NCBI GenBank assembly: GCA_947626755.1
Contig: CANQTP010000008.1
Span: 14,786 to 78,785 of the forward strand
Source of the DNA: an uncultured Clostridia bacterium
GTDB taxonomy: Bacteria; Bacillota; Clostridia; Oscillospirales; Ruminococcaceae
Reading direction: 5' to 3'
Length of the DNA stretch: 64,000 nucleotides
Shown here: one piece after another, positions 1 through 64,000 of the stretch
How positions within the stretch are numbered: position 1 is the first letter of the stretch
Layout: the number at the start of each line of letters is the position of its first letter
Position numbers and translations under genes: made by a program
Notes under the pieces: generated by a model
Told to the model about the DNA's origin: nothing
Databases searched by the model: none
Seen by the model: only the letters and a program-made list of their open reading frames with translations

Positions 1-97
1 TTATCCTTACCGTATCTTCGGGTTTTCGGTATCTGGCTTTTGCCTCTCCCACTTCAAAACGTATTCTTTTCAGATTTTCGTAAATAACAGGATCCAC
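1..97 (-). CDS. hypothetical protein, N-terminal fragment running off the window
   Basis: Open frame VDPVIYENLKRIRFEVGEAKARYRKPEDTVRI from GTG at 97, with AAGGAG 8 nt upstream. No family recognised. Confidence 0.25.
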   Translation of the reverse strand, partial: MDPVIYENLKRIRFEVGEAKARYRKPEDTVRI

Positions 98-122
98 TTG
101 CTCATCTCCTTAAAGGATCATA

Positions 123-1484
123 TTATTCCCAAAGCTCATCGTCTCCGCTTTCGGTCTCTTCGGTGCTTTCCTCATCGGTCTCCCGATCAGTCCGTGAAGT
201 TTCTTCCTTCACATCATCGGCAATATACGTTTCCTCGGGTGGCGATCCCTCATCTTCCGCAGGCTCCGTCTCCTCGGCATAAAGATCGGCGGATATTTCT
301 CCTTCTGTGATTATGTCGTCATAAATGCTTACATATGCTGTATCGGAAGTTGCCTTTGAAAGTATGTATTCGTCACATTCGTAGACCGTCTCTATCTTTT
401 TGAAAGCTATTCTCTGTCCGAGAAGAATGTAAACGCCTTTCTGATTGTCCTTGTCAAAGCGGATAGCGCTCCGCGGAACTCTTATTCCCTCGTAATCGTT
501 AAGAATAAGCTCCACACGCTCGACCCGCCGCTGAACGAGATCAAATGTCAGTTCATCGCAGGAAATTATGATAAGGCTTTCATTCGGATCATCGGAATCA
601 ACTATATCCTCTATGGTGGCGGTAACTGTATCGGGCGTTGAAGTAAACTTTACCGTAATACTGCTGCCCACTTTAAAATCCGCGGACTTCGGGTCGATTA
701 TCCCCGCCATTTTCCACTCATAGCCGTCTACCATTTTCCCTACAGTGCCGCTCGAACTGCTTTTATCGGGATCGTTTATGATCTCCTTGATCTTGTCAAC
801 AGTCAGACTGCCGATACTGTCAAAGGAGAGCGTTCCCTCATATCCGTCCGTATGGCTTATGAAGTAGCCTGTGCTGTCGGCTGTTATAACATTTACAGGA
901 TCCTTTCGCTTGGCTTCAAGGCTCGATATTTCCGAATCAAGGCTTGAAATCGCGTCATTGAAATCCGTTTCTTCGTTTATGACAATATGGTAAATGTCCA
1001 TAAGAGTCTGGAGCTGCCTGCGTTCCTTTTCCAGATCTTCAAGGTCGTTTTCAGCAATAAGCACAGCGATCGTCTGATACTCGTCGTCTATCAGCGAAGA
1101 AATGAACTTTGGCTCTGCAACTTCTGTGGTGCCGGGATTCTGTGCGCTTTCCAAAAGTTCCCGTTCCTCTTTCAGCTGTTCGATCCTGTGATCGGTATAA
1201 ATGTCGTTTTCGCTTCTGTAAACGTAAGCCACCGCCGAACCGTTGGCGATCTTGCTGCCATCGGCATTGGGGTAACTCAGGACGCCTGTCGTTCCTCCCC
1301 TTATCACCGATTCATTGCGGATATAAACGCCCTGAAAGGATACTTTTTCAGCGGAAGAGTACATAACAGCAGTTTCGGTCACATATCTGTCCTTGAACTG
1401 CATACTTATCTGACTGAAAACAGTTATCAGAATAAACAGTGAAAGCAGGAAAACCAATATCCTGACTGTGACTGTATTCATCAT
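123..1484 (-). CDS. HlyD-like membrane-fusion/adaptor family protein with acidic C-terminal tail
   Basis: N-terminal TM helix, coiled-coil segments (IEQLKEERELLE, ISSLEAKRK) and beta-barrel-like C-terminal part. 453-aa ORF. Confidence 0.5.
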   Translation of the reverse strand: MMNTVTVRILVFLLSLFILITVFSQISMQFKDRYVTETAVMYSSAEKVSFQGVYIRNESVIRGGTTGVLSYPNADGSKIANGSAVAYVYRSENDIYTDHRIEQLKEERELLESAQNPGTTEVAEPKFISSLIDDEYQTIAVLIAENDLEDLEKERRQLQTLMDIYHIVINEETDFNDAISSLDSEISSLEAKRKDPVNVITADSTGYFISHTDGYEGTLSFDSIGSLTVDKIKEIINDPDKSSSSGTVGKMVDGYEWKMAGIIDPKSADFKVGSSITVKFTSTPDTVTATIEDIVDSDDPNESLIIISCDELTFDLVQRRVERVELILNDYEGIRVPRSAIRFDKDNQKGVYILLGQRIAFKKIETVYECDEYILSKATSDTAYVSIYDDIITEGEISADLYAEETEPAEDEGSPPEETYIADDVKEETSRTDRETDEESTEETESGDDELWE

Positions 1485-1493
1485 ATCGCGTCA

Positions 1494-1763
1494 TCACTGC
1501 TCCGAATCCAGTATAGAAATGGTTTTTGCGGGGATTATGGTAGAAATAGCGTGCTTGAACACAAGTTCCTGCTTGCCGTCACAATCAATAATTACAACAT
1601 AGCTGTCAAAGCCCTTTACCGTTCCCTTGAACTGGAAGCCGTTTGTAAGAATGAAAGTTGCGGTCATCTTGTCCTTCCTGATCTGATTCAGGAACACATC
1701 CTGAAGGTTCATATTCTTATTCAATTTTATCATCCTTTCCGGTCGGGACTGCTCAATTTTCAA
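1494..1763 (-). CDS. hfq: RNA chaperone Hfq
   Basis: [54 protein letters not shown] matches the Sm1/Sm2 motifs. Start is uncertain: TTG 1763, ATG 1733 or ATG 1712. Confidence 0.9.
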
Positions 1764-1775
1764 GCAAAAAAATGC

Positions 1776-2738
1776 TTACATTCTATTATAACATAAAATT
1801 TCTGATTTGGCTACTATTTTTTTGCATATTTTAATAATTTCATCAAAATTATTTATTTCGTCCAAATAGATCCAGTTTATTCGTTCATCACGACGAAACC
1901 ATGTAAGCTGTCTTTTGGCGTATCTGCGGGAATTCTGCCTTATTTTGTCAAGACACTGCTCCAAATCGGCTTCGCCTTTAAAATATGGTATCATCTCTTT
2001 GTAGCCGATCGCCTGACATACCGTGCCTGTTTCAACATTTTCATAAACTGCCCTGCATTCTTCAACAAGACCGTTTTCCGCCATTACAGTCACCCGCCTG
2101 TCGATCCTGTCGTAAAGCTTCTGCCTGTCGCGGAAATTCAGTCCTATCATGCAGACGTCATATTTTGATCCGTTCCCCCTGTTCAGCTTCTTGTACTCGC
2201 TGAACTTCATTCCCGTAACTTCGCAGACTTCCAGAGCGCGGACTACCCGAACCACGTTATTCGGACTGACCCATTCTGCCGTTTCGGGGTCGATTTCCGC
2301 AAGACGTCTGTGAAGTGCTTCCCTGCCGAGAGTTTCCGCTTCTTCATATAAACGTTTTCTTACGCTGTCGTCCTTTCCCGAAGCGTCAAAACTGATGTTG
2401 TCTATGAGCGAATTTATATAAAGACCCGTTCCGCCCACAAGTACGGGAAGTTTGCCCCTTGCACCTATATCCGCGATCACCTTTTCCGCCGCCGAAACGT
2501 AGTCCGCCGTGCTGAAATCCGCATTCATGTCCACAACGCCTATAAGATGGTGAGGAATGCCCCGCATTTCCTCCGCTGTGGGCTTTGCGGAAGTGATGTC
2601 AAGCCCTTTATATATCTGCATGGAATCCGCAGATACCACTTCTCCGCCGTATTCTTCCGCCAAAGCAGCGCCAAGAGCCGTCTTTCCCGAAGCGGTAGGT
2701 CCCACCACCGCCAGAAGCGGCTGTTTTTTCACGGGCAT
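1776..2738 (-). CDS. miaA: tRNA dimethylallyltransferase
   Basis: P-loop GPTASGKT, DSMQIYKGLDI, RQLTWFR. SD AAAGGAGAG upstream. Confidence 0.92.
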   Translation of the reverse strand: MPVKKQPLLAVVGPTASGKTALGAALAEEYGGEVVSADSMQIYKGLDITSAKPTAEEMRGIPHHLIGVVDMNADFSTADYVSAAEKVIADIGARGKLPVLVGGTGLYINSLIDNISFDASGKDDSVRKRLYEEAETLGREALHRRLAEIDPETAEWVSPNNVVRVVRALEVCEVTGMKFSEYKKLNRGNGSKYDVCMIGLNFRDRQKLYDRIDRRVTVMAENGLVEECRAVYENVETGTVCQAIGYKEMIPYFKGEADLEQCLDKIRQNSRRYAKRQLTWFRRDERINWIYLDEINNFDEIIKICKKIVAKSEILCYNRM

Positions 2739-2751
2739 AAGCTTCTCTCCT

Positions 2752-4662
2752 TTAAAGAACTCTCTTGAACTGCTTTTCCAGTTCCCGCTTTGAAAGCTTG
2801 AACATTACAGGTCTGCCGTGTGGGCAATATCTTATTCTCTCGTCTGTAAGTATAGTCTTTACTATTTCCGAAAGCTCCGTCAGAGATGTGATGTCGTTTG
2901 CTTTTATTGCTGCCTTGCAGGCGAATGTATGATACATATCGTCCAGAATTTCGGGCATGGGGTTATTCTTGTTTTCACTGATATTTTTTGCAAGTTCAAT
3001 GATAAGATCGGCAGGATCGCAGCCGTCCAGAATGCTCGGGATCCCCGTAACTTCCACCTTGGAATTGCCCGATATTTCAAAATCAAATCCCAGATCCTTC
3101 ACAAGTTCCTTATTATTGATAAGCGCGTTGAATTCCTCAAAATCCAGCAGCGTTTCACATGGCGCAAGTAGCATCTGGCACTGGGGCTTTCCCCTGCCCG
3201 AACGCAGCTTTTCAAACAATATCCGCTCATGGGCGGCGTGCTTGTCCACGAAAATTATATCCTCGTCTATCTCGGCAATTATGTAATTCTTGAACGCTTC
3301 TCCGATGATCCTGAAATAAATCGGCTTTTCATCGGGAGTTTCTGCGGCAGGCGCAGTCTTTTTTTCAAATGAGGACTCATTTATATACTTGAATCCGCCG
3401 CTCTCGGGCGGAGGTGCAAACCCGCTCAGTTCCGTTTCAGGCTCAGGCTCGCCGTGTTCCTCCATGACGTTATTATATGCCGTGGTCGGAATTATCGGCA
3501 TATGCGGCGTCCTGACAACAGACTGTTCCGACATTTCCTCACGGTATGCGGGACGTATCTCTCTTACATCTTTTCCCCCCGTAAGTTCCGTCTGACTGTA
3601 TTTCGGAAGATCTTCGGGAACAGGTCTTGTATAATCCTGCTTCTGCTGTTTTACCGTGATCTCGGCAGGTTTGTCGTCCAGCATAACTGCATTCTTTACC
3701 GCAAAATATATGCTGTCCGCAATAACTCTCTCATCAGTGAACCTGACCTCGATTTTCGCAGGGTGGACGTTCACGTCCACTATCGACGGCGAGACCGTCA
3801 TTCTCAGCACACAGGACGGGAACTTTCCCTCCATTATGCTGTTTGTGTAAGCGTGTTCGAGAGAATATGTGCAAACCGGGGATTTTACATATCTGCCGTT
3901 TATAAAGAAATGCTGCATGGAGCGGTTCGGTCTGCCGAAAAGCGGCTTGACCGTAAAGCCGTCTATCTTCACGCCGTTAAGCTGATAATCTACAGGGATA
4001 AGCGATGCGGCAAACTGCTTTCCCATTACGGCGTATATTGAAGAATAAAGTTCCCCGTCTCCCGGAGTAATGAATTCCTGCTTGTTGTCGCGAATGAATT
4101 TGAAAGCGACTTCAGGGTGAGAAACAGCTATCTTGTCAACCACCGATGCCACGGCATTTCCCTCCGAAACGTCCTTTTTCAGGAATTTCAGCCGCGCGGG
4201 GACATTGTAAAAAATATCCCTTATGATGATAGTCGTTCCCTCGGGACAGCCTGCGCGTTCATATTCTTTCTGTTCGCCGCCTTCGATGATATAATGCGTT
4301 CCGTAGTCGTCGCCCTTTACTTTGGTAATGACATCAACTTTTGAAACGGCGCATATCGAAGCTAAAGCTTCACCCCGGAAACCGAGCGTAAGTATGCTGT
4401 CCAGATCGCCCTTATCATGTATCTTGCTTGTGGCATGGCGGAGAAACGCGGTAGGAACATCTCCATATTCAATGCCGCAGCCGTTGTCGGTTATTCGTAT
4501 AAAACTTATCCCGCCGCGCTTGATCTCAACGGTTATGCTGTCCGCGCCGCTGTCTATGGAATTTTCCAGCAGTTCCTTCACTATGGACGCGGGACGTTCA
4601 ATAACTTCTCCCGCAGCGATAAGTTCCGCCGTTTCCTTGCTTAAAACCTGTACCCTCGGCAC
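2752..4662 (-). CDS. mutL: DNA mismatch repair protein MutL
   Basis: GHKL ATPase N-terminus (AAGEVIERPASIVKELLENSIDSGA, DNGCGI). GTG start with GGGGAGG SD. Confidence 0.93.
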   Translation of the reverse strand: MPRVQVLSKETAELIAAGEVIERPASIVKELLENSIDSGADSITVEIKRGGISFIRITDNGCGIEYGDVPTAFLRHATSKIHDKGDLDSILTLGFRGEALASICAVSKVDVITKVKGDDYGTHYIIEGGEQKEYERAGCPEGTTIIIRDIFYNVPARLKFLKKDVSEGNAVASVVDKIAVSHPEVAFKFIRDNKQEFITPGDGELYSSIYAVMGKQFAASLIPVDYQLNGVKIDGFTVKPLFGRPNRSMQHFFINGRYVKSPVCTYSLEHAYTNSIMEGKFPSCVLRMTVSPSIVDVNVHPAKIEVRFTDERVIADSIYFAVKNAVMLDDKPAEITVKQQKQDYTRPVPEDLPKYSQTELTGGKDVREIRPAYREEMSEQSVVRTPHMPIIPTTAYNNVMEEHGEPEPETELSGFAPPPESGGFKYINESSFEKKTAPAAETPDEKPIYFRIIGEAFKNYIIAEIDEDIIFVDKHAAHERILFEKLRSGRGKPQCQMLLAPCETLLDFEEFNALINNKELVKDLGFDFEISGNSKVEVTGIPSILDGCDPADLIIELAKNISENKNNPMPEILDDMYHTFACKAAIKANDITSLTELSEIVKTILTDERIRYCPHGRPVMFKLSKRELEKQFKRVL

Positions 4663-4677
4663 GTTCCTGCCTCCCCG

Positions 4678-7296
4678 TTATTCAAGCATACCGCAAATTT
4701 CTTTCAGGAAATACTTTGCGTCCTCGTCAGTAAATTCGTCAACATTTGTTTTTCTGAGTTTTTCTATTATCTTTTCATTTCCCATGCTGCGGAACGAGAT
4801 CTGCTCCTCGCTTTTAAGTGCGGTCTCCTGCCTGTCGTTCTCCATCTCCGTCAGGATCTGTCTTGCTCTTTCAAGAACTTTCTTCGGAAGTCCCGCAAGT
4901 TTTGCAACGTCAATGCCGTAGCTGTCGTCCACACCGCCGCGGACGATCTTCCTGAGAAATTTTATATCTTCGCCACGCTTCTTGACCGCAACGCTGTAAT
5001 TCTTAACGCCGTCAAGGTCGTTTTCAAGCTTTATAAGTTCGTGATAATGCGTTGCAAAAAGCGTTTTGCAGCCGAGATTTCTTGAACCCGCTATGTATTC
5101 CGCAACAGCCGTTGCAATGCTTATCCCGTCATATGTGGAAGTTCCCCTGCCCACCTCGTCAAGTATGACAAGACTTTGCTTTGTGGCGTTTTTGAGAATG
5201 TCTGCCACCTCGCTCATTTCCACCATAAATGTGGACTGCCCTGCGGTGAGATCGTCGGACGCTCCCACACGGGTGAAAATTTTATCCACAATTGTGATCT
5301 TTGCATATTTAGCAGGAACGAAACAGCCTATCTGCGCCATAAGAGTTATAAGTGCCGTCTGCCGCATATATGTGGATTTGCCCGACATATTCGGTCCCGT
5401 AATTATAGCCATACGGTTCTTATCAAGATCAAGATATGTGTCATTGGGAACATACATCTCATCAGTGAGCATAAGCTCAACCACAGGGTGTCTGCCGTCC
5501 TTGATGTCAATAATGCCGTCAATGGCAATATCGGGCTTTGTATATTCATTTTTCAGCGAAACATATGCAAAGGAGCAAAGCACATCAAGCTGCGCCACAG
5601 CCGCGGCGGTCTCCTGAACTTTTACAAGCTGTGATGCGATATAGTCCCGCACTTCGCAGAAAATATCATATTCAAGTGAAAGTATCCTGTCATTTGCGCC
5701 GAGGATCTCATATTCTGCCTTTTTCAGTTCATCGGTAATGAAACGCTCGCAGTTTGCAAGAGTCTGCTTTCTTACATAATTGTCGGGAACTCTGTCATAA
5801 AAGGACTTCGTAACTTCGATATAATATCCGAAAACGCGGTTGTACCCGAGTTTCAGAGTCTTTATGCCTGTGCGTTCTCTTTCCCGCTGTTCTATGTCCT
5901 CGATAATGCTCTTGCCGTTTTTTACAATATCTCTCAGATGATCCAGTTCCTCGTTGAAACCGTCCTTTATGACGCCGCCTTCTCTTGCATTTGCGGGAGG
6001 TTCATCAACTATTGCATTTTCCACCAGTCCCGAAATTTCATTCAGAGTGTGCATTTTGCCGTTAAGTTCGGAAAGCAGCTTGCAGGAAAAATTCTCCATC
6101 AGCTTTTTTATTTCGGGAAGCCGCAAAGCCGTTACCGACAGCGATTTAACGTCCCTCGGAGTTGCAGTCCTGTACATGACTCTTGTCATGAGCCGCTCCA
6201 GATCATAGACAGAGGAAAGCTGTTCTTCAAGTTCTTCGCGGGCAACGGACTTTTTGCAGAGCTGCTCCACCGCATCAAGACGGTTTATGATGATCGCGGG
6301 CTTGATAAGCGGCTGCTCGATGTAGGATTTCAGGAGCCGTCTGCCCATGGAAGTCTGTGTATGGTCAAGCACCCACATGAGACTTCCCTTTCTTTCCTTG
6401 CTGCGCATAGTCTCGGTAAGTTCAAGGTTCCGCCTTGCGGTAAGGTCAAGCTCCATAAAGAAATTGTCATTATAGCGCTTGATCTCGGTAAAACGTCCGA
6501 TAAGAGCCTTCTGTGTATCTCCGATATAGCCGAAAAGTCCGCAGACACAGGCAGCTTCGGGAGTACCCTCGTTAAGTCCGATCTCGCATATTTCCGAAAC
6601 ACCGAACTGCTTTGTTATAACATCGGGATTTTCCGGAATATCAAAGCAGCGGTCATCAAGAAGCTGAACGGAACTTTCCGTCTTGTTCCTGATAAATCCT
6701 GTCACCTCTTTAAGGTCAAGAAAAGCTTGGTTGAACAGTATCTCCGCAGGGGCAAATCTTGAAAGTTCGTTTATAAGTTCATTCTGAATGTCCTTTCCCT
6801 TTTTCAGGAAAAGATGCACTTCGCCCGTGGAAATATCCGCAAAGCATATTGCACATTCGCCGTTACCTGCATAAACGCAGCAGATATAGTTGTTTTTTGA
6901 TTCGTCCAGAAGGCTGCTGTCGGTAAGAGTTCCGGGAGTAACTATCCTGATAACGTCCCGTTCCACAATGTTGCCTTTAGCGTCCTTCGGATCAGTAAGC
7001 TGTTCGCAGATAGCCACCTTATGCCCAAGCTCGATAAGACGTTTGATGTATATTTCGCTGGCATGATAAGGGATCCCGCACATAGGCGCACGCTCTTCAA
7101 GACCGCAGTCCCGCCCTGTAAGAGTCAGTTCCAGTTCTTTTGAGACAAGCACCGCATCGTCAAAGAACATCTCGTAGAAGTCGCCGAGCCGAAAAAACAG
7201 TATGTGATTTGCATACTTGTTTTTGACTTCAAAATACTGTTTCATCATCGGTGAAAGGTGTTCGTAATCTATCTGCATATCCATAATATACCGCAT
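4678..7296 (-). CDS. mutS: DNA mismatch repair protein MutS
   Basis: SPMMKQYFEVK N-terminus, Walker A GPNMSGKST, DEVGRGTSTYDG. Exact start ambiguous (ATG 7296, 7284 or 7278). Confidence 0.93.
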   Translation of the reverse strand: MRYIMDMQIDYEHLSPMMKQYFEVKNKYANHILFFRLGDFYEMFFDDAVLVSKELELTLTGRDCGLEERAPMCGIPYHASEIYIKRLIELGHKVAICEQLTDPKDAKGNIVERDVIRIVTPGTLTDSSLLDESKNNYICCVYAGNGECAICFADISTGEVHLFLKKGKDIQNELINELSRFAPAEILFNQAFLDLKEVTGFIRNKTESSVQLLDDRCFDIPENPDVITKQFGVSEICEIGLNEGTPEAACVCGLFGYIGDTQKALIGRFTEIKRYNDNFFMELDLTARRNLELTETMRSKERKGSLMWVLDHTQTSMGRRLLKSYIEQPLIKPAIIINRLDAVEQLCKKSVAREELEEQLSSVYDLERLMTRVMYRTATPRDVKSLSVTALRLPEIKKLMENFSCKLLSELNGKMHTLNEISGLVENAIVDEPPANAREGGVIKDGFNEELDHLRDIVKNGKSIIEDIEQRERERTGIKTLKLGYNRVFGYYIEVTKSFYDRVPDNYVRKQTLANCERFITDELKKAEYEILGANDRILSLEYDIFCEVRDYIASQLVKVQETAAAVAQLDVLCSFAYVSLKNEYTKPDIAIDGIIDIKDGRHPVVELMLTDEMYVPNDTYLDLDKNRMAIITGPNMSGKSTYMRQTALITLMAQIGCFVPAKYAKITIVDKIFTRVGASDDLTAGQSTFMVEMSEVADILKNATKQSLVILDEVGRGTSTYDGISIATAVAEYIAGSRNLGCKTLFATHYHELIKLENDLDGVKNYSVAVKKRGEDIKFLRKIVRGGVDDSYGIDVAKLAGLPKKVLERARQILTEMENDRQETALKSEEQISFRSMGNEKIIEKLRKTNVDEFTDEDAKYFLKEICGMLE

Positions 7297-7355
7297 TTGA
7301 CCCGCCGCATGAGCGGCAGGTCATTGTTCTCCTCTCGATCGGAATGTGTTTCTTA

Positions 7356-7763
7356 TCAGCCGCAGCCGCCGCAGGAAGCGCAGCTTCCGCTGCAGCCGCC
7401 GGGTTCTGTGGGGCAGGTCATGGGATCGTCGCCGTTGGCGGAACAGGTAATTACCATGTTTATCTGGTTCAGCATATGATCCATGGCGTTCTTGGCTTCA
7501 TTGTAAACTGCCATGTTCTTATTTGCCATGATAGTTCCGTAAAGGGACTTTATCTCATCGTCAAGAGCGGTGAGACGTTCCGCGCTTCTGTTGTCCTTGG
7601 ACATTTCGGTGTTGAGTTCCACCCTCTTGGTCTGGAATTCGCCGATAAGCTGCTGAAGCTCCTCGTCCTTGTCGTTTGCGTCCTTGGCTTTGCAGTAAGC
7701 CGCATACCTTTCATCAGCCTGAATGAGCTGACCCAGTTCTCTTGCTTTGTCGATAACGTTCAT
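7356..7763 (-). CDS. YlbF/YmcA-family regulator with Cys-rich C-terminal tail
   Basis: ELGQLIQADERYAAY..EELQQLIGEFQ pattern of the YlbF family. AAGGAG SD before ATG 7763. Tail is CSGSCASCGGCG. Confidence 0.65.
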   Translation of the reverse strand: MNVIDKARELGQLIQADERYAAYCKAKDANDKDEELQQLIGEFQTKRVELNTEMSKDNRSAERLTALDDEIKSLYGTIMANKNMAVYNEAKNAMDHMLNQINMVITCSANGDDPMTCPTEPGGCSGSCASCGGCG

Positions 7764-7790
7764 ATCAAATATCTCCTTTATAAACAATTT

Positions 7791-8192
7791 TTAAAACGAA
7801 CTCATGTGCGCGAAAATATCCGCCGCCGCGGAATGAAGGAAAAGCACTCCTTCGCCGCTGTAAAAGTATTCCCCTGCCTGCTGCCTTTTCAGCATAAGCT
7901 TTTCAAAAGCTTCTCTCTGAAGTCTTGCTTTCTCGAACTGCTCATCAAGAAGTTTCTGCCGCTCGGTGCGCAGTTCCCAGAAGTCCTTTTTCTCTTCCTT
8001 TTCGGAATTTTCCTGCTGTTTGTCCCTGTATATCTCATACAGTGTATCTTTCAGCATTTCCTCATCGGATCTTGTATCAGAACTCTCCTCAGCTTCCGCC
8101 ACAGCGTCGGCAAAGGGAGAAACTCCCGATGAAGACTCCTGTCTGACAGTATTGTAGAATCTCACAGCATCTCCTATACCCGAGATCGTCAT
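7791..8192 (-). CDS. hypothetical protein (charged, coiled-coil-like)
   Basis: 133-aa ORF with AAGGAG SD. Sits between miaB and the ylbF-like gene on the same strand. Confidence 0.5.
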   Translation of the reverse strand: MTISGIGDAVRFYNTVRQESSSGVSPFADAVAEAEESSDTRSDEEMLKDTLYEIYRDKQQENSEKEEKKDFWELRTERQKLLDEQFEKARLQREAFEKLMLKRQQAGEYFYSGEGVLFLHSAAADIFAHMSSF

Positions 8193-8214
8193 AGCATACG
8201 CTCCTTTCAGAATA

Positions 8215-9582
8215 TCAGCCGTTTATGATCCCGCCTTCAAGCGCCCAGTTAAAGGCTTTGGCGATCTTCACTCTCTGAAAACTTCCTATAACGGAAGGAT
8301 CCGCTTTTGCTTTTACAATTATAAACTCATCGCTCTTTCCCGAACAGTATCCGTCCTCATCGGCTGAGTCAAACAGGACCGTAAGCGTCCTGCCGATAAA
8401 CCTTTTAAAGCCGTCTGAGGAAATTTCCCTTTGAAGGTCAAGAAGCCGCTGTATGCGTTCCTTCTTTTCCTCTTCGGGAGTCACGTCCTCCATGTCGGCG
8501 GCTTTTGTGCCTGTACGCTTGGAATAGATGAAAGAGAAAATATTGTCATATCTTACCTTCCGCATAACGTCCAGCGTGGCTTCAAAATCTTCCGCCGTCT
8601 CGTTGGGAAAGCCCACAATAATATCCGTACTGAACGAAAAATCGGGGATCCTGCTTCTTGCGTACTCCACGGTTTCCAGATATTTCCCCGAAGTATACCG
8701 CCTGTTCATGGCTTCAAGTATACGATCGCTTCCCGATTGGAGCGGCAGATGCAGATGTTTGCAGATCTTTTCGCAGTCTATGATCGTGTCGATAAGTTCT
8801 TTTGTAACGTCCTTTGGGTGTGAGGACATGAACCGCACGCGGAAATCGCCGTCTATGCCGTTTATCCGCCGCAGAAGTTCCGAAAAGCTTATAGGCTCGT
8901 CCAAGGTCTTGCCGTATGAATTTACATTCTGCCCGAGGAGCATTATTTCCTTGTAACCCTGTTCCGCAAGCTCCTTGACTTCCGCAAGGACAGCTTCGGG
9001 AGAACGGCTCCTTTCCCGTCCTCGGACATACGGAACAATGCAGTATGAGCAGAAATTGTTGCAGCCGTACATTATGGGAACGCTTGCCGAGAAGCTGCTG
9101 TTTCTGACGGGACGTATATCCTCGGGGAAATCGGCTTTATACTCGGAAATATCCACAGCCGTTCCCTTTTCGGTCAGTGCTTTGTAAAGCAGTCCCGGAA
9201 GTTCACCGAGGGCAAATGTTCCGAAAATAATATCCACATAGGGGTAGCTTCTTTTCAGCTTTTCAACGGTTTTCTCCTGTTGAGCCATACAGCCGCAAAC
9301 GCCGATGATAAGCCCCGGCTTTTTCTTTTTGAGATTTTTCAGGTTACCCACAAGGCTGTAGACTTTCAGCTCCGCGCCCTCTCTCACGGCGCAGGTGTTG
9401 TAAATTATAAGATCTGCGGCAGTTATATCGTTTGTAACGCCGTAACCCATTTCGCAAAGCAGACCGAGGATCTTCTCCCCGTCGCTGACATTCTGCTGAC
9501 AGCCGAAGCTGTGCAGGAAGCAGAGCGGCGGATCTGTTCTCTTTGAGATCATGTCCCTGACTGCTTTCTTATGATCCGTCAA
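8215..9582 (-). CDS. miaB: tRNA (N6-isopentenyl adenosine(37)-C2)-methylthiotransferase
   Basis: UPF0004 N-terminus (FGCQQN), radical-SAM CNNFCSYCIVP, C-terminal TRAM-like end. TTG start with AAGGAG SD. Confidence 0.9.
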   Translation of the reverse strand: MTDHKKAVRDMISKRTDPPLCFLHSFGCQQNVSDGEKILGLLCEMGYGVTNDITAADLIIYNTCAVREGAELKVYSLVGNLKNLKKKKPGLIIGVCGCMAQQEKTVEKLKRSYPYVDIIFGTFALGELPGLLYKALTEKGTAVDISEYKADFPEDIRPVRNSSFSASVPIMYGCNNFCSYCIVPYVRGRERSRSPEAVLAEVKELAEQGYKEIMLLGQNVNSYGKTLDEPISFSELLRRINGIDGDFRVRFMSSHPKDVTKELIDTIIDCEKICKHLHLPLQSGSDRILEAMNRRYTSGKYLETVEYARSRIPDFSFSTDIIVGFPNETAEDFEATLDVMRKVRYDNIFSFIYSKRTGTKAADMEDVTPEEEKKERIQRLLDLQREISSDGFKRFIGRTLTVLFDSADEDGYCSGKSDEFIIVKAKADPSVIGSFQRVKIAKAFNWALEGGIING

Positions 9583-9668
9583 TTATGATTCTCCTTTAAG
9601 CAACGAATTATCGTTAATTTTCACATATACAATAATTATACCACTTTTCAATTCAAATTGCAACCTTT

Positions 9669-10298
9669 TCAGAACACTTTTTCCGAATTTGCAAACAAAC
9701 CCTTTATTTCCGAGGGAATACCCGACCCGCGGCGGCTGTAAAAAGCGTACTGCCTGCCCTCCCATTCAAAGAAGCAAACGGCATTTTCGGCGGTCAGCGT
9801 ATCGGTGTACTTCTCGCCGTAAGCGTACTCGGCAAAATACGGATTTTCGGCATACGGGTAGAATTCTACCCGCTCATCGGCTGTTGGATCCGCAAAATCA
9901 AAGTTCAGAACTTCCTCCGCGTGGGCATAGTAACCGCTGTCCTCATCGCTTTGGTAAACGTTTTCGCTTGAAAACAGCATAGTAACAACGTACCCCGAAC
10001 TATCCTTTTCAAGGCGGGCGTTTTCAAATCCGTAACCGTTTCCGTCAGAGATCCCGCTGATCTCAAGCGCTTCCGCCGCCATATCCTCAGTCAGTTCCTC
10101 TCCGTAAACGAACATGGTATAAGGACGGTTTATGATCCCGCCTATGCCTTTCACCGCAAAATATATTGCAAAGAACAGCACTACCGATATTGCCGTATAC
10201 AGAAAGCTCTGCTGCTTTGTGTACCTGACTCTTCCTTCCTCGCTGCCGCTTTCCTGCGCGGCAGTGGTCTCTTCGGGAATATTGTTATTATCTTCCAT
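9669..10298 (-). CDS. hypothetical membrane-anchored protein
   Basis: Single TM helix (FLYTAISVVLFFAIYFAV) after an acidic N-terminus. AGGGAG SD. Confidence 0.5.
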   Translation of the reverse strand: MEDNNNIPEETTAAQESGSEEGRVRYTKQQSFLYTAISVVLFFAIYFAVKGIGGIINRPYTMFVYGEELTEDMAAEALEISGISDGNGYGFENARLEKDSSGYVVTMLFSSENVYQSDEDSGYYAHAEEVLNFDFADPTADERVEFYPYAENPYFAEYAYGEKYTDTLTAENAVCFFEWEGRQYAFYSRRGSGIPSEIKGLFANSEKVF

Positions 10299-10466
10299 AT
10301 AAAAATTCTCCCTTTATGTTGAATTTTGCTCTTTTTATATTGCTATATTTATAGAATATCACGAAAATAAAATTTGGTCAAGTTTTTAATGATTTTTTTC
10401 CGAAAATATGCTATAATATTTTTTACAGCAGTTTTAAACCGTATTTGAAAGGAAATATTTTACATC

Positions 10467-11453
10467 ATGAAATATAAGATCAACTGGGCAGGCGGAGACG
10501 GCGTTTTCGCAGTTCCCGATGCAGCCGCCGACTTTCTGAAACTTGCAAACGGCAAGGCTGTGAAAGTCCTGCTTTACATATTAAAGAACAAGCTTTCCGA
10601 GATCGACCTTTCCGCTGTGGGTGAAGCTGTAGGTGCTTCCGCGGACGATGTGGAGGACGCGCTTTCCTACTGGCAGCAGGTGGGTATCATCTATCCCGAC
10701 GGCAGCGGATCCGCCGAAATACATTCTCCAAAGCCCGTAAAGTCAACCGCCTTGACACATCAGGCGGATACTGTTTCCGCAAAGCTTGAACATGAACGCA
10801 GTATCAAAAAGCTTTCCGCTGCCGAGATCGCCGACAGGATGAACAGTTCGGAAAGCATAAGTTTCCTGTTCAGGTCAGCCGAAACTTCCCTCGGACGTCT
10901 CCTTAACCACACCGAACAGCAGACGCTTATCTGGCTCCACGACTACTACGGCATTGCTCCCGACATTCTTGTTATGATAATCGACCTTGCAAGACAGATC
11001 AACAAGGCAAGCATAGGATATATTGAAAAAACTGCCGTAAACTGGTACGAAAAAGGCATCACCACACACGAACAGGCGTCAATGGAAGTAATTAACATAC
11101 AGAATTATTTCTCGCTTGAAGGACAAGTTTCCGCAAAGCTGAAGCTGAAACGGGCATTTACAGCGTCCGAAAGCAAGTATATCAAGGACTGGGCGAGCAA
11201 AAACATCTCCATTGATCTTATTGTTTACGCATATGAAAGAATGATAGATACCATCGGAGAGGTAAAATTCAGCTACATGAACAAGATACTAATTTCATGG
11301 TACGAAAAGGGTATAAATACCGTCCGTGAAGCGCAGAACGAGTCCGAAAAGAAGCCGAAAAAGGCTTCGGCAGACAGCGGCGGACATTCTTACGATCTTA
11401 ACAGGATAATGGAACACGCCATGAACAATTCTCCTAAAATAAGAAAAAATTAA
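10467..11453 (+). CDS. DnaD-domain replication initiation protein
   Basis: Two DnaD-like repeats (..NWYEKGITT.. and ..SWYEKGINT..). Precedes a helicase-loader gene. Confidence 0.7.
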   Translation: MKYKINWAGGDGVFAVPDAAADFLKLANGKAVKVLLYILKNKLSEIDLSAVGEAVGASADDVEDALSYWQQVGIIYPDGSGSAEIHSPKPVKSTALTHQADTVSAKLEHERSIKKLSAAEIADRMNSSESISFLFRSAETSLGRLLNHTEQQTLIWLHDYYGIAPDILVMIIDLARQINKASIGYIEKTAVNWYEKGITTHEQASMEVINIQNYFSLEGQVSAKLKLKRAFTASESKYIKDWASKNISIDLIVYAYERMIDTIGEVKFSYMNKILISWYEKGINTVREAQNESEKKPKKASADSGGHSYDLNRIMEHAMNNSPKIRKN

Positions 11454-11466
11454 GGAGGCAGGATCA

Positions 11467-12456
11467 ATGCCATACAGCAAAAGGATATGCGAAAAAGCCG
11501 AAAATATCATAAAAGAGCGTGAACTCCGCGCGGAGCAGGATCTTGAAAGACGAAAGGCGGAAGCGGAGCGCATGATCCCCGAAATTGCCGAGATCAATGC
11601 CCGGATCGCGCAGACAAGCGCGGAGCTGACGAAAGTTATACTGCAAAGAGGGAAAAATTACAAGGAAAATTTTGAAAGGATAAAGGAACGCAATTTGCAG
11701 GGACAGCAGATGATAAAAGAACTGCTGAAAAGCCATAACATTCCCGAAGACTATTTAAAGCCGAAATACTTCTGCGGGATATGCAGCGATACGGGATATG
11801 ACGGCGTAAAGCGCTGTAAATGCTACAACGAACTTCTCAGCAGGCTGGCGGTGGAGGAGCTGAACTCCGAAGCAAATATGCCCGACTGCGATTTTGAACA
11901 TTTCTCACTGGAATACTATAAAGGAAAGACCGATGATAACGGCATGGACTGCTACCGCAAGATGTCCGAAAATCTCAGTGTATGCAAGGAATACGCGGAA
12001 CTTTTCTCCCTTGATTCCCCGAGCCTGCTGTTCATAGGCATGACGGGACTCGGGAAAACGCATCTTTCCCTTGCAATTGCAAAAGAAGTGGCAAAGAAAG
12101 GCTTCTCCGCGGCTTACGGATCCCTGCTGAACTATCTTAGAGTCATAGAAAACGAACATTTCGGGCGCGGGAAAGACCCCGATTCCGACACCATGCAGAC
12201 CCTTATCGACTCGGATCTGCTGGTGCTTGACGATCTCGGCTCGGAATTCCGCTCGGGATTCTATGAATCCACACTCTACAATATAATAAACTCCCGCATG
12301 AATCTGGGACGTCCCACCATCATCAGCACCAACCTTTCCCCCGCCGAACTCCAGAAAAATTACAACGACCGCATGATCTCAAGAATTTTCGGCGGATTCG
12401 TCACCATCATGTTCGTCGGGGAAGATATACGCATGATAAAGAATCTGAAAGGATAA
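11467..12456 (+). CDS. DnaI/DnaC-like helicase loader (AAA+ ATPase)
   Basis: N-terminal Cys cluster CGICSDTGYDGVKRCKC, Walker A GMTGLGKTHL, Walker B LLVLDDLG. AAGGAGG SD. Confidence 0.8.
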   Translation: MPYSKRICEKAENIIKERELRAEQDLERRKAEAERMIPEIAEINARIAQTSAELTKVILQRGKNYKENFERIKERNLQGQQMIKELLKSHNIPEDYLKPKYFCGICSDTGYDGVKRCKCYNELLSRLAVEELNSEANMPDCDFEHFSLEYYKGKTDDNGMDCYRKMSENLSVCKEYAELFSLDSPSLLFIGMTGLGKTHLSLAIAKEVAKKGFSAAYGSLLNYLRVIENEHFGRGKDPDSDTMQTLIDSDLLVLDDLGSEFRSGFYESTLYNIINSRMNLGRPTIISTNLSPAELQKNYNDRMISRIFGGFVTIMFVGEDIRMIKNLKG

Positions 12457-12514
12457 AATAAACAGGCAATTATTATGCAAAATAACAATATTTTTATTTT
12501 GTTATAAAAAATTA

Positions 12515-12543
12515 TTGATTTTTTGGAGTAAATGTTGTATAAT
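12515..12543 (+). promoter_or_regulatory. sigma-A type promoter upstream of cheV
   Basis: TTGATT, 17-nt spacer, TATAAT. Confidence 0.5.
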
Positions 12544-12619
12544 GTAAACTAAGGATTTATGTCTGCATAAGAACGGCGATTTCTTTTGCGGCGTCCCAGA
12601 TCGGAGGAGGTTTTTTCTC

Positions 12620-13534
12620 ATGAATACAAATATTTTGCTTGAAAGCGGAACCAACGAACTTGAACTGCTTGAATTTCAGGTGGGCGACAATAACTTTGGC
12701 ATAAATATCTCCAAAGTTGTTGAGATCATGATAAATCAGGACGTTACGCCTGTTCCTAACGCCCCGGAAGAAGTGGAGGGCGTGTTTATCCCACGTGATA
12801 AACTGATCTCCGTTATTGATCTGCATAAGGTCATTCATGTTCCCCATGAAAACTCCGGAAAGGAAATATTCATTATCTGCGAATTCAACCGCATGAACGT
12901 TGCTTTCCACGTTACAAAAGTAAAAGGCATACAGAGAATATCGTGGTCTGAGATCTCCGATCCCCCCGCTGTTGCAAACGGCACGGGAAGCGATGCTGTA
13001 GGTCTTTCCACAGGCGTTGCAAAGATAGACGACAGGATAATCATTATCCTCGACTTTGAAAAGATCGTTGCCGCTCTCAACAAGAACGTAGGTCTGGATC
13101 TGGAAGGCATCGAAAACGCTCTCCGTCCCAACGAAGCAGTGGGCAACAAGAGAATTGTCGTTGCGGACGATTCCAAATTCCTCAATAAGATGATAACCGA
13201 GTCCCTCAATAACATAGGTTTCCATAATATAGTATCCTTCGGAAACGGCGAGGACGCCTGGAATTACATATCCCAGTTCAAGGACAGCACAGACGTTACT
13301 TCTCATATCGCCTGCGTTATCAGCGATATTGAAATGCCTAAGATGGACGGCCACAGGCTCACAAAGCTTATCAAGGACGATAATACCCTTAAAAAGATAC
13401 CTGTACTGCTGTTCTCCTCCCTCATAAACGAACAGATGATAGCCAAGGGAAAAACTGTCGGCGCGGACGGTCAGTTCTCCAAGCCACAGATAACCGAACT
13501 CATAAACTACCTTACCGCTCTGCTTTCTCATTGA
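12620..13534 (+). CDS. cheV: chemotaxis protein CheV (CheW domain + receiver domain)
   Basis: N-terminal CheW-like region (ELLEFQVGDNNFGINISKV), C-terminal receiver (VVADDS..ISDIEMPKMDG..SS). GGAGGAGG SD. Confidence 0.85.
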   Translation: MNTNILLESGTNELELLEFQVGDNNFGINISKVVEIMINQDVTPVPNAPEEVEGVFIPRDKLISVIDLHKVIHVPHENSGKEIFIICEFNRMNVAFHVTKVKGIQRISWSEISDPPAVANGTGSDAVGLSTGVAKIDDRIIIILDFEKIVAALNKNVGLDLEGIENALRPNEAVGNKRIVVADDSKFLNKMITESLNNIGFHNIVSFGNGEDAWNYISQFKDSTDVTSHIACVISDIEMPKMDGHRLTKLIKDDNTLKKIPVLLFSSLINEQMIAKGKTVGADGQFSKPQITELINYLTALLSH

Positions 13535-13553
13535 CATAAAAAGGTAATATAAA

Positions 13554-13710
13554 ATAGCATTAAATGATAAACAAAAGACAGGACGAGCCCTGATCTTTCA
13601 GGCAGGATCTTATGTTTTATCACTTATGCAAGCGATGATCGGGAGACCGTGTTCAAAGAAGCTGTTGTATGCTTCAGAAGCAATACGGTCTCAAGGTATT
13701 TACAGGCAAT
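13554..13710 (+). pseudogene. decayed 5' fragment of a fourth TIR-domain paralog
   Basis: Aligns by eye to 13744-13935 of the next gene. ATG has become ATA, an internal stretch is replaced or shortened, a 1-nt deletion sits in the GTTTTTATCA run, and the copy is truncated after the GLRVF-equivalent codons. Confidence 0.7.
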
Positions 13711-13745
13711 GTATTTCAGAATAAACATATCAGGAGTAGGATAGT

Positions 13746-15410
13746 ATGGCATTAGATGATAAACAAAAAATGGAAAGAGCCGAGTATCTTGGAAATAATC
13801 TCAAAGTAACGGAGTGTTCCCGCGGAGAACATTACGTTTTTATCAGTTACGCAAGCGATGACTGGGAGACCGTGTTCAAAAAGGCTGTCGTACCGCTTCA
13901 GGAGCAGTACGGTCTGCGGGTGTTTGCGGATAAGGCTTTTGACAAGGTAAATGACAAGTGGATCGTTCCAATGCTGAGAAATGTGCGCGGCTCAGATCTG
14001 ATGATCGCTTTTGTAAGCCAGAAATACATTGAAAGCTATGCTTGCTTTCTGGAGATCCTCACTGCCGTAAACAGCAGGAAGCAGATCATTTTTGTTGCGC
14101 TTGAAAATGATCTGCGTATCGGCGCAAGCGATGAACAGCCTGCCATAGAACGGGGCGCAAAGATCGAACTTCTTAACCAAGGCGCAAATATCACTACTAT
14201 CACAAACAATACTTCAAATGACATTCTGCGCGCTATGAAATCCGCTTTTACAAGCATTTCAACATTTATCGAGCAGGATTCGCTGTCAAAATACGATATT
14301 TCGGACGCGTTTATCAACTTTTTCCGCGATGCTGCCATAAATAAGAAAACAATAAACGATCTTATTGCGCTCCAAAGCACTATAAGATCAGTAAGCAAGA
14401 ATGTTTTTGCATTTGATGCACAACCTGCCGATATACCTGCTGCACCGCAGGATACATATTTTACCCTGCCCGATGCACCCTCTCCGACTGCACCCGCACC
14501 GACTGCACCCGCACCGACTGCGCCTGCTCCGACCGCGCCGCAGGAAACGTCTGTTCCCCTGACCGATGCACCCGCTCCGAATGAACAGCCTGCCGAATAC
14601 ACGCAGGCAAACAGATCGTACAATGACGGCGGAATACAGCCTGCCGCAGTTTATCCCGCAGCAGTACAAAACAATGAAAAACTCAAAAGAATAGCTATTA
14701 TATCGGTACTGAGCTTTCTGGTCGTTCTGTTGGCGATATTATTAATAGTATCATTATCCAAAAAGCCGGCAGATGATATACCCGCATCGGCAGAAGTATC
14801 CGAAACAACAGCGGCAGAAATAACAGAAGCTGCCACAGAGGAAGCAAAGCCTGAAAATGGTTCTTACACCGACGAGGAAGGGAACTATTATGAAGGCGAT
14901 CTGTTAAACGGCATACCCAACGGTCAGGGTACTATGACATATACAAACGGCGATGTATATACAGGCGAATGGAAAGACGGTTTAAAAAGCGGTCAGGGGA
15001 CTATAACATATGCAAGCGGTACTGTATATGAAGGCGAGTGGAAAGATGACAAAAGAAACGGTCAGGGTACTTACACATGGGCAAGCGGCAATATATACGT
15101 CGGCGAATTTAAAGATAATGTCAGAAACGGTCATGGTACTGTAACATGGACAGACGGTACTGTATATGAAGGCGAATGGAAAGATGATAAAGCAAACGGT
15201 CAGGGTACTATGACATATGCAGAGGGCGATGTATATGAGGGCGAATGGAAAGATGACAATAAAAACGGTCAGGGTATTTATACATTTGCAAACGGCGATA
15301 TATATGAAGGCGAATGGAAAGATGACAGTAAAAACGGTCATGGTACTTACATATTTGCAAATGGTGAAGTCTGGTCGGGACAGTGGGAAAACGGCGAATT
15401 TATAGGCTGA
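13746..15410 (+). CDS. TIR-domain protein, single TM helix, C-terminal MORN repeats (paralog 1)
   Basis: YVFISYASDDWE, GLRVFADKAF and DLMIAFVSQKYIESYACFLEIL give a TIR_2-like pattern with Glu103. TM at about aa 316-336. Eight YxGEWKDxxxNGxG MORN units. AGGAG SD. Confidence 0.8.
   Translation: MALDDKQKMERAEYLGNNLKVTECSRGEHYVFISYASDDWETVFKKAVVPLQEQYGLRVFADKAFDKVNDKWIVPMLRNVRGSDLMIAFVSQKYIESYACFLEILTAVNSRKQIIFVALENDLRIGASDEQPAIERGAKIELLNQGANITTITNNTSNDILRAMKSAFTSISTFIEQDSLSKYDISDAFINFFRDAAINKKTINDLIALQSTIRSVSKNVFAFDAQPADIPAAPQDTYFTLPDAPSPTAPAPTAPAPTAPAPTAPQETSVPLTDAPAPNEQPAEYTQANRSYNDGGIQPAAVYPAAVQNNEKLKRIAIISVLSFLVVLLAILLIVSLSKKPADDIPASAEVSETTAAEITEAATEEAKPENGSYTDEEGNYYEGDLLNGIPNGQGTMTYTNGDVYTGEWKDGLKSGQGTITYASGTVYEGEWKDDKRNGQGTYTWASGNIYVGEFKDNVRNGHGTVTWTDGTVYEGEWKDDKANGQGTMTYAEGDVYEGEWKDDNKNGQGIYTFANGDIYEGEWKDDSKNGHGTYIFANGEVWSGQWENGEFIG
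14487..14540 (+). repeat. 15-bp coding tandem repeat (TAPAP linker), about 3.6 copies
   Basis: ACTGCACCCGCACCG appears twice, followed by diverged copies. Encodes PTAPAPTAPAPTAPAPTAP. Confidence 0.85.
14883..15395 (+). repeat. 69-bp periodic coding repeats (MORN units)
   Basis: Recurrent TATGAAGGCGAATGGAAAGATGA...AACGGTCAGGGTAC blocks with a 23-codon period. Confidence 0.8.
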
Positions 15411-15508
15411 TCCCCCATATTAAAGCAAACGGCATTAAAAATCACATAATTTGTTAATTTACAAAATATCTGCTTTATTGCAGTTAAAAATTATTAGGAG
15501 TAACAAAA

Positions 15509-17143
15509 ATGGCATTAACTAATGCTCAGAAGATCGAACGAGCAAACTATCTTGAAAAAAATCTTACCGTAACGGAATGTTCTTCCGGAGAACCGTATGT
15601 ATTCATCAGTTACGCAAGCGATAACTGGGAAACTGTATTCAAGGGCGGCGTTGTGCCCCTTCAGAAACAATACGGTCTGAGAGTGTTTGCGGATAAGGCT
15701 TTTGACAAGGTAAACGATAAATGGATCGTTCCTATGCTGAGAAATATACGCGGCGCGGATCTGATGATAGCTTTCGTCAGTCAGAGCTACATAGAAAGCT
15801 ATGCTTGCTTTCTGGAACTTCTTACTGCTATAAACAGCAAGAAACAGATAATATTCGTTTCTCTTGACAATGATCTGCACGTATGCACAAATAATGAAAT
15901 GCCCGCCATCGAACGCGGGGTAAAAAACGAGCTTCTTAACCAAGGCGCAAATATAATTACAAGCACAAACAATACTTCAAATGACATCATGCGTGCCATA
16001 AAGTTCGCCTTTACAAGCATTTCAACATTTATCGAGCAGGATTCACTTTCAAAATACGATATTTCGGACGCATTTATCAATTTCTTCGATGATGCTTCCA
16101 TTAACAGGAAAACTATCGACGATCTGAATGCTCTTCAAAGCACGATCCGTTCCATCAGTGAGGGCGTTTTCAGAAACGCTGATGAGGAAATTGTCGAGCC
16201 TGCCGCAGTTGAGGAACTCCCGCAGGAAAATGATATTTCCGACATAACAGAAAATAATTCAGGCACTGCATTTTCGGGAGAAATTGCTGCCGACAGCGGA
16301 AAGACAAAGAAAATAATTATCATATCCGCGGCGGCTCTTGCGGTTATCATACTTGCAATATTACTGATAGTATCGTTTTCCGGAGGATCATCGGAAGATG
16401 ACGAACTTTCCGCATCTGTGAGCGAGATCACTTCATCGGCGGCAATATCATCATTTACGCTGCCTGTGTCCGAAACAACAACGGAGATAAAAAAAGAAAA
16501 AGGCTCTTTTACCAATGAAAACGGAGATCTCTACGAAGGCGAAATGCTGGACGGGATCCCAAACGGTCAGGGTACTATGAAATACGCAGACGGCACAGTT
16601 TATGAAGGAAACTGGATCGACGGCAAAAGAGAAGGTACGGGTTCTTACGGCGGAGCAGATCCGAGCGGTGTGGAGTTCATCTATTCGGGCGACTGGGAAA
16701 ATGACGAGAGAAACGGTCAGGGCACCGAAACATGGGTCAACGGCGAGTCCTACACGGGAAACTGGGCGGACGGCATGAAAAACGGCAAAGGAACTACAAC
16801 ATATGCAAACGGTGACGTTTACGAAGGTGAGTACAAGAACGGCGTAATAAACGGTCAGGGTACTTACATCTGGGCAAACGGCGACATATACGAAGGCGAG
16901 TTCAGAGACAATATCAAAAACGGTCACGGCACTATGACATTTGCCGACGGAGATGCTTTTGAAGGCGAATTCATAAACGGCGACATTTACCAAGGCACCT
17001 ATACAGGAAAAGACACCGACGGGTTAAGCTTTGTTTACGAAGGCGAATTCAGCAGCGGTCTCCCCAACGGTCAGGGCACCTGCACATGGGAGGACGGCAA
17101 TGTAAAATCAGGAACATGGAAAAACGGCGTTTTTATAAGCTGA
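15509..17143 (+). CDS. TIR-domain protein, single TM helix, C-terminal MORN repeats (paralog 2)
   Basis: N-terminal 220 aa collinear with paralog 1 (YVFISYASDNWE..ESYACFLELL). TM at about aa 268-290, flanked by KTKK on the N side and SSEDDE on the C side. MORN units are less regular. Confidence 0.8.
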   Translation: MALTNAQKIERANYLEKNLTVTECSSGEPYVFISYASDNWETVFKGGVVPLQKQYGLRVFADKAFDKVNDKWIVPMLRNIRGADLMIAFVSQSYIESYACFLELLTAINSKKQIIFVSLDNDLHVCTNNEMPAIERGVKNELLNQGANIITSTNNTSNDIMRAIKFAFTSISTFIEQDSLSKYDISDAFINFFDDASINRKTIDDLNALQSTIRSISEGVFRNADEEIVEPAAVEELPQENDISDITENNSGTAFSGEIAADSGKTKKIIIISAAALAVIILAILLIVSFSGGSSEDDELSASVSEITSSAAISSFTLPVSETTTEIKKEKGSFTNENGDLYEGEMLDGIPNGQGTMKYADGTVYEGNWIDGKREGTGSYGGADPSGVEFIYSGDWENDERNGQGTETWVNGESYTGNWADGMKNGKGTTTYANGDVYEGEYKNGVINGQGTYIWANGDIYEGEFRDNIKNGHGTMTFADGDAFEGEFINGDIYQGTYTGKDTDGLSFVYEGEFSSGLPNGQGTCTWEDGNVKSGTWKNGVFIS

Positions 17144-17182
17144 TAAAATAACTCACAGAACACAAAACGGAGGTAATTTAAA

Positions 17183-18472
17183 ATGGCACTGAGCGAAGAG
17201 CAAAAGAAAGAACGATCAGAATATCTTAATGAACACCTGAAAATTACAAAATTTGATGACGAAAAACAATATGTGTTTATAAGCTATGCAAGCGACAACT
17301 GGGAGGTCGTGTTCAAGAATGTAGTAGTACCGCTTCAGGAGCAATACGGTCTGAGAGTATATGCAGATAAGGCTTTCGATCATGAGAATAACAAGTGGAC
17401 CACATCTATGCTCAGAAATATACTCTACTCGGATCTGATGATAGCATTTTTCAGTCAGAAATACATAGAAAGCTATGCTTGCTTTCTGGAACTTCTCACG
17501 GCTGTAAATAACAAAAAACAGATAGTTTTTGTTTTTATCGACAACGATCTGCGTAATGGAGATACCGCCGATAAGCCTGTCATTGAATCGAACGTCAAGA
17601 AAGAGATACACAAACAAGGCAACGTCCTTACCATAAAAACAGATAATACTTCAAATGATATTATGCGGGCTATGGTATCCGCTTACACAAATATTTCTTC
17701 GCTTTTACAGCAGGATTCGCTGTCAAAATATGATATTTCCGATGCTTTTATAAACTTTTTACGTGATGCATCTATCAACCAAAAAAATATATATGACATG
17801 AATGCGCTGAAAAATACTATTATGTCTGTAAGTGAAAGTGTTTTTGCGCCTGTTGAGCATTATCTGTCGGAGCCGGAAGATAATGTTCAGGATATAAAGG
17901 AAATCGCATCTGATCCGATGCCTGAAAACACCAATAATGAGCAGGAGCCTGCAATAAATGATAAAATTATCGGAAAATGCCCCTTCTGCGGAAAAAATGT
18001 ATATGAAGAAAACGAAAAATATTTCTCCTGTGAGGACGAAAAAGAAGGCTGTAAATTTAAAATATGGAAACACAGCGACTATTACCTAACCGATATTACC
18101 CGTGATCTTGCAAGAACGCTCCTTGAAGGAAAACCTGTCACGCGTGTTGAGAAAAAAAATAATAGTGAATTTGAATATGTTCTTGACAAGGAAAACGGCA
18201 AATTGATAAAAGTGTTTTATGGAAAATGTCACGTATGCGGGAAAAATGTATATGAACACGAAAAAGATTTCTCCTGTAATGGCAAAAAAGACGGCTGTGT
18301 TAAAATATGGAAACACAACAATGATTACCGAACCGATATTACCCGTGATCTTGCAAGGACACTTCTTGAAGGAAAAACGATCAAGCTGGAAAAAATAAAT
18401 GATGGCAAAATTTATGAAACTGAAATTATACTTGATCCAACAACAGGCAGCCTTAAACAAATTTCAAAGTAA
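17183..18472 (+). CDS. TIR-domain protein with two C-terminal C4 zinc-ribbon repeats of topoisomerase C-terminal-repeat type (paralog 3)
   Basis: Same N-terminal module. No TM helix. Two copies of CxxCGKNVYE..FSC..GC.KIWKH...TDITRDLARTLLEGK. GGAGG SD. Confidence 0.75.
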   Translation: MALSEEQKKERSEYLNEHLKITKFDDEKQYVFISYASDNWEVVFKNVVVPLQEQYGLRVYADKAFDHENNKWTTSMLRNILYSDLMIAFFSQKYIESYACFLELLTAVNNKKQIVFVFIDNDLRNGDTADKPVIESNVKKEIHKQGNVLTIKTDNTSNDIMRAMVSAYTNISSLLQQDSLSKYDISDAFINFLRDASINQKNIYDMNALKNTIMSVSESVFAPVEHYLSEPEDNVQDIKEIASDPMPENTNNEQEPAINDKIIGKCPFCGKNVYEENEKYFSCEDEKEGCKFKIWKHSDYYLTDITRDLARTLLEGKPVTRVEKKNNSEFEYVLDKENGKLIKVFYGKCHVCGKNVYEHEKDFSCNGKKDGCVKIWKHNNDYRTDITRDLARTLLEGKTIKLEKINDGKIYETEIILDPTTGSLKQISK

Positions 18473-18493
18473 TTGAATTTTTGCAATATGCTT

Positions 18494-18527
18494 GTCCCCC
18501 GATGAATTTCGGGGGACATTTTTATTT
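18494..18527 (+). terminator. rho-independent terminator closing the TIR array
   Basis: GTCCCCC, GATGAATTTC loop, GGGGGAC, then ATTTTTATTT. Confidence 0.75.
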
Positions 18528-18637
18528 ATTCCGCTGATTTTTTGCTTTGTCCCATAATCGACAGTTTTTTATGCCCGTACAATGTATAATTAATGACGTG
18601 GACAACATAAAAAATATTTTCGGAACGGCGGTATCAA

Positions 18638-19468
18638 ATGTACATATATGTGGATATTCTCATTATTACAAGCATTTATGCTAATTTCTTCCTGCTGAAA
18701 ACCACCGCGCGGCTGATACATTCACCCTTAAAGAACGGTAAATGCGTGCTTGCGGCTGTGGTGGGAAGTCTGTTTTCGCTGATAATCCTGCTTCCGCGGC
18801 TGAACACTCTGCTTCTGCTTATAATACGGATACTTTCGGCGGCGGTAATGATAATTACGGCTTTCAGCGGAATGTCCCCGAAAGAACTTTACAGAACAGG
18901 ACTTATATTCTTCTTCGTGAGCTTTATCTTTGCGGGGATAGAATACGGAATTTCCATACTTTCGGGCGGGCAGAACATGGTATGGCACAATTCTGTGCTG
19001 TATGTAAATATTTCCCTGCTGACGCTGATAGTTTCTACAATAATATCATATGCGGCGATCTCATTTTTCAGGTATTTTATCGACGGCGGAAATTTTTCCG
19101 ACACAAAGTATCATGTTACAGTCACCCGAAACGGCAGAACGGCTTCCTTTACCGCCATAGGAGACACCGGAAACGATCTTACAGATGTTTTCACAGGCAG
19201 ACCTGTGATCGTATGCGGTAAAAACAAGCTTTCGGGGATATTCGAGCCGCAGGAGCTGGAAGATGTGCTTTCCGCCGAAAAGAGTATCAGCGGTTGGAGA
19301 CTGATACCGTTTTCAACAATTTCTTCAGGAGGAATGCTGCCTGTTTTCAAGCCCTCCGCAGTAATTATCAAAGATACGGAAAACAGCGTCCGCAGGACAG
19401 CCGACGTTTATATAGGCATAGTTGACCGCGAAATGGAATATGCCGTTCTTAACCCAAAGCTCCTGTGA
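18638..19468 (+). CDS. spoIIGA: sigma-E processing peptidase SpoIIGA
   Basis: Polytopic membrane N-terminal half, GDTGNDLTD aspartic-protease motif. Immediately upstream of sigE. Confidence 0.88.
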
Positions 19469-19499
19469 ACTGCAAGATAATGAAAGGAATGATAGTCAA

Positions 19500-20213
19500 A
19501 TGAATATCCTGAAATGTCTTAAAACGGTGCTGAAACGGCTTTTCCCGCCAAAACGAGCGGGAGATGTCTTTTACATAAACGGTCCCGAAACGCTGCCCCC
19601 TCCCCTTTCCAAAGAACAGGAAGAAGAGACTTTCCTGATGTTGGAAACAGACGAGGATCAGGCGCGGCAGATACTAATTACCCACAATCTGCGGCTCGTG
19701 GTATATATTGCCAAGAAGTTTGAGTCAACGGGCATCGGCATAGAAGATCTTGTTTCCATTGGCACTATCGGGCTTATAAAGGCGGTTAAAACCTTCTGCC
19801 CAAGCAAGAACATAAAGCTTGCAACATACGCTTCAAGGTGTATCGAGAACGAGATACTCATGTTCCTGCGGAAAACAAGTCAGTACAAGAATGAAGTTTC
19901 CATAGACGAGCCTTTGAACATCGACTGGGACGGCAATGAGCTGCTCCTCTCCGACATTCTCGGAACGGACGAGGACACCGTAAACGGCGGTATCGAAAGC
20001 GAAGCGGAGAAGAACATTCTCCTTGAAGCGGTGGAACGTCTCCCCGACCGTGAAAAATGCATTATGAAAATGCGTTTCGGGCTTATTGACGGGAAGGAAA
20101 AGACCCAGAAGGAAGTTGCAGACATGATAGGAATTTCACAATCCTACATTTCCCGACTTGAAAAGCGTATCATCAAAAAGCTCCGCCGCGAACTGGAAAA
20201 GGTAATAATGTAA
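19500..20213 (+). CDS. sigE: sporulation sigma factor SigE (pro-sigma-E)
   Basis: Pro-sequence then [28 protein letters not shown], region 4 HTH ..[14 protein letters not shown]. The ATG at 19500 is preferred to the ORF-track start, which overlaps spoIIGA. Confidence 0.9.
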
Positions 20214-20251
20214 TTTCCAATTATTGTTTATTGCCTGTTATGAATATTAAA

Positions 20252-20299
20252 ATCGGCTCCTGACAATAATCTTAACAGAAATCATTGTCGGGAGCCGAT
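20252..20299 (+). promoter_or_regulatory. 16-bp stem hairpin containing the sigG ribosome-binding site
   Basis: ATCGGCTCCTGACAAT / ATTGTCGGGAGCCGAT with one G-U pair. GGGAG (20290-20294) lies in the 3' arm, 9 nt before ATG 20304. Confidence 0.6.
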
Positions 20300-20303
20300 A
20301 TTT

Positions 20304-21074
20304 ATGTATTACAATAAAGTTGATATAAGCGGCGTGGATACGTCCAAGCTTACGGTACTTAAGGAGTCTGAAAAAATGGAGCTTTTAAAGCTCTGCAAGC
20401 AGGGGGACAAGCAGGCGCGGCAGAAGCTTATAAACGGCAATCTCCGCCTTGTGTTAAGCGTTATACAGAAATTCATAGGCAGGGGCGAAAACGCCGATGA
20501 TCTTTTTCAGGTGGGCTGTATCGGGCTTATGAAAGCGATAGACAATTTCAACACCGAACTTGATGTTCGTTTCTCGACATACGCCGTGCCGATGATCTGC
20601 GGAGAAGTGCGCAGATATATGCGCGATAACAATCCTATCCGCGTGAGCCGTTCCCTCCGCGACCTTGCATACAAAGCTATGCAGGCAAAGGAACAGCTTA
20701 CCGCTCAGAAACAAAAAGAACCTACCGTCAAGGAAATTTCCGAAACCATAGGCGTTAAACAATCGGACGTAGTTCTTGCACTTGAAAGCATAACCGATCC
20801 AATCTCACTTTATGAACCCGTTTATTCCGATGCGGGAGATACTTTGTATGTTCTCGATCAAGTGGGCGACAAGAACGACGACAACAACTGGCTGGACGAA
20901 ATTTCCCTGAAAGAAGCCATAAGTATGCTCCAGCCCCGTGAGAAGAACATTCTGTATCTGCGGTTCTTCCTCGGAAAGACGCAAGTTGAAGTTGCCAACG
21001 AGATAGGCATTTCCCAAGCGCAGGTCTCCCGCCTTGAAAAGAACACTCTCTGCAAAATAAAAGGACAGATATAA
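20304..21074 (+). CDS. sigG: sporulation sigma factor SigG
   Basis: VDISGVDTSKL..GDKQARQKLINGNLRLVLSVIQKF..IGISQAQVSRLEK. Follows sigE as in the Bacillus/Clostridium spoIIG-spoIIIG arrangement. Confidence 0.88.
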   Translation: MYYNKVDISGVDTSKLTVLKESEKMELLKLCKQGDKQARQKLINGNLRLVLSVIQKFIGRGENADDLFQVGCIGLMKAIDNFNTELDVRFSTYAVPMICGEVRRYMRDNNPIRVSRSLRDLAYKAMQAKEQLTAQKQKEPTVKEISETIGVKQSDVVLALESITDPISLYEPVYSDAGDTLYVLDQVGDKNDDNNWLDEISLKEAISMLQPREKNILYLRFFLGKTQVEVANEIGISQAQVSRLEKNTLCKIKGQI

Positions 21075-21077
21075 TGC

Positions 21078-21173
21078 TTAATGCGTAATTCGTAATTCGT
21101 AATTAACATCTAACCGCTTGATTACCATAAAATTACTTATAATTACGCATTACGCATTACGAATTACGAATTA
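21078..21173. repeat. hairpin element with heptamer-run arms (AATGCGT/AATTCGT ... AATTACG)
   Basis: Left arm TTAATGCGTAATTCGTAATTCGTAATTA, right arm AATTACGCATTACGCATTACGAATTACGAATTA, about 35-bp core between them. Lies between convergent sigG and the GNAT gene and overlaps the GNAT stop. Confidence 0.7.
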
Positions 21174-21662
21174 TTTAAGTTTAAGTCGCATTTCGGTGTT
21201 GCCGCGCTCTATAAAGCCTTTTTTCAGATAGACAGGCTTGCCCATAGCCGTTGCGGAAAGGTCAATACAGGTTATCCCCTCGGAACGGGCATCGGAAATA
21301 AGCCTGTCAAGGAGCATTGAAGCTATCCCCTGCCGACGGTGTCCCACGGCGGTGTAGACGTTCATAAGATAACAGGTCTTGCCGTTAAGGAAATGAACGC
21401 TTGCGGGCTTTTCAAGCCGTACCATAAAAACGGTAGCGACCACTTCCCCGCCTGTTTCCGCAAGATAAGCGGTAAAATCCTTGCCGATATGCTCGCGGAA
21501 ATATCCGGGCAGCTGTTTTGCAAGACATTCTTTCTGCATTTCGGTAAGTCCGCCTTCCGCATCGCTCTGGTACAGAAAACGGAACTTTACAAGTATATCA
21601 ATATCCGACAGATCCGCTGTACGGACGGTAACATTTTCGTTCATAACAAACCCTCGTTTCAA
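21171..21662 (-). CDS. GNAT family N-acetyltransferase
   Basis: VGHRRQGIASMLL acetyl-CoA binding motif. 163 aa. Confidence 0.8.
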   Translation of the reverse strand: MKRGFVMNENVTVRTADLSDIDILVKFRFLYQSDAEGGLTEMQKECLAKQLPGYFREHIGKDFTAYLAETGGEVVATVFMVRLEKPASVHFLNGKTCYLMNVYTAVGHRRQGIASMLLDRLISDARSEGITCIDLSATAMGKPVYLKKGFIERGNTEMRLKLK

Positions 21663-21815
21663 TAGTTAACAAGAATCAATTATAATACAAAAATTTCCGC
21701 TATTCAACAATATTTTCTGAATTTTTCGTAAACCGCTGTAATAAAAGACATACAAAAAGAGCGCTGCTCACGCGGCGCCCTTTCTGTATTCAAGAAAATC
21801 GGGGAATTCTTATTT

Positions 21816-24146
21816 TCAGAAAACTTTCTTTTTAAGAATTACTGCGGAAACTGCAAGTGCCGCAAACGTTACAACTATTGCAGCGGGAGCAGCGGAAGTT
21901 TCGCTTTCTTCGTAAACGCCTGCGCCCGAGGAAACGTCCTCGCCGTAAGCTTCTTCGTCAAATACGATAACGTAATCGGAAGCGTGCGTCATTGTGAAGT
22001 CTGCAATGCCGTCCTCTACCTTGGAGCTGCCCACAAAATCAAATTTGCCGTCATGGAACCAGTAGAGATTTGCAAATTGTCCGTTGTACTTCTTGTTTAT
22101 GGGAATATTTACAACTGCTTTGAAGCCGAAATCTCCGTTATGTCTGATGGAGAACTGGAAAGTATCCTTGTCCTTTGCAATAGTTTCAAGCTGCTTTGCG
22201 GAAGCTTTCTTTGTCTTGAGTGTTACGCCCAGATCAACTTTCTGTGCATCTTTAACATCAAGACCGTTTACTTCCCATGTAACGCCGTTTGAAAGTTCAA
22301 ACTCAACGTCAACATCTTTTCCTGCAATATCGGCAAGAGTATCCTTGGAAACGCTTGTGCTTTCTTTCAGGGAAACAGTTTTCTTTTCGCTTTCGGAAGT
22401 GCCTGCGGCAGCAGTATCAGCGGAATTATTGCCGATAACAACAGCCGGCATACCTACGCTGTGAGGACTTGCGGCAGGAGCAGAAGGAACAGCGGGAGAA
22501 ATATCATCTCCATAGCCAAGTGCAAGAGTTACCGTGTCTCCCTCTTTCATAGCCGCAAGAGCTTCGTTATTTGAAGAATCTGCAAGACTTACTATCATAT
22601 AACTTATATTATCGATAACATCACTGTTTGCGACCTGTTTATTCAAAGCTTCATCGTCAAGATCATAGTAATAATAACCTTTTGTTTTCAACGACCGAAT
22701 ACGCGCATAGTCATCATTATCATAAATATCTTTGCCATTTACAATAATTCTTAATCCAACAGCAAAGTTGTCACTGCCAAGACCTAACGTATCGGTCAAA
22801 TACTGTTCTGTCTTTAATTCTATTCCTTTATACAGTGTTTTCAATTCACTGAATGTGGTCATGCCGTTAATGATACCCGGAAGATCGACCCTCTCCTCAT
22901 ATCCGACCGTGCCTGACGTTATTTTTTCTCCGTCATCTGTTGTATACGTTCTGCTATTCGGAGAATATGTCAGTGCATAATTGCCTTCGGGAAGATTTAT
23001 TGTATAATTGCTTCTGTTGCTCGTATCAACATTTACCCAAAGCAAAGAACCTAAAGGCAATTTAGCAATTTCCGGATAGACAACAGAAGTTTTTGCCATA
23101 ATTGCAGCATTGCACATAATATCGGTTACTACTGCATCTGTCGGTATATCGGTATCATTCAGATCACAGTAATATTCTTTACCCGAAAACAATGGAACCG
23201 TATCTCCGATAGAAACTGAATAAAATTTGCCATCTGACGTGTAATTAACAAAGAAATTGAATGTAAAGTCTTCAGCGGCAAAATTTCCGGAGTTGAACTT
23301 GTATGCAGGCAGCTGAACACCGATCTGATCAAATTTTTCAAGTATTTCACCATAGGTAGTTTTACCATATTCAATAAAACTATATTTGCTTATAAATTCT
23401 ACCTCATCTCTTTTAGCAAAAAATTTACATGAGTCCGACTCTCCGTCGCCGCCTTCTATGAGGTTCAGGCAAAATCCGTTGGAATTTGTATAAAGATCAG
23501 GAAGGAAATAAGGAGCATATTTAATATTATTCGGATCATTTACAGTAAGTTTAGATCCCACAGGCAGAGCCGCAACGTGAGGATTATCCGAAGATTTTTG
23601 TGTACAAATAACATTGCAGTACAATCCTTCAAATTCCGCTCCTTCGGGGAAACCCGGATCCTTCACGGATACAGAATAGCTGCTGCCGTCAAACAGCGGG
23701 AATACATCTCCGATCTGCAAAGATATAGGTTCATCTTTATAAATGCAATTCACAAAAAAATTGCAGCTAAATGTTCCCGCTCCGAAACCTTCAGAATCGC
23801 ATATATACTTTGGAAGATCTCCTTTGATAGTTGAATATACTTTTTTAAAATCTGCGAATGTTCCAAAATTTTCATCAAGTCCTATATCAATTATCTTTTT
23901 GAAATATTTAACATCTTCTCCTCCGTCAATGGTCTTATCAGCTTTAAGTTCCATGTCAAAACTGCCTGAAAAAAGATCAGACAAATTATAGGTCAGACTG
24001 CCGGCTTCTACCGGTACTTCCTCACCTGTTGTTATGTTTTCAGTTTCAGCAGTTACTGCATCTTCTGCACTTACAGGCATGATCGCCGCTAACGATAATG
24101 TCATTACCGCTGCTGTTATTCCCGCAAGCAATTTTTTTAATTTCAT
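21816..24146 (-). CDS. secreted, C-terminally membrane-anchored surface protein with three divergent internal domain repeats
   Basis: Signal peptide MKLKKLLAGITAAVMTLSLAAIMPVSA, C-terminal TM AAIVVTFAALAVSAVILKKKVF. GAAGGA SD before ATG 24146. Confidence 0.6.
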   Translation of the reverse strand: MKLKKLLAGITAAVMTLSLAAIMPVSAEDAVTAETENITTGEEVPVEAGSLTYNLSDLFSGSFDMELKADKTIDGGEDVKYFKKIIDIGLDENFGTFADFKKVYSTIKGDLPKYICDSEGFGAGTFSCNFFVNCIYKDEPISLQIGDVFPLFDGSSYSVSVKDPGFPEGAEFEGLYCNVICTQKSSDNPHVAALPVGSKLTVNDPNNIKYAPYFLPDLYTNSNGFCLNLIEGGDGESDSCKFFAKRDEVEFISKYSFIEYGKTTYGEILEKFDQIGVQLPAYKFNSGNFAAEDFTFNFFVNYTSDGKFYSVSIGDTVPLFSGKEYYCDLNDTDIPTDAVVTDIMCNAAIMAKTSVVYPEIAKLPLGSLLWVNVDTSNRSNYTINLPEGNYALTYSPNSRTYTTDDGEKITSGTVGYEERVDLPGIINGMTTFSELKTLYKGIELKTEQYLTDTLGLGSDNFAVGLRIIVNGKDIYDNDDYARIRSLKTKGYYYYDLDDEALNKQVANSDVIDNISYMIVSLADSSNNEALAAMKEGDTVTLALGYGDDISPAVPSAPAASPHSVGMPAVVIGNNSADTAAAGTSESEKKTVSLKESTSVSKDTLADIAGKDVDVEFELSNGVTWEVNGLDVKDAQKVDLGVTLKTKKASAKQLETIAKDKDTFQFSIRHNGDFGFKAVVNIPINKKYNGQFANLYWFHDGKFDFVGSSKVEDGIADFTMTHASDYVIVFDEEAYGEDVSSGAGVYEESETSAAPAAIVVTFAALAVSAVILKKKVF

Positions 24147-24215
24147 ACAACAATCCTTCTTTCTGATATTTTTTGGAGTTTCCCCCAAATGTCATATATA
24201 TTTCTATTATACAGC

Positions 24216-24233
24216 AAAAAAAAAAAAAAAAAA
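24216..24233. repeat. A18/T18 homopolymer upstream of the surface-protein gene
   Basis: 18 consecutive A on the + strand, 70-87 nt upstream of ATG 24146 on the - strand. Confidence 0.95.
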
Positions 24234-24360
24234 GCAATATATAATTTACACAAAATTCATAAAATAAATTTGTGTAAATTATACAGCTTTTACAAAAACA
24301 AATTTAGATAACAGTTTTTGACATTTACGGCAAAACGGGCGATCTTTTATTTCATAAAAA

Positions 24361-25803
24361 TTACCTGTATTCCTTGCGCAGAAGCGCGTTTTTCTTGTCC
24401 CAAAGCTGCTGAGACAGGTCTACATAGTATTTGTGGGGATTTTCAAAACGCTTTACTTCGTCCCAGATAGTGTCAAGCTGCGCGGAACAGTATTCGCGTA
24501 TATCGTCCGCCGACGGACGTTCATACACGCATCTTCCCTCGTCAAAGATCTGTTCCATGAGCCGCACCGCACTGAAATGTTCCAGAGTCTTGCGCTTGTA
24601 GGTATATTCGGGATCAAATATCTCATATGGTTTTGTATCGTCTATAAGTTCTCCCCGACAGGTCAGAACGTCCGCAATTGCCTTTCCCGTAGAAGTGTCG
24701 AACAGTCTCCACACTTCCTTGAAATCGGGATTTGTTATCTTGGAAGTATTTTCCGAAAGTTTTATTTTCGGAACTATCTCCCCGTTCTTTTCAATAGCCG
24801 CTAACTTGTATACGCCGCCAAAAACAGGTTCGGAGCGGGAAGTTATCATTCTTTCGCCGACGCCGAAGCTGTCGATCTCCGCGCCCTGAACGAGAATATC
24901 CCTTATTATATATTCGTCCAGAGAGTTGGAAGCAACTATTTTTACATCGGGGAAACCCTCATCATCAAGCATCTGACGGGCTCGCTTGGAAAGATATGTT
25001 ATATCTCCGCTGTCAATGCGTATTCCCGCAGGTTTCTCTCCCCGCTCCCGCATTTCCTTGAAAACTGTTATAGCGTTGGGAAGTCCGGATTTTAAAACGT
25101 TGTAGGTATCCACAAGCAGAGTCGTGCCTTTTGGATAGCATTTTGCATAGGCTCGGAAAGCTTCAAGCTCGCTGTCAAACATCTGTATCCATGAATGTGC
25201 CATAGTTCCCAGTGCGGGGATACCGTCGTCACGGTCGGAAACAGTGCAGGCAGTTCCGCAGCAGCCTGCAATATATGCCGCTCTTGCGCCGTAGATAGCA
25301 CCGTCACAGCCCTGTGCCCGGCGGGAACCGAATTCCATAACAGGTCTGCCTGCGGCGGCGCGGACAATGCGGTTTGCCTTTGTGGCGATAAGGCTCTGAT
25401 GATTTATGCAGATCAGCACCATTGTTTCCAAAAACTGCGCCTGAATTGCAGGACCGCGGACTGTAACAATGGGTTCTCCGGGGAATATAGGCGTTCCCTC
25501 GGGAACTGCCCACACATCGCAGGAGAATCTGAAATTCCGCAGATAGTTCAGGAATTCTTCGCTGAAAATGCCCTTGCTCCGCAGAAATTCTATATCTTCA
25601 TCATCAAAGTGCAGATCCTCCATATATTCTATAAGCTGCTCCAGACCGCACATTATGGCAAATCCGCCGCCATCGGGAACATTCCTGAAAAACATATCAA
25701 AGTACGAAATTATATCTCCCATGCCGTTCTCAAAATATCCGTTAGCCATGGTAAGCTCGTAAAAATCCGTAAGAAGCGTAAGGTTGCGGTTATCGTTCTT
25801 CAT
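24361..25803 (-). CDS. pncB: nicotinate phosphoribosyltransferase
   Basis: LLTDFYELTMANGYF N-terminus, GTMAHSWIQ, SNSLDE. 480 aa. Confidence 0.9.
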   Translation of the reverse strand: MKNDNRNLTLLTDFYELTMANGYFENGMGDIISYFDMFFRNVPDGGGFAIMCGLEQLIEYMEDLHFDDEDIEFLRSKGIFSEEFLNYLRNFRFSCDVWAVPEGTPIFPGEPIVTVRGPAIQAQFLETMVLICINHQSLIATKANRIVRAAAGRPVMEFGSRRAQGCDGAIYGARAAYIAGCCGTACTVSDRDDGIPALGTMAHSWIQMFDSELEAFRAYAKCYPKGTTLLVDTYNVLKSGLPNAITVFKEMRERGEKPAGIRIDSGDITYLSKRARQMLDDEGFPDVKIVASNSLDEYIIRDILVQGAEIDSFGVGERMITSRSEPVFGGVYKLAAIEKNGEIVPKIKLSENTSKITNPDFKEVWRLFDTSTGKAIADVLTCRGELIDDTKPYEIFDPEYTYKRKTLEHFSAVRLMEQIFDEGRCVYERPSADDIREYCSAQLDTIWDEVKRFENPHKYYVDLSQQLWDKKNALLRKEYR

Positions 25804-26474
25804 TACAGAACACCCCCTGTTATTTCCGAGACAAATGTTATGCCGCTGTCTTTCATAATTTTATATGCGGCAATGTTCATAAAATCCGCGTCATGGGAAG
25901 GCGCGTCGTAAGTTTCCGCGCAGTCAATGGGAATTACAATGCTGCACTGTTTATTCTGCTGTGTGAAAAATGTTTTCAGTGACAGGCAGAATTGCAGCAC
26001 GCAGATGTCCGTACAATCGCCTGTTACAATGAAAGTATCCTTTCCCGAATCGAGAAGATGTTTCCTGTAACTTTCCTCGTGGAAGCCGTTGGTGGAATTT
26101 TTCTTTATCAGCAGATACCCGCCTTTGTTTTTAATTTCGTCAACAATTTCCGACTCGGGGGTATTTTCGATACAGTGAGGCGGAAACGAGGCAAATTCCG
26201 CACAGTCGGCGGCGTGGCAGTCGGCAAAGGCAGTAACGGGAATGCCCCGCGCGGAGCATTTCTCCATAAGCGAAACGATAGGTGGGATAATGTCCTCCAC
26301 AAGCGGCGAAGCCATTGCGCCCTGACGAACGAAGCCGTTCACAACGTCCACAATGACAAGCTCGGTCTTTTTGGGATCAAATTCGGAAATATCCGCAGCC
26401 GCCGCGGAGGATAGTTCTTCCGCAAGACAGCGGACGGTGTTATAACAGTTTTCGCAGGTTCTTATTTTTCTCAT
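25803..26474 (-). CDS. isochorismatase-family cysteine hydrolase, probable nicotinamidase
   Basis: VIVDVVNGF, FIVTGDCTDICVLQ catalytic Cys context. Overlaps the pncB start (operon). Confidence 0.6.
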   Translation of the reverse strand: MRKIRTCENCYNTVRCLAEELSSAAAADISEFDPKKTELVIVDVVNGFVRQGAMASPLVEDIIPPIVSLMEKCSARGIPVTAFADCHAADCAEFASFPPHCIENTPESEIVDEIKNKGGYLLIKKNSTNGFHEESYRKHLLDSGKDTFIVTGDCTDICVLQFCLSLKTFFTQQNKQCSIVIPIDCAETYDAPSHDADFMNIAAYKIMKDSGITFVSEITGGVL

Positions 26475-26553
26475 TGCAGACCATTCCTTTCTTATTTGAT
26501 GATTACATTATAATACATTAAGAAATTTATTTCAAGAGATTTCCGCAAAATCG

Positions 26554-26582
26554 TTGAAATTTCCCGAAAAATGTTTTATAAT
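26554..26582 (+). promoter_or_regulatory. sigma-A type promoter upstream of the CapA-family gene
   Basis: TTGAAA, 17-nt spacer, TATAAT. Confidence 0.5.
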
Positions 26583-26634
26583 TTATCTGTCGGGGGAAAC
26601 TACCGTTATTCTGTAACTTTAAGAGGGGTCTGTT

Positions 26635-27903
26635 ATGAAATTATTCCCAAAATTTATTGCAATTATTGCCTGCATTTCTATAATTCCTGCTTTTTCGTCC
26701 TGCAAAGATGTTGAGGACGCCGTTCCCGTGTCGGCTGATACCGTTATGACAACTTTGTCCGCCGTGGAAACCACCACCGTTCCCACAACGTCCGAAACGA
26801 CGACCACAGTCACCACCGAACCGGAGCCCGTTTACAAAACGGTGAGTTTCGCGGTCACGGGAGATAATCTTATACATTCAAGCATATATAATCAGGCGAA
26901 CGCGCGGGCAGGCGGCGAGGGATATGATTTTTCCTACGCCTATGAAAATATCATCGACCTGATAAAGCCTGCGGATATTGCAGTGATAAATCAGGAAACG
27001 CTTATCTGCAATGATGTTTTCAAACCCTCATCATACCCGATGTTCAACAGTCCCACGGCGCTTGGGGACTATATGCTTGAAATAGGCTTTGACGTTTTCA
27101 CCATCGCAAACAACCACACTCTCGACAAGGGAACGGACGGACTTTCCGCCTGTCTGGATTACTGGGAAAGCCGTCCCGAAGCGGTAGTCTGCGGCGCGTA
27201 CCGCGATGCGGAGGACGAAAGTCATATCCGCACTCTGGAAGAAAAAGGCATAGTATTTTCGTTCCTGTCCTATACGGAGTCCCTGAACGGACTTTCCCTG
27301 CCTGCGAGTTCGCCGCTTGTTATAGGACGCACCGAGGACGTTGATCTGATATGCGAACAGATAAAGCAGGCGAAAGAGATTTCCGACGTATGCGTTGTTG
27401 CACTTCACTGGGGAGTGGAAAATTCCGACATCATCAGCGACTATCAGCGAACAGTGGCAAAGACCCTTTCCGATGCGGGAGCGGATATTATCATCGGGAA
27501 TCACCCCCACGTTCTCCGCGACATAGAAGAAATCGAGCGGGAGGACGGTTCGATCACCCTTTGCGCCTATTCGTTAGGAAACTTCATTTCCGCCCAGAGC
27601 GTGGGACAGAATCTTATCGGCGGCGTTCTGCAATTTGACGTTACCGTCTGCACCGAAAATGCGCCGGAAGATGATAAAAGTCCCATTATCAGGAATATTG
27701 AGCTTATTCCCGTAATAACACATTATGAAGGTAATTATAAGAACATCAGACTTTACCCATTATCCGAGTACACCCGCGAAATGGCGGATTCCCACGGCGT
27801 AAGGAATATGAGCAAATTCGGCTACGACTATATTTTTGAAGTTCTCGACCGCAACATCAGCGACAAATATCTTGATACCGATGAATACCGCATATCGGAC
27901 TGA
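26635..27903 (+). CDS. CapA-family (PGA_cap metallophosphatase-like) lipoprotein
   Basis: Lipobox FSSC. Motifs GDNLIH, ANNHTLDKG, ALHWGVE, GNHPHVL. Confidence 0.8.
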   Translation: MKLFPKFIAIIACISIIPAFSSCKDVEDAVPVSADTVMTTLSAVETTTVPTTSETTTTVTTEPEPVYKTVSFAVTGDNLIHSSIYNQANARAGGEGYDFSYAYENIIDLIKPADIAVINQETLICNDVFKPSSYPMFNSPTALGDYMLEIGFDVFTIANNHTLDKGTDGLSACLDYWESRPEAVVCGAYRDAEDESHIRTLEEKGIVFSFLSYTESLNGLSLPASSPLVIGRTEDVDLICEQIKQAKEISDVCVVALHWGVENSDIISDYQRTVAKTLSDAGADIIIGNHPHVLRDIEEIEREDGSITLCAYSLGNFISAQSVGQNLIGGVLQFDVTVCTENAPEDDKSPIIRNIELIPVITHYEGNYKNIRLYPLSEYTREMADSHGVRNMSKFGYDYIFEVLDRNISDKYLDTDEYRISD

Positions 27904-27906
27904 TAA

Positions 27907-27942
27907 AAATGTCCCCTTCCATTCAGGAAAGGGACATTTTTA
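27907..27942. terminator. bidirectional hairpin terminator
   Basis: AAATGTCCCCTT..AAAGGGACATTTTT between convergent genes. Confidence 0.6.
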
Positions 27943-27947
27943 TACTA

Positions 27948-29972
27948 TCATGTAATAATATCGTCAATAAACGCTTCCGCAGCTGTGGCATGGGACTTTG
28001 CATATGCATATGCAGATTTACCATGCTTCTTGATGTTATACATTGCTTCATCGGCAGCTGCTATAATATCTTCTGTGGTCTTGCCGCTTTCAATAAGGAA
28101 TGCAATGCCTATTGAGCAGTGGATATTCAGCTTTGCTCCCGTGGATTCCGAAATAAAGCCTTCACCGAGAGTATCTATTATTTCCTGCGCGATCTTTCCC
28201 GAATCTCCGTAAAGCGTCAGGTCGGTAATGCATATTACAAACTCATCTCCGCCGAACCTTCCCGCAAATCCATGCTCAAAGCAGAATTCTTTAAGGGTAT
28301 CCGCAACAAATTTAAGAACTTCATCGCCGCAGGCATGACCGTACTGGTCGTTGAAAAACTTGAAATCATCAAGATCTATGAACATCACCGCATCAAGCGT
28401 TTTCTTATTTACGGCAAGTTCAAGCTGTCTCTTCAGACCTTTCAGGAACGTTTCTCTGTTGAAAAGCTGGGTAAGATTATCAAAATTAGCCTTCTGGATA
28501 AGGTGCATTTCGCTTTTCTTTTCCTTGTCAATATCCATGATAACGCCTATTACCTTGGTCGGAACATCATGGCGGTTGTAATACTTGGTAGCTTTTATCA
28601 TTACCCAGATAAACTCACCGTAAAGATCCTTGACGCGGTATTCGCCCTGAAATGAATTATCCTTGCTGAGAATTCGGTTAAAATCAGAACTGAACCGCTC
28701 CTTATCATCTTTATGCACCCTGAGCTTATGTATGAAGCTTTCCGACATGGTGTCGTCCTTTGGACGCAGATCAAACTTCTGGTTAAAGTTCTTTGAGACC
28801 GTAACATGAGCGTTTTCCATATTGATCTCGAAAACTATATTGTTTGTAATATCAACGATCGTTTTGTAACGCTGTTCAAGCTCGAAAGATTCTTCAAATA
28901 CCGCTTCAAGCACGCCGCTTATCTCGCGGAACTCGTCATGAGTCTTTATGTCGAATTTGGCTGTAGAATCGCCTTTCAGCTTTTTTCGCAGAGTGTCTAT
29001 GATATTGTTTACGGGTTTTGTAAAGAAATAAATGAATACTCCGCAGCCCACGCAGGAAATGATTGTTATTATTATCGAAAAGTTGCGTATCGAACTTCCC
29101 ACGCTGCTGACCTGTGAGGAAATACTTGACTGATTGGAAACATTCAGCATAGTCCAGCCGCAGACCGGGATCTCCGCACTGTATATGACCTTGCCGTTGT
29201 TTCTCACTCCGTATTCATACATATCTCCCGCGTCTTCCCTGTTGACTAAAAGTTCTCTCAGATAGTCTTCGGCGCCTTCAAGTTTATCGCTTTCGCTGTA
29301 GGATCTGATGGTTTTATACGGATATTCAAATATATTTCCGTTCCCGTCCATTATTGCGGAAGCGGTATACTTGTCAAAATGCACATTTGCAATAAGTCTT
29401 TGCAGATAAACAGTGTCGTAAAGCTGGTAAATTATTCCCTGACGGGAATTATCTTCCGAATATATCGGCTTTGCAACTATAAATACCGGGATCCCGTCAT
29501 TTTTTTCGCTGCTCATAAAAAACGGAGAAATGCCGTTTTCTTCCGATGCAAGGGAAAACAATCCGCTGTAATTGGTCATCTGCTTGTCAGAATCTGTATC
29601 ATCGGTGGAGATCACTATATCTCCGGAATTATTTATTATCATTATTTTTTGTATTGAAGAATTTGCTGCTACCTGTTCATCAAGTTTCTTTCTGATTTCG
29701 CTGTTATCCTCGGGATCGGCATCGCCGCTGTTGCAGTCAGCAGTAAATCTGCATATATCATCGGAAGAAGCAAGCTGCTTGGCAGCGGAAGTGATCTCTT
29801 CAAAATAAAAGTTTATGCTGCCTGCTCTGTTCAGTGTAAGATTGGAAACATTGTCCTCGGCAAGCTGTGCAATATTTTTCTCGGCTTTTGATGAGGAGTA
29901 AATATTTACCGCAAGCATAGGCACTATTACGATCAATGCCGTAAACAGAACAAGTTTAGTTATTATCTTCAC
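27948..29972 (-). CDS. sensor diguanylate cyclase (extracytoplasmic sensor, HAMP-like, PAS-like, GGDEF)
   Basis: Two TM helices flank a periplasmic-type sensor. C-terminal GGDEF domain with RFGGDEFVI. Confidence 0.85.
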   Translation of the reverse strand: MKIITKLVLFTALIVIVPMLAVNIYSSSKAEKNIAQLAEDNVSNLTLNRAGSINFYFEEITSAAKQLASSDDICRFTADCNSGDADPEDNSEIRKKLDEQVAANSSIQKIMIINNSGDIVISTDDTDSDKQMTNYSGLFSLASEENGISPFFMSSEKNDGIPVFIVAKPIYSEDNSRQGIIYQLYDTVYLQRLIANVHFDKYTASAIMDGNGNIFEYPYKTIRSYSESDKLEGAEDYLRELLVNREDAGDMYEYGVRNNGKVIYSAEIPVCGWTMLNVSNQSSISSQVSSVGSSIRNFSIIITIISCVGCGVFIYFFTKPVNNIIDTLRKKLKGDSTAKFDIKTHDEFREISGVLEAVFEESFELEQRYKTIVDITNNIVFEINMENAHVTVSKNFNQKFDLRPKDDTMSESFIHKLRVHKDDKERFSSDFNRILSKDNSFQGEYRVKDLYGEFIWVMIKATKYYNRHDVPTKVIGVIMDIDKEKKSEMHLIQKANFDNLTQLFNRETFLKGLKRQLELAVNKKTLDAVMFIDLDDFKFFNDQYGHACGDEVLKFVADTLKEFCFEHGFAGRFGGDEFVICITDLTLYGDSGKIAQEIIDTLGEGFISESTGAKLNIHCSIGIAFLIESGKTTEDIIAAADEAMYNIKKHGKSAYAYAKSHATAAEAFIDDIIT

Positions 29973-30093
29973 AATACCCCTCCCGGATAAAAAATACCGC
30001 TATTTATATTTTAATATTTTTTTCTCTGTTTGTAAACACAGTAAGAGACATTTTGTAAGAATTGTGCAATATTATATGAATTATTTGTGCATT

Positions 30094-32106
30094 TTATTTC
30101 TTGTCTTTTATGGAAGTTATACGATCGCTTATAATTACATATATAAATGCAAGCACCACCGCCGCCACAAGCACCGAAACTATCACTTTGACAGCTTTCG
30201 GAACGGATCTTTCTTCCGGATCATTTTCATCTGCTTCCGCTGCGGAGACCGCAGTGCTTGTCCCGATAACTTCCTCATCGGCAGGATCCTGCAAAGATGT
30301 GACCGTTTCACTTAATAATGTATCCTCAGGTTCTTCCTCCGCAGGAACGGAAGTCCCTGCCGAAGAATATGTTGACGCTTCAACGTGTTCGGGCGTTGTT
30401 TCTGTCGTTTCGGTATCGGAAACTGTGCTTTCCGAGGAAATGACGTCAGTCTGTTCACTGTCGGGAATATCGGTATCCTCTTTCAGAACATCTTCATTTA
30501 CTCTTCCGTCAAAAACGAGCATATACACCGAAAGCGGCTCCATTTCAAACGAAAAACTGTTATTTTCAATGTCGGAAATATCATCTCTGCGGGTTATTTC
30601 CGAACTTCCGCCGTCAAAGCTGTAAACTTCCGCGCTTTCAAATACGGCTGAAGATGTTATTTTTATTTCCGCAGTTTTCGGGCTGTTCTGATTCTTGTTT
30701 ATGAGAACAGTCTTCAGAGACGTTTCGTCCCTTCCCGTAACGGCGGCGTAAACCGAACTCATTATATCTCCCCCGTTTGCCGATCCAACAAGAGTATTCC
30801 CGAAACGCGAACCGTTTCCGTCATAATTCGTGTAGATATTTATTGCCGATTTCATATAGGAAATATCCGATGTGTTCGGTCTCATGCACGCCATATGAAC
30901 GCCGTATTCCGCAAAGATCCCCAGTGCATCGGCTGCCGCAATTCCTCCGCTGACGTTGTCTCCCCCGCCGAAGTTATATTCCGAGAACGAAAGCTTTGTG
31001 CCGGGATAGTACATATCTATGGAAGCATTCAGTGTAGGTATCAGCGGGATATACTGACTGTGCATTATAGCCGTGGTGCTGTTTTCGGTGTAGGAACTGT
31101 CCCACAGGATACGGGGCGCCTGCATACGCACATTGTTTGAAAGTGCGTCATTGCTGTCTATGATCGGCAGAAGAAGTCCGTTTGTGGCTTCTGTGTGATA
31201 GTGAATGTCCAGCACGTCCAGAAGTCTTTTGCCGCTTTTGTACGAAGCTGCTTTCATCTTATCCAGATAGTAATCTATGAACCAGCTGTAATCATTCCGG
31301 TATTTTTCCCAATCGGCAGGATTTTTTATGTTGATAAAAGCGTCTATGCCGCTTATTGAAGGACCGTAAACAAGTGCAGTGGGGTCTATCCTCTTTACAG
31401 CGTCTGCAAGTTCTGCGGAACGGGAGATCAGCGGTTCCGCAGCGATCCGCTCAGGAGTCGCTTCGGGAAATCTTGTGAACCAGTTCTCAGGCTCGCAGTC
31501 AAGAAAATATCCGTTGATGCCGCCGTCCACAGCATAGCCGTAACGGTTCGCAAGGAAACTTACATATTCGTCCATGTAAACAGTGCCGTCCGATGTGTCG
31601 GGGGCGGTAAGATAGCTGTCATTCTTGCTGAAAACAACATTTTCCCACGGAGAACCCGATCCTGACGGAGCAACTTTTCCCATCATCTGCAAAGTTACAT
31701 ATTTTGAAGGTATACCGTAACGTTTCGCACGGGACATAAGGTTGTCCGTATAAAGCGCGGGGGTCTGCTGATCCTCGCCGGGATAGGACTCTACAAGCGC
31801 AAGGCTGTTTTCGCTGCCGTTCCCCGAACCCGAGTTTGAATAGTTAGTTTCCCAGTTATAAGAAGAGATCCGCATATCCGACTGTTTAACGGCATTTACC
31901 GTAACGCCCGATATATCCGATTCGGCATTTATACCATAAATATACGGACTTATCCTGCCTGCAATGTCAATGGTATTTATGGAAATTTCCACATTTCCCG
32001 TATCGCGGTATGACGAACTGAGCATTGCGGAAACGCTTTCCGAACACAGTGCCGCCGCTGCGGATACCGCACATATAACGGCAATTATCCTGTTTTGCTT
32101 TTTCAT
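30094..32106 (-). CDS. secreted glycoside hydrolase, GH44-like, with Thr/Glu-rich stalk and C-terminal TM anchor
   Basis: Signal peptide. SSYNWETNYSNSGSG and FLDCEPENW resemble the GH44 signatures (YNWENN.SNAG, LDNEP..W). Family assigned from memory only. Confidence 0.45.
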   Translation of the reverse strand: MKKQNRIIAVICAVSAAAALCSESVSAMLSSSYRDTGNVEISINTIDIAGRISPYIYGINAESDISGVTVNAVKQSDMRISSYNWETNYSNSGSGNGSENSLALVESYPGEDQQTPALYTDNLMSRAKRYGIPSKYVTLQMMGKVAPSGSGSPWENVVFSKNDSYLTAPDTSDGTVYMDEYVSFLANRYGYAVDGGINGYFLDCEPENWFTRFPEATPERIAAEPLISRSAELADAVKRIDPTALVYGPSISGIDAFINIKNPADWEKYRNDYSWFIDYYLDKMKAASYKSGKRLLDVLDIHYHTEATNGLLLPIIDSNDALSNNVRMQAPRILWDSSYTENSTTAIMHSQYIPLIPTLNASIDMYYPGTKLSFSEYNFGGGDNVSGGIAAADALGIFAEYGVHMACMRPNTSDISYMKSAINIYTNYDGNGSRFGNTLVGSANGGDIMSSVYAAVTGRDETSLKTVLINKNQNSPKTAEIKITSSAVFESAEVYSFDGGSSEITRRDDISDIENNSFSFEMEPLSVYMLVFDGRVNEDVLKEDTDIPDSEQTDVISSESTVSDTETTETTPEHVEASTYSSAGTSVPAEEEPEDTLLSETVTSLQDPADEEVIGTSTAVSAAEADENDPEERSVPKAVKVIVSVLVAAVVLAFIYVIISDRITSIKDKK

Positions 32107-32197
32107 AATATGGACCTCGCAAACAAATTTCCCCTATACTATCAATTATACAGCCAAAATGCTCTGAAATCAATAGCTTGCGGGCATTTACAGAATT

Positions 32198-34981
32198 TTA
32201 CGAAAAACGCATACTGTAAACGGACAGCATTCCGCCCAGATATAACCGCAAAGGCATAACGCCGCTTACCTTTTCAAGAGGTATGGTATAAAGGCTGAAA
32301 CCGTCCTTTTTAGGTGACGGAGCAATATCCGCGCTGCCTATCAGCTTTTCCCCCGCGTAAATTTCAAGCTTCTTTCCGCCTACGGGAGCGGCGCAGAGAA
32401 TTTCCGCCTTGGTGTAGTCCTTCATATCCGCATCGTTGTAGACAAGGCTTCCGCCCCAATCCCCCGAAACGGCATAATGATCGTTCTTATCATAGCTGAA
32501 ATCAAGGGTAACGTTGTCCTTGCCGTCATAATTCTTTGCCTTGGTGATCTTCGACATATCACGGGGCGGGATCTCCTCGCCCACAATGTCAATAGTCATC
32601 TCGCAGCGGATATCTTCACTGGAAGCACCTGCCATAAATGTATAGCTGCCGCTTTCGATGCAGTATTTTTCGCGGGTAACGTCATAGAACGCCAGATCGT
32701 AAGGTACTATCGTAAATCCCATTTTCAGTTTCTCGTGTCCTTTTATATTCTGCCTGTGGAAGGCGCAGAGCTGCTTTAACGGACGTTTTACCCGCGAATT
32801 GTTGACTCTGAAATAGAACTGTATGACTTCTTCTCCGTCGATCCAAGAGACATTTTCAACAATGAGTTCTGCATGAATTTTATCTTCATACTGCTTTACA
32901 CTGAAACCCGAATACACAAAATCAGAATAGGAAAGTCCATGTCCGAAAGGAAACAGCGGTTTTCCCTTATAATACATATAGGTCATGTCATTGGAAATTA
33001 TATCATAGTCCTTTATGTCGGGGAGTTCATGCACCGAGCTGTACCATGTCATGGGACACCTTGCGGCGGGGTTGCTTTTTCCGCTTAAGGCTTCGGCAAC
33101 GGCATAGCCCAGTTCGGGTCCTGCGTGGGTGGTGTACATTATAGCAGGAAGGGATTTTTCCTCACCGCCCAGTGCATACGGATAGCTTGAAACTATCATC
33201 AGCACCGTGTCGGGATTTGCCATGCGTACAGCGTTTATCAGCTCCCGTTGATGTGCGGGAAGAACAATGTCCGGGCGATCAAAACATTCCCTTGCCACCT
33301 GCATGGGGTGATTTCCCACACAGAGAATGACAATATCCGCTTCGGCGGCAAGCTTTGCTGCCCGTTCCGCTCCCTTGGAAAGCGTTTCTATCTCAAACTG
33401 TTTGTCCGCTGTAAGGGAAGAAGCTCTCTTGACTGCAAGGCGATCCTCATCGTTTACATATATGTCCATAGCACAATCGTGCCAGCTTCTGAAACTGTAT
33501 TTTCCGTCATGGATCGTGGGCTTGAACCATTCGCGGATAAACCATTCATAGGGAGTCCTGCTTTTTGCCTTGTAAGTTCCGTCCTCGGTGAGATACAGAC
33601 CGTTTGCAACAGATTTGAAGTTTATCGAGCCGAAATCCCAATCATGCATCTCAAAACTTTCCGCAGTTCCCGCGCTGTCCGAAACGGCTCTTACATCGCC
33701 GTCACTGTCAACGGAAAGATACTTGCCGTTCTTGCAGGATCTCACCGAAACAATATCATATCCGTTGTCAAAAAGTATATTTTCTGCGCCGTATTCATTT
33801 TCCATTCCGTCCTTGATACTTATGGCATAGCTTGCCCGTCCCGTGTACCAGTCGCAGTAATTCTCGTCCGCAAGAGGACCTATAACGGCAATTTTCTTTG
33901 CCTTGTACCTTCTTATCGGAAGAATTCCGTTATTTCTCAGCAGACACATCTGCTCCTTGGCGGCCTCGCGGTTGATCTCGCGGCTTTTCTCGCTGTCAAC
34001 TTCAACTTCCATATTCTTGTATGGGTGTTCATCGTCAAATTCTCCAAGTTTGAAACGTCCCAGCAGGACATTTCCCACAGCTTTGTCAATGTCCGCTTCG
34101 GTGATAAGCTTTCTGTCCAAAGCGTCCATGGCGGCGGCGTAAACCATATCTTCGGGATCGGTCATGCTGTCCGCGCCGTTTTTCAGGCAAAGCGCAAGGG
34201 CTTCCGCGTGGGTTTTTACATTCTTATGGGCAAGGTGATTCTGCGAAAAGTCCCCGCCGTCCGTCACAACAAAATCCAGTCCCCATTCGTCCTTCAGAAC
34301 ATTCTGCAAGTCGGGGTTCATTACCGCAGGGACTCCCGAAAGTTCGTTGTACGCAGCCATTACAGAACGCGCTTTCCCATGGGTTATGGGGAATTCAAAA
34401 GCCTTATAATAATATTCATGGAGCGTTCTCGGATCAACATTTGCGGAACAAGTCCCTCTGTCCTTTTCGTTATTGTCGGCGCAGAAGTGTTTCAGGGTGG
34501 GGATAGTTTTCATATACTTTTTATCTGTTCCCGCAAGACCGACTGTATAGGCATAGGTCATTCTTCCCGCAAGGTGAGGATCTTCGCCGTAAGCTTCCTC
34601 GGTGCGCCCCCAGCGCGGATCACGTTCCATGTCAACGGTAGGTCCCCAGAGCATAAGTCCGCCGTTTCCTTTTTTCTGATAGTAATATCTTGCTTCATTT
34701 CCCGCGATTTCGCCGAGACAGTACATCAGATCCATGTCAAATGTGGAAGCAAGTCCTATAGGCTGTGGGAATACTGTGGAAATTTCCTCGTCAGTCCTTC
34801 CAACGTATCCTCTTGCAACTTCCGTGCCAACGTACCACTCGCCTATCCCAAGCCTTGGAACGGCTTTCATATGTGAGGAAAGCATATTTGCCTTTTCCTC
34901 GATGGTAAGCCGTGAAAGCAGGTCTTTTACACGTTCTTCAAAACTAAGTGAACTGTCGCGGAACGGATATTTCTTCTCCAT
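32198..34981 (-). CDS. glycoside hydrolase family 3 (beta-glucosidase/beta-xylosidase-like) with inserted domain
   Basis: GH3 motifs KHFCADNNE, VMAAYNELSGVP, FVVTDGGD. AAAAGGAG SD before ATG 34981. Confidence 0.85.
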   Translation of the reverse strand: MEKKYPFRDSSLSFEERVKDLLSRLTIEEKANMLSSHMKAVPRLGIGEWYVGTEVARGYVGRTDEEISTVFPQPIGLASTFDMDLMYCLGEIAGNEARYYYQKKGNGGLMLWGPTVDMERDPRWGRTEEAYGEDPHLAGRMTYAYTVGLAGTDKKYMKTIPTLKHFCADNNEKDRGTCSANVDPRTLHEYYYKAFEFPITHGKARSVMAAYNELSGVPAVMNPDLQNVLKDEWGLDFVVTDGGDFSQNHLAHKNVKTHAEALALCLKNGADSMTDPEDMVYAAAMDALDRKLITEADIDKAVGNVLLGRFKLGEFDDEHPYKNMEVEVDSEKSREINREAAKEQMCLLRNNGILPIRRYKAKKIAVIGPLADENYCDWYTGRASYAISIKDGMENEYGAENILFDNGYDIVSVRSCKNGKYLSVDSDGDVRAVSDSAGTAESFEMHDWDFGSINFKSVANGLYLTEDGTYKAKSRTPYEWFIREWFKPTIHDGKYSFRSWHDCAMDIYVNDEDRLAVKRASSLTADKQFEIETLSKGAERAAKLAAEADIVILCVGNHPMQVARECFDRPDIVLPAHQRELINAVRMANPDTVLMIVSSYPYALGGEEKSLPAIMYTTHAGPELGYAVAEALSGKSNPAARCPMTWYSSVHELPDIKDYDIISNDMTYMYYKGKPLFPFGHGLSYSDFVYSGFSVKQYEDKIHAELIVENVSWIDGEEVIQFYFRVNNSRVKRPLKQLCAFHRQNIKGHEKLKMGFTIVPYDLAFYDVTREKYCIESGSYTFMAGASSEDIRCEMTIDIVGEEIPPRDMSKITKAKNYDGKDNVTLDFSYDKNDHYAVSGDWGGSLVYNDADMKDYTKAEILCAAPVGGKKLEIYAGEKLIGSADIAPSPKKDGFSLYTIPLEKVSGVMPLRLYLGGMLSVYSMRFS

Positions 34982-35002
34982 AAATAAATCTCCTTTTCTA
35001 AT

Positions 35003-35135
35003 AGAGTTGAGCAAGGCTGAGCCTTGACCCTTTCAGGCTTTATTAAGTGATTTTCTGTTTTATGCCTACCGTGAGGTACAGTGAAGCGAGGGTCTGCGCT
35101 TTTAATTACGCATTACGCATTACGAATTACGCATT
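35003..35135 (-). repeat. solo copy of the 133-bp repeat family seen after ssrA
   Basis: On the + strand: GAGTTGA, the CAAGGCTGAGCCTTG hairpin, a core alignable to the reverse complement of 57605-57737, then the AATTACG-type run AATTACGCATTACGCATTACGAATTACGCAT. Confidence 0.7.
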
Positions 35136-35152
35136 TATACGCTGCAGCCTTG

Positions 35153-36265
35153 TTACAGAACGACTTTTGAGGTAAAGGTATAGACCGTTATAAGAAGTAT
35201 GACATTTACAAGGGTGAAAACTCCCAGATATTTAAGCGGACGTGCATGGTCGGTCTCCATGTATATTCTCAGGGAAATTATGCTTGCAAGGCTTGCAACT
35301 ATAGTTCCCAGTCCGCCTATGTTTACTCCGAGAACAAGAGCGCGGGCGTTATCGGTAAATCCCGAAAGCATTACCGCCGCGGGAACGTTGCTAATCACCT
35401 GACTTACAGCCGCGGAAGCAAACAGTTCACGTCCGTCAAGAAGCTTTGTGATAAACTCACGCACGGCGTCAATGTTCTGGATATTTCCCACAAATATAAA
35501 GAAAAACGCAAAGGTCAGCAGAAGCCCGTAATCAACGCCCGCAAAAAGTTTTACGTCCATTATCAGAGCCACCACGCAGACGGAAGCAAACACTACTATC
35601 ACGTCAAGAACTTTGAAAACAGCCAGCAGGCAAAGCAGGAAAAGCACCGTATACATTATAAGATAGCTCCGCTTTCCCGTGATGTGCGCCTGACGGTTCT
35701 CAACGCCAAGCGGCTCATTTTTTATGAACAGGCAGAGTATCAGTATAAGCCCGATATTTACCGCCGAAACAGGCAGCACTGCGGAGAAAAATTCCCAAGG
35801 CGTCATGTTGTAATGCCCGTAAAGATACAGATTCTGAGGATTTCCGAAAGGCGTCAGCATACTTCCCAGATTTGCCGCGGCGGTCTGGACAGTTATGACA
35901 TATATCATAGTATCGGGACGCTGTGCAAACAGCACCGCCGTTATCGGCACGAACGCTATCAGCGCAACATCGTTTGTAAACAGCATTGACGCGAAAAAGG
36001 AAATGAATATCAGCACCGTTCCCGTGCGCCTTGTGTATGCTTTCCCCTTGCCAAGAAGCTTGCAGGAAACAGCCGAAAGCAGGTTGCTTTCGCGGAATCC
36101 CGCTATCGCTATCATCAGGCAGAACAGCAGCCCCACGGTATCGGTATTTATATAATTGATATAGTTTGTCACAGGCACGAAAAGGCAGGACACCAACGCG
36201 GCAATTCCCGCTATCACCAGCACAAATTCTTTCTTGCAAAATTCTATAAACGATTTCATTGGCAT
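35153..36265 (-). CDS. ArsB/NhaD-superfamily anion permease
   Basis: About 10 TM segments, 370 aa, citrate-transporter-like composition. Confidence 0.5.
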   Translation of the reverse strand: MPMKSFIEFCKKEFVLVIAGIAALVSCLFVPVTNYINYINTDTVGLLFCLMIAIAGFRESNLLSAVSCKLLGKGKAYTRRTGTVLIFISFFASMLFTNDVALIAFVPITAVLFAQRPDTMIYVITVQTAAANLGSMLTPFGNPQNLYLYGHYNMTPWEFFSAVLPVSAVNIGLILILCLFIKNEPLGVENRQAHITGKRSYLIMYTVLFLLCLLAVFKVLDVIVVFASVCVVALIMDVKLFAGVDYGLLLTFAFFFIFVGNIQNIDAVREFITKLLDGRELFASAAVSQVISNVPAAVMLSGFTDNARALVLGVNIGGLGTIVASLASIISLRIYMETDHARPLKYLGVFTLVNVILLITVYTFTSKVVL

Positions 36266-36275
36266 AAACTCCCAA

Positions 36276-37181
36276 TTACAATATCAGATCAATTACAGTC
36301 CCGCAGAGAACGCCCGTAAAATATACCGTTCCGAGGACGGCAAAATTTTCGCGGATATTCTTATTTGCGCGGAAAAGCACTGCAAGTCCCACTCCCGCGC
36401 CCGTGCAAAGCCCCGCCACGGCAGAACCCGCGGTTATCATTCCGTCCGCGTAAAGTTCGGTAAGAAGCACCGATGCGGCGCAGTTGGGAACAAGTCCCAC
36501 TATCCCCGCAATGGCAGATTGGAAAAGTCCCATCTTCCCAAGGAAGCGGGAAACCGCTTCTTCCCCCGCAAAGGACATTATCAAGCCGAGTATAACGTTC
36601 ACTATCAATATAAAAACAAAGATATTCAGCGTATGTTTAAGTGAGGAATACCATATGCCGTGATTTTCGCAGCCGCAGCCGCTTTCCGTGCAAATTTCCC
36701 CGATAGCGCCGTCATCGGATCTTTTCAGTTTCAGCATCCTGATCGTCAGGTCGGCGGCAAGTCCCGCGCAAAAGGCAATTGCAACTTTCACAAGAATGAG
36801 TTTCCATATCATGCCCGACATATCAGGGTGTGCAAGCAGCACGGGAATTGCTTCGTCTGATGTGGAAATGAACACTGCAATGAGCGTTCCGAAAGAAATT
36901 ACCCGCCCTGCGAACAAGTTCGATGCTGCAACAGAAAATCCGCATTGAGGTATGCAGCCCACCACCGCGCCCGTGACCGCGCCGAAAAAGCCGTTGCCCG
37001 TCTTTTGGAGAAAATTTACAAGTTTATCCCCCGTGTGGTGTTCGATAAATTCCATAAGCAGGAAAGCAAGAAACAGGAACGGCAGCATTTTCAGGGAATC
37101 AAGTAACGCGTCAAGAAGCGCGCCGCCTATTCCCTCGGAATGGGCATGAGCGGAGAGAATATTCGCAATACGGAAGTACAT
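36276..37181 (-). CDS. ArsP_2-like (putative metal transporter) membrane protein
   Basis: Polytopic. Paired motifs GCIPQCGFS and GLVPNCAAS. Family recalled from memory. Confidence 0.45.
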   Translation of the reverse strand: MYFRIANILSAHAHSEGIGGALLDALLDSLKMLPFLFLAFLLMEFIEHHTGDKLVNFLQKTGNGFFGAVTGAVVGCIPQCGFSVAASNLFAGRVISFGTLIAVFISTSDEAIPVLLAHPDMSGMIWKLILVKVAIAFCAGLAADLTIRMLKLKRSDDGAIGEICTESGCGCENHGIWYSSLKHTLNIFVFILIVNVILGLIMSFAGEEAVSRFLGKMGLFQSAIAGIVGLVPNCAASVLLTELYADGMITAGSAVAGLCTGAGVGLAVLFRANKNIRENFAVLGTVYFTGVLCGTVIDLIL

Positions 37182-37359
37182 TTCGGGTATCCTTTCAGAA
37201 AAAATATTATAATCAATTAATTATATCACATTTACATATATTTTTCAAGGTTTTTTTAAAATTTTTGCCTTAATTGACTCTTGCGGAAAATGTCGTGATA
37301 TGATATAATAAAATTTAATAGTTTATGAAAAAATTCAAGTTATGGAAAGGAAGATAGAT

Positions 37360-38898
37360 ATGTCACATCAGCTTGTGATCGTTCTGGATTTCGGCGGGCA
37401 GTACAATCAGCTTATTGCAAGGCGCGTCCGCGAGTGCGGCGTTTACTGCGAGGTAAAGTCATACAAAACTCCCATTGAGGAACTGAAAAAAATGTCCCCC
37501 GTGGGTATAATTTTCACGGGAGGACCGAGCAGCGTTTACAAAGGTGATTCGCCAACATATTCAAAGGAAATTTTTGAACTGGGAATACCTATTCTGGGAA
37601 TTTGCTACGGCTGCCAGCTTATGGCACATCTTCTGGGCGGAAAGGTAACTTCCGCGGTCACAAGCGAATACGGAAAGACAGAAACTTACTATGACAAGTC
37701 CTGTGCGCTTTTCGGTGCGGAGAATTTGCCCGAAAAGGCAATTTCGTGGATGAGCCACACCGACTATATCGAAAAGATACCCGACGGGTTCAGGATCACG
37801 GCGCATACAGACTGCTGTCCCACGGCGGCGATGGAATGTCCCGAAAGAAAGCTGTATGCAGTGCAGTTCCACCCGGAAGTAAATCACACCGAACACGGCG
37901 CGGGAATGATAGACAGTTTCCTGAAAAACGTCTGCGGCTGCGTCGGCGACTGGACAATGGAAAAGTACGCGGAAACGGCGATAAAGAATATCCGTGAAAA
38001 GGTGGGCGGCGGAAAAGTTCTGCTTGCGCTTTCGGGCGGTGTGGACAGTTCCGTGGCGGCGGCGCTGCTTTCCAAAGCAGTGGGAGACAAGCTGACTTGT
38101 ATCTTTGTGGATCACGGTTTCATGCGCAAGAACGAGGGGGACGAAATTGAACAGGCATTTGTGGGTTGGGGACTGAATTTTGTACGGGTAAACGCAAAGG
38201 AGCAGTTCATGAGCCGAATGCGGGGCGTTTCCGACCCGGAGACAAAGCGAAAGATAATCGGGGAAGAATTTATCCGCGTTTTCGAGCAGGAAGCAAAGAA
38301 GATAGGGAAAGTAGATTTCCTCGTTCAGGGAACAATTTACCCTGACATTATCGAAAGCGGAACGGGAGACGCGGCGGTGATAAAATCCCACCACAACGTA
38401 GGCGGGCTTCCCGATCATGTGGATTTCAAGGAAATAATCGAGCCACTCCGTATGCTTTTCAAGGACGAAGTACGCGCTCTGGGGCGGGAACTGGGTCTTG
38501 CGGAAGTTCTTGTGAACCGTCAGCCGTTCCCGGGACCGGGACTTGCGATCCGCATAATCGGGGAAATTACCGATGAAAAGCTTGAAATTCTTCAGGACGC
38601 GGACTATATTTTCCGTGAAGAAATTGCAAAAGCGGGTCTGGACAAGGACATTCACCAATATTTTGCGGTGCTGACAAATATGCGTTCCGTCGGGGTAATG
38701 GGCGACGGCAGGACATACGACTACACGCTTGCGCTCCGGGGAGTGGTAACCACGGATTTCATGACGGCGGATTTTGCAAAGATCCCATACGAAGTTCTTG
38801 AAGTATGCGCGAGCCGCATTGTCAACGAGGTAAGATCCATAAACCGCGTTGTTTATGATGTTACAACCAAGCCGCCGGCGACTATTGAGTGGGAATAA
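37360..38898 (+). CDS. guaA: GMP synthase (glutamine-hydrolysing)
   Basis: [33 protein letters not shown]-terminal ..[19 protein letters not shown] before ATG 37360. Confidence 0.95.
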
Positions 38899-38947
38899 TT
38901 GTTTTCTCCCTGCAAACTGCGGTGATACGCGGGTTGCGGGGAGAATT
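38887..38947 (+). repeat. direct repeat, left copy (guaA last 4 codons + terminator hairpin)
   Basis: GAGTGGGAATAATTGTTTTCTCCCTGCAAACTGCGGTGATACGCGGGTTGCGGGGAGAATT. Confidence 0.9.
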
Positions 38948-39022
38948 TTGAAGTATTGATACCGGGTTGATACTGTACTTGGGATTTTGTCAAGTATATT
39001 TATAAATAGGAAGTGATCATCT

Positions 39023-40300
39023 ATGATAAATCATCAAATCGTTTTTGGTGATAGCCGAAAAATGAGCTTAATACCTGATAAATCGGTTCAGCTTATAGTT
39101 ACCTCGCCGCCTTATTGGCAGCTTAAAGATTATGGAACGGACGATCAGATAGGATTTAATGACAGCTATGAAGATTACATAAACAATCTTAATTTAGTGT
39201 GGCAAGAATGCTACCGCGTACTTTCCGACGGCTGCCGTCTGTGTATAAACATAGGCGATCAGTTTGCCAGATCCGTATACTACGGCAGATATAAAGTTAT
39301 TCCTATAAGAACAGAAATAATACGTTTTTGTGAAACTTTAGGAATGGACTATATGGGTGCAATAATCTGGCAAAAAGCTACTACAATGAACACATCAGGC
39401 GGCGGAGCGGTTATGGGCAGTTTCCCTTATCCACGAAACGGCATACTAAAAATGGATTATGAATTTATACTTCTGTTCAAAAAACTTGGAAAAGCTCCTA
39501 AACCGACTATTGAGCAGAAAAAGGCTTCCGAATTATCCAAAGAAGAATGGAATCAATATTTTTCATCACATTGGAATTTTAACGGCGTAAAGCAATACGG
39601 TCATATTGCCATGTTTCCGGAAGAATTGCCAAAGCGTTTGATAAAAATGTTTTCGTTTGTAGGAGAAACAGTTCTTGACCCGTTTGCCGGAAGCGGAACA
39701 ACTTCACTTGCTGCAAAACATTTAACAAGAAACTCGATCGGATATGAAATAAACAGTGATTTTAAACCCATTATTCAGGAAAAGCTAATGGGTGAACAAA
39801 TAGATATGTTTGATCCGAACAATAGGGTATGTTTTGCCGAGGATAATGCTCCTAAAGATTTTTCTTTTGATGTACTTCCGTATATTTTTCATGATCCTCA
39901 TAAATTGGATAAAAAGATAGATGTAAAAAAACTTCAATTTGGTTCTAAAATTGATAATACGGAGACTGTCAGAGAAGATCTGTTGAAAGTAAAAAATGTA
40001 ATTTCACCTGAAAAAATAGAACTCAGTAACGGATTGATCATAAAATTGATCGGTATAAAATCAAAACCCGGGTTTGAAACTGAAGCTGTAAATTTTTTAA
40101 AGCAGAAATTTCAAAAAAGAAAAATTTACCTGAAATATGATTCCATAAAGCATGATGAAAATAATACTTTACTTTGCTATGTTTATCTTGATAATAAAAC
40201 ATTTGTTAATAATCATTTGATCCGTACAGGATATGTGGACGTTGACAAAACCGCCGATTATATGTATAAACCTAAATTCCTTGCTTCGCTTCCTCAGTAA
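39023..40300 (+). CDS. beta-class N4-cytosine/N6-adenine DNA methyltransferase with degenerate SNase-like C-terminal domain
   Basis: Motif IV TSPPYW near the N-terminus and motif I VLDPFAGSGTT later (beta order). C-terminus ..LLCYVYLDNKTFVNNHLIRTGYVDVD resembles the thermonuclease fold end. Confidence 0.85.
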   Translation: MINHQIVFGDSRKMSLIPDKSVQLIVTSPPYWQLKDYGTDDQIGFNDSYEDYINNLNLVWQECYRVLSDGCRLCINIGDQFARSVYYGRYKVIPIRTEIIRFCETLGMDYMGAIIWQKATTMNTSGGGAVMGSFPYPRNGILKMDYEFILLFKKLGKAPKPTIEQKKASELSKEEWNQYFSSHWNFNGVKQYGHIAMFPEELPKRLIKMFSFVGETVLDPFAGSGTTSLAAKHLTRNSIGYEINSDFKPIIQEKLMGEQIDMFDPNNRVCFAEDNAPKDFSFDVLPYIFHDPHKLDKKIDVKKLQFGSKIDNTETVREDLLKVKNVISPEKIELSNGLIIKLIGIKSKPGFETEAVNFLKQKFQKRKIYLKYDSIKHDENNTLLCYVYLDNKTFVNNHLIRTGYVDVDKTADYMYKPKFLASLPQ

Positions 40301-40301
40301 T

Positions 40302-40339
40302 AAAAATGCGGCTATCCATTTAAGAGCAGCCGCATTTTT
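40302..40339. terminator. bidirectional terminator between the MTase and REase genes
   Basis: AAAAATGCGGCT..AGCCGCATTTTT. Confidence 0.75.
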
Positions 40340-40929
40340 CATTCTTCAACTTCAATTTTTAAACTTGTTTTCGTTTTTGTATAATAAATCATTTTTACAT
40401 CAATTGTTTCTGATAGACGTCCCATTGTTTTGTATGTATCGGGCTTTATCGAATACGGAACACCGCCTACATAGCCGTCAATTCCAATAGATTCTTCATA
40501 GGGAATGGCAAGACGATAAACTGTTTTTTGACGTTCTGCAAGGGAAGCTAAAATTGCTTTCTGAACATACAAACCGTTAAATGTTTTTGTAATAACAAGG
40601 TCTTCTACCCAATGTTTTACCATTTCACGGTCAATAAGTTTTATAGCTTCTTTAAGATTCTGAACCTGTCCATAAATCTTGTCGGCTGCTTTTTCAAGAG
40701 CATCAGGATATTTTTCTTCGTACCAATCCTGCCAATTCTCAATGGTGATTTCTTTTCCGGAAGCCATAAACTCCGGAAACAGCTCGGACATCTGACCGAC
40801 AACAACAGGGCGAGTTCCCTGTGCATTCTGATTTGCCCAGTTAATCAATTGGGAAGTATATTTCGGAAAGCTGAAAGATTCGCTTTCGTTGAGTTCTTTG
40901 ATATATTCATTTTTTATTGTATATGTCAT
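40339..40929 (-). CDS. putative type II restriction endonuclease
   Basis: Convergent with the MTase and downstream of the C-protein gene. Possible PD-(D/E)xK remnant IGIDGYVGGVPYSIKP. ATG 40929 with GGAAG SD. Family not recognised with certainty. Confidence 0.55.
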   Translation of the reverse strand: MTYTIKNEYIKELNESESFSFPKYTSQLINWANQNAQGTRPVVVGQMSELFPEFMASGKEITIENWQDWYEEKYPDALEKAADKIYGQVQNLKEAIKLIDREMVKHWVEDLVITKTFNGLYVQKAILASLAERQKTVYRLAIPYEESIGIDGYVGGVPYSIKPDTYKTMGRLSETIDVKMIYYTKTKTSLKIEVEE

Positions 40930-41001
40930 TTTCTTTTCTTCCAATCATTGTAATTTTTGTTTGCCATTTCTTGTGTTATTCTTATGCCTGCAACGCGTTT
41001 G

Positions 41002-41211
41002 TCACGATTTTCGTTTAAACTCATTCATTTCCTCATCAGTTTCGGCAATACAAAAACCTTTATTGCCACAAGATATAACTGGCAAGCCATATTCTTCTGC
41101 AGTTTTCCATATTTCTTTGCGACTTACAGCTTGTATATCTTCCATTGGGAAACCCATGAGTTTACTTATTTGTTTAGATGTTATTGCATTTTCCTTTCCA
41201 CAATGTTGCAA
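41002..41211 (-). CDS. small hypothetical protein between the C-protein and REase genes
   Basis: 69-aa ORF with TTG start and no clear SD. Coding status uncertain. Confidence 0.3.
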   Translation of the reverse strand: MQHCGKENAITSKQISKLMGFPMEDIQAVSRKEIWKTAEEYGLPVISCGNKGFCIAETDEEMNEFKRKS

Positions 41212-41222
41212 CAGAATTTTTT

Positions 41223-41450
41223 TTAATCTCTTCGCTCATCATAATCCTCCAAAAACAATTTATATGTTTCGATTTTTAGTGCATCAGCAATTTTTTGAAT
41301 ATTTTCAAGAGATATGCTTCTCCGAAAACATTCAATATCACTAATATATGTTCGATGTAATCCACATTTTTCGGCAAATTTCTCTTGGGATAGACCAAGC
41401 CGAGTTCTATGCTTTTTGACGTTTGTTCCAAACACTTTGATAATATCCAA
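41223..41450 (-). CDS. XRE-family HTH controller (C) protein of the R-M system
   Basis: LGLSQEKFAEKCGLHRTYISDIECFRRSISLENIQKIA helix-turn-helix. TTG start with AGGTGG SD. First gene of the REase operon. Confidence 0.75.
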   Translation of the reverse strand: MDIIKVFGTNVKKHRTRLGLSQEKFAEKCGLHRTYISDIECFRRSISLENIQKIADALKIETYKLFLEDYDERRD

Positions 41451-41495
41451 AATAATCCACCTGCTTTTGATATATAAGTTAATTATACACGATTT

Positions 41496-41510
41496 TAGAT
41501 TGCAAATCTA
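41496..41510. promoter_or_regulatory. candidate C-box operator palindrome
   Basis: TAGATTgcaAATCTA, perfect 6-3-6. It lies 8 nt upstream of a - strand TATAAT (41487-41482), so it overlaps the -35 position. Confidence 0.45.
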
Positions 41511-41762
41511 CATACAATAAGTGTCATATTGCTTTGTTTTTTGATATGTTAATGTTTACTTATGTATGTACTACCAATATGTTGTACATAGGCAGAAAGA
41601 AAGTTTTGGAAAATTTATACATTTTGTACAGTGACTACAATTTGAAGAAGTCGGGGGAGGAATAATAAAAATCGCTAAAATGAATTGACATATTGTAAAA
41701 AATTTGATATAATAATAAAAAAAGTTCATTTTCAAGGAGGTAGAACGACATGAACAAACTAA

Positions 41763-42095
41763 GTGATTTTTTTTGATACCGCGGATAAGGCGTTTGAAAT
41801 TAGAAATTACTATATTCAAAGCGAAATGGAGAAAATTAGAGCTGAAATTCAATGGATGTACAATAACAATAATAATATCAACGAACTTCGTATTTATTTT
41901 TTGAATTTTTTGGGTAAAGAAAGGGTATCGCAATTAAGCAATACTGCTATTAACGATTTACTTGAAATCAGAGCAAATGATTTATATATGCACTATCAAG
42001 AATTATCCAGACAAAAAAATAGACACAACGCCATTAAAGATTATTGTGCAGGGGTTAATGATTCAAGGAAATTGACCTTTTGGCAGCAAAATTAA
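41763..42095 (+). CDS. hypothetical protein, apparently separated from its ATG/SD by a T8 frameshift
   Basis: AAGGAGG (41734-41740) plus ATG 41750 opens a frame that stops at 41774 inside T8 (41767-41774). The +1 frame continues 110 codons from GTG 41763. Confidence 0.35.
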   Translation: MIFFDTADKAFEIRNYYIQSEMEKIRAEIQWMYNNNNNINELRIYFLNFLGKERVSQLSNTAINDLLEIRANDLYMHYQELSRQKNRHNAIKDYCAGVNDSRKLTFWQQN

Positions 42096-42186
42096 ATAGC
42101 CAAAATTTTACAGATAGCTTAAATAATGCAGATGCCACAAGCCAAATCACTTACACAAAATTGTTTGAGTCACGCTTTTAGTAAGC

Positions 42187-42247
42187 GAGTGGGAATAATT
42201 GAATTCTCCCTGCAAACTGCGGTGATACGCGGGTTGCGGGGAGAATT
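42187..42247 (+). repeat. direct repeat, right copy
   Basis: Identical to 38887-38947 except TT to AA at 42202-42203. Confidence 0.9.
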
Positions 42248-42294
42248 AAAAAATTTGATGATTTTTAAAAGTGATAAAATAAGAAGGCATTTTT

Positions 42295-43041
42295 ATGAAT
42301 TTTACAGTTGTCAGAGCAAATATTGCCAATATTGCCGCCGATGCAATAGTATTGCCCGCAAACGAATATCTTAAAGAAGGATCGGGTGCGTCAACAGCAA
42401 TTTTCAAAACTGCCGGTCGTTCTGAACTTACAAAAGCTTGTGCTGAAATAGGACACTGTGATACAGGTTCTGCTGTTCCGACTCCGGCTTTTGATCTTGA
42501 TGCTAAATACATAATTCACGCAGTTGTTCCTAAATGGATAGACGGTAAACATAACGAGTACGGGCTATTAAGTTCAGCTTATCTAACATCTTTAAATCTT
42601 GCTGATGTAATGGTATGCAAATCAATTGCTTTTCCTCTTCTGGCTTCCGGAAATAATGGTTTTGACCACGCTCTTGCTTTTCAAATAGCCGAAAAAAGCA
42701 TAAATAAATTTGAAGGAGAAAATATAAAAGATGTAATTCTTGTAGTATACGATGAAAATACAGAACACTTCATTCGTTCTAAAGGTTATAATGTTCAAAA
42801 AATTTCCGAAGAAAAATCAGCTCATGAATATGAAATTCCCAATAAAGCTAAAAAAATTATTTTTGAAAATTTAAATGCTGCTGAAAATTGGCTGAAAAAT
42901 AAAGAAAACGTAAAAAAATTGATAGACATTGAAATAGCATTAGCCGTTCTTCCGGAAGGAGGTAAAGCGGCAAAAGTTATAAACATTGCAAAAAAGCAAA
43001 TAAATAAATTTATAGTAAAATATCTCCCCCGCAAACTGTAA
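42295..43041 (+). CDS. macro-domain protein (ADP-ribose binding/hydrolase-like) with about 90-aa C-terminal extension
   Basis: ANIANIAADAIVLPANEYLKEGSGASTAIFKTAG...IIHAVVPKW...SIAFPLLASGNNGF macro-domain signature. Confidence 0.8.
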   Translation: MNFTVVRANIANIAADAIVLPANEYLKEGSGASTAIFKTAGRSELTKACAEIGHCDTGSAVPTPAFDLDAKYIIHAVVPKWIDGKHNEYGLLSSAYLTSLNLADVMVCKSIAFPLLASGNNGFDHALAFQIAEKSINKFEGENIKDVILVVYDENTEHFIRSKGYNVQKISEEKSAHEYEIPNKAKKIIFENLNAAENWLKNKENVKKLIDIEIALAVLPEGGKAAKVINIAKKQINKFIVKYLPRKL

Positions 43042-43066
43042 TATTACATAGTTTGCGGGGATTTTG
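43026..43066 (+). terminator. rho-independent terminator overlapping the macro gene stop
   Basis: CCCCGCAAACT..AGTTTGCGGGG then ATTTT. Confidence 0.7.
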
Positions 43067-43247
43067 CAATTTTAAAATTTATCTTCCAATCTCATCTTTC
43101 CCCGTATTTTCCACCTCCGGCATAAGCTCCTGCATTTCGCTCATAATGTCGTATGATATTGTACATATCTGAAAAAAATTAAGCGAATTTTAATTATAAT
43201 TTATCTGCGACTCACTAAAATAAATTTCACGTTTTAATATCCACCCC

Positions 43248-43276
43248 TTGACATTTCGCCCAAAATATGCTAAAAT
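43248..43276 (+). promoter_or_regulatory. sigma-A type promoter upstream of the SDR gene
   Basis: TTGACA, 17-nt spacer, TGcTAAAAT. Confidence 0.55.
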
Positions 43277-43306
43277 CAGAAAAAATATGTAAAGGAGTTG
43301 CTTATC

Positions 43307-44059
43307 ATGGTAGACGTAAAAAATAAGTGGGCATTTATCACAGGTGCCGCCAGAGGGATCGGTTACCTTACCGCTAAACTTATGGCGGAACGCGGCTGCA
43401 ACCTCATTCTGCAAAGCAGGGATATTTCCCATACCGAAAAGATCATTTCCGAAGTAAAAGCTATGGGTGTCAATGCCTGTGCCGTTTCCGCCGAACTTTC
43501 GGATCTCGACAGCGTTCAGGATATGCTCAATGAGATCGACAGTCTCGGTCACGATGTGGATATCGTCATGAACAATGCGGGTATGCAGATCGCCTACCGC
43601 ACGGAATACTTCAGAACTCCCGTCTCGGATTACACCGAAAGCTTCAAGATAAATACCATTGCTCCCGCTATGATATGCTACCACTTCATGCCAAAAATGA
43701 TAGAGCGCGGCTTTGGAAGAATAATAAACACCACAAGCGGCATTGCTCTTGAACCCGAACAGGCAGGATATTCCGCAAGCAAAGCTGCTCTTGACAAGAT
43801 CACCATTGATCTCGGCTCTAAAGTTGAGGGAACGGACGTTATGATAAACCTCACCGATCCGGGCTGGTGCAGAACAGATCTTGGCGGTCCTCACGCTCCC
43901 AACGCTCCCGAAAGCGCGATCCCCGGTATCGCTGTAGGCGCATTTGTCGATGATAAAAAATCGGGACGTTACCTTAACGCGCCGTTCTTTACCGGCATGA
44001 CCCTTGAAGAGGCTGTTGCAAAAGCAGAATCAGAATTTGACAGTCCTTACAAAAAATGA
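43307..44059 (+). CDS. SDR-family oxidoreductase
   Basis: ITGAARGIGY cofactor motif, NNAG, YSASKAAL catalytic motif. AAAGGAG SD. Confidence 0.85.
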   Translation: MVDVKNKWAFITGAARGIGYLTAKLMAERGCNLILQSRDISHTEKIISEVKAMGVNACAVSAELSDLDSVQDMLNEIDSLGHDVDIVMNNAGMQIAYRTEYFRTPVSDYTESFKINTIAPAMICYHFMPKMIERGFGRIINTTSGIALEPEQAGYSASKAALDKITIDLGSKVEGTDVMINLTDPGWCRTDLGGPHAPNAPESAIPGIAVGAFVDDKKSGRYLNAPFFTGMTLEEAVAKAESEFDSPYKK

Positions 44060-44122
44060 TCGGACTTTTTGCATGGAAAAGTAAAGATCCGCTCCGAATA
44101 TCCGGAACGGATCTTTATATTA

Positions 44123-44296
44123 TCAAAGCTGATCTCTGAGCCACGCTGTATATTCTCTTTCGGAACGTTCTTTGGTTGCAACATCGAACTGAAAACTATG
44201 AGCTTTGTCAATAAACGAATTGAAAGCCCTCAGATCCCCGTCACTCATGTACTGCTCCTGCTTTTTGCGGTAAACTTCCTCATACAACAAACTCAT
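44123..44296 (-). CDS. small hypothetical protein (57 aa)
   Basis: AAGGAG SD before ATG 44296. No family recognised. Confidence 0.4.
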   Translation of the reverse strand: MSLLYEEVYRKKQEQYMSDGDLRAFNSFIDKAHSFQFDVATKERSEREYTAWLRDQL

Positions 44297-44704
44297 AATA
44301 CAGATTCTCCTTAAAATAATTTCGGCAATGCTTTTTTCTGCCCCAAGCACGACCTGTCAGTAATTATAGCACAAATTTATACCTGTTTCTATAGTATTAT
44401 TATACAAAAACAAATTAATTTACTGTTAACATTTCCGAATTTAAAAAATTTTAATGATCGCCCTTGAAATACAACTATTAGTATGTTATAATAATAGGTA
44501 CACTACACTTAGTGCCAAATTATTACAATAAAAGCCGCAGAGAAATTCCTGCGAATTTTTATATTTTTAACAAAATGATAACTTAAATACAAAGAAATTT
44601 TGTTAAATATAAAGAAATTTGCAAAAAGTTCTGTACTTTTTATAAATAAAGTTGTATAATCAATTTAGTGCGCTTCAGCACAATATTTTTAAGGAGACTA
44701 TGAT

Positions 44705-45580
44705 ATGAAAAAAATAATTTCAGCAATTGCGGCTCTTACAGCTTGTGCCGTTATGCTCTCAGCCTGCGGGGGAAATTCAGGTTCAGATCTAACAGATGAG
44801 ATCGAAACTTCCGCGTCCGTTTCGGAAGAAACAAAAGCAGCAGAAGCAGAAGAAACTACGGAAGAAACCACGGAAGCATCAGAAACATCGGAAACTGCCG
44901 AGGAAGTTACCGACAGCGCGGACGAGGAACAGGCTCCTGCGGAGGCCGCGGCTTCATTTGCTTCTCTTGATGAATTTGCCGCTTCCGATATTGAAGAATT
45001 GGCATTTTCTCCTGTTGAGGTAAAGGAAAGCAATATTTACGATTTCACAATGGCATTTGTTGGAGCAACATCAATGTACATAGATGCAGCATCTACCGAT
45101 GGTTCTATGGCAATGACAATGGCTGCTGATGCAAACAATAGAATTGCAATGGATGTGACCGATACCGACGGTTCAAGAGCAATAATGATCATAAAGGACA
45201 TGAAAATGTATATGCTCGATCCCTCTACATCAACCGGTATGTACACATCGGTAGATGAAAGCATTTTTGAAGAATACGACCTTAAAGCCGCATTTGAAGA
45301 AATGGCTTCAATTGACGAAGATGATATTACCGACAGCGAAGTAATTATGTACTGCCCTGTTTCTATAGACGGCACAACATATACAGTGGAAGCTATGGAC
45401 GAAGGCTGTATGCTTTTCAACGGCGATGGTTCACTTTACGCTATAGTAAGCGATGAATCGACCGATATCAACGTACTTCTGATAAATTCTCTTACTTCGG
45501 AAGTTCCTTCCAATGCATTTGATGTTCCCGAGGGTTACGAGCTTACCGATCTTGACGCAGCTATGGCTGCTCAGCAGTAA
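44705..45580 (+). CDS. lipoprotein, acidic low-complexity linker, unknown function
   Basis: Lipobox MLSAC. AAGGAG SD. Confidence 0.6.
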   Translation: MKKIISAIAALTACAVMLSACGGNSGSDLTDEIETSASVSEETKAAEAEETTEETTEASETSETAEEVTDSADEEQAPAEAAASFASLDEFAASDIEELAFSPVEVKESNIYDFTMAFVGATSMYIDAASTDGSMAMTMAADANNRIAMDVTDTDGSRAIMIIKDMKMYMLDPSTSTGMYTSVDESIFEEYDLKAAFEEMASIDEDDITDSEVIMYCPVSIDGTTYTVEAMDEGCMLFNGDGSLYAIVSDESTDINVLLINSLTSEVPSNAFDVPEGYELTDLDAAMAAQQ

Positions 45581-45673
45581 ATTACGGAAATTATCATTCC
45601 CGTGCATATAAAATGCGCGGGAATGATATTTTTTATGCAAAATTACTAAAATTTTAAAAATAGAAAACAAGCC

Positions 45674-45702
45674 TTGACAATTTTAAAGGAAAATGTTATA
45701 AT
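45674..45702 (+). promoter_or_regulatory. consensus sigma-A promoter of the rpsF-ssb-rpsR operon
   Basis: TTGACA, 17-nt spacer, TGtTATAAT. Confidence 0.65.
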
Positions 45703-45760
45703 AATTAAGTATCCTCGTCCGCGTACAGTCACGGACGTAATCCAAGAGGAGGTGTTTTTA

Positions 45761-46051
45761 ATGGCTAAGGTAAACGAAACCTATGAGACCATGGCAGTCT
45801 ATAGTCTGAAAAACGGTGAGGACGGAGTTAAGGCTCTTAACGATAAGTTCAACGCCATGATCGAAGCTAACGGTACTCTGGAATCTGTCAACGAGTGGGG
45901 CAAGAGAAAGCTCGCTTACGAGATCGACGACCAGACCGAGGGCTATTATGTGCTTTACACATATTCCTGCAAGCCCGATTTTCCTGCCGAGCTCGACCGT
46001 GTTTTCAAGATCACAGACGGCGTTATGCGCTCACTCATTACTGTAAAGTGA
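45761..46051 (+). CDS. rpsF: 30S ribosomal protein S6
   Basis: YETMAVYS...WGKRKLAYEI. GAGGAGG SD. Conserved rpsF-ssb-rpsR order. Confidence 0.9.
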   Translation: MAKVNETYETMAVYSLKNGEDGVKALNDKFNAMIEANGTLESVNEWGKRKLAYEIDDQTEGYYVLYTYSCKPDFPAELDRVFKITDGVMRSLITVK

Positions 46052-46083
46052 TTCGATAAGGAAACAAAAAGGAGACTGAAAAT

Positions 46084-46671
46084 ATGCTGAGTGCTTGTTC
46101 GATCAATAACGTGATCCTTATGGGAAGGCTTACAGCCGATCCCGAATTAAGGCAGACTCCGAGCGGAGTAAGTACCTGCCAGATAACTGTTGCTGTGACA
46201 CGTAACTATTCAAATCAGGACGGTGACCGTCCCGCAGATTTCATTACCGTTGTTGCGTGGAGACAGACTGCTGAATTTATTTGCAGAAACTTTTCAAAAG
46301 GAAAAATAATCCTTGTTGAGGGCGAACTCAGAACAAGAACATACGATGATAAGCGTTATCCCGATGTTCGTCATTATGTTACAGAAGTTTATGCCAATAA
46401 CGTTTCTTTCGGAGAGACAAAAGCTTCCAGCGAAGCCCACAGTGCAAGCCGCGGAGGTTACGGCGGAGGCTACGGAAATCAGAACGGATACGGAAGCTCC
46501 AACGGTTACGGCAGTTCTGACGGTTACGGCAGCAATCAGGGATACCGCAGTCAGGCTCCCTCAGCCAATCAGTACAACAGTCAGCCGCAGCAGAGCGGTT
46601 CTGACGTTTCCTTCGGAAACTTAGATGATTTTGAAGAAGTCATCGGCGACAACAGCAAGCTCCCGTTCTGA
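46084..46671 (+). CDS. ssb: single-stranded DNA-binding protein
   Basis: NNVILMGRLTADPELR OB-fold, Gly/Tyr/Ser-rich linker, acidic tail ending LPF. Confidence 0.92.
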   Translation: MLSACSINNVILMGRLTADPELRQTPSGVSTCQITVAVTRNYSNQDGDRPADFITVVAWRQTAEFICRNFSKGKIILVEGELRTRTYDDKRYPDVRHYVTEVYANNVSFGETKASSEAHSASRGGYGGGYGNQNGYGSSNGYGSSDGYGSNQGYRSQAPSANQYNSQPQQSGSDVSFGNLDDFEEVIGDNSKLPF

Positions 46672-46710
46672 GAGCAGACTGCACCTATTATTTAAAAGGA
46701 GGGTTTCATA

Positions 46711-46959
46711 ATGGATAAGGATAGAGAGAAGGCTCCGAGAGGCGTAAAGAGAGCACGCAAAAAGGTTTGTATGTTCTGCGCCGACAGAGTTGAGAAGATC
46801 GATTATAAGGATATTGCAAGACTTAAAAAGTGCATGACCGAAAGAGCCAAGATTCTCCCCAGACGTGTTACAGGCACTTGTGCTTACCACCAGAGAGAAC
46901 TTACGGTCGCTATAAAGCGTGCAAGATATATCGCACTTCTCCCCTATGTTTCTGACTGA
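46711..46959 (+). CDS. rpsR: 30S ribosomal protein S18
   Basis: [17 protein letters not shown]...[17 protein letters not shown]. Confidence 0.93.
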
Positions 46960-46982
46960 TAACATTTGATAACACATTAATG

Positions 46983-47020
46983 AAAAGAGCGTTCCGATTT
47001 TTCGGAACGCTCTTTTATTG
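46983..47020. terminator. bidirectional rho-independent terminator
   Basis: AAAAGAGCGTTCCG..CGGAACGCTCTTTT. Confidence 0.8.
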
Positions 47021-47027
47021 TTAATTA

Positions 47028-48422
47028 TCATAACGGCATTGCGTGGATAGTTCCGTCCTCCGCAAGGGAGACCCTTGTACGGACATATTCCGCTTCTACC
47101 TTAAAGACTGCATCGTTTATGACTATCTTTACGCCCGGATACATATATCCTTTGCAGTCAATGGAAAGGTACTGCCTGTTTGCAAGAGAAAGGTCGATCT
47201 CCTGAATACGCTTGCGGAGTTTGTTTATCTCCACGCCCAGAAGAACTTTCTGACGGCAGGCGTTCCCAAGTATGACTTCCTTATCTTCCGGCAGAGCGTG
47301 AAGCTCCTTTTTCTTTTCATTCAGGAAGTTTATAACAAGAGTTATCTTTTCAAGTTCACCGCTGCTCTTTTCTATCTGTTTAAGAACAGTTTCTTTCTCC
47401 TGAGCAAGCAGCGCATTGTCGCCCACAGTAAGCTGTGTGGGAGTGTAGCTTTTAGTGCCGATGCTTGATGCGGTTATACTGTTGAGACAGGTATATTTTC
47501 CGCCCAGAAGTCCGCCGTTATTGCCCTTTGTGGAAAGTTCACCGCCGCAGTAAACATCGCAGATAACAAAGCTTATGGCGGAAAGATCACCGTCACATTC
47601 AATTGTGGAATGTTCGCAGAATTCCGCTGTTACCGAACCATGAGCTATAACATGGGAATTTATGCAGCCTTTTTTGATAATAACATCGCCGTCAGCTTCA
47701 AGGGACGCACCATTGACATTTCCCGAAACGATTATATTTGAGTTGGAAGAAATAGTAAATCCTTCCAAAACTTCGCCTTTGACGATAACATCGCCGACGA
47801 ACTTGATATTTCCCACCGAAGCGTCAACATTTCCCGAAATGGTAACAACCTGATCCACACAGAATGCGCCGTTGCGGAAATTGATATTTCCGTCGGAAGA
47901 ACATCTTATCTGCAAGCCGTCCTCGGTAAGTTCGGTGTTAGTTCCCACCGAATAAGAAGCTTTTTTGCCGAGACGCTGCCTGAGCACCTTGCCCTTAACG
48001 TCCGTTCCGGGAGTGCCTTCCGTAGGCAGAGTGATGTCCGCCACCACATCTCCCTTATGTACCGTTCTGATAAGACCGAGATCCTTATAATCCACAAAAC
48101 CGTTCTCGTCCTCAACAGGAGCGATCTTCAGCTGTTTTTCATAATGATAGGTAATTGTACCGTCCACGCCGTCAACAGCGGGAGTCCAGACCGCAACGAG
48201 GGTTCTTTCAGAATATCTTTTTTCGTTGGCAATCCTTTTTACAACATCTTCTTTTATACCATAAACAACGCCATTTGCTTTAAGGGAGTCCATTATCATT
48301 CCGATATTAACTTCTGCGCCGCCGTTTACAGGCGGTTCAACGGTAACGAAGGCTTCCGAACCGTTTCTTGCCACAGATACTTCCACAACACAGTCAACAG
48401 GCATATTCAAATTAACGGGCAT
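47028..48422 (-). CDS. FapA-family (DUF342) protein
   Basis: Beta-helix-like repeated G-x-V/I segments and a C-terminal coiled coil. AGGAGG SD before ATG 48422. Confidence 0.65.
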   Translation of the reverse strand: MPVNLNMPVDCVVEVSVARNGSEAFVTVEPPVNGGAEVNIGMIMDSLKANGVVYGIKEDVVKRIANEKRYSERTLVAVWTPAVDGVDGTITYHYEKQLKIAPVEDENGFVDYKDLGLIRTVHKGDVVADITLPTEGTPGTDVKGKVLRQRLGKKASYSVGTNTELTEDGLQIRCSSDGNINFRNGAFCVDQVVTISGNVDASVGNIKFVGDVIVKGEVLEGFTISSNSNIIVSGNVNGASLEADGDVIIKKGCINSHVIAHGSVTAEFCEHSTIECDGDLSAISFVICDVYCGGELSTKGNNGGLLGGKYTCLNSITASSIGTKSYTPTQLTVGDNALLAQEKETVLKQIEKSSGELEKITLVINFLNEKKKELHALPEDKEVILGNACRQKVLLGVEINKLRKRIQEIDLSLANRQYLSIDCKGYMYPGVKIVINDAVFKVEAEYVRTRVSLAEDGTIHAMPL

Positions 48423-48635
48423 AAGATCCCCTCCTATTAGTTTGATAACTTGCCGCATACCTATTCAAATTTAATTATACACCGGTTTGGCAAAAAACAC
48501 AATGCACCAATAAAATTTTTTTGTTAATTTTGTGTAAATTCATAATTTTTCGGCATGGTGTCAAAAAGCGTTACTAAGCGTTGCTAAGTGTTGCTATCGG
48601 AAAAATTTCACAAAGGCGGCAAAAGCCGTATGTAT

Positions 48636-49001
48636 TTAACGATTTTCAATAATAGTATCGCAGATGATATTATATTCCTTCTCCGCTTCGGCTGCGTCCT
48701 GCTCAAATCCTTCAAATATGTTGCTCCGCAGCTTTGAAACGATAACGTCCGCCTTCCGTGAAAGCTCATTCATTCCAAGATTTGCCGAAACTCCCTTTAA
48801 TTTGTGGGCAGCTTTAATAAGCGCATCATTGTCCCCCGCTTCGATGGCTTTTTTTATCGGCGTGATACGATCCTCATCGGGAAAGCGGGACAGGAATTTT
48901 ACATATATCTCATCATCGTCCATGAACCGCGAAACAGTTCCCTCAATATCCACGCCAAGCGCTTTAAGAGACATAAAGAGTTTATTATTTGTTATATCCA
49001 T
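48636..49001 (-). CDS. Hpt-domain phosphotransfer protein
   Basis: AAHKLKGVSANLGM phospho-His motif. Confidence 0.75.
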   Translation of the reverse strand: MDITNNKLFMSLKALGVDIEGTVSRFMDDDEIYVKFLSRFPDEDRITPIKKAIEAGDNDALIKAAHKLKGVSANLGMNELSRKADVIVSKLRSNIFEGFEQDAAEAEKEYNIICDTIIENR

Positions 49002-49127
49002 TATATCAGTCCTTTAAAAAATTTTGCAGAAATTATAGACTCTCTATATTATCTTAAAATATTATACTAAATTTTCAAAGACTTGTCAAGTGCTGTGCAA
49101 GATAAAACTATGATCGCCGTTAAAGGA

Positions 49128-50330
49128 TCAGTCAACAAGCTTTGGCTCGAAAGTCTCTTTCCAAGGCAAGCCCCACTTATTCAGCGCGTCCATAAACGGA
49201 TCGGGATCGAATTCCTCAACATTGTAGACTCCCGGCTTTTTCCACTTGCCTGTTAAAACCATCATCGCGCCTATCATGGCGGGAACTCCCGTTGTGTAGG
49301 ATATAGCCTGCGAACCAACTTCTTTGTAACATTCCTGATGGTCGCAAACGTTATAAACATAGTAATTTACGGGCTTGCCGTCCTTTTTGCCCTGCATTAT
49401 GCAGCCGATGTTGGTCTTTCCTTTGGTCCTCGGACCGAGAGAAGCGGGATCGGGGAGAACTGCTTTCAGGAACTGCAGGGGAACTATCTTCTTTCCCTCA
49501 AAATCAATGGGTTCAATTGAAGTCATGCCCACATTTTCAAGGCATTTCAGATGTGTAAGGTAGCTTTGCCCGAAAGTCATGAAAAAGCGTATGCGCTTTA
49601 TGCCGTTTATGTTCAGGGCAAGTGATTCAAGCTCCTCATGGTGGAGCAGATACATATCCTTTTCGCCAATTTCGGGGAAATCGTATACCCGCTTGATCTC
49701 CATAGGTTCAGTCTCCACCCACTTGCCGTCCTCGATGTAGCTTCCCTTTGCGGACACTTCGCGTATATTGATCTCGGGGTTGAAATTCGTTGCAAAAGGA
49801 TAGCCGTGATCGCCCGCGTTGCAGTCCAGTATGTCAATGTAGTTTATTTCATCAAAATAGTGTTTCTGAGCGTAAGCACAGAAAACTCCCGTAACTCCCG
49901 GGTCGAAGCCGCTGCCAAGAACCGCTGTTATCCCCGCTTTTTCAAATTTCTCACGATATGCCCACTGCCATTTGTATTCAAATTTTGCCGTGTCAACAGG
50001 CTCGTAATTTGCGGTATCCAGATAGTCGACTTTACATTCAAGACAAGCGTCCATTATGGTAAGATCCTGATACGGCAGGGCAACGTTTATGCAGATGTCG
50101 GGCTTGAAATCTTTCATCAGCTTTACAAGTTCCGCCGTGTTGTCGGCATTTACCGTGGCGGTGGAAATTTTTGTCTTTGTTTTTCCCTCCAATTTGGCTT
50201 TAAGGGCGTCACATTTTGAAACAGTCCTTGAAGCTATCATTATTTCGGAAAATACCTCCGAATTCTGACAGCACTTGTGGATTACTACGGACGCAACGCC
50301 GCCGCAGCCGATTATCAACGCTTTACTCAA
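49128..50330 (-). CDS. carboxynorspermidine synthase / saccharopine dehydrogenase family
   Basis: ALIIGCGGVASV Rossmann motif, ALPYQDLTIMDACLE, GFDPGVTGVF, NAGDHGYPFATNFNPEINIREV. Probable TTG start at 50330 (the ORF track extends to 50351). Confidence 0.75.
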   Translation of the reverse strand: MSKALIIGCGGVASVVIHKCCQNSEVFSEIMIASRTVSKCDALKAKLEGKTKTKISTATVNADNTAELVKLMKDFKPDICINVALPYQDLTIMDACLECKVDYLDTANYEPVDTAKFEYKWQWAYREKFEKAGITAVLGSGFDPGVTGVFCAYAQKHYFDEINYIDILDCNAGDHGYPFATNFNPEINIREVSAKGSYIEDGKWVETEPMEIKRVYDFPEIGEKDMYLLHHEELESLALNINGIKRIRFFMTFGQSYLTHLKCLENVGMTSIEPIDFEGKKIVPLQFLKAVLPDPASLGPRTKGKTNIGCIMQGKKDGKPVNYYVYNVCDHQECYKEVGSQAISYTTGVPAMIGAMMVLTGKWKKPGVYNVEEFDPDPFMDALNKWGLPWKETFEPKLVD

Positions 50331-50347
50331 TTTAAAACATTCCTTTC

Positions 50348-51736
50348 TCAATAAATATTTCCCGCTGTTCTGGGGAACGGTATCACATCGCGGATATTTG
50401 AAATTCCCGTAACGTACATTATAAGGCGTTCAAATCCCAGTCCGAAGCCCGCGTGCTTTGCTCCGCCGTAACGCCGCAGGTCAAGATACCAGCTGTAATC
50501 TTCCCGCGAAAGCCCCAGCTCGTCCATTCGCCTTTCAAGGACGTCTATCCGCTCCTCACGCTGACTTCCGCCGATAAGTTCGCCAACTCCGGGAACTAAC
50601 AGGTCAACCGCCGCAACGGTCTTTCCGTCGTCGTTCATTCTCATGTAGAACGCTTTTATCTCTTTCGGGTAGTCGGTGACGAACACGGGTTTCCCGAAGA
50701 TCTTCTCCGTCAGGAAACGTTCATGCTCGGTCTGCAAGTCACAGCCCCGGAATACGGGATATTCAAACTTTTCTCCGCTGTTTTCCAGAAGCTCGATGGC
50801 TTTCGTGTAAGGACATCTTGCAAATTCCGAGGAAGCCACTGCTTTTATTCTTTCAATAAGCCCTTTATCGTAGAAATTGTTGCAGAATTCCAGTTCCGCG
50901 GAACATTCTTCCAAAAGCGCGTTAAGAACGTATTTCAGCATACTTTCCGCAAGTTCCATGTCGTCCTCGAGGTCGGCAAAAGCAATCTCGGGCTCTATCA
51001 TCCAGAATTCCGCCGCATGCCTTGGGGTGTAGGACTTTTCTGCGCGGAAAGTCGGTCCGAAAGTATAAATTTTCCCGAAAGCCATAGCCATACATTCGCC
51101 TTCAAGCTGTCCCGAAACGGTGAGCGAAGCATTTTTCCCGAAAAAGTCGCTTGAATAGTCCACACTGCCGTCCTCGTTCTTCGGAACATTCCCAAGGTCG
51201 AAAGAGGTAACGCGGAACATCTCCCCCGCCCCCTCGCAGTCGCTTGCCGTAATTATAGGCGTATGTGCGTAAACGAAGCCGTTTTCATGGAAAAACCTGT
51301 GAAGTGCCTGCGAAGCGACCGAGCGTATTTTGAAAACAGCCTGAAAAGTATTCGTCCGCATACGAAGATGCGAGATCGTCCGCAGATATTCAAGAGTGTG
51401 CGACTTTTTCTGTAACGGATAGTCGGGCGAGGAAACGCCCTCCACCGTGACGGAATCGGCGTTTATTTCAAATTTCTGCTTTGCGTTCGGCGTGAGAATC
51501 ACCTTTCCCGTTACCGAAACAGCCGCGCCCGTGTTCAGCTTTGAAATCGTTTCAAAATCGGAAATTTTGCTTTCCTCCGCAACTATCTGCACGGGAGTGA
51601 AGCAGCTTCCGTCGGAAATGGAAATAAATGCAAGTCCCTTGCTTACCCGAAGCGATTTTACCCAGCCGCAAACGGTGACGGTTTCGTTAAAACTGTCGGG
51701 GGAATCGTATAATTTTTTAAGTTCTGTGCGTTTCAT
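50348..51736 (-). CDS. asnS: asparagine--tRNA ligase
   Basis: Class IIb aaRS: N-terminal [38 protein letters not shown]. Confidence 0.92.
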
Positions 51737-52807
51737 TTATCTGCCTTTCTGCTTTGCATATAGATTTGTTTCCCAAGCGGGGATATAAAGCTGATGCCTT
51801 ATGTAAAGTTCAAGCTGCGGGTTCATTTCCTTTACAAGCAGCGGAAGTTCAAACATATCCTCGTTCCTGTGGTAAAGGGAACAGAGAATGCTTGCCCCGC
51901 CGCGGATATGTTCCCGCGCGCCAAGAAGCGCGTTCCGTTCCCCGCCCTCCACATCGAGCTTGATAATGTCAGCCTGCACCGGAACGGCTTTATCCGCCGC
52001 AAGAACGGGTATTTCCACCGTTTTCCCGACAGGCAAAAGGTGGGACATTTTCCCCTCATTTGCGGAAATGTTCACCACGCCTTCAGAATCCCCTGCCGCA
52101 GCGTTGAAAAGAGTTATCCTGTCATTGTCGGGGTAATTTTTGTAAAGCCTGCGAAAATTTTTCGGGTTGGGTTCAAAAGCGTAGATATGCTTGTATTTTC
52201 CCCCGCAGGCGGAAATAAATTCGTCAATGGTGTCTCCTCTGTACGCGCCCATGTCCACAAAAACGTCATTTTCCGAAATTGGGATAAGTTTTCCATAAAC
52301 TTCTTCCCGGGGCGCGGTGCAGCGGTCAAGATATTCAATTTTGCCGCTTATTTTGAAATTGATAATATCTGCATAGGTGCGGCGCGAAACATCGTCCGCA
52401 AGCATATCATACACCGACTGTATTTTTTCGGCATTTTCCAGACAATATTTATATGTAAACAAGCCCTCTCCCGCAACAGGAACATCGGGAGCAACAAGTT
52501 TATGTCGGGAAGCGATCTGCTTTATCCTGTCATAAAGGCTTCTGTACCCCGCCGCGAATGCAAGGACAATTACAAAATCGTCAATAAGCGATTCTATCTG
52601 CGAAAGAGTGTGAACGAGATGTCCCTCAAATGTATGTCCTCTTACAAATTCGTCACTGGCAAAAAATCCTGCAACGGGTATCCCGTATTCATCAAAAACT
52701 TTAAGAATTTTAAGTGCGCCGTCACCCATTCCGTAGATAAACACGGGAAGTTCGGTGTTTTTGAGAAATTCCCAGCAGTCTGTAGTTTCGGTAACGAAAT
52801 CAATCAT
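51737..52807 (-). CDS. FkbM-family methyltransferase
   Basis: VDMGAYRGD..YAFEPNPKNFRRL pattern. Start at 52807 overlaps the upstream gene by 8 nt. Confidence 0.65.
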   Translation of the reverse strand: MIDFVTETTDCWEFLKNTELPVFIYGMGDGALKILKVFDEYGIPVAGFFASDEFVRGHTFEGHLVHTLSQIESLIDDFVIVLAFAAGYRSLYDRIKQIASRHKLVAPDVPVAGEGLFTYKYCLENAEKIQSVYDMLADDVSRRTYADIINFKISGKIEYLDRCTAPREEVYGKLIPISENDVFVDMGAYRGDTIDEFISACGGKYKHIYAFEPNPKNFRRLYKNYPDNDRITLFNAAAGDSEGVVNISANEGKMSHLLPVGKTVEIPVLAADKAVPVQADIIKLDVEGGERNALLGAREHIRGGASILCSLYHRNEDMFELPLLVKEMNPQLELYIRHQLYIPAWETNLYAKQKGR

Positions 52808-53204
52808 CAATACCGTCCTCGTCACTGTCAATATCAACGTGCAGGTCGGAAGCGATCATATCCCTGCCGCGAGTGCGGTATTTATCCCGCTGAACGTCAA
52901 CATTTTCTTCCAGCTTCTTCATAAATTCACGGGGGTTCTTTATAGAAAGGATCTCCTTAACAGGTGTGTCGGTGTCGCGGCAGTTTATTACCACCGTTCC
53001 GCAGCCGAAGATCCGCTGTCCGAGAGGAAGTTTCAGGCTTTTATCCACTACGCGGTAAAGCTCGACTTCGTCCTCGGTAACGGAGAGGAAGCCCTTGCGG
53101 GTAATGAGTTTCTTATTTGTAAGGATATACCTTGTAAATGATATAGGCATACCGAGTATGCGCTTTTTGTCCGTCCAGACGCAGTCGTTATCAATTTTTG
53201 CCAT
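52800..53204 (-). CDS. bacterial PH (bPH_2-like) domain protein
   Basis: YILTNKKLITRKGFLSVTEDEVELYRVVD pattern. Confidence 0.5.
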   Translation of the reverse strand: MAKIDNDCVWTDKKRILGMPISFTRYILTNKKLITRKGFLSVTEDEVELYRVVDKSLKLPLGQRIFGCGTVVINCRDTDTPVKEILSIKNPREFMKKLEENVDVQRDKYRTRGRDMIASDLHVDIDSDEDGIDD

Positions 53205-53291
53205 AGTATCTATTCCTTTCATAATAAAAGTTAAGAACTGCTGTACTTATTATACAATACTTTCCGAAAAAAATCAACAGTTGAAGGCAAT

Positions 53292-53321
53292 AAAAAACCG
53301 CCTTTCTTCGCGAAAGGCGGT
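53292..53321 (-). terminator. rho-independent terminator of clpB
   Basis: On the - strand: ACCGCCTTTCG..CGAAAGGCGGT followed by TTTTTT. Confidence 0.8.
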
Positions 53322-53326
53322 CAGGA

Positions 53327-55948
53327 TCAGCTCTGCGATCCTTTCTCACACGAAAGTGTAAGCTCATTTCCGTCAAAATCAACTTTCAGCACGGAGTAAG
53401 GCTCAACATCATCGGCAATGATCGTCCGCGCTATCATGGTCTCAAGCCTGCGCTGAATGAAACGCTTTAACGGTCTTGCGCCGTAGATGGGGTCGTAACC
53501 CTCCTTGACAATGTAGTCCTTTGCCGCGTCGGTAACGGAAACGTCCAACTGCTTGCTCTTCAAACGGTTCTTCAGATCACCCAGCATAAGGTCGATTATA
53601 GGATAAATTTCCTTTTTGGTAAGCGGCTTGTAGAACACTATCTCGTCCAGACGATTCAGGAATTCGGGACGGAAATGTCCTTTCAGCACTTTGTTGACCT
53701 GCTCCCGCGCTTCGTCCGAGATAACGCCGTTTTCATCAATTCCGTCAAGAATGTAGTCCGAGCCGAGGTTGGAAGTCAGGATAATTATTGTGTTCTTGAA
53801 ATCCACCGTTCTGCCCTGCGAATCGGTAACGCGTCCGTCATCAAGAATTTGCAGAAGAATGTTGAACACATCGGGGTGCGCTTTTTCCACTTCGTCAAAG
53901 AGAATTACCGCATAGGGCTTGCGGCGTACCGCTTCGGTAAGCTGACCGCCCTCCTCGTAACCAACATATCCCGGAGGTGCGCCGATCAGACGGCTGACGC
54001 TGTGTTTCTCCATATATTCGGTCATGTCGATGCGGACAATGTTATGCTCATCGTCAAAAAGCGACTGTGCAAGGGCTTTGGCAAGCTCCGTCTTTCCCAC
54101 ACCTGTGGGTCCCATGAACAGGAAAGAACCGATAGGACGGTTGGGATCCTGTATTCCCGCTCTTGAACGGAGTATTGCTTCGCTGACTTTCCGAACGGCT
54201 TCTTCCTGACCGATAACGCGTTTATGCAGGATATTTTCCAGATTGAGAAGCTTTTCCCTTTCGCCTTCCATAAGTTTGGAAACGGGTATGCCCGTCCATC
54301 TGCCCACTATGCGGGCTATCTCCTCGTCGGTGACTTTGTCGCGGAGAAGATTGTCCGCCTGTTCCTTCTGCTTTTCGGCGGCGTCCTCCGCTTCTTCCAG
54401 TTCCTTTTTCAGGGCGGGAAGTTTTCCGTATTTCAGCTCGGCGGCTTTGTTGAGATCGTAAGAGCGTTCCGCTTCCGCAATATCCGCATTGGTGTTTTCA
54501 ATGTCCTCACGGAGTTTCTGCAAACGGGAAATGGTGACTTTTTCGTTTTCCCAGCGGGCTTTCATTCCGTCAAATTCCGCGCGCATTTCCGCAAGTTCTT
54601 TCTGCACTTCCGCAAGTTCCTCGGCGGCAAGTTTTCCTTCCTCTTTTTTCAGAGCCGTTTCCGCAATTTCCTGCTGCATTATCTTTCGCGCAAGGTCGTC
54701 CATTTCCGCAGGCATGGAATCCATTTCGGTGCGAATAAGCGCGCAGGCTTCGTCCACAAGGTCGATAGCTTTATCGGGAAGAAATCTGTCGGAAATATAT
54801 CTGTTTGAAAGCACTGCCGCGGTGATAAGCGCGGAATCCTGAATTTTTACGCCGTGGAAAACTTCATACCGCTCTTTCAGACCGCGCAGAATGGAGATCG
54901 TATCCTCAACGGTAGGTTCGTCCGCCATAACAGGCTGGAAACGCCGTTCAAGAGCGGGGTCTTTTTCAATATACTTGCGGTATTCGTTGAGAGTTGTCGC
55001 GCCGATGCAGTGAAGCTCGCCGCGGGCAAGCATAGGTTTCAGAAGATTTCCCGCATCCATAGCGCCGTCGGTCTTTCCCGCGCCCACAATGGTGTGGAGT
55101 TCATCAATGAACAGGATTATCCGTCCGTCCGACTTCTTGACTTCGTTGAGAACGGCTTTCAAACGTTCCTCAAACTCGCCGCGGAATTTTGCGCCGGAAA
55201 TAAGACTTCCCATGTCAAGGCTGAACAGACGGCGTTCTTTCAGGTTGTCGGGAACGTCTCCGCGGACGATACGCAGGGCAAGTCCCTCAACGATAGCGGT
55301 CTTGCCGACGCCCGGTTCGCCGATGATAACGGGGTTATTCTTGGTTTTTCTGGAAAGTATGCGGATAACGTTCCGTATTTCCGCGTCACGTCCGATAACG
55401 GGATCAAGCTTGTTCTGTCTTGCAAGTTCCACAAGATCCTGACCGTATTTTTTGAGGACGTCATATGTTTCTTCGGGAGAATCGCTTGTGACCCGCTGAT
55501 TTCCGCGGACTTCTTTAAGCGCTTCGAGGAATCTGTTCCTGTCCGCTCCGAAAGTTCCGAAAAGCTTTTTCAGGCGGTCGTTTGCGGTCTCAAAAAGCGA
55601 AAGCATGATATGTTCCACCGAAACGAACTCGTCTTTCATGCTGTCGGCGATGTTTTCGGCTTTGTTAAGGCACTTGTCAACATCTTGTGAGATGTACACT
55701 GTGTTTGCTTCACGTCCGCTGCCCGTAACTTTCGGAAGTGCGGCAATGAGCTTTTCTGCGGAAGCTTCCAGCGAAGCCGCGTCAATTCCCATTTTTGTGA
55801 AAAGCTGCGGTATCAGACCGTTTTCTGCGGCAAGCAGGGCATGGAAAAGATGTTCCTGCTCCACGTTCATGTTCTGATACTCGATGGCTGTGCTCTGGGC
55901 ATCATTTATTGCTTCCAGAGATTTTTTTGTGAGTTTCTGAGCGTTCAT
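53327..55948 (-). CDS. clpB: ATP-dependent chaperone ClpB
   Basis: Two AAA+ modules ([16 protein letters not shown]) with a long middle coiled coil. 873 aa from ATG 55948. Confidence 0.93.
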
Positions 55949-56160
55949 AAACATTCCGCCTTTCTGTAATTTTTTTCAAATTTTGTAGGATTTTGTCGAA
56001 TTTTCTGTTATTATCTGATTTTATGTAAAATTTTTGCGCATTTTGAAAAATTATGACAAATTTTCTTGTTTTTTCCCGAAAAATTAATATTGCGGCAAAA
56101 GTCTGTATGTTATATAATTTTCTTACGGCGCCGAAATACAATATCGAGAAAGGAAAAAAT

Positions 56161-56427
56161 ATGAAGGATCTGAAAAACATCAATACTGCAAAGGGGAAAC
56201 TTACATACACCGTTTTCAGCGAGGAGCGCGACGGTTCCGAACGCTACGGGATAGCCGTATCTTCGGGGATATTCGGAGAAACGGAGACTGCATCGGTGCA
56301 TGATATAACCACGGATATTTCTTTTGCGGAGGGACTTGCATCTCTCCTTGCGGATAATCTGGTTCTGCCGTCCACATTATCGGAAGTTGTCGAAGAATAT
56401 CTGGCAGTAAAATTTACTGTTCATTAA
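56161..56427 (+). CDS. small hypothetical protein (88 aa)
   Basis: GAAAGGA SD before ATG 56161. No family recognised. Confidence 0.45.
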   Translation: MKDLKNINTAKGKLTYTVFSEERDGSERYGIAVSSGIFGETETASVHDITTDISFAEGLASLLADNLVLPSTLSEVVEEYLAVKFTVH

Positions 56428-56437
56428 TAAATTGTCC

Positions 56438-56466
56438 TTGAAAAATCGGGAAATGTGTTTTATAAT
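56438..56466 (+). promoter_or_regulatory. sigma-A type promoter upstream of smpB
   Basis: TTGAAA, 17-nt spacer, TATAAT. Confidence 0.55.
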
Positions 56467-56510
56467 AATATATTACCTGTTGATAAATGCCGCCCGAAAG
56501 GATATTTGTT

Positions 56511-56978
56511 ATGGATAAGACATCTTTTAAAACTATCGCCGAAAACCGCAAGGCTCGGCACGAATATTTTATCCTTGACAGCTATGAAGCAGGTATCGAA
56601 CTTGTGGGCACCGAAGTCAAGTCTATCCGCCGCGGCGGTGTGAACCTTAAAGACAGCTGGTGTACAATTGAGGACGGCGAACTGTGGGTCAAGGGTATGC
56701 ACATTTCTCCCTACGACCACGGAAACATTTTTAACCGCGATCCTATGAGAGTCCGCAAGCTGCTGCTCCACAAAAAGCAGATAATGCAGCTTCTTGGAAA
56801 GGTGAAACAGGAAGGCTTGACGCTTATTCCCATTTCGCTTTATTTCAAAGGCTCGATGGTGAAAATGCAGGTAGGTCTTTGCAAGGGCAAAAAGCTTCAT
56901 GACAAGCGCGATGATATGGCAGAACGCGCTGCAAAGCGTGATATTGAACGAGCCGTCAAGGAACGCAACAACCGTTAA
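56511..56978 (+). CDS. smpB: SsrA-binding protein SmpB
   Basis: [13 protein letters not shown]...GTEVKSIR...LLLHKKQI. Confidence 0.93.
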
Positions 56979-57013
56979 GTTTATTTCCCGCCGTTCATGC
57001 GGCGGGTCAATAT

Positions 57014-57363
57014 GGGGATGTAAAGGTTTCGACGGGGATCATGAAACATGATAAGCGAGCAGAGGAAGCGCCATTCTCTTTAAACGGCGACGTTTTAAAA
57101 TTAGACGACAACAATAATTTTGAATTGGCAGCCGCTTAAGCGCTGCCCGTCCTGCCTTTGAGTACCGTGGCTTAGGCAAGGGCGTCGACTAACGGTGAAC
57201 GTCACAGAAAAGTGCCTGCGTTTCTGTGGTGTATTGCAGGCTACCAAGCCTTTCGGGGTGTTTGTCCTCGGGAAGGCAAGGGAATGTCAATGACAAACTA
57301 CGCTCGTAGAAGTTCATGCGGAGAGGTTTTCGGACACGGGTTCGATTCCCGTCATCTCCACCA
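57014..57363 (+). ncRNA. ssrA: transfer-messenger RNA (tmRNA)
   Basis: 5' GGGGATGTAAAGGTTTCGACGGGG, 3' GGTTCGATTCCCGTCATCTCCACCA. Tag ORF ends ..DDNNNFELAAA-TAA (stop 57137-57139). Directly after smpB. Confidence 0.93.
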
Positions 57364-57902
57364 CAAGGCTGAGCCTTGACGCTTTCAGGCAAAGTTCAGC
57401 AATTTCCCGCTTATGTATACCGTGCATGAAGCAAGACGAGGTCTGCAAGAGTTTTGAGAGTTGAGAGTTGAGAGTTGAGATGTTGCAGTAACGTTTATAT
57501 CTCAACTTTCAATGCTTTTGCAGATTTAACTTTGCTTTATCTCACGGCAGGTATTAATTTGATGTAAGCAAAATTATGCCTGAAAGGGTGCAGGCTCAGC
57601 CTGCGAGTTGAGATATTGCAGTAACGCTTATATCTCAACTTTCAATGCTTTTGCAGATTTAACTTTGCTTTATCTCACGGCAGGTATTAAGTTAGAAATC
57701 ACTAAATAATGCCTGACTGGGTGCAGGCTCAGCCTGCGAGTTGAGATATTGCAGTAACGCTTATATCTCAACTTTCAATGCTTTTGCAGATTTAACTTTG
57801 CTTTATCTCACGGCAGGCATTAAGTTAGAAATCACTAAATAATGCCTGACTGGGTGCAGGCTCAGCCTGCTCTCAACTCTCCACTCTTAACTCTCAACTC
57901 TT
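57364..57902 (+). repeat. one inverted plus three tandem 133-bp structured repeats flanked by inverted GAGTTGA heptamer runs
   Basis: Tandem copies at 57472-57604, 57605-57737 and 57738-57870; copies 2 and 3 differ at 1 nt. An inverted diverged copy lies at 57364-57471. Left run GAGAGTTGAGAGTTGAGAGTTGAGA, right run TCTCAACTCTCCACTCTTAACTCTCAACTC. Confidence 0.9.
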
Positions 57903-57963
57903 ATTATAGTATAATAGTATATTATGAACTTTTAACGATATATTTGTGTATAAAAAGTAAAAA

Positions 57964-57990
57964 TTAGCACTCTTGCTTTGAGAGTGCTAA
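57964..57990. promoter_or_regulatory. perfect CIRCE palindrome (HrcA operator consensus), also a bidirectional terminator-like hairpin
   Basis: TTAGCACTC-ttgctttga-GAGTGCTAA. T-runs follow on both strands. Confidence 0.7.
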
Positions 57991-58011
57991 TTTTATTTTT
58001 GATAAACGATC

Positions 58012-58704
58012 TTAACTATCCGACTTGTGCGATTTTTTATAAAAATAGTATGCAATGCTTGACCCTGCCGCAAATACAACTTCGCAGATTATGGATACCC
58101 AGAATTTAGGGGACTTGGGATCGTCAACGCTTGAACCCATAAGCGTTGTGGTTATAAGTCCCGGAAGTATTCCAAGAAAAGAACCCGCAAAGTATTTTAT
58201 GGGCGAAAATCCTGTGGAGCCGAGGAACATACTTACAATGTCACAGGGCAGAATGTTTATTACCCGCAGGAAAAATGCTATGAAAAACTCATTTTCCGAC
58301 TGAAATTCGCGGAGCTTGTCCGCATTCTTGTTTTTGCTGATGAGCCTTTCCACAAATTCCCGCTCCGCAAAACGTCCTATAAGATACGGCAGAGCAAGCA
58401 TTACCAGAACGCCGCAGACGTTTACAAGAAGCGCGGCAAAATAATTGGGAAAAATGCTTCCCGAAGCGGCTATCAGTATCAGCATGGGGAAGAACATCGA
58501 CAGTGATTTCAGTCCGAAAAGTCCTATCATCACAACTGCCGCAAGCCACAGGTTCTCGGGGGTGAATTCAAGTATATGCTCGATAGTGACCCCGCGGAAA
58601 AATTTAAAGTATATCAGTACGCATAACCCGACCATTATGATAGGTGCTATCTGAATTATGCGTTTCAACAGTTCCGTAAATCGTTTTTTTGTCAAAATAT
58701 TCAT
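58012..58704 (-). CDS. TVP38/TMEM64 (DedA-related) family membrane protein
   Basis: Polytopic, 230 aa, VTT-domain-like pattern (FFPMLILIAASGSIF..). Confidence 0.6.
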   Translation of the reverse strand: MNILTKKRFTELLKRIIQIAPIIMVGLCVLIYFKFFRGVTIEHILEFTPENLWLAAVVMIGLFGLKSLSMFFPMLILIAASGSIFPNYFAALLVNVCGVLVMLALPYLIGRFAEREFVERLISKNKNADKLREFQSENEFFIAFFLRVINILPCDIVSMFLGSTGFSPIKYFAGSFLGILPGLITTTLMGSSVDDPKSPKFWVSIICEVVFAAGSSIAYYFYKKSHKSDS

Positions 58705-58729
58705 CTCCCGTCGTTACATAAGCAGCTTA

Positions 58730-60286
58730 TTACATAAGCGGCGCAAAAACTCTCAGTATACGCCCGATAAGTTTTTTGAGAATGTTGTATTTTTTGCAGT
58801 CCTCAAGGGTTATCAGACAGCACTTTTTCATGGTCTCCAGCATATCCGTCTCAACATCGCGGACAACTTCGCAGCGGTAGAAACGGCAGGCACATTCAAA
58901 ATGCAGGAACAGGCTCCTGTAATCAAGATTTATCGAGCCAACCACTGCGATCATATCATCGCTGACAAATTCCTTTGCGTGGATAAATCCCGGAGTGTAT
59001 TCGTAAATTTTCACCCCCGCGGAAATGAGTTCTCCGTAATAGGAGCGGGCAAGGATATACGCATACTGCTTATCGGGTATGTGGGGCATTATTATGGAAA
59101 CGTCCACTCCCCTCTTTGCTGCAAACGTAAGCGCACGGCTCATTTCCTCGTCAAGAATGAGATATGGCGTCATTATATGAACGTACCTTTCCGCACGGTC
59201 AAGAATGTCCAGATATACATTTTTTCCCACATTTTCATTATCAAGAGGACTGTCGCCGTAAGGCAGCACAAAGCCCTCCCCTGCTTGGAAATCATGCCTG
59301 ATGTGGGTAGTGTAAACAGCAAAATCGTCCTCGCTTTTTTCGGAAATGTTCCAGTTTTGCAGGAACATGGCTGTAAAACTTTTCGCCGCGTCCCCTTTTA
59401 CCATAACGGCGGTATCTTTCCAGTGTCCGAAGCGTTCAAACTTATTGATATACTCGTCCGCAAGATTTATTCCCCCGGTAAATGCCGTATGTCCGTCAAT
59501 TACAAGTATCTTGCGGTGATCGCGGTTGTTCTGTATGGTGGTAAGAACGGGCTTTATGGGCGAGAATACCTTGCATTTTATGCCGCGGGCGGCAAGCTTT
59601 TTGGGGTAATTGTAGGGAACAAGCACAAGGCTGCTCATTCCGTCATACATGAAGCGGACGTCCACACCCTGCTTGGATTTCCGCTCGAGAATTTCAAGTA
59701 TCGTGTCCCACATTTCCCCGTGTTCCACAATGAAAAACTCCAAGAAAATGAATTTCTCGGCTTTTTCCAGTTCGCGGACAATGGCGTGGAAAGCGTCCTC
59801 TCCAAGGGGAAAATACTCCGCTCCCGTATCACGGAAAACGGGAAAACCCGCGTATTTTTTCATATAGACCGCAAGATTTTTCTCATTTTTGCTTACCGTT
59901 TCCAGTTCGGCAAGGACATTTTCGTCCTGCGGGATAAACGGCGCAGTCTTTCCGATAAGCTCTATAATGCGCTTGTTCATTATACGAGTACCCAGTTCCA
60001 GACGGACAAAAATATAAAGCACCGTTCCGAAGATAGGCACAAGCATTACAGGAACGACCCACGCAAGCTTGTAATAAGGGTTTGTCTTGTCGTTTATAAT
60101 GCAGACCAGCGCGATCAGGGACATTACCGACATTGCCGCGCTGAAAAATACATAGTGACTGCTGAAATATATAAGCGCCGTCAGTACAAATGCCACTTGC
60201 AGGGCAAGTCCCAGAACGACTATCAGCGTTCTTCCGAAAATTATTCTTACAAGGCTTTTGAGTTTTCTCTTGGTTTTTTTATTCAT
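58730..60286 (-). CDS. cls: cardiolipin synthase
   Basis: Two N-terminal TM helices and two PLD HKD motifs (HRKILVIDG.., HAKEFVSDD..). ATG 60286 preferred over the longer ORF. Confidence 0.88.
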   Translation of the reverse strand: MNKKTKRKLKSLVRIIFGRTLIVVLGLALQVAFVLTALIYFSSHYVFFSAAMSVMSLIALVCIINDKTNPYYKLAWVVPVMLVPIFGTVLYIFVRLELGTRIMNKRIIELIGKTAPFIPQDENVLAELETVSKNEKNLAVYMKKYAGFPVFRDTGAEYFPLGEDAFHAIVRELEKAEKFIFLEFFIVEHGEMWDTILEILERKSKQGVDVRFMYDGMSSLVLVPYNYPKKLAARGIKCKVFSPIKPVLTTIQNNRDHRKILVIDGHTAFTGGINLADEYINKFERFGHWKDTAVMVKGDAAKSFTAMFLQNWNISEKSEDDFAVYTTHIRHDFQAGEGFVLPYGDSPLDNENVGKNVYLDILDRAERYVHIMTPYLILDEEMSRALTFAAKRGVDVSIIMPHIPDKQYAYILARSYYGELISAGVKIYEYTPGFIHAKEFVSDDMIAVVGSINLDYRSLFLHFECACRFYRCEVVRDVETDMLETMKKCCLITLEDCKKYNILKKLIGRILRVFAPLM

Positions 60287-60552
60287 TAATATCCTATTCC
60301 TTAAAAAATGCTTTTTGACTATTTTATACAAATAACAGCATAAAAATTTATCTATAAATACATTATAAACCTTATTTTGCATAATGTCAAGTAATTTTAA
60401 AGGCTTAATATGTGACAATATGATGAAAAATTAAAAATCATATTGTTATTTGTGAGATTTTGTGGTATACTTGAATATGGATATTTATATGCAAAAATTT
60501 TGCAGGCATGAATTTGGACGGGAAACCGCCCAAAGAAAGGAGCATAACATTA

Positions 60553-61554
60553 ATGTCAGGTTATGTGGGAACAAGATGCATGGTTTGCAGTGAGAAATTC
60601 ACATCGGAGGACGATGTTGTCATATGTCCCGAATGCGGAACTCCGTACCACAGGGAATGCTATGAAAAAAGCGGAAAGTGCGTGAATACTGTTCTCCATC
60701 AGAGCGGCGGCGAGTGGAGACCGTCCTATGACGTAGGAATGGGCGATGCTGCCGAGAAGGAAACTGTCTGCACGTTCTGCGGATATACCAATCCGCCGCT
60801 GACGCTTTTCTGCCGCAGGTGCGGTATGCCGACTCCCGGAATAAACAATGACGACAGCGTTCATGAACAGCGTTACGGCGGCGTGAATATCAACGATGAT
60901 CCGAACGCTTACAACCGCAATGCCAACGGTGGACTGATTATGGATCCGTTTTTTGTAAATTTCTCCGATCCGCTGTGCGGGTTCAGTCCCGATGAAGATT
61001 TTGAAGGCGTGAAAATGTCGGAGATCGGCGATTATGTGGGAACGAACACTCACTACTATCTGCCGCTGTTCAAGCAGTTCAAGGAATGGGGCAGGAAGTT
61101 CAGCCTGAATCTCAGCGCAATGCTTTTCCCGGAATTTTACTTTGCTTATAGGAAAATGCCGCTTCTTGCGCTGGGAGCGTTAATACTGCGATTCCTTTCG
61201 CGGATACCGCAGTTCATATATCTTTTTGCGGAAACTTCGGGATACGGAATGTTATCCGAACTCGCATCACGGTTCGATGTGAGAAGCTCAGCATTCAGCG
61301 GAGTAATGTTCATAGGAACAGCTATATACTATGTGCTGATGTTCACCTTCGGATTTTTCGGCAACAGGATATACTATGAAAATGTTCTCAAACGGATACG
61401 CCATATAAAAGAAACTTTAGGCGAACAGTGCCGATATGAAATTTCACGCAGCGGCGGAACTTCCGCGCTGTGGCTGACGTTGTTCATATGTCTTTCGGCA
61501 ATACCCTATCTGGCAATATATTTCATGCAGTTTACAAACATTCTCAGCAATTAA
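60553..61554 (+). CDS. membrane protein with N-terminal RING-like (Prok-RING_1-type) zinc finger, zinc ribbon and DUF2628-like TM region
   Basis: CMVC-x12-CPECGTPYHRECYEKSGKC, then CTFC..CRRC, then about 4 TM helices. AAAGGAG SD. Confidence 0.6.
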   Translation: MSGYVGTRCMVCSEKFTSEDDVVICPECGTPYHRECYEKSGKCVNTVLHQSGGEWRPSYDVGMGDAAEKETVCTFCGYTNPPLTLFCRRCGMPTPGINNDDSVHEQRYGGVNINDDPNAYNRNANGGLIMDPFFVNFSDPLCGFSPDEDFEGVKMSEIGDYVGTNTHYYLPLFKQFKEWGRKFSLNLSAMLFPEFYFAYRKMPLLALGALILRFLSRIPQFIYLFAETSGYGMLSELASRFDVRSSAFSGVMFIGTAIYYVLMFTFGFFGNRIYYENVLKRIRHIKETLGEQCRYEISRSGGTSALWLTLFICLSAIPYLAIYFMQFTNILSN

Positions 61555-61601
61555 TTACGCCGATCATTGACGGGGTAAAAAAATAAAGGAGATATTTAAA
61601 A

Positions 61602-62471
61602 ATGAAGGTAAAAAAAGCGGTCATAACTGCGGCGGGGTACGGTACAAGAATGCTGCCCGCGACCAAGGCAATGCCCAAGGAAATGCTTCCTATTCTTGAC
61701 AAGCCTGCGATCCAGTACATTGTGGAAGAATGTGTAAGGGCGGGAATAACCGACATACTGATAATTCTTTCCAGAGGCAAGCACGTTGTAGAGGATCATT
61801 TTGACAGAATGCCCGATCTGGAACGCCAGCTTGAAGCAGGCGGCAAGGACGAGCTTTGCGCAGAAATAAAATGCATAGCATCAATGGCGAACATTTCATA
61901 TGTACGTCAGGCGGAGCAGCTGGGACTGGGTCACGCTGTACTTTGTGCAAAGAATTTTGCGGGAAACGATCCGATAGCAGTTCTTTACGGAGACGACGTC
62001 ATTATCGGCGAAGATCCCGCCATCGCACAGCTTTGCAGAGCCTATGAAAAATACGGCAAGGGCGTTGCAGGCATAAGGGAAGTTCCCACCGAGGACGTAA
62101 TAAGATATTCTTCCATGAAGCTTACAGAAATGCCCGATGGGTACTTTGAGATAACCGACATGATCGAAAAGCCTTCAAAAGAGCAGATGTTTTCAAATTA
62201 CGCTATTCTTGGAAGGTGTGTTCTTCCGCCCGAAATATTCACCATTCTGGAAAATACTCCTTACGGCAGAAACAACGAACTTCAGCTTACAGACGCCATG
62301 AAGCAGCTTGCAGTTTCAAAAGGAATGATCGGCGTAGATTTCACGGGAACGCGCTATGATATGGGAAACAAACTCAGCGCGTTAAAAGCAAGCATCGAAA
62401 CGGGACTTGTGCGGGAGGACATTGGCGGAGAACTGCGGGAATATATTAAAGAACTGGCAAAAACTTTGTGA
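61602..62471 (+). CDS. galU: UTP--glucose-1-phosphate uridylyltransferase
   Basis: KKAVITAAGYGTRMLPATKAMPKEMLPILDKPAIQYIVEE. Confidence 0.92.
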   Translation: MKVKKAVITAAGYGTRMLPATKAMPKEMLPILDKPAIQYIVEECVRAGITDILIILSRGKHVVEDHFDRMPDLERQLEAGGKDELCAEIKCIASMANISYVRQAEQLGLGHAVLCAKNFAGNDPIAVLYGDDVIIGEDPAIAQLCRAYEKYGKGVAGIREVPTEDVIRYSSMKLTEMPDGYFEITDMIEKPSKEQMFSNYAILGRCVLPPEIFTILENTPYGRNNELQLTDAMKQLAVSKGMIGVDFTGTRYDMGNKLSALKASIETGLVREDIGGELREYIKELAKTL

Positions 62472-62499
62472 GCCGTCAGAGATCAAAGGAAGAAATAAA

Positions 62500-63273
62500 A
62501 TGTCACTTTTTGAAATAAAAAACCTCCACTGCGGATACGGAAGCACGGAGGTGATAAAAGGCATTTCCCTGACAGTTGCCGAAGGAGAGATAGTTTCAAT
62601 AACAGGTCCCAACGGCTGCGGAAAATCCACACTTCTCAAAGCAGCCTGCGGACTTATACCCATAATGTCAGGCGGCGCATACATAGACGGAGTTTCCGTT
62701 TCTTCAATGCCCGTAAAGGAACGTGCAAAGCGCACAGCTATGCTTTCCCAGACAGGCGCAGGCGGAGATTATTCGGAATATACGGTTTTTGACACGATAA
62801 TGATGGGACGTTACGCGCGGCACAAAGGCGGAATGTTCTCCGAAGCGTCGGTAGAAGATACCGAGACTGTGGAGAGATGCATTTCCGAAGCAGGACTTTC
62901 AGGTCTGGAAGAACGGCTGATAACCGAACTTTCGGGCGGACAGCTGCAAAGAGTGTTCCTTGCAAGGGCGTTTGCGCAGGAGCCTGATATAATTTTTCTG
63001 GACGAGCCTGCCAATCATCTTGATCTGAAACATCAGACCGAACTTTACGAACTTCTCCACAAATGGACAGGAAATGGAAAATCTGCAATAGGAGTTTTCC
63101 ACGATCTAAGTCTTGCGGCGGCAGTTTCCGACAGGATAATGCTCATGCAGGACGGAAGATCCGTTCTTTGCGGCGAGCCGCGGGAAATTCTCCGCTCAGA
63201 AAAGCTGAACGAGGTTTTTGAGACCGATGTAAGGGCATACATGAAAAAACTTTCGGAAATGTGGAACGTTTAA
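62500..63273 (+). CDS. ABC transporter ATP-binding protein (FecE/FepC-like), no adjacent permease
   Basis: Walker A GPNGCGKST, signature LSGGQLQRV, Walker B IIFLDEP. Confidence 0.85.
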   Translation: MSLFEIKNLHCGYGSTEVIKGISLTVAEGEIVSITGPNGCGKSTLLKAACGLIPIMSGGAYIDGVSVSSMPVKERAKRTAMLSQTGAGGDYSEYTVFDTIMMGRYARHKGGMFSEASVEDTETVERCISEAGLSGLEERLITELSGGQLQRVFLARAFAQEPDIIFLDEPANHLDLKHQTELYELLHKWTGNGKSAIGVFHDLSLAAAVSDRIMLMQDGRSVLCGEPREILRSEKLNEVFETDVRAYMKKLSEMWNV

Positions 63274-63276
63274 AAA

Positions 63277-63315
63277 TATCCCCGTCTTTTGCAAGGCGGG
63301 GATAAGTTTTATTTT
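63277..63315. terminator. bidirectional hairpin terminator
   Basis: TATCCCCG..CGGGGATA followed by a T-rich run. Confidence 0.65.
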
Positions 63316-64000
63316 ACTATCAGCGATTTTCCTGTCATTTCTTTCGGCTGGGGAAGTCCGAGAATTTCAAGCATTGTAGGACAGATGTCCGCTAAAACGC
63401 CGCCTTCGCGGAGTTTGAAGTCCGTACCATATCCAACAACTATAAGCGGAACAGGGTTTGTGGTGTGTGCGGTAAAGGGCGAACCGTCCGCTTCCATGAG
63501 CTTGTCGGCGTTGCCGTGGTCGGCTGTGATGATAGCCGCGCCGCCTTTTTCAAGGATAGCGGAAACCATTCTTCCAACGCACTCGTCAACAGCTTCTACG
63601 GCTTTCTTTGCAGCGTCAAAAACGCCTGTATGTCCGACCATGTCGCAGTTTGCATAGTTCAGAATGATAACATCGTATTTATCGGAAGCAATTGCTTTCT
63701 CCACCGCATCGGTAACCTCGTAAGCGCTCATTTCGGGCTTCATGTCAAATGTGGCAACTTTCGGGGAATCTATCAGAATGCGATCCTCGCCCTCGAATGT
63801 GGTCTCCTCGCCGCCGTTGAAGAAGAATGTAACGTGAGCATACTTCTGCGTTTCGGCAATACGGAGCTGAGTCATTCCCTGCTTGCTGATATATTCGCCC
63901 ATGGTCATTACAAGCTGCTCGGGCGGGAAAGCAACAGAAACATTTGGCATTTCCGCGTCATACTGCGCCATGCAGACAAATTTTACGGGGAAGAAGCCTT
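63309..64000 (-). CDS. gpmI: 2,3-bisphosphoglycerate-independent phosphoglycerate mutase, C-terminal part (continues beyond the window)
   Basis: ..[12 protein letters not shown]...ITADHGNAD...HTTNPVP.. motifs. Confidence 0.88.

What the first reader, a model, noticed from the sequence alone, without database searches (positions are those of the whole stretch)
13554..18527. Tandem array of three TIR-domain paralogs with swapped C-terminal modules and no known partner effector
Three consecutive same-strand genes (13746-15410, 15509-17143, 17183-18472) share an N-terminal module of about 220 aa that aligns without indels. Nucleotide similarity between copies 1 and 2 is obvious by eye (for example 13841-14100 against 15604-15863). 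The module shows the bacterial TIR pattern: YVFISYASDxWE, GLRVFADKAF, then DLMIAFxSQxYIESYACFLE(I/L)L. That last stretch fits the S-x2-Y-x2-S-x-C-x2-E motif whose Glu is the NAD+-cleaving residue in TIR NADases; here it is E103 in all three (codon 14052-14054 in copy 1). The C-terminal halves differ: TM helix plus MORN repeats twice, a double zinc ribbon once. Multiple tandem TIR genes are typical of Thoeris (ThsB), but no ThsA-like SIR2/SLOG/macro gene or other known effector is adjacent. The neighbours are cheV and spoIIGA-sigE-sigG. Each gene has its own SD and one terminator (18494-18527) closes the array. This looks like a self-contained set of TIR sensor-effectors and is the best candidate in the window for an undescribed defence or signalling locus.
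Basis: partly seen in the sequence, partly recalled or inferred. Interest (0 to 1): 0.8.

Follow-up and report, generated by a model that had tools for sequence, protein, structure and literature searches.

The report
Three TIR sensor genes missing their channel partner
Three neighbouring genes encode enzymes of the TIR immune-signalling type with different sensor tails; in related gut bacteria the same gene sits beside an ion-channel-like protein whose RyR domain is of a kind shown to bind TIR-made signals, which points to an undescribed bacterial signalling pair, but that partner is absent from this window.

Summary
Three same-strand genes (13746-15410, 15509-17143, 17183-18472) share a gap-free 221-aa N-terminal module. 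The module scores above the Pfam TIR_2 cut-off, folds as a TIR domain, and keeps the catalytic Glu (E103), which is invariant in all 30 homologues aligned. Copies 1 and 2 continue with a linker, one TM helix and seven MORN repeats. Copy 3 has two Cys4 repeats distantly related to the topoisomerase III C-terminal repeat.

The main new result comes from relatives. In 19 of 32 loci from other Clostridia, the orthologous TIR gene lies next to a ~460-aa membrane protein I call c1. c1 has a channel-like two-TM region, two RCK-like domains and a RyR domain. In the reverse test, 27 of 40 well-flanked c1-homologue loci carry a TIR gene within 3 kb, in at least four different architectures. Two 2026 preprints show that phage RyR domains bind or cleave TIR-made cyclic ADP-ribose isomers.

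The window has no c1 homologue. I therefore read the array as orphan, ThsB-like TIR sensors of a Thoeris-like TIR-to-RyR-channel module. The flanks are housekeeping genes, so an anti-phage role is unproven.

The parts
13531..13560 (+). Sigma-70-like promoter match (TTGACA-18-TAGCAT) just after the cheV stop and upstream of the relic. It could be the promoter of the array.
   Evidence: Consensus scan, 10 of 12 matches. This is weak evidence, because the number of sites found equals the number expected from shuffles.
13544..13721 (+). Decayed 5' fragment of a fourth TIR copy. The start codon is ATG>ATA, and there is an internal deletion and frameshifts. It is closest to copy 1.
   Evidence: Repeat families D5, D6 and D7, with 87% identity to copy 1 over 55 nt. 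DNA alignment. The TIR profile hits the reading frame 13571-13741 at E=2.2e-5.
13746..15410 (+). TIR paralogue 1 (554 aa). The N-module is aa 1-221 (13746-14408), followed by a Pro/Ala-rich linker, a TM helix at aa 316-334 (14691-14747) and seven MORN repeats (about 14859-15407).
   Evidence: ORF; TIR_2 46.1 bits and MORN 176 bits; TM with a K/R-rich N-terminal flank; 69-nt repeat units.
14052..14054 (+). Codon GAG for Glu103, the predicted catalytic glutamate. The equivalent codons are 15815-15817 in copy 2 and 17489-17491 in copy 3.
   Evidence: Sequence. E103 aligns with the Glu of RPS4 'CVRE' and RPP1 'CLDE'. It is invariant in 30 of 30 and 29 of 29 homologues.
15509..17143 (+). TIR paralogue 2 (544 aa). 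The N-module is followed by a TM helix at aa 269-287 (16313-16369) and MORN repeats (about 16508-17140).
   Evidence: It is the sister of copy 1 in the N-module tree, with dN/dS 0.108 and dS 1.08.
17183..18472 (+). TIR paralogue 3 (429 aa). It has the N-module, no TM helix, and two Cys4 zinc-ribbon-type repeats (about 17972-18220 and 18221-18469) related to the topoisomerase III C-terminal repeat.
   Evidence: families D8, D10, D11. It is the only one of 30 family members without a TM segment. It is 39% identical over 90 aa to a PF13342-bearing topoisomerase III fragment, E=3e-12.
18493..18527 (+). Intrinsic-terminator-like hairpin (10 pairs, 7 of them G-C) plus a T-run, closing the array.
   Evidence: sequence.

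Best explanation
The locus is an array of three old, selectively maintained paralogues, plus one decayed fragment, of a Clostridia-specific TIR protein family. Each protein has the same cytoplasmic 'head': an N-terminal helix, a TIR domain with the catalytic Glu, and a helical subdomain. Each carries a different C-terminal sensor. Copies 1 and 2 are single-pass membrane proteins whose MORN repeats are predicted to face outwards. Copy 3 is soluble and has two topoisomerase-III-type zinc-ribbon repeats, a domain type that binds nucleic acid in topoisomerases.

Inferred mechanism: a cue at the sensor drives TIR self-association. The TIR then cleaves or cyclises NAD+ into an ADP-ribose-derived nucleotide. 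That signal is read by the RyR domain of an RCK-gated, P-loop-channel-like membrane protein (c1). In most related genomes c1 is encoded directly upstream of the TIR gene, often together with a DHH phosphoesterase that may clear the signal. Opening of the channel would change ion flux or membrane potential, causing growth arrest, abortive infection or a stress response.

This window contains no c1 gene. The three genes are therefore best read as orphan sensors, analogous to extra ThsB genes, that feed an effector encoded elsewhere in the genome. If no such effector exists, they would act by NAD+ depletion alone.

Shown here: domain identities, the TIR fold, the position and conservation of the Glu, purifying selection, and the two-way TIR-c1 gene association. 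Inferred: enzymatic activity, the identity of the signal, RyR binding in c1, channel function, action in trans, and the biological role.
For: TIR identity: TIR_2 is above the cut-off in all three proteins. The AF2 model has pLDDT 88 and pTM 0.88. The top Foldseek hits are the TIRs of RPS4, RPP1 and L6, SPARTA TIR-APAZ, AbTir and ThsB.

Catalytic Glu: it aligns with the RPS4 and RPP1 Glu and is invariant in the family.

Functional copies: dN/dS is 0.09-0.12 with dS of 1.1-2.8.

Partner, forward test: c1 is within 2.3 kb of the TIR gene in 19 of 32 species-level loci. In 16 of them it is directly upstream on the same strand, while the flanking genes differ between loci.

Partner identity: c1 carries RyR PF02026 at 34-40 bits. 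Its AF2 model shows TM1, a short helix, TM2, two Rossmann-like domains and a helical RyR domain. Foldseek matches the GsuK RCK channel, the TrkA and CASTOR/DMI1 gating rings, and human RyR3 Repeat12.

Partner, reverse test: 27 of 40 well-flanked c1-homologue loci, with c1 identity down to 26%, have a TIR gene within 3 kb. Those TIR genes include TIR-TM-MORN, a 514-aa TIR protein, TIR-TPR, and TIR-NB-ARC-TPR, sometimes with a PD-(D/E)XK nuclease. An Arcobacter plasmid carries TrkA_N + RyR + DUF4062-TPR next to a type I R-M system and an integrase.

Ligand logic: phage RyR domains bind or cleave 2'cADPR and 3'cADPR through HxxW, His and Lys/Asp residues (PMC13232231; 10.64898/2026.06.04.730250). 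c1 keeps LEHIRW, an invariant His in 'RIH', and EEKxKD.

Orphan and linked copies coexist in one genome: Parablautia muri has L001 (orphan) and L008 (linked), and MAG MGBC108922 has L027, L030 and L031. Orphan copies are scattered among linked ones in the N-module tree.
Against: No c1 or RyR homologue occurs in the 64-kb window: tblastn at 1e-3 found nothing, and hmmsearch --max gave a best E of 0.24. Action in trans is therefore pure inference for this organism.

No NADase or signal chemistry has been measured for this family.

The c1 loop between its TM helices ('GSTESG') is not a canonical K+ selectivity filter, and Pfam does not call an ion-channel domain in c1.

The flanks of the window array and of 118 neighbour genes in relatives are housekeeping genes, not defence islands. 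PADLOC has no significant model for the TIR proteins, c1 or the DHH protein.

The MORN-outside topology rests only on hydropathy and charge bias.

About a third of well-flanked c1 loci have no TIR gene nearby.
Confidence: 0.5

Rival explanations
1. Self-contained sensor-effector NADases. Each protein senses its cue through its own C-terminal module and itself kills or arrests the cell by depleting NAD+. No partner is needed. The c1 neighbour in relatives would be an optional accessory.
For: No effector gene is present in the window. About 10 assessable loci in other species also lack c1 and have only housekeeping neighbours. TIR domains that deplete NAD+ as effectors are established in other systems, as summarised in 10.64898/2025.12.03.692087. 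The catalytic Glu is conserved.
Against: The TIR-c1 gene association runs both ways and spans several TIR architectures and deep divergence. Orphan copies are phylogenetically mixed with c1-linked copies rather than forming a separate class. At least two genomes hold both kinds.
Confidence: 0.25
2. A physiological, non-immune envelope-signalling pathway. The TIR-TM-MORN proteins would be receptor-like sensors of cell-wall or external cues. They would signal through an NAD+-derived nucleotide to the RyR/RCK channel to adjust ion homeostasis, and the DHH phosphoesterase would reset the signal. The chemistry is the same as in the best explanation, but the role is different.
For: The context is housekeeping in the window and around homologues, with no defence-island enrichment. 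There are no PADLOC hits. Neither component was found on viral contigs. The N-module is under strong purifying selection with old duplications. A DHH/DHHA1 gene recurs in 10 loci, and PPK2 in 3.
Against: Distant c1 homologues pair with STAND-type TIR-NB-ARC-TPR proteins and PD-(D/E)XK nucleases, which are typical immune architectures, and with an R-M system and integrase on an Arcobacter plasmid. Sensor tails and MORN copy number vary, and paralogues with decaying copies are found. Those features are typical of arms-race genes. The genomic position is not conserved between species.
Confidence: 0.3
3. Non-enzymatic TIR scaffolds. The TIR head would mediate only protein-protein assembly, as in animal TLR adaptors, or would act as a host-directed Tcp-like effector.
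For: Bacterial TIR proteins that interfere with host TLR signalling are known (BtpA appears among the fold hits). The organisms are gut commensals.
Against: The catalytic Glu and the surrounding SxxYxxSxxCxxE motif are invariant. The TIR is N-terminal with no signal peptide and lies on the K/R-rich, predicted cytoplasmic side of the TM helix. No secretion genes are nearby.
Confidence: 0.07

Closest known systems
Thoeris anti-phage systems (ThsB TIR sensor plus a signal-activated effector; types I-XI in Yirmiya et al. 2025, bioRxiv 10.64898/2025.12.03.692087)
   Same: It has a TIR protein with a catalytic Glu. Several TIR paralogues sit side by side, as with multiple thsB genes. In relatives there is a two-gene operon of a TIR gene and a membrane protein carrying a domain (RyR) shown to bind TIR-made cADPR isomers. 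Membrane and ion-channel effectors already exist among the Thoeris types.
   Different: There is no effector gene in this window. The TIR proteins are large (429-1066 aa) with a TM helix and MORN, Sel1 or zinc-ribbon tails, rather than short ThsB proteins. The partner's RyR/RCK architecture is not named in that paper or in its supplements as held. The context is not a defence island. No phage data exist.
Type X Thoeris (ThsB + ion-channel effector ThsK; Bacillus sp. BH32, Vibrio)
   Same: [quoted passage not shown]
   Different: Type X TIR domains show no detectable similarity to this N-module (BLASTP E=50) and belong to a cluster shared with types II and VII. I could not obtain a ThsK sequence to compare with c1.
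Phage RyR-domain anti-Thoeris proteins (RyDEP, PMC13232231; RyR Tad, 10.64898/2026.06.04.730250)
   Same: They share the Pfam family PF02026 with the partner protein c1. The ligand-contact residues (HxxW, His, Lys/Asp) are conserved in c1. c1's RyR region also hits phage PHROG families.
   Different: Those proteins are small, soluble and phage-encoded, and act as sponges or glycosidases that switch signalling off. c1 is host-encoded, fused to a channel-like TM domain and RCK domains, and operonic with the TIR gene, which suggests a receptor or effector role.
Animal Toll-like / IL-1 receptors, and the cADPR-ryanodine receptor axis with MORN-repeat junctophilins
   Same: It works like a single-pass receptor with a repeat ectodomain and a cytoplasmic TIR. 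In relatives a TIR enzyme, a RyR-repeat domain on a cation-channel-like protein, and MORN repeats occur in one gene pair.
   Different: The orientation is reversed, with the TIR at the N-terminus (type II). Only the TIR, RyR-repeat and MORN modules are homologous, not the proteins as wholes. No calcium or cADPR data exist. The resemblance may be convergent use of common modules.
RCK-gated prokaryotic cation channels (GsuK, MthK, TrkA/TrkH, CASTOR/DMI1)
   Same: The c1 model has TM1, a short helix, TM2 and two Rossmann/RCK-like domains. Foldseek gives probability 1.0 to the GsuK channel and to the TrkA and CASTOR gating rings. The split Arcobacter version has a Pfam TrkA_N domain.
   Different: There is no canonical TVGYG filter ('GSTESG' instead). 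Pfam finds no Ion_trans_2 or TrkA_N domain in the Clostridia c1. c1 has an additional C-terminal RyR domain.

Membership tests
TIR domain superfamily (Pfam TIR_2, PF13676) | Profile match above the curated gathering score | tested here: met
   46.1, 39.2 and 46.5 bits against a cut-off of 28. All 30 aligned homologues also match.
TIR domain superfamily (Pfam TIR_2, PF13676) | Flavodoxin-like alpha/beta TIR fold | tested here: met
   AF2 pLDDT 88, strands at 31-35, 85-90 and 113-118. Foldseek top hits are all TIR domains, e.g. RPS4 at E=1.4e-4 with target-normalised TM-score 0.64.
Enzymatic (NAD+-cleaving) TIRs | Catalytic glutamate at the (W/A)CxxE position of helix alpha-C | tested here: met
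   E103 aligns with the Glu of RPS4 'CVRE' and RPP1 'CLDE'. It is invariant in the family. The codon is GAG at 14052-14054.
Enzymatic (NAD+-cleaving) TIRs | Measured NADase or cyclase activity that depends on the Glu | not testable with these tools
   This needs purified wild-type and E103Q protein with NAD+ and LC-MS.
Thoeris (ThsB + effector) | An effector gene with a signal-binding domain adjacent to the TIR gene | tested here: not met
   Window: the neighbours are mutS, a radical-SAM gene, dnaB/dnaI-like genes, cheV, spoIIGA, sigE, sigG and a GNAT gene, and there is no RyR/c1 homologue. Relatives: the feature is met in 19 of 32 loci by the RyR-domain protein c1.
Thoeris (ThsB + effector) | Enrichment next to known defence genes | tested here: not met
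   A Pfam census of 118 flanking genes in L001-L032 found housekeeping families, and only DHH recurs. Neighbours of orphan loci are housekeeping genes. The sample is small and the census was not run against a defence-specific library, so this is a weak negative.
Thoeris (ThsB + effector) | Phage-triggered signal production and protection | not testable with these tools
   This needs phage challenge and lysate LC-MS.
Type X Thoeris (ion-channel effector ThsK) | TIR belongs to the type II/VII/X ThsB cluster | tested here: not met
   BLASTP of the N-module against the Bacillus sp. BH32 type X TIR domain gave E=50.
Type X Thoeris (ion-channel effector ThsK) | Effector is homologous to ThsK | not tested
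   No ThsK sequence was obtainable. The plasmid hits to type X TIRs were all type II (macro-domain) loci.
MORN repeat proteins (PF02493) | Tandem 23-aa YxGxW...GxG repeats matching the profile | tested here: met
   Seven stretches each, at 176 and 156 bits, and a 69-nt DNA periodicity.
Topoisomerase C-terminal repeat (Toprim_Crpt, PF13342) | Profile match, or clear homology to members | tested here: inconclusive
   There is no hmmscan hit even at E<=10. On the other side, copy 3's C-terminus is 39% identical over 90 aa (E=3e-12) to a PF13342-annotated topoisomerase III fragment, and there is a weak NCBIfam topoisomerase III hit at E=0.0055.
RyR domain (PF02026), for the partner c1 in related loci | Profile match and conserved ligand-contact residues | tested here: met
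   30-40 bits against a cut-off of 27.4. The H and W of 'LEHIRW', the His of 'RIH', and E/K/K of 'EEKxKD' are invariant. The fold matches human RyR3 Repeat12 at probability 1.0.

The most novel reading that the evidence does not exclude
The TIR-TM-MORN receptor and the RyR/RCK channel-like protein form a prokaryotic pathway that runs from a surface receptor, through an NAD+-derived cyclic nucleotide, to a RyR-domain-gated cation channel. This would be a bacterial counterpart, and possibly an evolutionary source of modules, for the animal cADPR-ryanodine-receptor axis, with MORN repeats as in junctophilins. It would operate as chromosomal physiology or immunity in gut Clostridia. The window's three paralogues would be alternative input receptors (two for the envelope, one for nucleic acid) feeding one unlinked channel.
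Probability: 0.22. Interest if true: 0.85.

Novelty: new variant of a known kind. Interest (0 to 1): 0.62.

Why it matters
TIR enzymes that make cyclic ADP-ribose signals are now known in bacterial, plant and animal immunity. In 2026, phage RyR-domain proteins were shown to bind or destroy those signals. What has not been described, in any paper I could search, is a host protein that uses a RyR domain to receive the signal. The gene pairing found here (diverse TIR proteins next to a RyR-domain, RCK-gated, channel-like protein) nominates exactly such a receptor. It also gives a simple bacterial system for testing whether RyR repeats are genuine cADPR-isomer sensors, which is still debated for animal ryanodine receptors. 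In addition, the window's array shows how one signalling head is recombined with different sensors: an outward-facing MORN ectodomain or a cytoplasmic zinc-ribbon domain. This is a receptor-like TIR architecture not covered by current defence-finder models.

Tried and rejected
PADLOC on the three proteins gave only weak, non-diagnostic hits: AbiP at E=4.7e-5 for copy 3 and PDC-S66 at E=1.3e-3 for copy 1. PADLOC on c1 and the DHH protein gave nothing significant.

NCBIfam gave only sub-threshold hits, including retron-TIR at E=0.0065 and topoisomerase III at E=0.0055.

PF13342 was not detected in copy 3, even when the C-terminal region was searched alone at E<=10. A PDB sequence search with copy 3's C-terminus gave only chance WD40/TAF5 matches.

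I rejected a functional link to sporulation (spoIIGA-sigE-sigG) or chemotaxis (cheV). None of the 32 loci from other species has those neighbours.

I rejected a prophage or mobile-element origin. The flanks have no integrase or transposase, composition matches the surroundings, and viral-contig scans for the N-module and for c1 found nothing. One unannotated 8-kb 'Bacteriophage sp.' faecal contig carries a 34%-identical homologue; I did not pursue it.

I tried to retrieve a type X Thoeris locus so that I could compare ThsK with c1, using type X TIR sequences from Table S1 against plasmids. This returned only type II (macro-domain) loci.

I looked for an alternative partner gene in the loci that lack c1 and found only housekeeping genes.

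I could not test presence or absence of the array between cheV and spoIIGA in close relatives.

Full report
OBSERVATION

Their first ~222 residues align without a single gap. At the DNA level, the 5' 300 nt of copies 2 and 3 are 80% and 72% identical to copy 1.

Each gene has its own Shine-Dalgarno sequence: AGGAG, AGGAG and GGAGG, 9-11 nt upstream of the start. A strong hairpin plus T-run at 18493-18527 follows copy 3. Codon 14052-14054 is GAG, which encodes Glu103.

It is a degraded copy of the first ~210 nt of a fourth paralogue. Its start codon has changed from ATG to ATA, and it has a ~30-nt deletion and frameshifts. It is 87% identical to copy 1 over 55 nt, and a family profile still detects it at E=2.2e-5.

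WHAT THE PROTEINS ARE

All three match Pfam TIR_2 above the gathering score, at 46, 39 and 46 bits against a cut-off of 28. Copies 1 and 2 each have seven MORN repeats, scoring 176 and 156 bits.

An AlphaFold2 model of the N-module is confident (pLDDT 88, pTM 0.88). It shows a beta-alpha-beta core at residues 31-118, preceded by an N-terminal helix and followed by a four-helix extension at residues 136-216. Foldseek against the PDB returns TIR domains at the top of the list and through most of it: RPS4, RPP1, L6, SNC1, SPARTA TIR-APAZ, a B. cereus TIR protein, AbTir and ThsB.

Sequence alignment to RPS4 and RPP1 places C100-F-L-E103 on their 'CVRE' and 'CLDE' motifs, which is the position of the catalytic glutamate. 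E103 and the surrounding S91, Y94, S97 and C100 are invariant in 30 aligned family members and in 29 database homologues.

Copies 1 and 2 each have one strongly hydrophobic segment, at aa 316-334 and 269-287. Its N-terminal flank is rich in Lys and Arg, which predicts a cytoplasmic TIR and extracytoplasmic MORN repeats.

Copy 3 has no TM segment and is the only one of the 30 members without one. It carries two ~82-aa Cys4 repeats. These do not match PF13342 by hmmscan. However, they have very few relatives in 5.8 billion proteins, and two of the four hits are topoisomerase III fragments. One of those is annotated with PF13342, and the pairwise comparison gives 39% identity over 90 aa at E=3e-12.

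EVOLUTION OF THE ARRAY

Pairwise dN/dS across the N-modules is 0.09-0.12, with synonymous divergence of 1.1-2.8. These are old duplicates kept under purifying selection, not recent copies or pseudogenes. Copies 1 and 2 are sisters, and copy 3 is the most divergent N-module in the whole tree.

The identical array occurs in four metagenome contigs of the same organism. In one of them, copy 1 lacks exactly one 23-aa MORN unit.

THE FAMILY AND ITS CONTEXT

An exhaustive search of 1.84 billion representative proteins found 407 relatives at E<=1e-3, 172 at E<=1e-10 and 38 at E<=1e-30. In nearly all of them the matching region is at the N-terminus of a 350-1200-aa protein.

In one genome per species, 32 loci from Lachnospiraceae, Oscillospiraceae and related MAGs, and from Parablautia muri and P. 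intestinalis, encode an N-module that is 69-77% identical. In those loci the gene is usually single, and none lies next to cheV or spoIIGA. The C-termini of 30 aligned members are MORN in 24 and Sel1/TPR in 3. Copy 3's zinc-ribbon tail is unique. Every member except copy 3 has at least one TM segment; the MORN and Sel1/TPR members have a single one.

THE KEY FINDING: A CONSERVED PARTNER IN RELATIVES

I clustered all neighbouring genes across the 32 loci. A ~460-aa protein, which I call c1, lies within 2.3 kb of the TIR gene in 19 loci. In 16 of these it is directly upstream on the same strand, with gaps as short as 12 nt, while the other flanking genes differ from locus to locus. A DHH/DHHA1 phosphoesterase recurs in 10 loci, and PPK2 in 3.

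c1 carries a C-terminal RyR domain (PF02026, 34-40 bits against a cut-off of 27.4). Its AF2 model (pLDDT 86) shows TM1, a short helix, a loop and a long TM2, followed by two Rossmann-type domains and a helical RyR domain. Its best long-range structural matches are the RCK-gated GsuK channel, the TrkA and CASTOR/DMI1 gating rings, and the human RyR3 Repeat12 domain.

The reverse test also holds. I collected 80 metagenome loci encoding c1 homologues, with identities from 72% down to 26%. Forty of them have at least 2.5 kb on both sides. Of those 40, 15 have a TIR gene within 300 nt, 24 within 1.5 kb and 27 within 3 kb.

The partners are not one TIR family. They include TIR-TM-MORN, a 514-aa TIR protein flanked by a second c1-like paralogue, TIR-TPR (1121 aa) and TIR-NB-ARC/AAA-TPR (787-826 aa). 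Some loci have a PD-(D/E)XK nuclease in between. On an Arcobacter plasmid a split version (TrkA_N protein + RyR protein) sits next to a DUF4062-TPR protein, beside a type I R-M system and an integrase. From memory, not tested here, DUF4062 is a TIR-like domain.

WHY A RyR DOMAIN MATTERS

Two 2026 preprints report on phage-encoded PF02026 domains. [quoted passage not shown] The contact residues are an HxxW pair, a His and a Lys/Asp pair (PMC13232231; 10.64898/2026.06.04.730250).

c1 keeps 'LEHIRW', an invariant His in 'RIH', and 'EEKxKD'. Neither preprint describes a host RyR-domain effector.

The systematic Thoeris survey by Yirmiya et al. (10.64898/2025.12.03.692087) lists types I-XI and 29 putative effector classes. 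These include an ion-channel effector (type X) whose signal is unknown. The paper does not mention RyR, PF02026 or MORN in its text or in the supplements as held, although two of the large tables are truncated there. The survey removed TIRs found in standalone proteins and required a defence score above 0.4. Type X TIR domains show no similarity to this N-module. I could not retrieve a ThsK sequence to compare with c1.

THE WINDOW ITSELF

No c1 or RyR homologue exists anywhere in the 64 kb. tblastn found nothing, and an unfiltered profile search gave a best E of 0.24. Genes within 7 kb of the array are mutS, ylbF-like, a radical-SAM MiaB-like gene, dnaB/dnaI-like genes, cheV, spoIIGA, sigE, sigG and a GNAT gene.

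The window array is therefore a set of orphan TIR genes. Orphan and c1-linked copies coexist in single genomes: P. muri has L001 and L008, and MAG MGBC108922 has L027, L030 and L031. Orphans are scattered among linked copies in the N-module tree. In orphan loci the immediate neighbours are housekeeping genes, and no alternative partner recurs.

INTERPRETATION

I consider the following most likely, at about 0.5. The N-module is the signal-generating half of a Thoeris-like pair of a TIR protein and a RyR-domain channel. The variable tails are sensors: an envelope-facing MORN or Sel1 domain, or a nucleic-acid-binding zinc ribbon. The window's three genes are additional sensors feeding an effector encoded elsewhere.

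The stand-alone NADase reading remains viable, at about 0.25.

The biological role is open. Distant c1-TIR pairs have immune-type architectures, namely STAND NTPases and nucleases, and one sits next to an R-M system and an integrase. Against that, the Clostridia loci and this window sit in housekeeping contexts. They have no defence-database matches and were not found on viral contigs.

NOVELTY AND SCORE

TIR signalling systems with membrane or channel effectors are known, so this is a new variant of a known kind rather than a new category. Two things appear to be undescribed: the receptor-like TIR-TM-MORN architecture, and a host RyR-domain, RCK channel-like partner.

Interest is moderate to high (0.62). 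The lead is specific and testable, and it connects to very recent work. However, the partner is absent from this window and no biochemistry exists for the family.

Noticed in passing
window 13544-13721: Decayed 5' fragment of a fourth TIR paralogue between cheV and copy 1 (ATG>ATA, a deletion and frameshifts). It is closer to copy 1 (87% over 55 nt) than copy 2 is. A sigma-70-like promoter match at 13531-13560 precedes it, so the relic may now form part of the array's 5' leader.
   Followed up: partly
L033 6633-8228 versus window 13746-15410: In one metagenome contig of the same organism, copy 1 is 531 aa instead of 554 aa and lacks exactly one 23-aa (69-nt) MORN unit. This is either genuine repeat-number variation or an assembly collapse.
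   Followed up: partly
L001-L032, e.g. L025 8505-9890 and L002 8606-9988: A conserved RyR-domain, RCK/channel-like membrane protein (c1, ~460 aa) lies directly upstream of the orthologous TIR gene in most related species. It is annotated only as 'RyR domain-containing protein' or 'hypothetical' in public records.
   Followed up: yes
L003 4484-6148, L020 7022-8563 and 8 other loci; L013/L020/L021 PPK2: A DHH/DHHA1 phosphoesterase (~520 aa, with an uncharacterised C-terminal half) recurs beside the c1-TIR pair in 10 loci, and a two-domain PPK2 in 3. The DHH protein may turn over the nucleotide signal.
   Followed up: partly
L086 2373-7371 (also L089, L090, L092, L098, L102); L103, L105, L106, L108, L113: Metagenome contigs carry a three-gene operon: a 664-aa c1-like paralogue with no Pfam match, a 514-aa TIR protein, and a 455-aa RyR-domain c1. 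A variant has a PD-(D/E)XK (PF14281) gene between the TIR gene and c1.
   Followed up: partly
L110 4222-6585, L049 8513-10993, L065 7447-10812: c1 homologues also sit next to TIR-NB-ARC/AAA_16-TPR (STAND, NLR-like) proteins and TIR-TPR proteins of 787-1121 aa.
   Followed up: partly
L122 (Arcobacter sp. plasmid CP146529) 3976-7699: A split version of the module: a TrkA_N 'NAD-binding protein', a 166-aa RyR-domain protein and a DUF4062-TPR protein, flanked by a type I restriction subunit, an integrase and a recombinase.
   Followed up: partly
L057, L060, L063, L067, L069, L076, L099: A subgroup of c1 homologues has no TIR gene nearby. It is followed instead by a DUF2325 protein (94 aa) and an SNF-family sodium symporter. 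This may be a TIR-independent use of the RyR channel-like protein, or simply conserved gene order.
   Followed up: no
proteins P0037-P0042: Short 125-138-aa proteins covering only the first ~53% of the N-module at 74% identity are seen on many long contigs (up to 100 contigs, the longest 124 kb). These could be truncated TIR-only relatives or widespread pseudogene-like remnants.
   Followed up: no
window 14442-14586: The linker of copy 1 contains a Pro/Ala-rich low-complexity stretch (PTAPA repeats, with a 93-nt direct repeat) that is absent from copies 2 and 3.
   Followed up: no
window 21816-24188 (- strand): A 790-aa protein with an N-terminal signal-like segment, internally repeated halves and a C-terminal hydrophobic anchor has no Pfam match. 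The ORFs at 9669-10298 (-) and 7344-8132 (+) also have no Pfam match.
   Followed up: no
MT836912.1 3189-3812 (phage collection hit H14): An unannotated 8.3-kb 'Bacteriophage sp.' contig from human faeces encodes a 34%-identical N-module homologue. IMG/VR scans found no others, so it may be a misclassified bacterial fragment.
   Followed up: no

Follow-up and report, generated by a model that had tools for sequence, protein, structure and literature searches.

Can a bacterial receptor hold a TIR domain inside the cell and a repeat-built sensor outside it? To our knowledge, the bacterial TIR systems characterized to date detect infection from within the cell. The question was raised by two neighboring genes in a 64-kb stretch of DNA from an uncultured Clostridia bacterium (here termed the window), for which a sequence-only reading had proposed cytoplasmic TIR domains joined through one membrane helix to extracellular MORN repeats. 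The genes of paralog 1 (P1) and paralog 2 (P2) and the segments of their products are as follows.

13746..15410, + strand: P1 gene, an open reading frame (ORF) of 554 aa with the order TIR head, linker, transmembrane (TM) helix, MORN array
13746..14411, + strand: P1 TIR module, predicted cytoplasmic (aa 1-222; AlphaFold2 pLDDT 89.7, pTM 0.89)
13836-14111, + strand: P1 TIR_2 Pfam core (aa 31-122)
14052-14054, + strand: codon of the P1 candidate catalytic Glu103, by alignment with the plant TIR Glu
14412..14690, + strand: P1 Pro/Ala-rich linker between TIR module and TM helix, predicted cytoplasmic
14691..14759, + strand: P1 predicted TM helix (aa 316-338, sequence IAIISVLSFLVVLLAILLIVSL; 19-residue Kyte-Doolittle value 3.30)
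14760..14876, + strand: P1 juxtamembrane linker, predicted to be on the outer side (aa 339-377; acidic and Ser/Thr/Ala/Glu-rich by sequence)
14877..15407, + strand: P1 MORN array, predicted to be extracellular (aa 378-554; seven 23-aa units, Pfam stretches)
15509..17143, + strand: P2 gene, an ORF of 544 aa with the architecture of P1
15509..16174, + strand: P2 TIR module, predicted cytoplasmic (aa 1-222; pLDDT about 90)
15815-15817, + strand: codon of the P2 candidate catalytic Glu103, by alignment with the plant TIR Glu
16313..16381, + strand: P2 predicted TM helix (aa 269-291; 19-residue Kyte-Doolittle value 3.35; helix 265-291 in the model)
16496..17140, + strand: P2 MORN array, predicted to be extracellular (aa 330-544; pLDDT >90)

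Pfam searches, with cutoffs of 28 bits for TIR_2 (PF13676) and 22.5 bits for MORN (PF02493), matched P1 to TIR_2 over aa 31-122 (46.1 bits, E 1e-12 to 8e-12) and to MORN over 7 units (176 bits, E 1e-53). The corresponding values for P2 were 39.2 bits (E 1.2e-9, aa 31-122) and 156 bits (E 3.8e-47, 7 units). The TIR domains, the single membrane helix, and the MORN arrays of both proteins are confirmed as real, and a chance origin is ruled out. Of the 7 or 8 MORN units counted previously, Pfam detects seven in each protein, and P2 has extra degenerate hairpins. P1 and P2 are 80% identical in their heads and 54% identical in their arrays. The full-length AlphaFold2 model of P2 (mean pLDDT, 81.7) consists of a confident globular head (residues 1-222), a disordered stretch (231-266) that is the counterpart of the P1 cytoplasmic linker, the helix (265-291), a second disordered stretch (292-324) matching the P1 outer juxtamembrane linker, and a beta-hairpin array (330-544).

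P1 and P2 each contain a single hydrophobic helix, with a Kyte-Doolittle maximum of 3.3. Since no other segment of either protein exceeds a value of 1.2, both lack an N-terminal signal peptide. The proposed orientation had been based on the flanks of the P2 helix, which do read KTKK before and SSEDDEL after it; in the wider context (SGKTKK/SGGSSEDDEL), three K/R residues precede the helix, and no K/R but four D/E residues follow it. In P1 (EKLKR/SKKPADD), the N flank contains 3 K/R residues and 1 D/E residue, and the C flank contains 2 K/R and 3 to 4 D/E residues. This bias extends well beyond P2: summed over 29 relatives, the N flanks contain 126 K+R and 31 D+E residues and the C flanks 51 and 71, and K/R residues are more numerous on the N side in 28 of these 29 proteins. 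By the positive-inside rule, the excess of K/R in the N flank (126 versus 51) thus places the TIR domain inside and the MORN array outside, which supports the prediction that P1 and P2 are single-pass type II (N-in, C-out) membrane proteins.

Foldseek matched the P2 array to the MORN1 crystal structures 6t6q and 6t4d (Toxoplasma and Plasmodium) with an E value of 2e-21, a TM-score of 0.86-0.89, and 38-39% identity. Eukaryotic MORN proteins (MORN1 of Toxoplasma, Plasmodium, and Trypanosoma; junctophilins) thus share with P1 and P2 an array of 23-residue YxGxW...GxG beta-hairpins. However, they are cytosolic scaffolds, whereas the arrays described here are predicted to lie outside a bacterial membrane, are fused to TIR, and, unlike the eukaryotic ones, are strongly acidic (net charge of about -26 to -29). 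The predicted ectodomain of P1 contains no Cys, 42 D+E, and 16 K+R residues. MORN is not inherently an outside module, since soluble TIR-MORN proteins exist, namely, the relatives P0069, P0072, and P0075, in which a matching head is fused directly to MORN and the helix is absent, and others that are unrelated. In such relatives MORN and TIR are both intracellular, and the array could therefore be an oligomerization scaffold and not a ligand sensor. Elsewhere, MORN is fused to the extracytoplasmic domains PG_binding_1, Cu_amine_oxidN1, and LpoB/CsgG.

The top 26 PDB matches of the P1 head in Foldseek were all TIR domains, including RPS4 (the best, at 1.8e-4), L6, SPARTA, Bacillus cereus TIR, and AbTir. 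The similarity is modest, with E values reaching only 1e-4 and TM-scores of 0.45-0.6, and a profile search with the head retrieved no solved TIR; the model nevertheless confirms that the heads of P1 and P2 adopt a divergent TIR fold. The plant TIR NADases (RPS4, RPP1, L6, and RPPT) are the closest solved structures (E 1.8e-4 to 2e-3 over about 200 aligned columns) and also give the best sequence alignments, in which E103 (context YACFLE[IL]L) aligns with the Glu of WC-x-x-EL in RPP1 (WCLDEL), RPS4 (WCVREL), and L6 (WCLMEL). They differ in their low identity (12-16%), in the NB-ARC/LRR context that is absent here, and in lacking the helical region that follows the core (aa 136-216) and is specific to the P1/P2 family. 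E103 is invariant in two homolog alignments, of 25 and 14 sequences, and the surrounding motif, S-x-x-Y-x-x-S-x-x-C-x-x-E, is invariant throughout the family. By this alignment, the head is probably of the NAD-cleaving type and may have NADase activity.

The family of this TIR head was found solely in gut Lachnospiraceae and Oscillospiraceae, in which phage-host biology is poorly charted, and it was absent from the plasmids and IMG/VR viral contigs searched. Its heads are 70-77% identical across genera, with the tails that follow the helix being exchanged. Apart from MORN, relatives with matching head and helix carry tails typical of extracytoplasmic proteins, namely, fn3 plus transglutaminase (P0063), LRR (P0068), and Sel1/TPR (others). 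The family thus offers ready contrasts, with one head placed on MORN, Sel1, LRR, or fn3 ectodomains or on soluble tails. Within the species, variation is concentrated in the MORN array. Between conspecific alleles with flanking genes that are 98-100% identical, the P1 head differed by 1 substitution in 222 codons, whereas the array differed by 19 substitutions in 154 codons and an indel of one 23-aa unit (dN/dS, 0.09 for the head versus 0.64 for the array).

P1 and P2 are followed by a third paralog, and the array is flanked by a gene remnant and by candidate expression signals.

13531..13560, + strand: sigma-70-like promoter candidate 5' of the three-gene array (TTGACA-18-TAGCAT, 10/12 positions)
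13554..13705, + strand: degraded remnant (5' end, frames disrupted) of a fourth TIR paralog (blastn/tblastn)
17183..18472, + strand: paralog 3 (P3) gene, 429 aa (TIR_2 46.5 bits, E 6.5e-12, Pfam)
18493..18518, + strand: intrinsic-terminator-like hairpin 3' of P3 (10-bp stem, 7 G-C pairs, T-run)

P3 combines a TIR head like those of P1 and P2 with a C terminus of two tandem CxxC...C zinc-ribbon-like modules; this tail had no significant match in Pfam or PDB. A MORN domain (Pfam) and a hydrophobic segment (hydropathy scan) are absent, and P3 is predicted to be fully cytoplasmic. It may represent an intracellular counterpart with a different sensor, its TIR head being placed on a soluble zinc-ribbon tail. 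The P3 allele is 50% diverged between strains that are otherwise 98-100% identical. In blastn, two parts of the remnant matched P1: one of 78 nt is 86% identical to P1 nt 93-170, and one of 36 nt is 81% identical to nt 1-36. In tblastn, positions 13601-13678 of the remnant matched aa 27-52 (ITYASDDRETVFKEAVV...). The hairpin is the sole + strand terminator candidate within positions 13400-18750, and this, together with the short gaps between P1 and P2 (98 bp) and between P2 and P3 (39 bp), suggests that the three genes form an operon. The promoter candidate is the best site of the region by consensus match alone.

The locus lies among core genes, with mutS, miaB-like, dnaD/dnaC-like, and cheV genes on one side and spoIIGA, sigE, and sigG on the other; cheV and spoIIGA are the direct neighbors of the array. 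The spoIIGA adjacency is kept in a sibling strain. It is lineage specific, since spoIIGA, sigE, and cheV were never near the TIR gene in 32 related genome loci. Genes of NAD salvage (NAPRTase and isochorismatase family), which are ordinary housekeeping genes, are found 5-8 kb downstream of the array. Searches of PADLOC-DB v2 gave no significant match for P1 to P3, with sub-threshold values of 1.3e-3 for P1 (PDC-S66) and 4.7e-5 for P3 (AbiP) and none for P2. Defense models were matched by only a few of 100 genes in the vicinity of related TIR loci, and one related cassette adjoins a CRISPR-Cas locus. An immune role of P1 and P2 is plausible.

In related genomes, the TIR gene has a characteristic neighbor. 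A gene for a RyR-domain membrane protein adjoins it in 21 of the 32 loci, usually in the same orientation and 13-141 bp upstream, and a DHH protein gene is near it in 10; any other neighbor family was seen in at most 5 loci. A reverse search from three RyR proteins recovered an intact TIR-TM-MORN gene directly downstream in two of three contig sets (4 of 6 loci). The candidate effector in these relatives is a 2-TM protein ending in the RyR domain, of a family abundant in Lachnospiraceae (335 clusters); we found no literature describing such a protein as an effector, and neither the RyR nor the DHH neighbors matched PADLOC. In the 64-kb window, a RyR-family gene was absent by tblastn and by the family HMM with filters off, and the DHH partner was likewise absent. 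RyR-domain proteins of phages bind or cleave 2'cADPR and 3'cADPR (PMC13232231; 10.64898/2026.06.04.730250), with a Kd of 43 nM (10.64898/2026.06.04.730250). Following these two 2026 preprints, the RyR neighbor is a candidate for the role of native receptor for cADPR-type signals in the cell.

A comparison with known systems shows partial likeness to several of them. (i) Like ThsB of Thoeris, P1 to P3 have a small N-terminal TIR with a conserved Glu, and Thoeris loci often hold multiple ThsB genes, much as tandem TIR paralogs with differing sensor tails occur here. In addition, the gene adjacent in relatives ends in a RyR domain, a binder of 2'cADPR/3'cADPR. However, ThsB proteins are soluble, whereas the TIR of P1 and P2 is predicted to be membrane anchored and to bear an ectodomain; the RyR partner is missing from the window, and no ThsA (SIR2-SLOG or Macro-TM) lies beside the array, the sole Macro protein of the window being soluble and 25 kb away. 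With no ThsA neighbor and no PADLOC Thoeris match, the assignment of P1 to P3 to Thoeris was rejected. (ii) Toll-like and IL-1 receptors likewise cross the membrane once and combine an ectodomain built of repeats with a cytoplasmic TIR, and the TIR-TM-LRR relative P0068 makes the earlier analogy to Toll-like receptors with reversed N-to-C order literal. Toll-like receptors, however, are type I with a C-terminal TIR, whereas P1 and P2 are predicted to be type II, with an N-terminal TIR, no signal peptide, and MORN in place of LRR or Ig; P1 and P2 were therefore rejected as true Toll-like receptors. In Toll-like receptors, the TIR domain is an adaptor scaffold for MyD88 and TRIF, both missing from bacteria, whereas the head described here retains the Glu that typifies enzymatic TIRs. 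The resemblance is thus best regarded as one of logic and not of shared ancestry of the whole protein. If the topology is correct, P1 and P2 would be the closest prokaryotic analog of the Toll-like-receptor layout. (iii) Zorya and Kiwa are envelope-level phage sensors. They resemble P1 and P2 in concept, in that detection of infection or of an envelope event takes place at the membrane, from which a signal travels inward, but they are unrelated proteins with no TIR chemistry and no kinship in sequence or structure. Full-text literature searches found no bacterial TIR-plus-MORN or TIR-TM-ectodomain system, in agreement with the initial impression that none had been described.

The data as a whole are best explained, with slightly better than even confidence, by a family of type II TIR-MORN receptors in which ectodomain clustering would trigger NAD+ chemistry of the TIR head, with a RyR relay being favored. 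The computations show the domains and their fold, the helix and its charge bias, the conserved Glu, the exchangeable tails, the linkage to RyR, and the concentration of variation in the ectodomain, whereas ligand binding, oligomerization, NADase or signal chemistry, the effector, and any role in phage defense are inferred. The cytoplasmic head with its aligned Glu would be tethered by a disordered linker and one helix to a variable ectodomain, and the acidic seven-unit array would be located within the cell-wall zone, the host being presumably monoderm. There it may bind a ligand of the surface or envelope or be clustered by one. Clustering would bring the TIR heads together; enzymatic TIRs require self-association for active-site formation. 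The assembled heads would then cleave NAD+. A Thoeris-like relay, in which the RyR protein reads a cADPR-type signal, is favored over simple NAD+ depletion, because the TIR gene of most relatives is in an apparent operon with the RyR gene, often with a DHH phosphoesterase gene. For the window array, the partner might be encoded elsewhere, or NAD+ consumption alone might suffice. A more specific version is possible and put forward tentatively: an undescribed outside-in system of TIR-TM-ectodomain protein, 2-TM RyR protein, and DHH protein, in which interchangeable MORN, Sel1, LRR, or fn3 ectodomains would detect an extracellular event (phage adsorption or envelope attack), the TIR would make a cADPR-type messenger, and the RyR effector would read it, the window array being a variant of it that either has no partner or acts in trans. 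Prokaryotes would then have their own equivalent of Toll-like receptors and, at the same time, of signaling from cADPR to ryanodine receptors. An outward-facing TIR sensor would mean that bacteria can couple NAD-derived signaling to surface events.

NAD+ depletion is the mode of action of many bacterial TIR effectors, and P1 and P2 might be stand-alone abortive-infection NADases, with a triggered ectodomain causing the membrane TIR to deplete NAD+ with neither messenger nor partner. The window would fit, with no RyR, SIR2/SLOG, or Macro-TM effector beside the array and with the downstream NAD salvage genes (though housekeeping), as would the absence of the RyR gene from about a quarter of related loci. 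We consider this unlikely, since the strong, rearrangement-tolerant RyR and DHH linkage in most relatives is left unexplained without a diffusible product. That linkage could equally reflect a housekeeping second-messenger circuit rather than immunity, and the division into synthesis, receptor, and phosphoesterase roles does resemble a homeostatic one. A physiological receptor of this kind would respond to the state of the cell wall, to a cue from the host or gut, or to contact between cells, the TIR making a messenger that RyR reads and DHH degrades. It agrees with the core-chromosome setting outside a defense island, the absence from plasmids and viral contigs, and the abundance of the RyR family in Lachnospiraceae, but is rather unlikely given the traits typical of conflict genes: tandem paralogs, a decayed fourth copy, swapped ectodomains, intraspecies repeat-number polymorphism, the diverged P3 allele, and the cassette next to CRISPR-Cas.

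Two further alternatives concern the protein itself. Many TIR domains are adaptors, and eukaryotic MORN arrays are mainly dimerization and protein-binding scaffolds, so that the match to 6t6q and 6t4d would suit a nonenzymatic TIR scaffold with MORN as a cell-wall or self-association anchor; the spoIIGA-sigE-sigG adjacency, kept at spoIIGA in the sibling strain, might hint at a role in sporulation. The invariant plant-aligned Glu and its motif, and the absence of spoIIGA, sigE, and cheV from the 32 related loci, make this very improbable. Finally, the hydrophobic segment might not span the membrane, or its orientation might be reversed, leaving MORN in the cytoplasm as in the soluble TIR-MORN proteins. 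We give this hardly any credence: the segment comprises 22-23 uncharged residues and is helical in the model, the charge bias is nearly universal, export of an N-terminal domain of 270-315 residues without a signal peptide is unlikely, and both the tails that follow the helix in relatives and the extracytoplasmic partners of MORN elsewhere argue for an outside location.

Both the linker and the array of P1 are repetitive at the DNA level (TRF). The array contains a 69-bp tandem repeat (6.3 copies, 76% identity), and the linker contains a 15-bp tandem repeat at 14470-14533 that encodes 4.3 copies of PTAPA, of which a conspecific allele has one unit fewer.

The TIR array of the window comprises three paralogous genes, P1, P2, and P3, in tandem, with intergenic gaps of 98 and 39 bp.

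Features of the TIR array and its immediate flanks (positions in the window)
13531-13560, promoter-like site upstream of P1
13554-13705, between cheV and P1, decayed and frame-broken remnant of the 5' end of a further (fourth) TIR paralog, DNA 81 to 86% identical to the P1 start
13746-15410, plus strand, P1, 554 aa
14470-14533, tandem DNA repeat of 15 bp (PTAPA, 4.3 copies) in the P1 linker
14919-15354, tandem DNA repeat of 69 bp, equal to one MORN unit (6.3 copies, 76% identity), in the P1 ectodomain
15509-17143, plus strand, P2, 544 aa
17183-18472, plus strand, P3, 429 aa, TIR module and two zinc-ribbon-like repeats, no transmembrane helix
18493-18518, plus strand, terminator-like hairpin 3' of P3, the only candidate on this strand

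Given the short gaps, the one promoter-like site, and the sole plus-strand hairpin after P3, the three genes likely form an operon. They are flanked by core Clostridia genes, namely, mutS, ylbF, a miaB-like gene, genes for DnaD-domain and DnaC/DnaI-like proteins, and cheV upstream and spoIIGA, sigE, and sigG downstream. A search for the array as an insertion between cheV and spoIIGA, in which the CheV protein was compared with metagenome contigs, returned closest relatives that were at most 59% identical and had no common synteny. Located 5 to 8 kb downstream of the array, on the minus strand at 24361-26474, are genes for a nicotinate phosphoribosyltransferase and a neighboring isochorismatase-family protein, possibly a nicotinamidase; these NAD salvage genes are conserved in a sibling strain and are probably housekeeping. 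A region of low GC content (0.32 to 0.39) at 39023-46671 encodes an N6/N4 DNA methylase fused to an SNase-like domain, an MjaI-family restriction endonuclease, an SSB, and a Macro-domain protein of 248 aa that is soluble (42295-43041). This region is likely a small islet, either mobile or for defense, with no relation to the TIR array.

The three paralogs share an N-terminal module of 222 residues, termed the head here, which is 80% identical between P1 and P2 and 63 to 65% identical between P3 and either of them. Pfam places a TIR_2 domain at aa 31-122 of all three proteins, over the curated cutoff, and every defining feature of TIR_2 and MORN family membership that was tested was present. 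A sequence profile search of the PDB with the head returned no solved TIR, so that a fold search was required. Modeled alone, the P1 head had a pLDDT of 89.7 and a pTM of 0.89, and its nearest PDB folds were TIR domains, namely, RPS4 (1.8e-4), followed by RPPT, L6, RPP1, the SPARTA TIR, the B. cereus TIR, and AbTir. Since this fold similarity is modest and sequence profiles retrieved no solved TIR, the head is, as judged from its model, a divergent TIR. In pairwise alignments, the candidate catalytic residue E103 (YACFLE[IL]L) falls on the Glu of the WC-x-x-EL motif in RPP1, RPS4, and L6, which is the catalytic residue in TIR NADases; E103 is unchanged throughout the aligned homologues.

The sequence-only reading had described P1 and P2 as a cytoplasmic TIR domain, a single transmembrane helix, and predicted extracellular MORN repeats. 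The TIR domain, the helix, and the repeats are confirmed, with seven MORN units in each protein according to Pfam (E 1e-53 for P1 and 4e-47 for P2) and none in P3. The sole strongly hydrophobic stretch covers aa 316-338 in P1 and aa 269-291 in P2, with a Kyte-Doolittle 19-residue mean of 3.3, compared to 1.2 for the next best segment; by the same measure, P3 has no such stretch. Because this single helix follows an N-terminal domain of 270 to 315 residues without a signal peptide, an N-in, C-out orientation is predicted. The helix flanks from which a cytoplasmic TIR had been proposed agree with the sequence, and a positive-inside test on 29 family members, using 15 residues on either side of the helix, revealed 126 K/R and 31 D/E residues before it and 51 K/R and 71 D/E residues after it; K/R residues were more abundant on the N-terminal side in 28 of the 29 proteins. 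Independent support for MORN repeats outside comes from relatives in which the same head and helix precede typical extracytoplasmic tails. The single helix, the charge bias, and the tails of relatives thus support the proposed topology as far as prediction goes. A host-directed TIR effector of the TcpB/TirS type was rejected, since the TIR domain is predicted to be cytoplasmic and membrane tethered.

In the full-length AlphaFold2 model of P2 (mean pLDDT of 81.7), the head is globular and confidently predicted; one disordered linker separates it from a helix at 265-291, and another separates this helix from a beta-hairpin array at 330-544, for which the pLDDT is above 90. This array superposes with the MORN1 crystal structures 6t6q and 6t4d (E 2e-21, TM-score of 0.86 to 0.89). 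The P1 and P2 ectodomains are strongly acidic (42 to 44 D+E and 15 to 16 K+R) and contain 0 or 1 Cys. Elsewhere, MORN arrays are also joined to PG_binding_1, Cu_amine_oxidN1, and LpoB/CsgG domains, and unrelated soluble TIR-MORN proteins of ~350 aa exist as well. A MORN array does not by itself imply a location outside the cell; in P1 and P2, it is the helix that would put the array there.

A word-indexed search with the head retrieved 50 proteins, mostly 65 to 80% identical, from Oscillospiraceae and Lachnospiraceae MAGs. When 1.84 billion representatives were searched exhaustively with a profile, 63, 305, and 1242 clusters were obtained at E <= 1e-30, 1e-10, and 1e-3, respectively. A scan of species-representative genomes identified 32 loci, in Parablautia muri, P. 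intestinalis, Eisenbergiella, Roseburia, and numerous MAGs from the gut of mice, rabbits, and humans. TIR-1TM-MORN, with between 4 and 18 repeats, is the layout of most of their proteins; another three are TIR-1TM-Sel1/TPR, and in two the TIR is combined with a multi-TM tail. Further tails are found among relatives from the representative search (P00xx).

Tails that follow the TIR head
P0063, 1178 aa: single TM helix, transglutaminase-like domain, and two fn3 domains
P0068, 666 aa: TIR 31-122, TM 282-305, LRR 447-623, the literal reversed Toll-like receptor layout
L016, L017, L026, P0057, P0058, P0062: helix and Sel1/TPR
P0069, P0072, P0075: soluble MORN, without helix
P0059: soluble TPR
P0025: soluble FHA
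P3, P0039: soluble zinc ribbons

The pattern is that of one conserved enzymatic-type head joined to many exchangeable tails for sensing or targeting, which lie outside the membrane in some proteins and inside in others. Topoisomerase C-terminal repeats were suspected in the zinc-ribbon tail of P3, but neither Pfam nor the PDB gave a significant match, and the tail is left unclassified. The proposed topology of P1 and P2 is supported; as to function, we infer only that they are TIR signaling or NADase proteins whose exchangeable sensor is anchored in the membrane and faces outward. No family members were matched in IMG/VR viral contigs or in plasmids. The sole match in a phage collection, at MT836912.1:3189-3812, is weak: this 8.3-kb record from human feces, which is unannotated and titled "Bacteriophage sp.," encodes a relative with 34% identity over the whole head (aa 25-222). 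With IMG/VR and plasmids negative and this single match, a mobile-element origin was rejected as the main explanation.

P1 and P2 are not Toll-like receptors. The domain logic is the same, and P0068 is literally TIR-TM-LRR, but P1 and P2 have their domains in reverse order, lack a signal peptide, and combine a MORN ectodomain with an enzymatic-type TIR. Nor is the array a recognized Thoeris system, since it has no ThsA and no model match. Full-text literature searches returned no account of bacterial TIR-MORN or TIR-TM-ectodomain systems; apparent "MORN" matches were to the word "morning." Database entries with this architecture do exist, with generic names like "TIR domain-containing protein."

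Beyond this architecture, a cassette linked to a RyR domain provides an additional lead. A gene for a RyR-domain protein of ~460 aa (e.g., L002:8606-9988, with equivalents among loci L003-L032 and on contigs L117-L120) adjoins the TIR gene in 21 of the 32 related loci, or in 21 of 28 when the count is restricted to loci for which over 1.5 kb of sequence is available upstream. It is usually located 13 to 141 bp upstream on the same strand, and some loci are rearranged yet retain the adjacency. At its N terminus, the protein carries two hydrophobic segments, and it ends in a RyR domain (Pfam, 5.6e-10; RyR Repeat12 structures in the PDB, 3e-13); Pfam at relaxed thresholds detected nothing besides this domain in the central region. 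Ten of the related loci contain a DHH/DHHA1 phosphoesterase of ~550 aa, and no other neighbor family was common to more than five loci. The Parablautia muri cassette (L008), for example, consists of RyR, DHH, and TIR-TM-MORN genes. In the reverse test, three RyR proteins used as the start led to three contig sets with six loci, and an intact TIR-TM-MORN gene was directly downstream in two of the three sets (4 of 6 loci). One of these two sets has the DHH gene upstream, and the other adjoins a CRISPR-Cas locus of type I-C; in the third, all that is left of the TIR gene is a 28-residue relic, which neighbors a serine recombinase. On contig L119, the cassette (L119:1-2147) is ~3.8 kb from type I-C Cas5d, Cas1, and Cas2, the only clear defense neighbor seen. 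In the 64-kb window, tblastn and family HMM searches with filters off found no RyR-family gene, and the DHH gene is likewise missing from the window.

The RyR linkage is the best clue to mechanism. In two 2026 preprints, phage RyR-domain proteins are reported to bind 3'cADPR, 2'cADPR, and cADPR (10.64898/2026.06.04.730250, PMC13232231), with a Kd of 43 nM (10.64898/2026.06.04.730250), and to cleave cADPR-type signals (PMC13232231); the terms searched in both texts gave no cellular membrane RyR protein adjoining a TIR gene. The linkage suggests a relay in which the TIR domain would make a cADPR-type signal, the RyR-domain membrane protein would read it, and the DHH enzyme may remove it. Along with the RyR linkage, the presence of several TIR paralogs in one array suggests that this relay is Thoeris-like.

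Such a relay could serve phage defense or, as a real rival, a physiological outside-in signaling circuit. PADLOC gave no significant match for P1-P3 or the RyR and DHH neighbors, and on 100 genes near related TIR loci it reported just 6 families, with ~9 matches at E <= 1e-10, which lends no support to a defense-island context. The absence of the family from IMG/VR viral contigs and from plasmids and the embedding of the window locus in core genes also speak against an immune role, and it is these observations taken together that give the physiological circuit its weight.

Variation within the species bears on the same question. Contigs of the same species, whose flanking proteins are 98 to 100% identical, have the same array. 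In one strain, P1 is short of exactly one 23-residue MORN unit; in another, it is shorter by one PTAPA unit in the linker and by one MORN unit. The differences among conspecific contigs (L033, L123) thus amount to exactly one unit of each tandem repeat. Repeat collapse in short-read assembly could contribute to these unit indels. In the latter strain, P1 has 19 substitutions per 154 aligned MORN codons, compared to 1 per 222 in the head, and the dN/dS ratio is 0.64 for MORN (dN 0.070, dS 0.109) and 0.09 for the head. The raised MORN dS suggests that the 69-bp repeats recombine or undergo gene conversion, and the ratio is therefore not clean evidence of positive selection. The same strain carries a P3 allele that is just ~50% identical (window 17183-18472 versus L123:10001-11185), with the first ~70 residues nearly alike and the remainder replaced. 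Genes in conflict typically show expansion, decay, and variation focused on the tail, but these features are not proof of conflict. Near the array, strong divergence between the two strains is seen in just one further gene, at 21816-24188 (minus strand), which encodes a 790-aa protein with an N-terminal signal-like segment, a C-terminal hydrophobic anchor, and no Pfam match; this protein is 59% identical to the 744-aa L123 version over the C-terminal ~300 aa.
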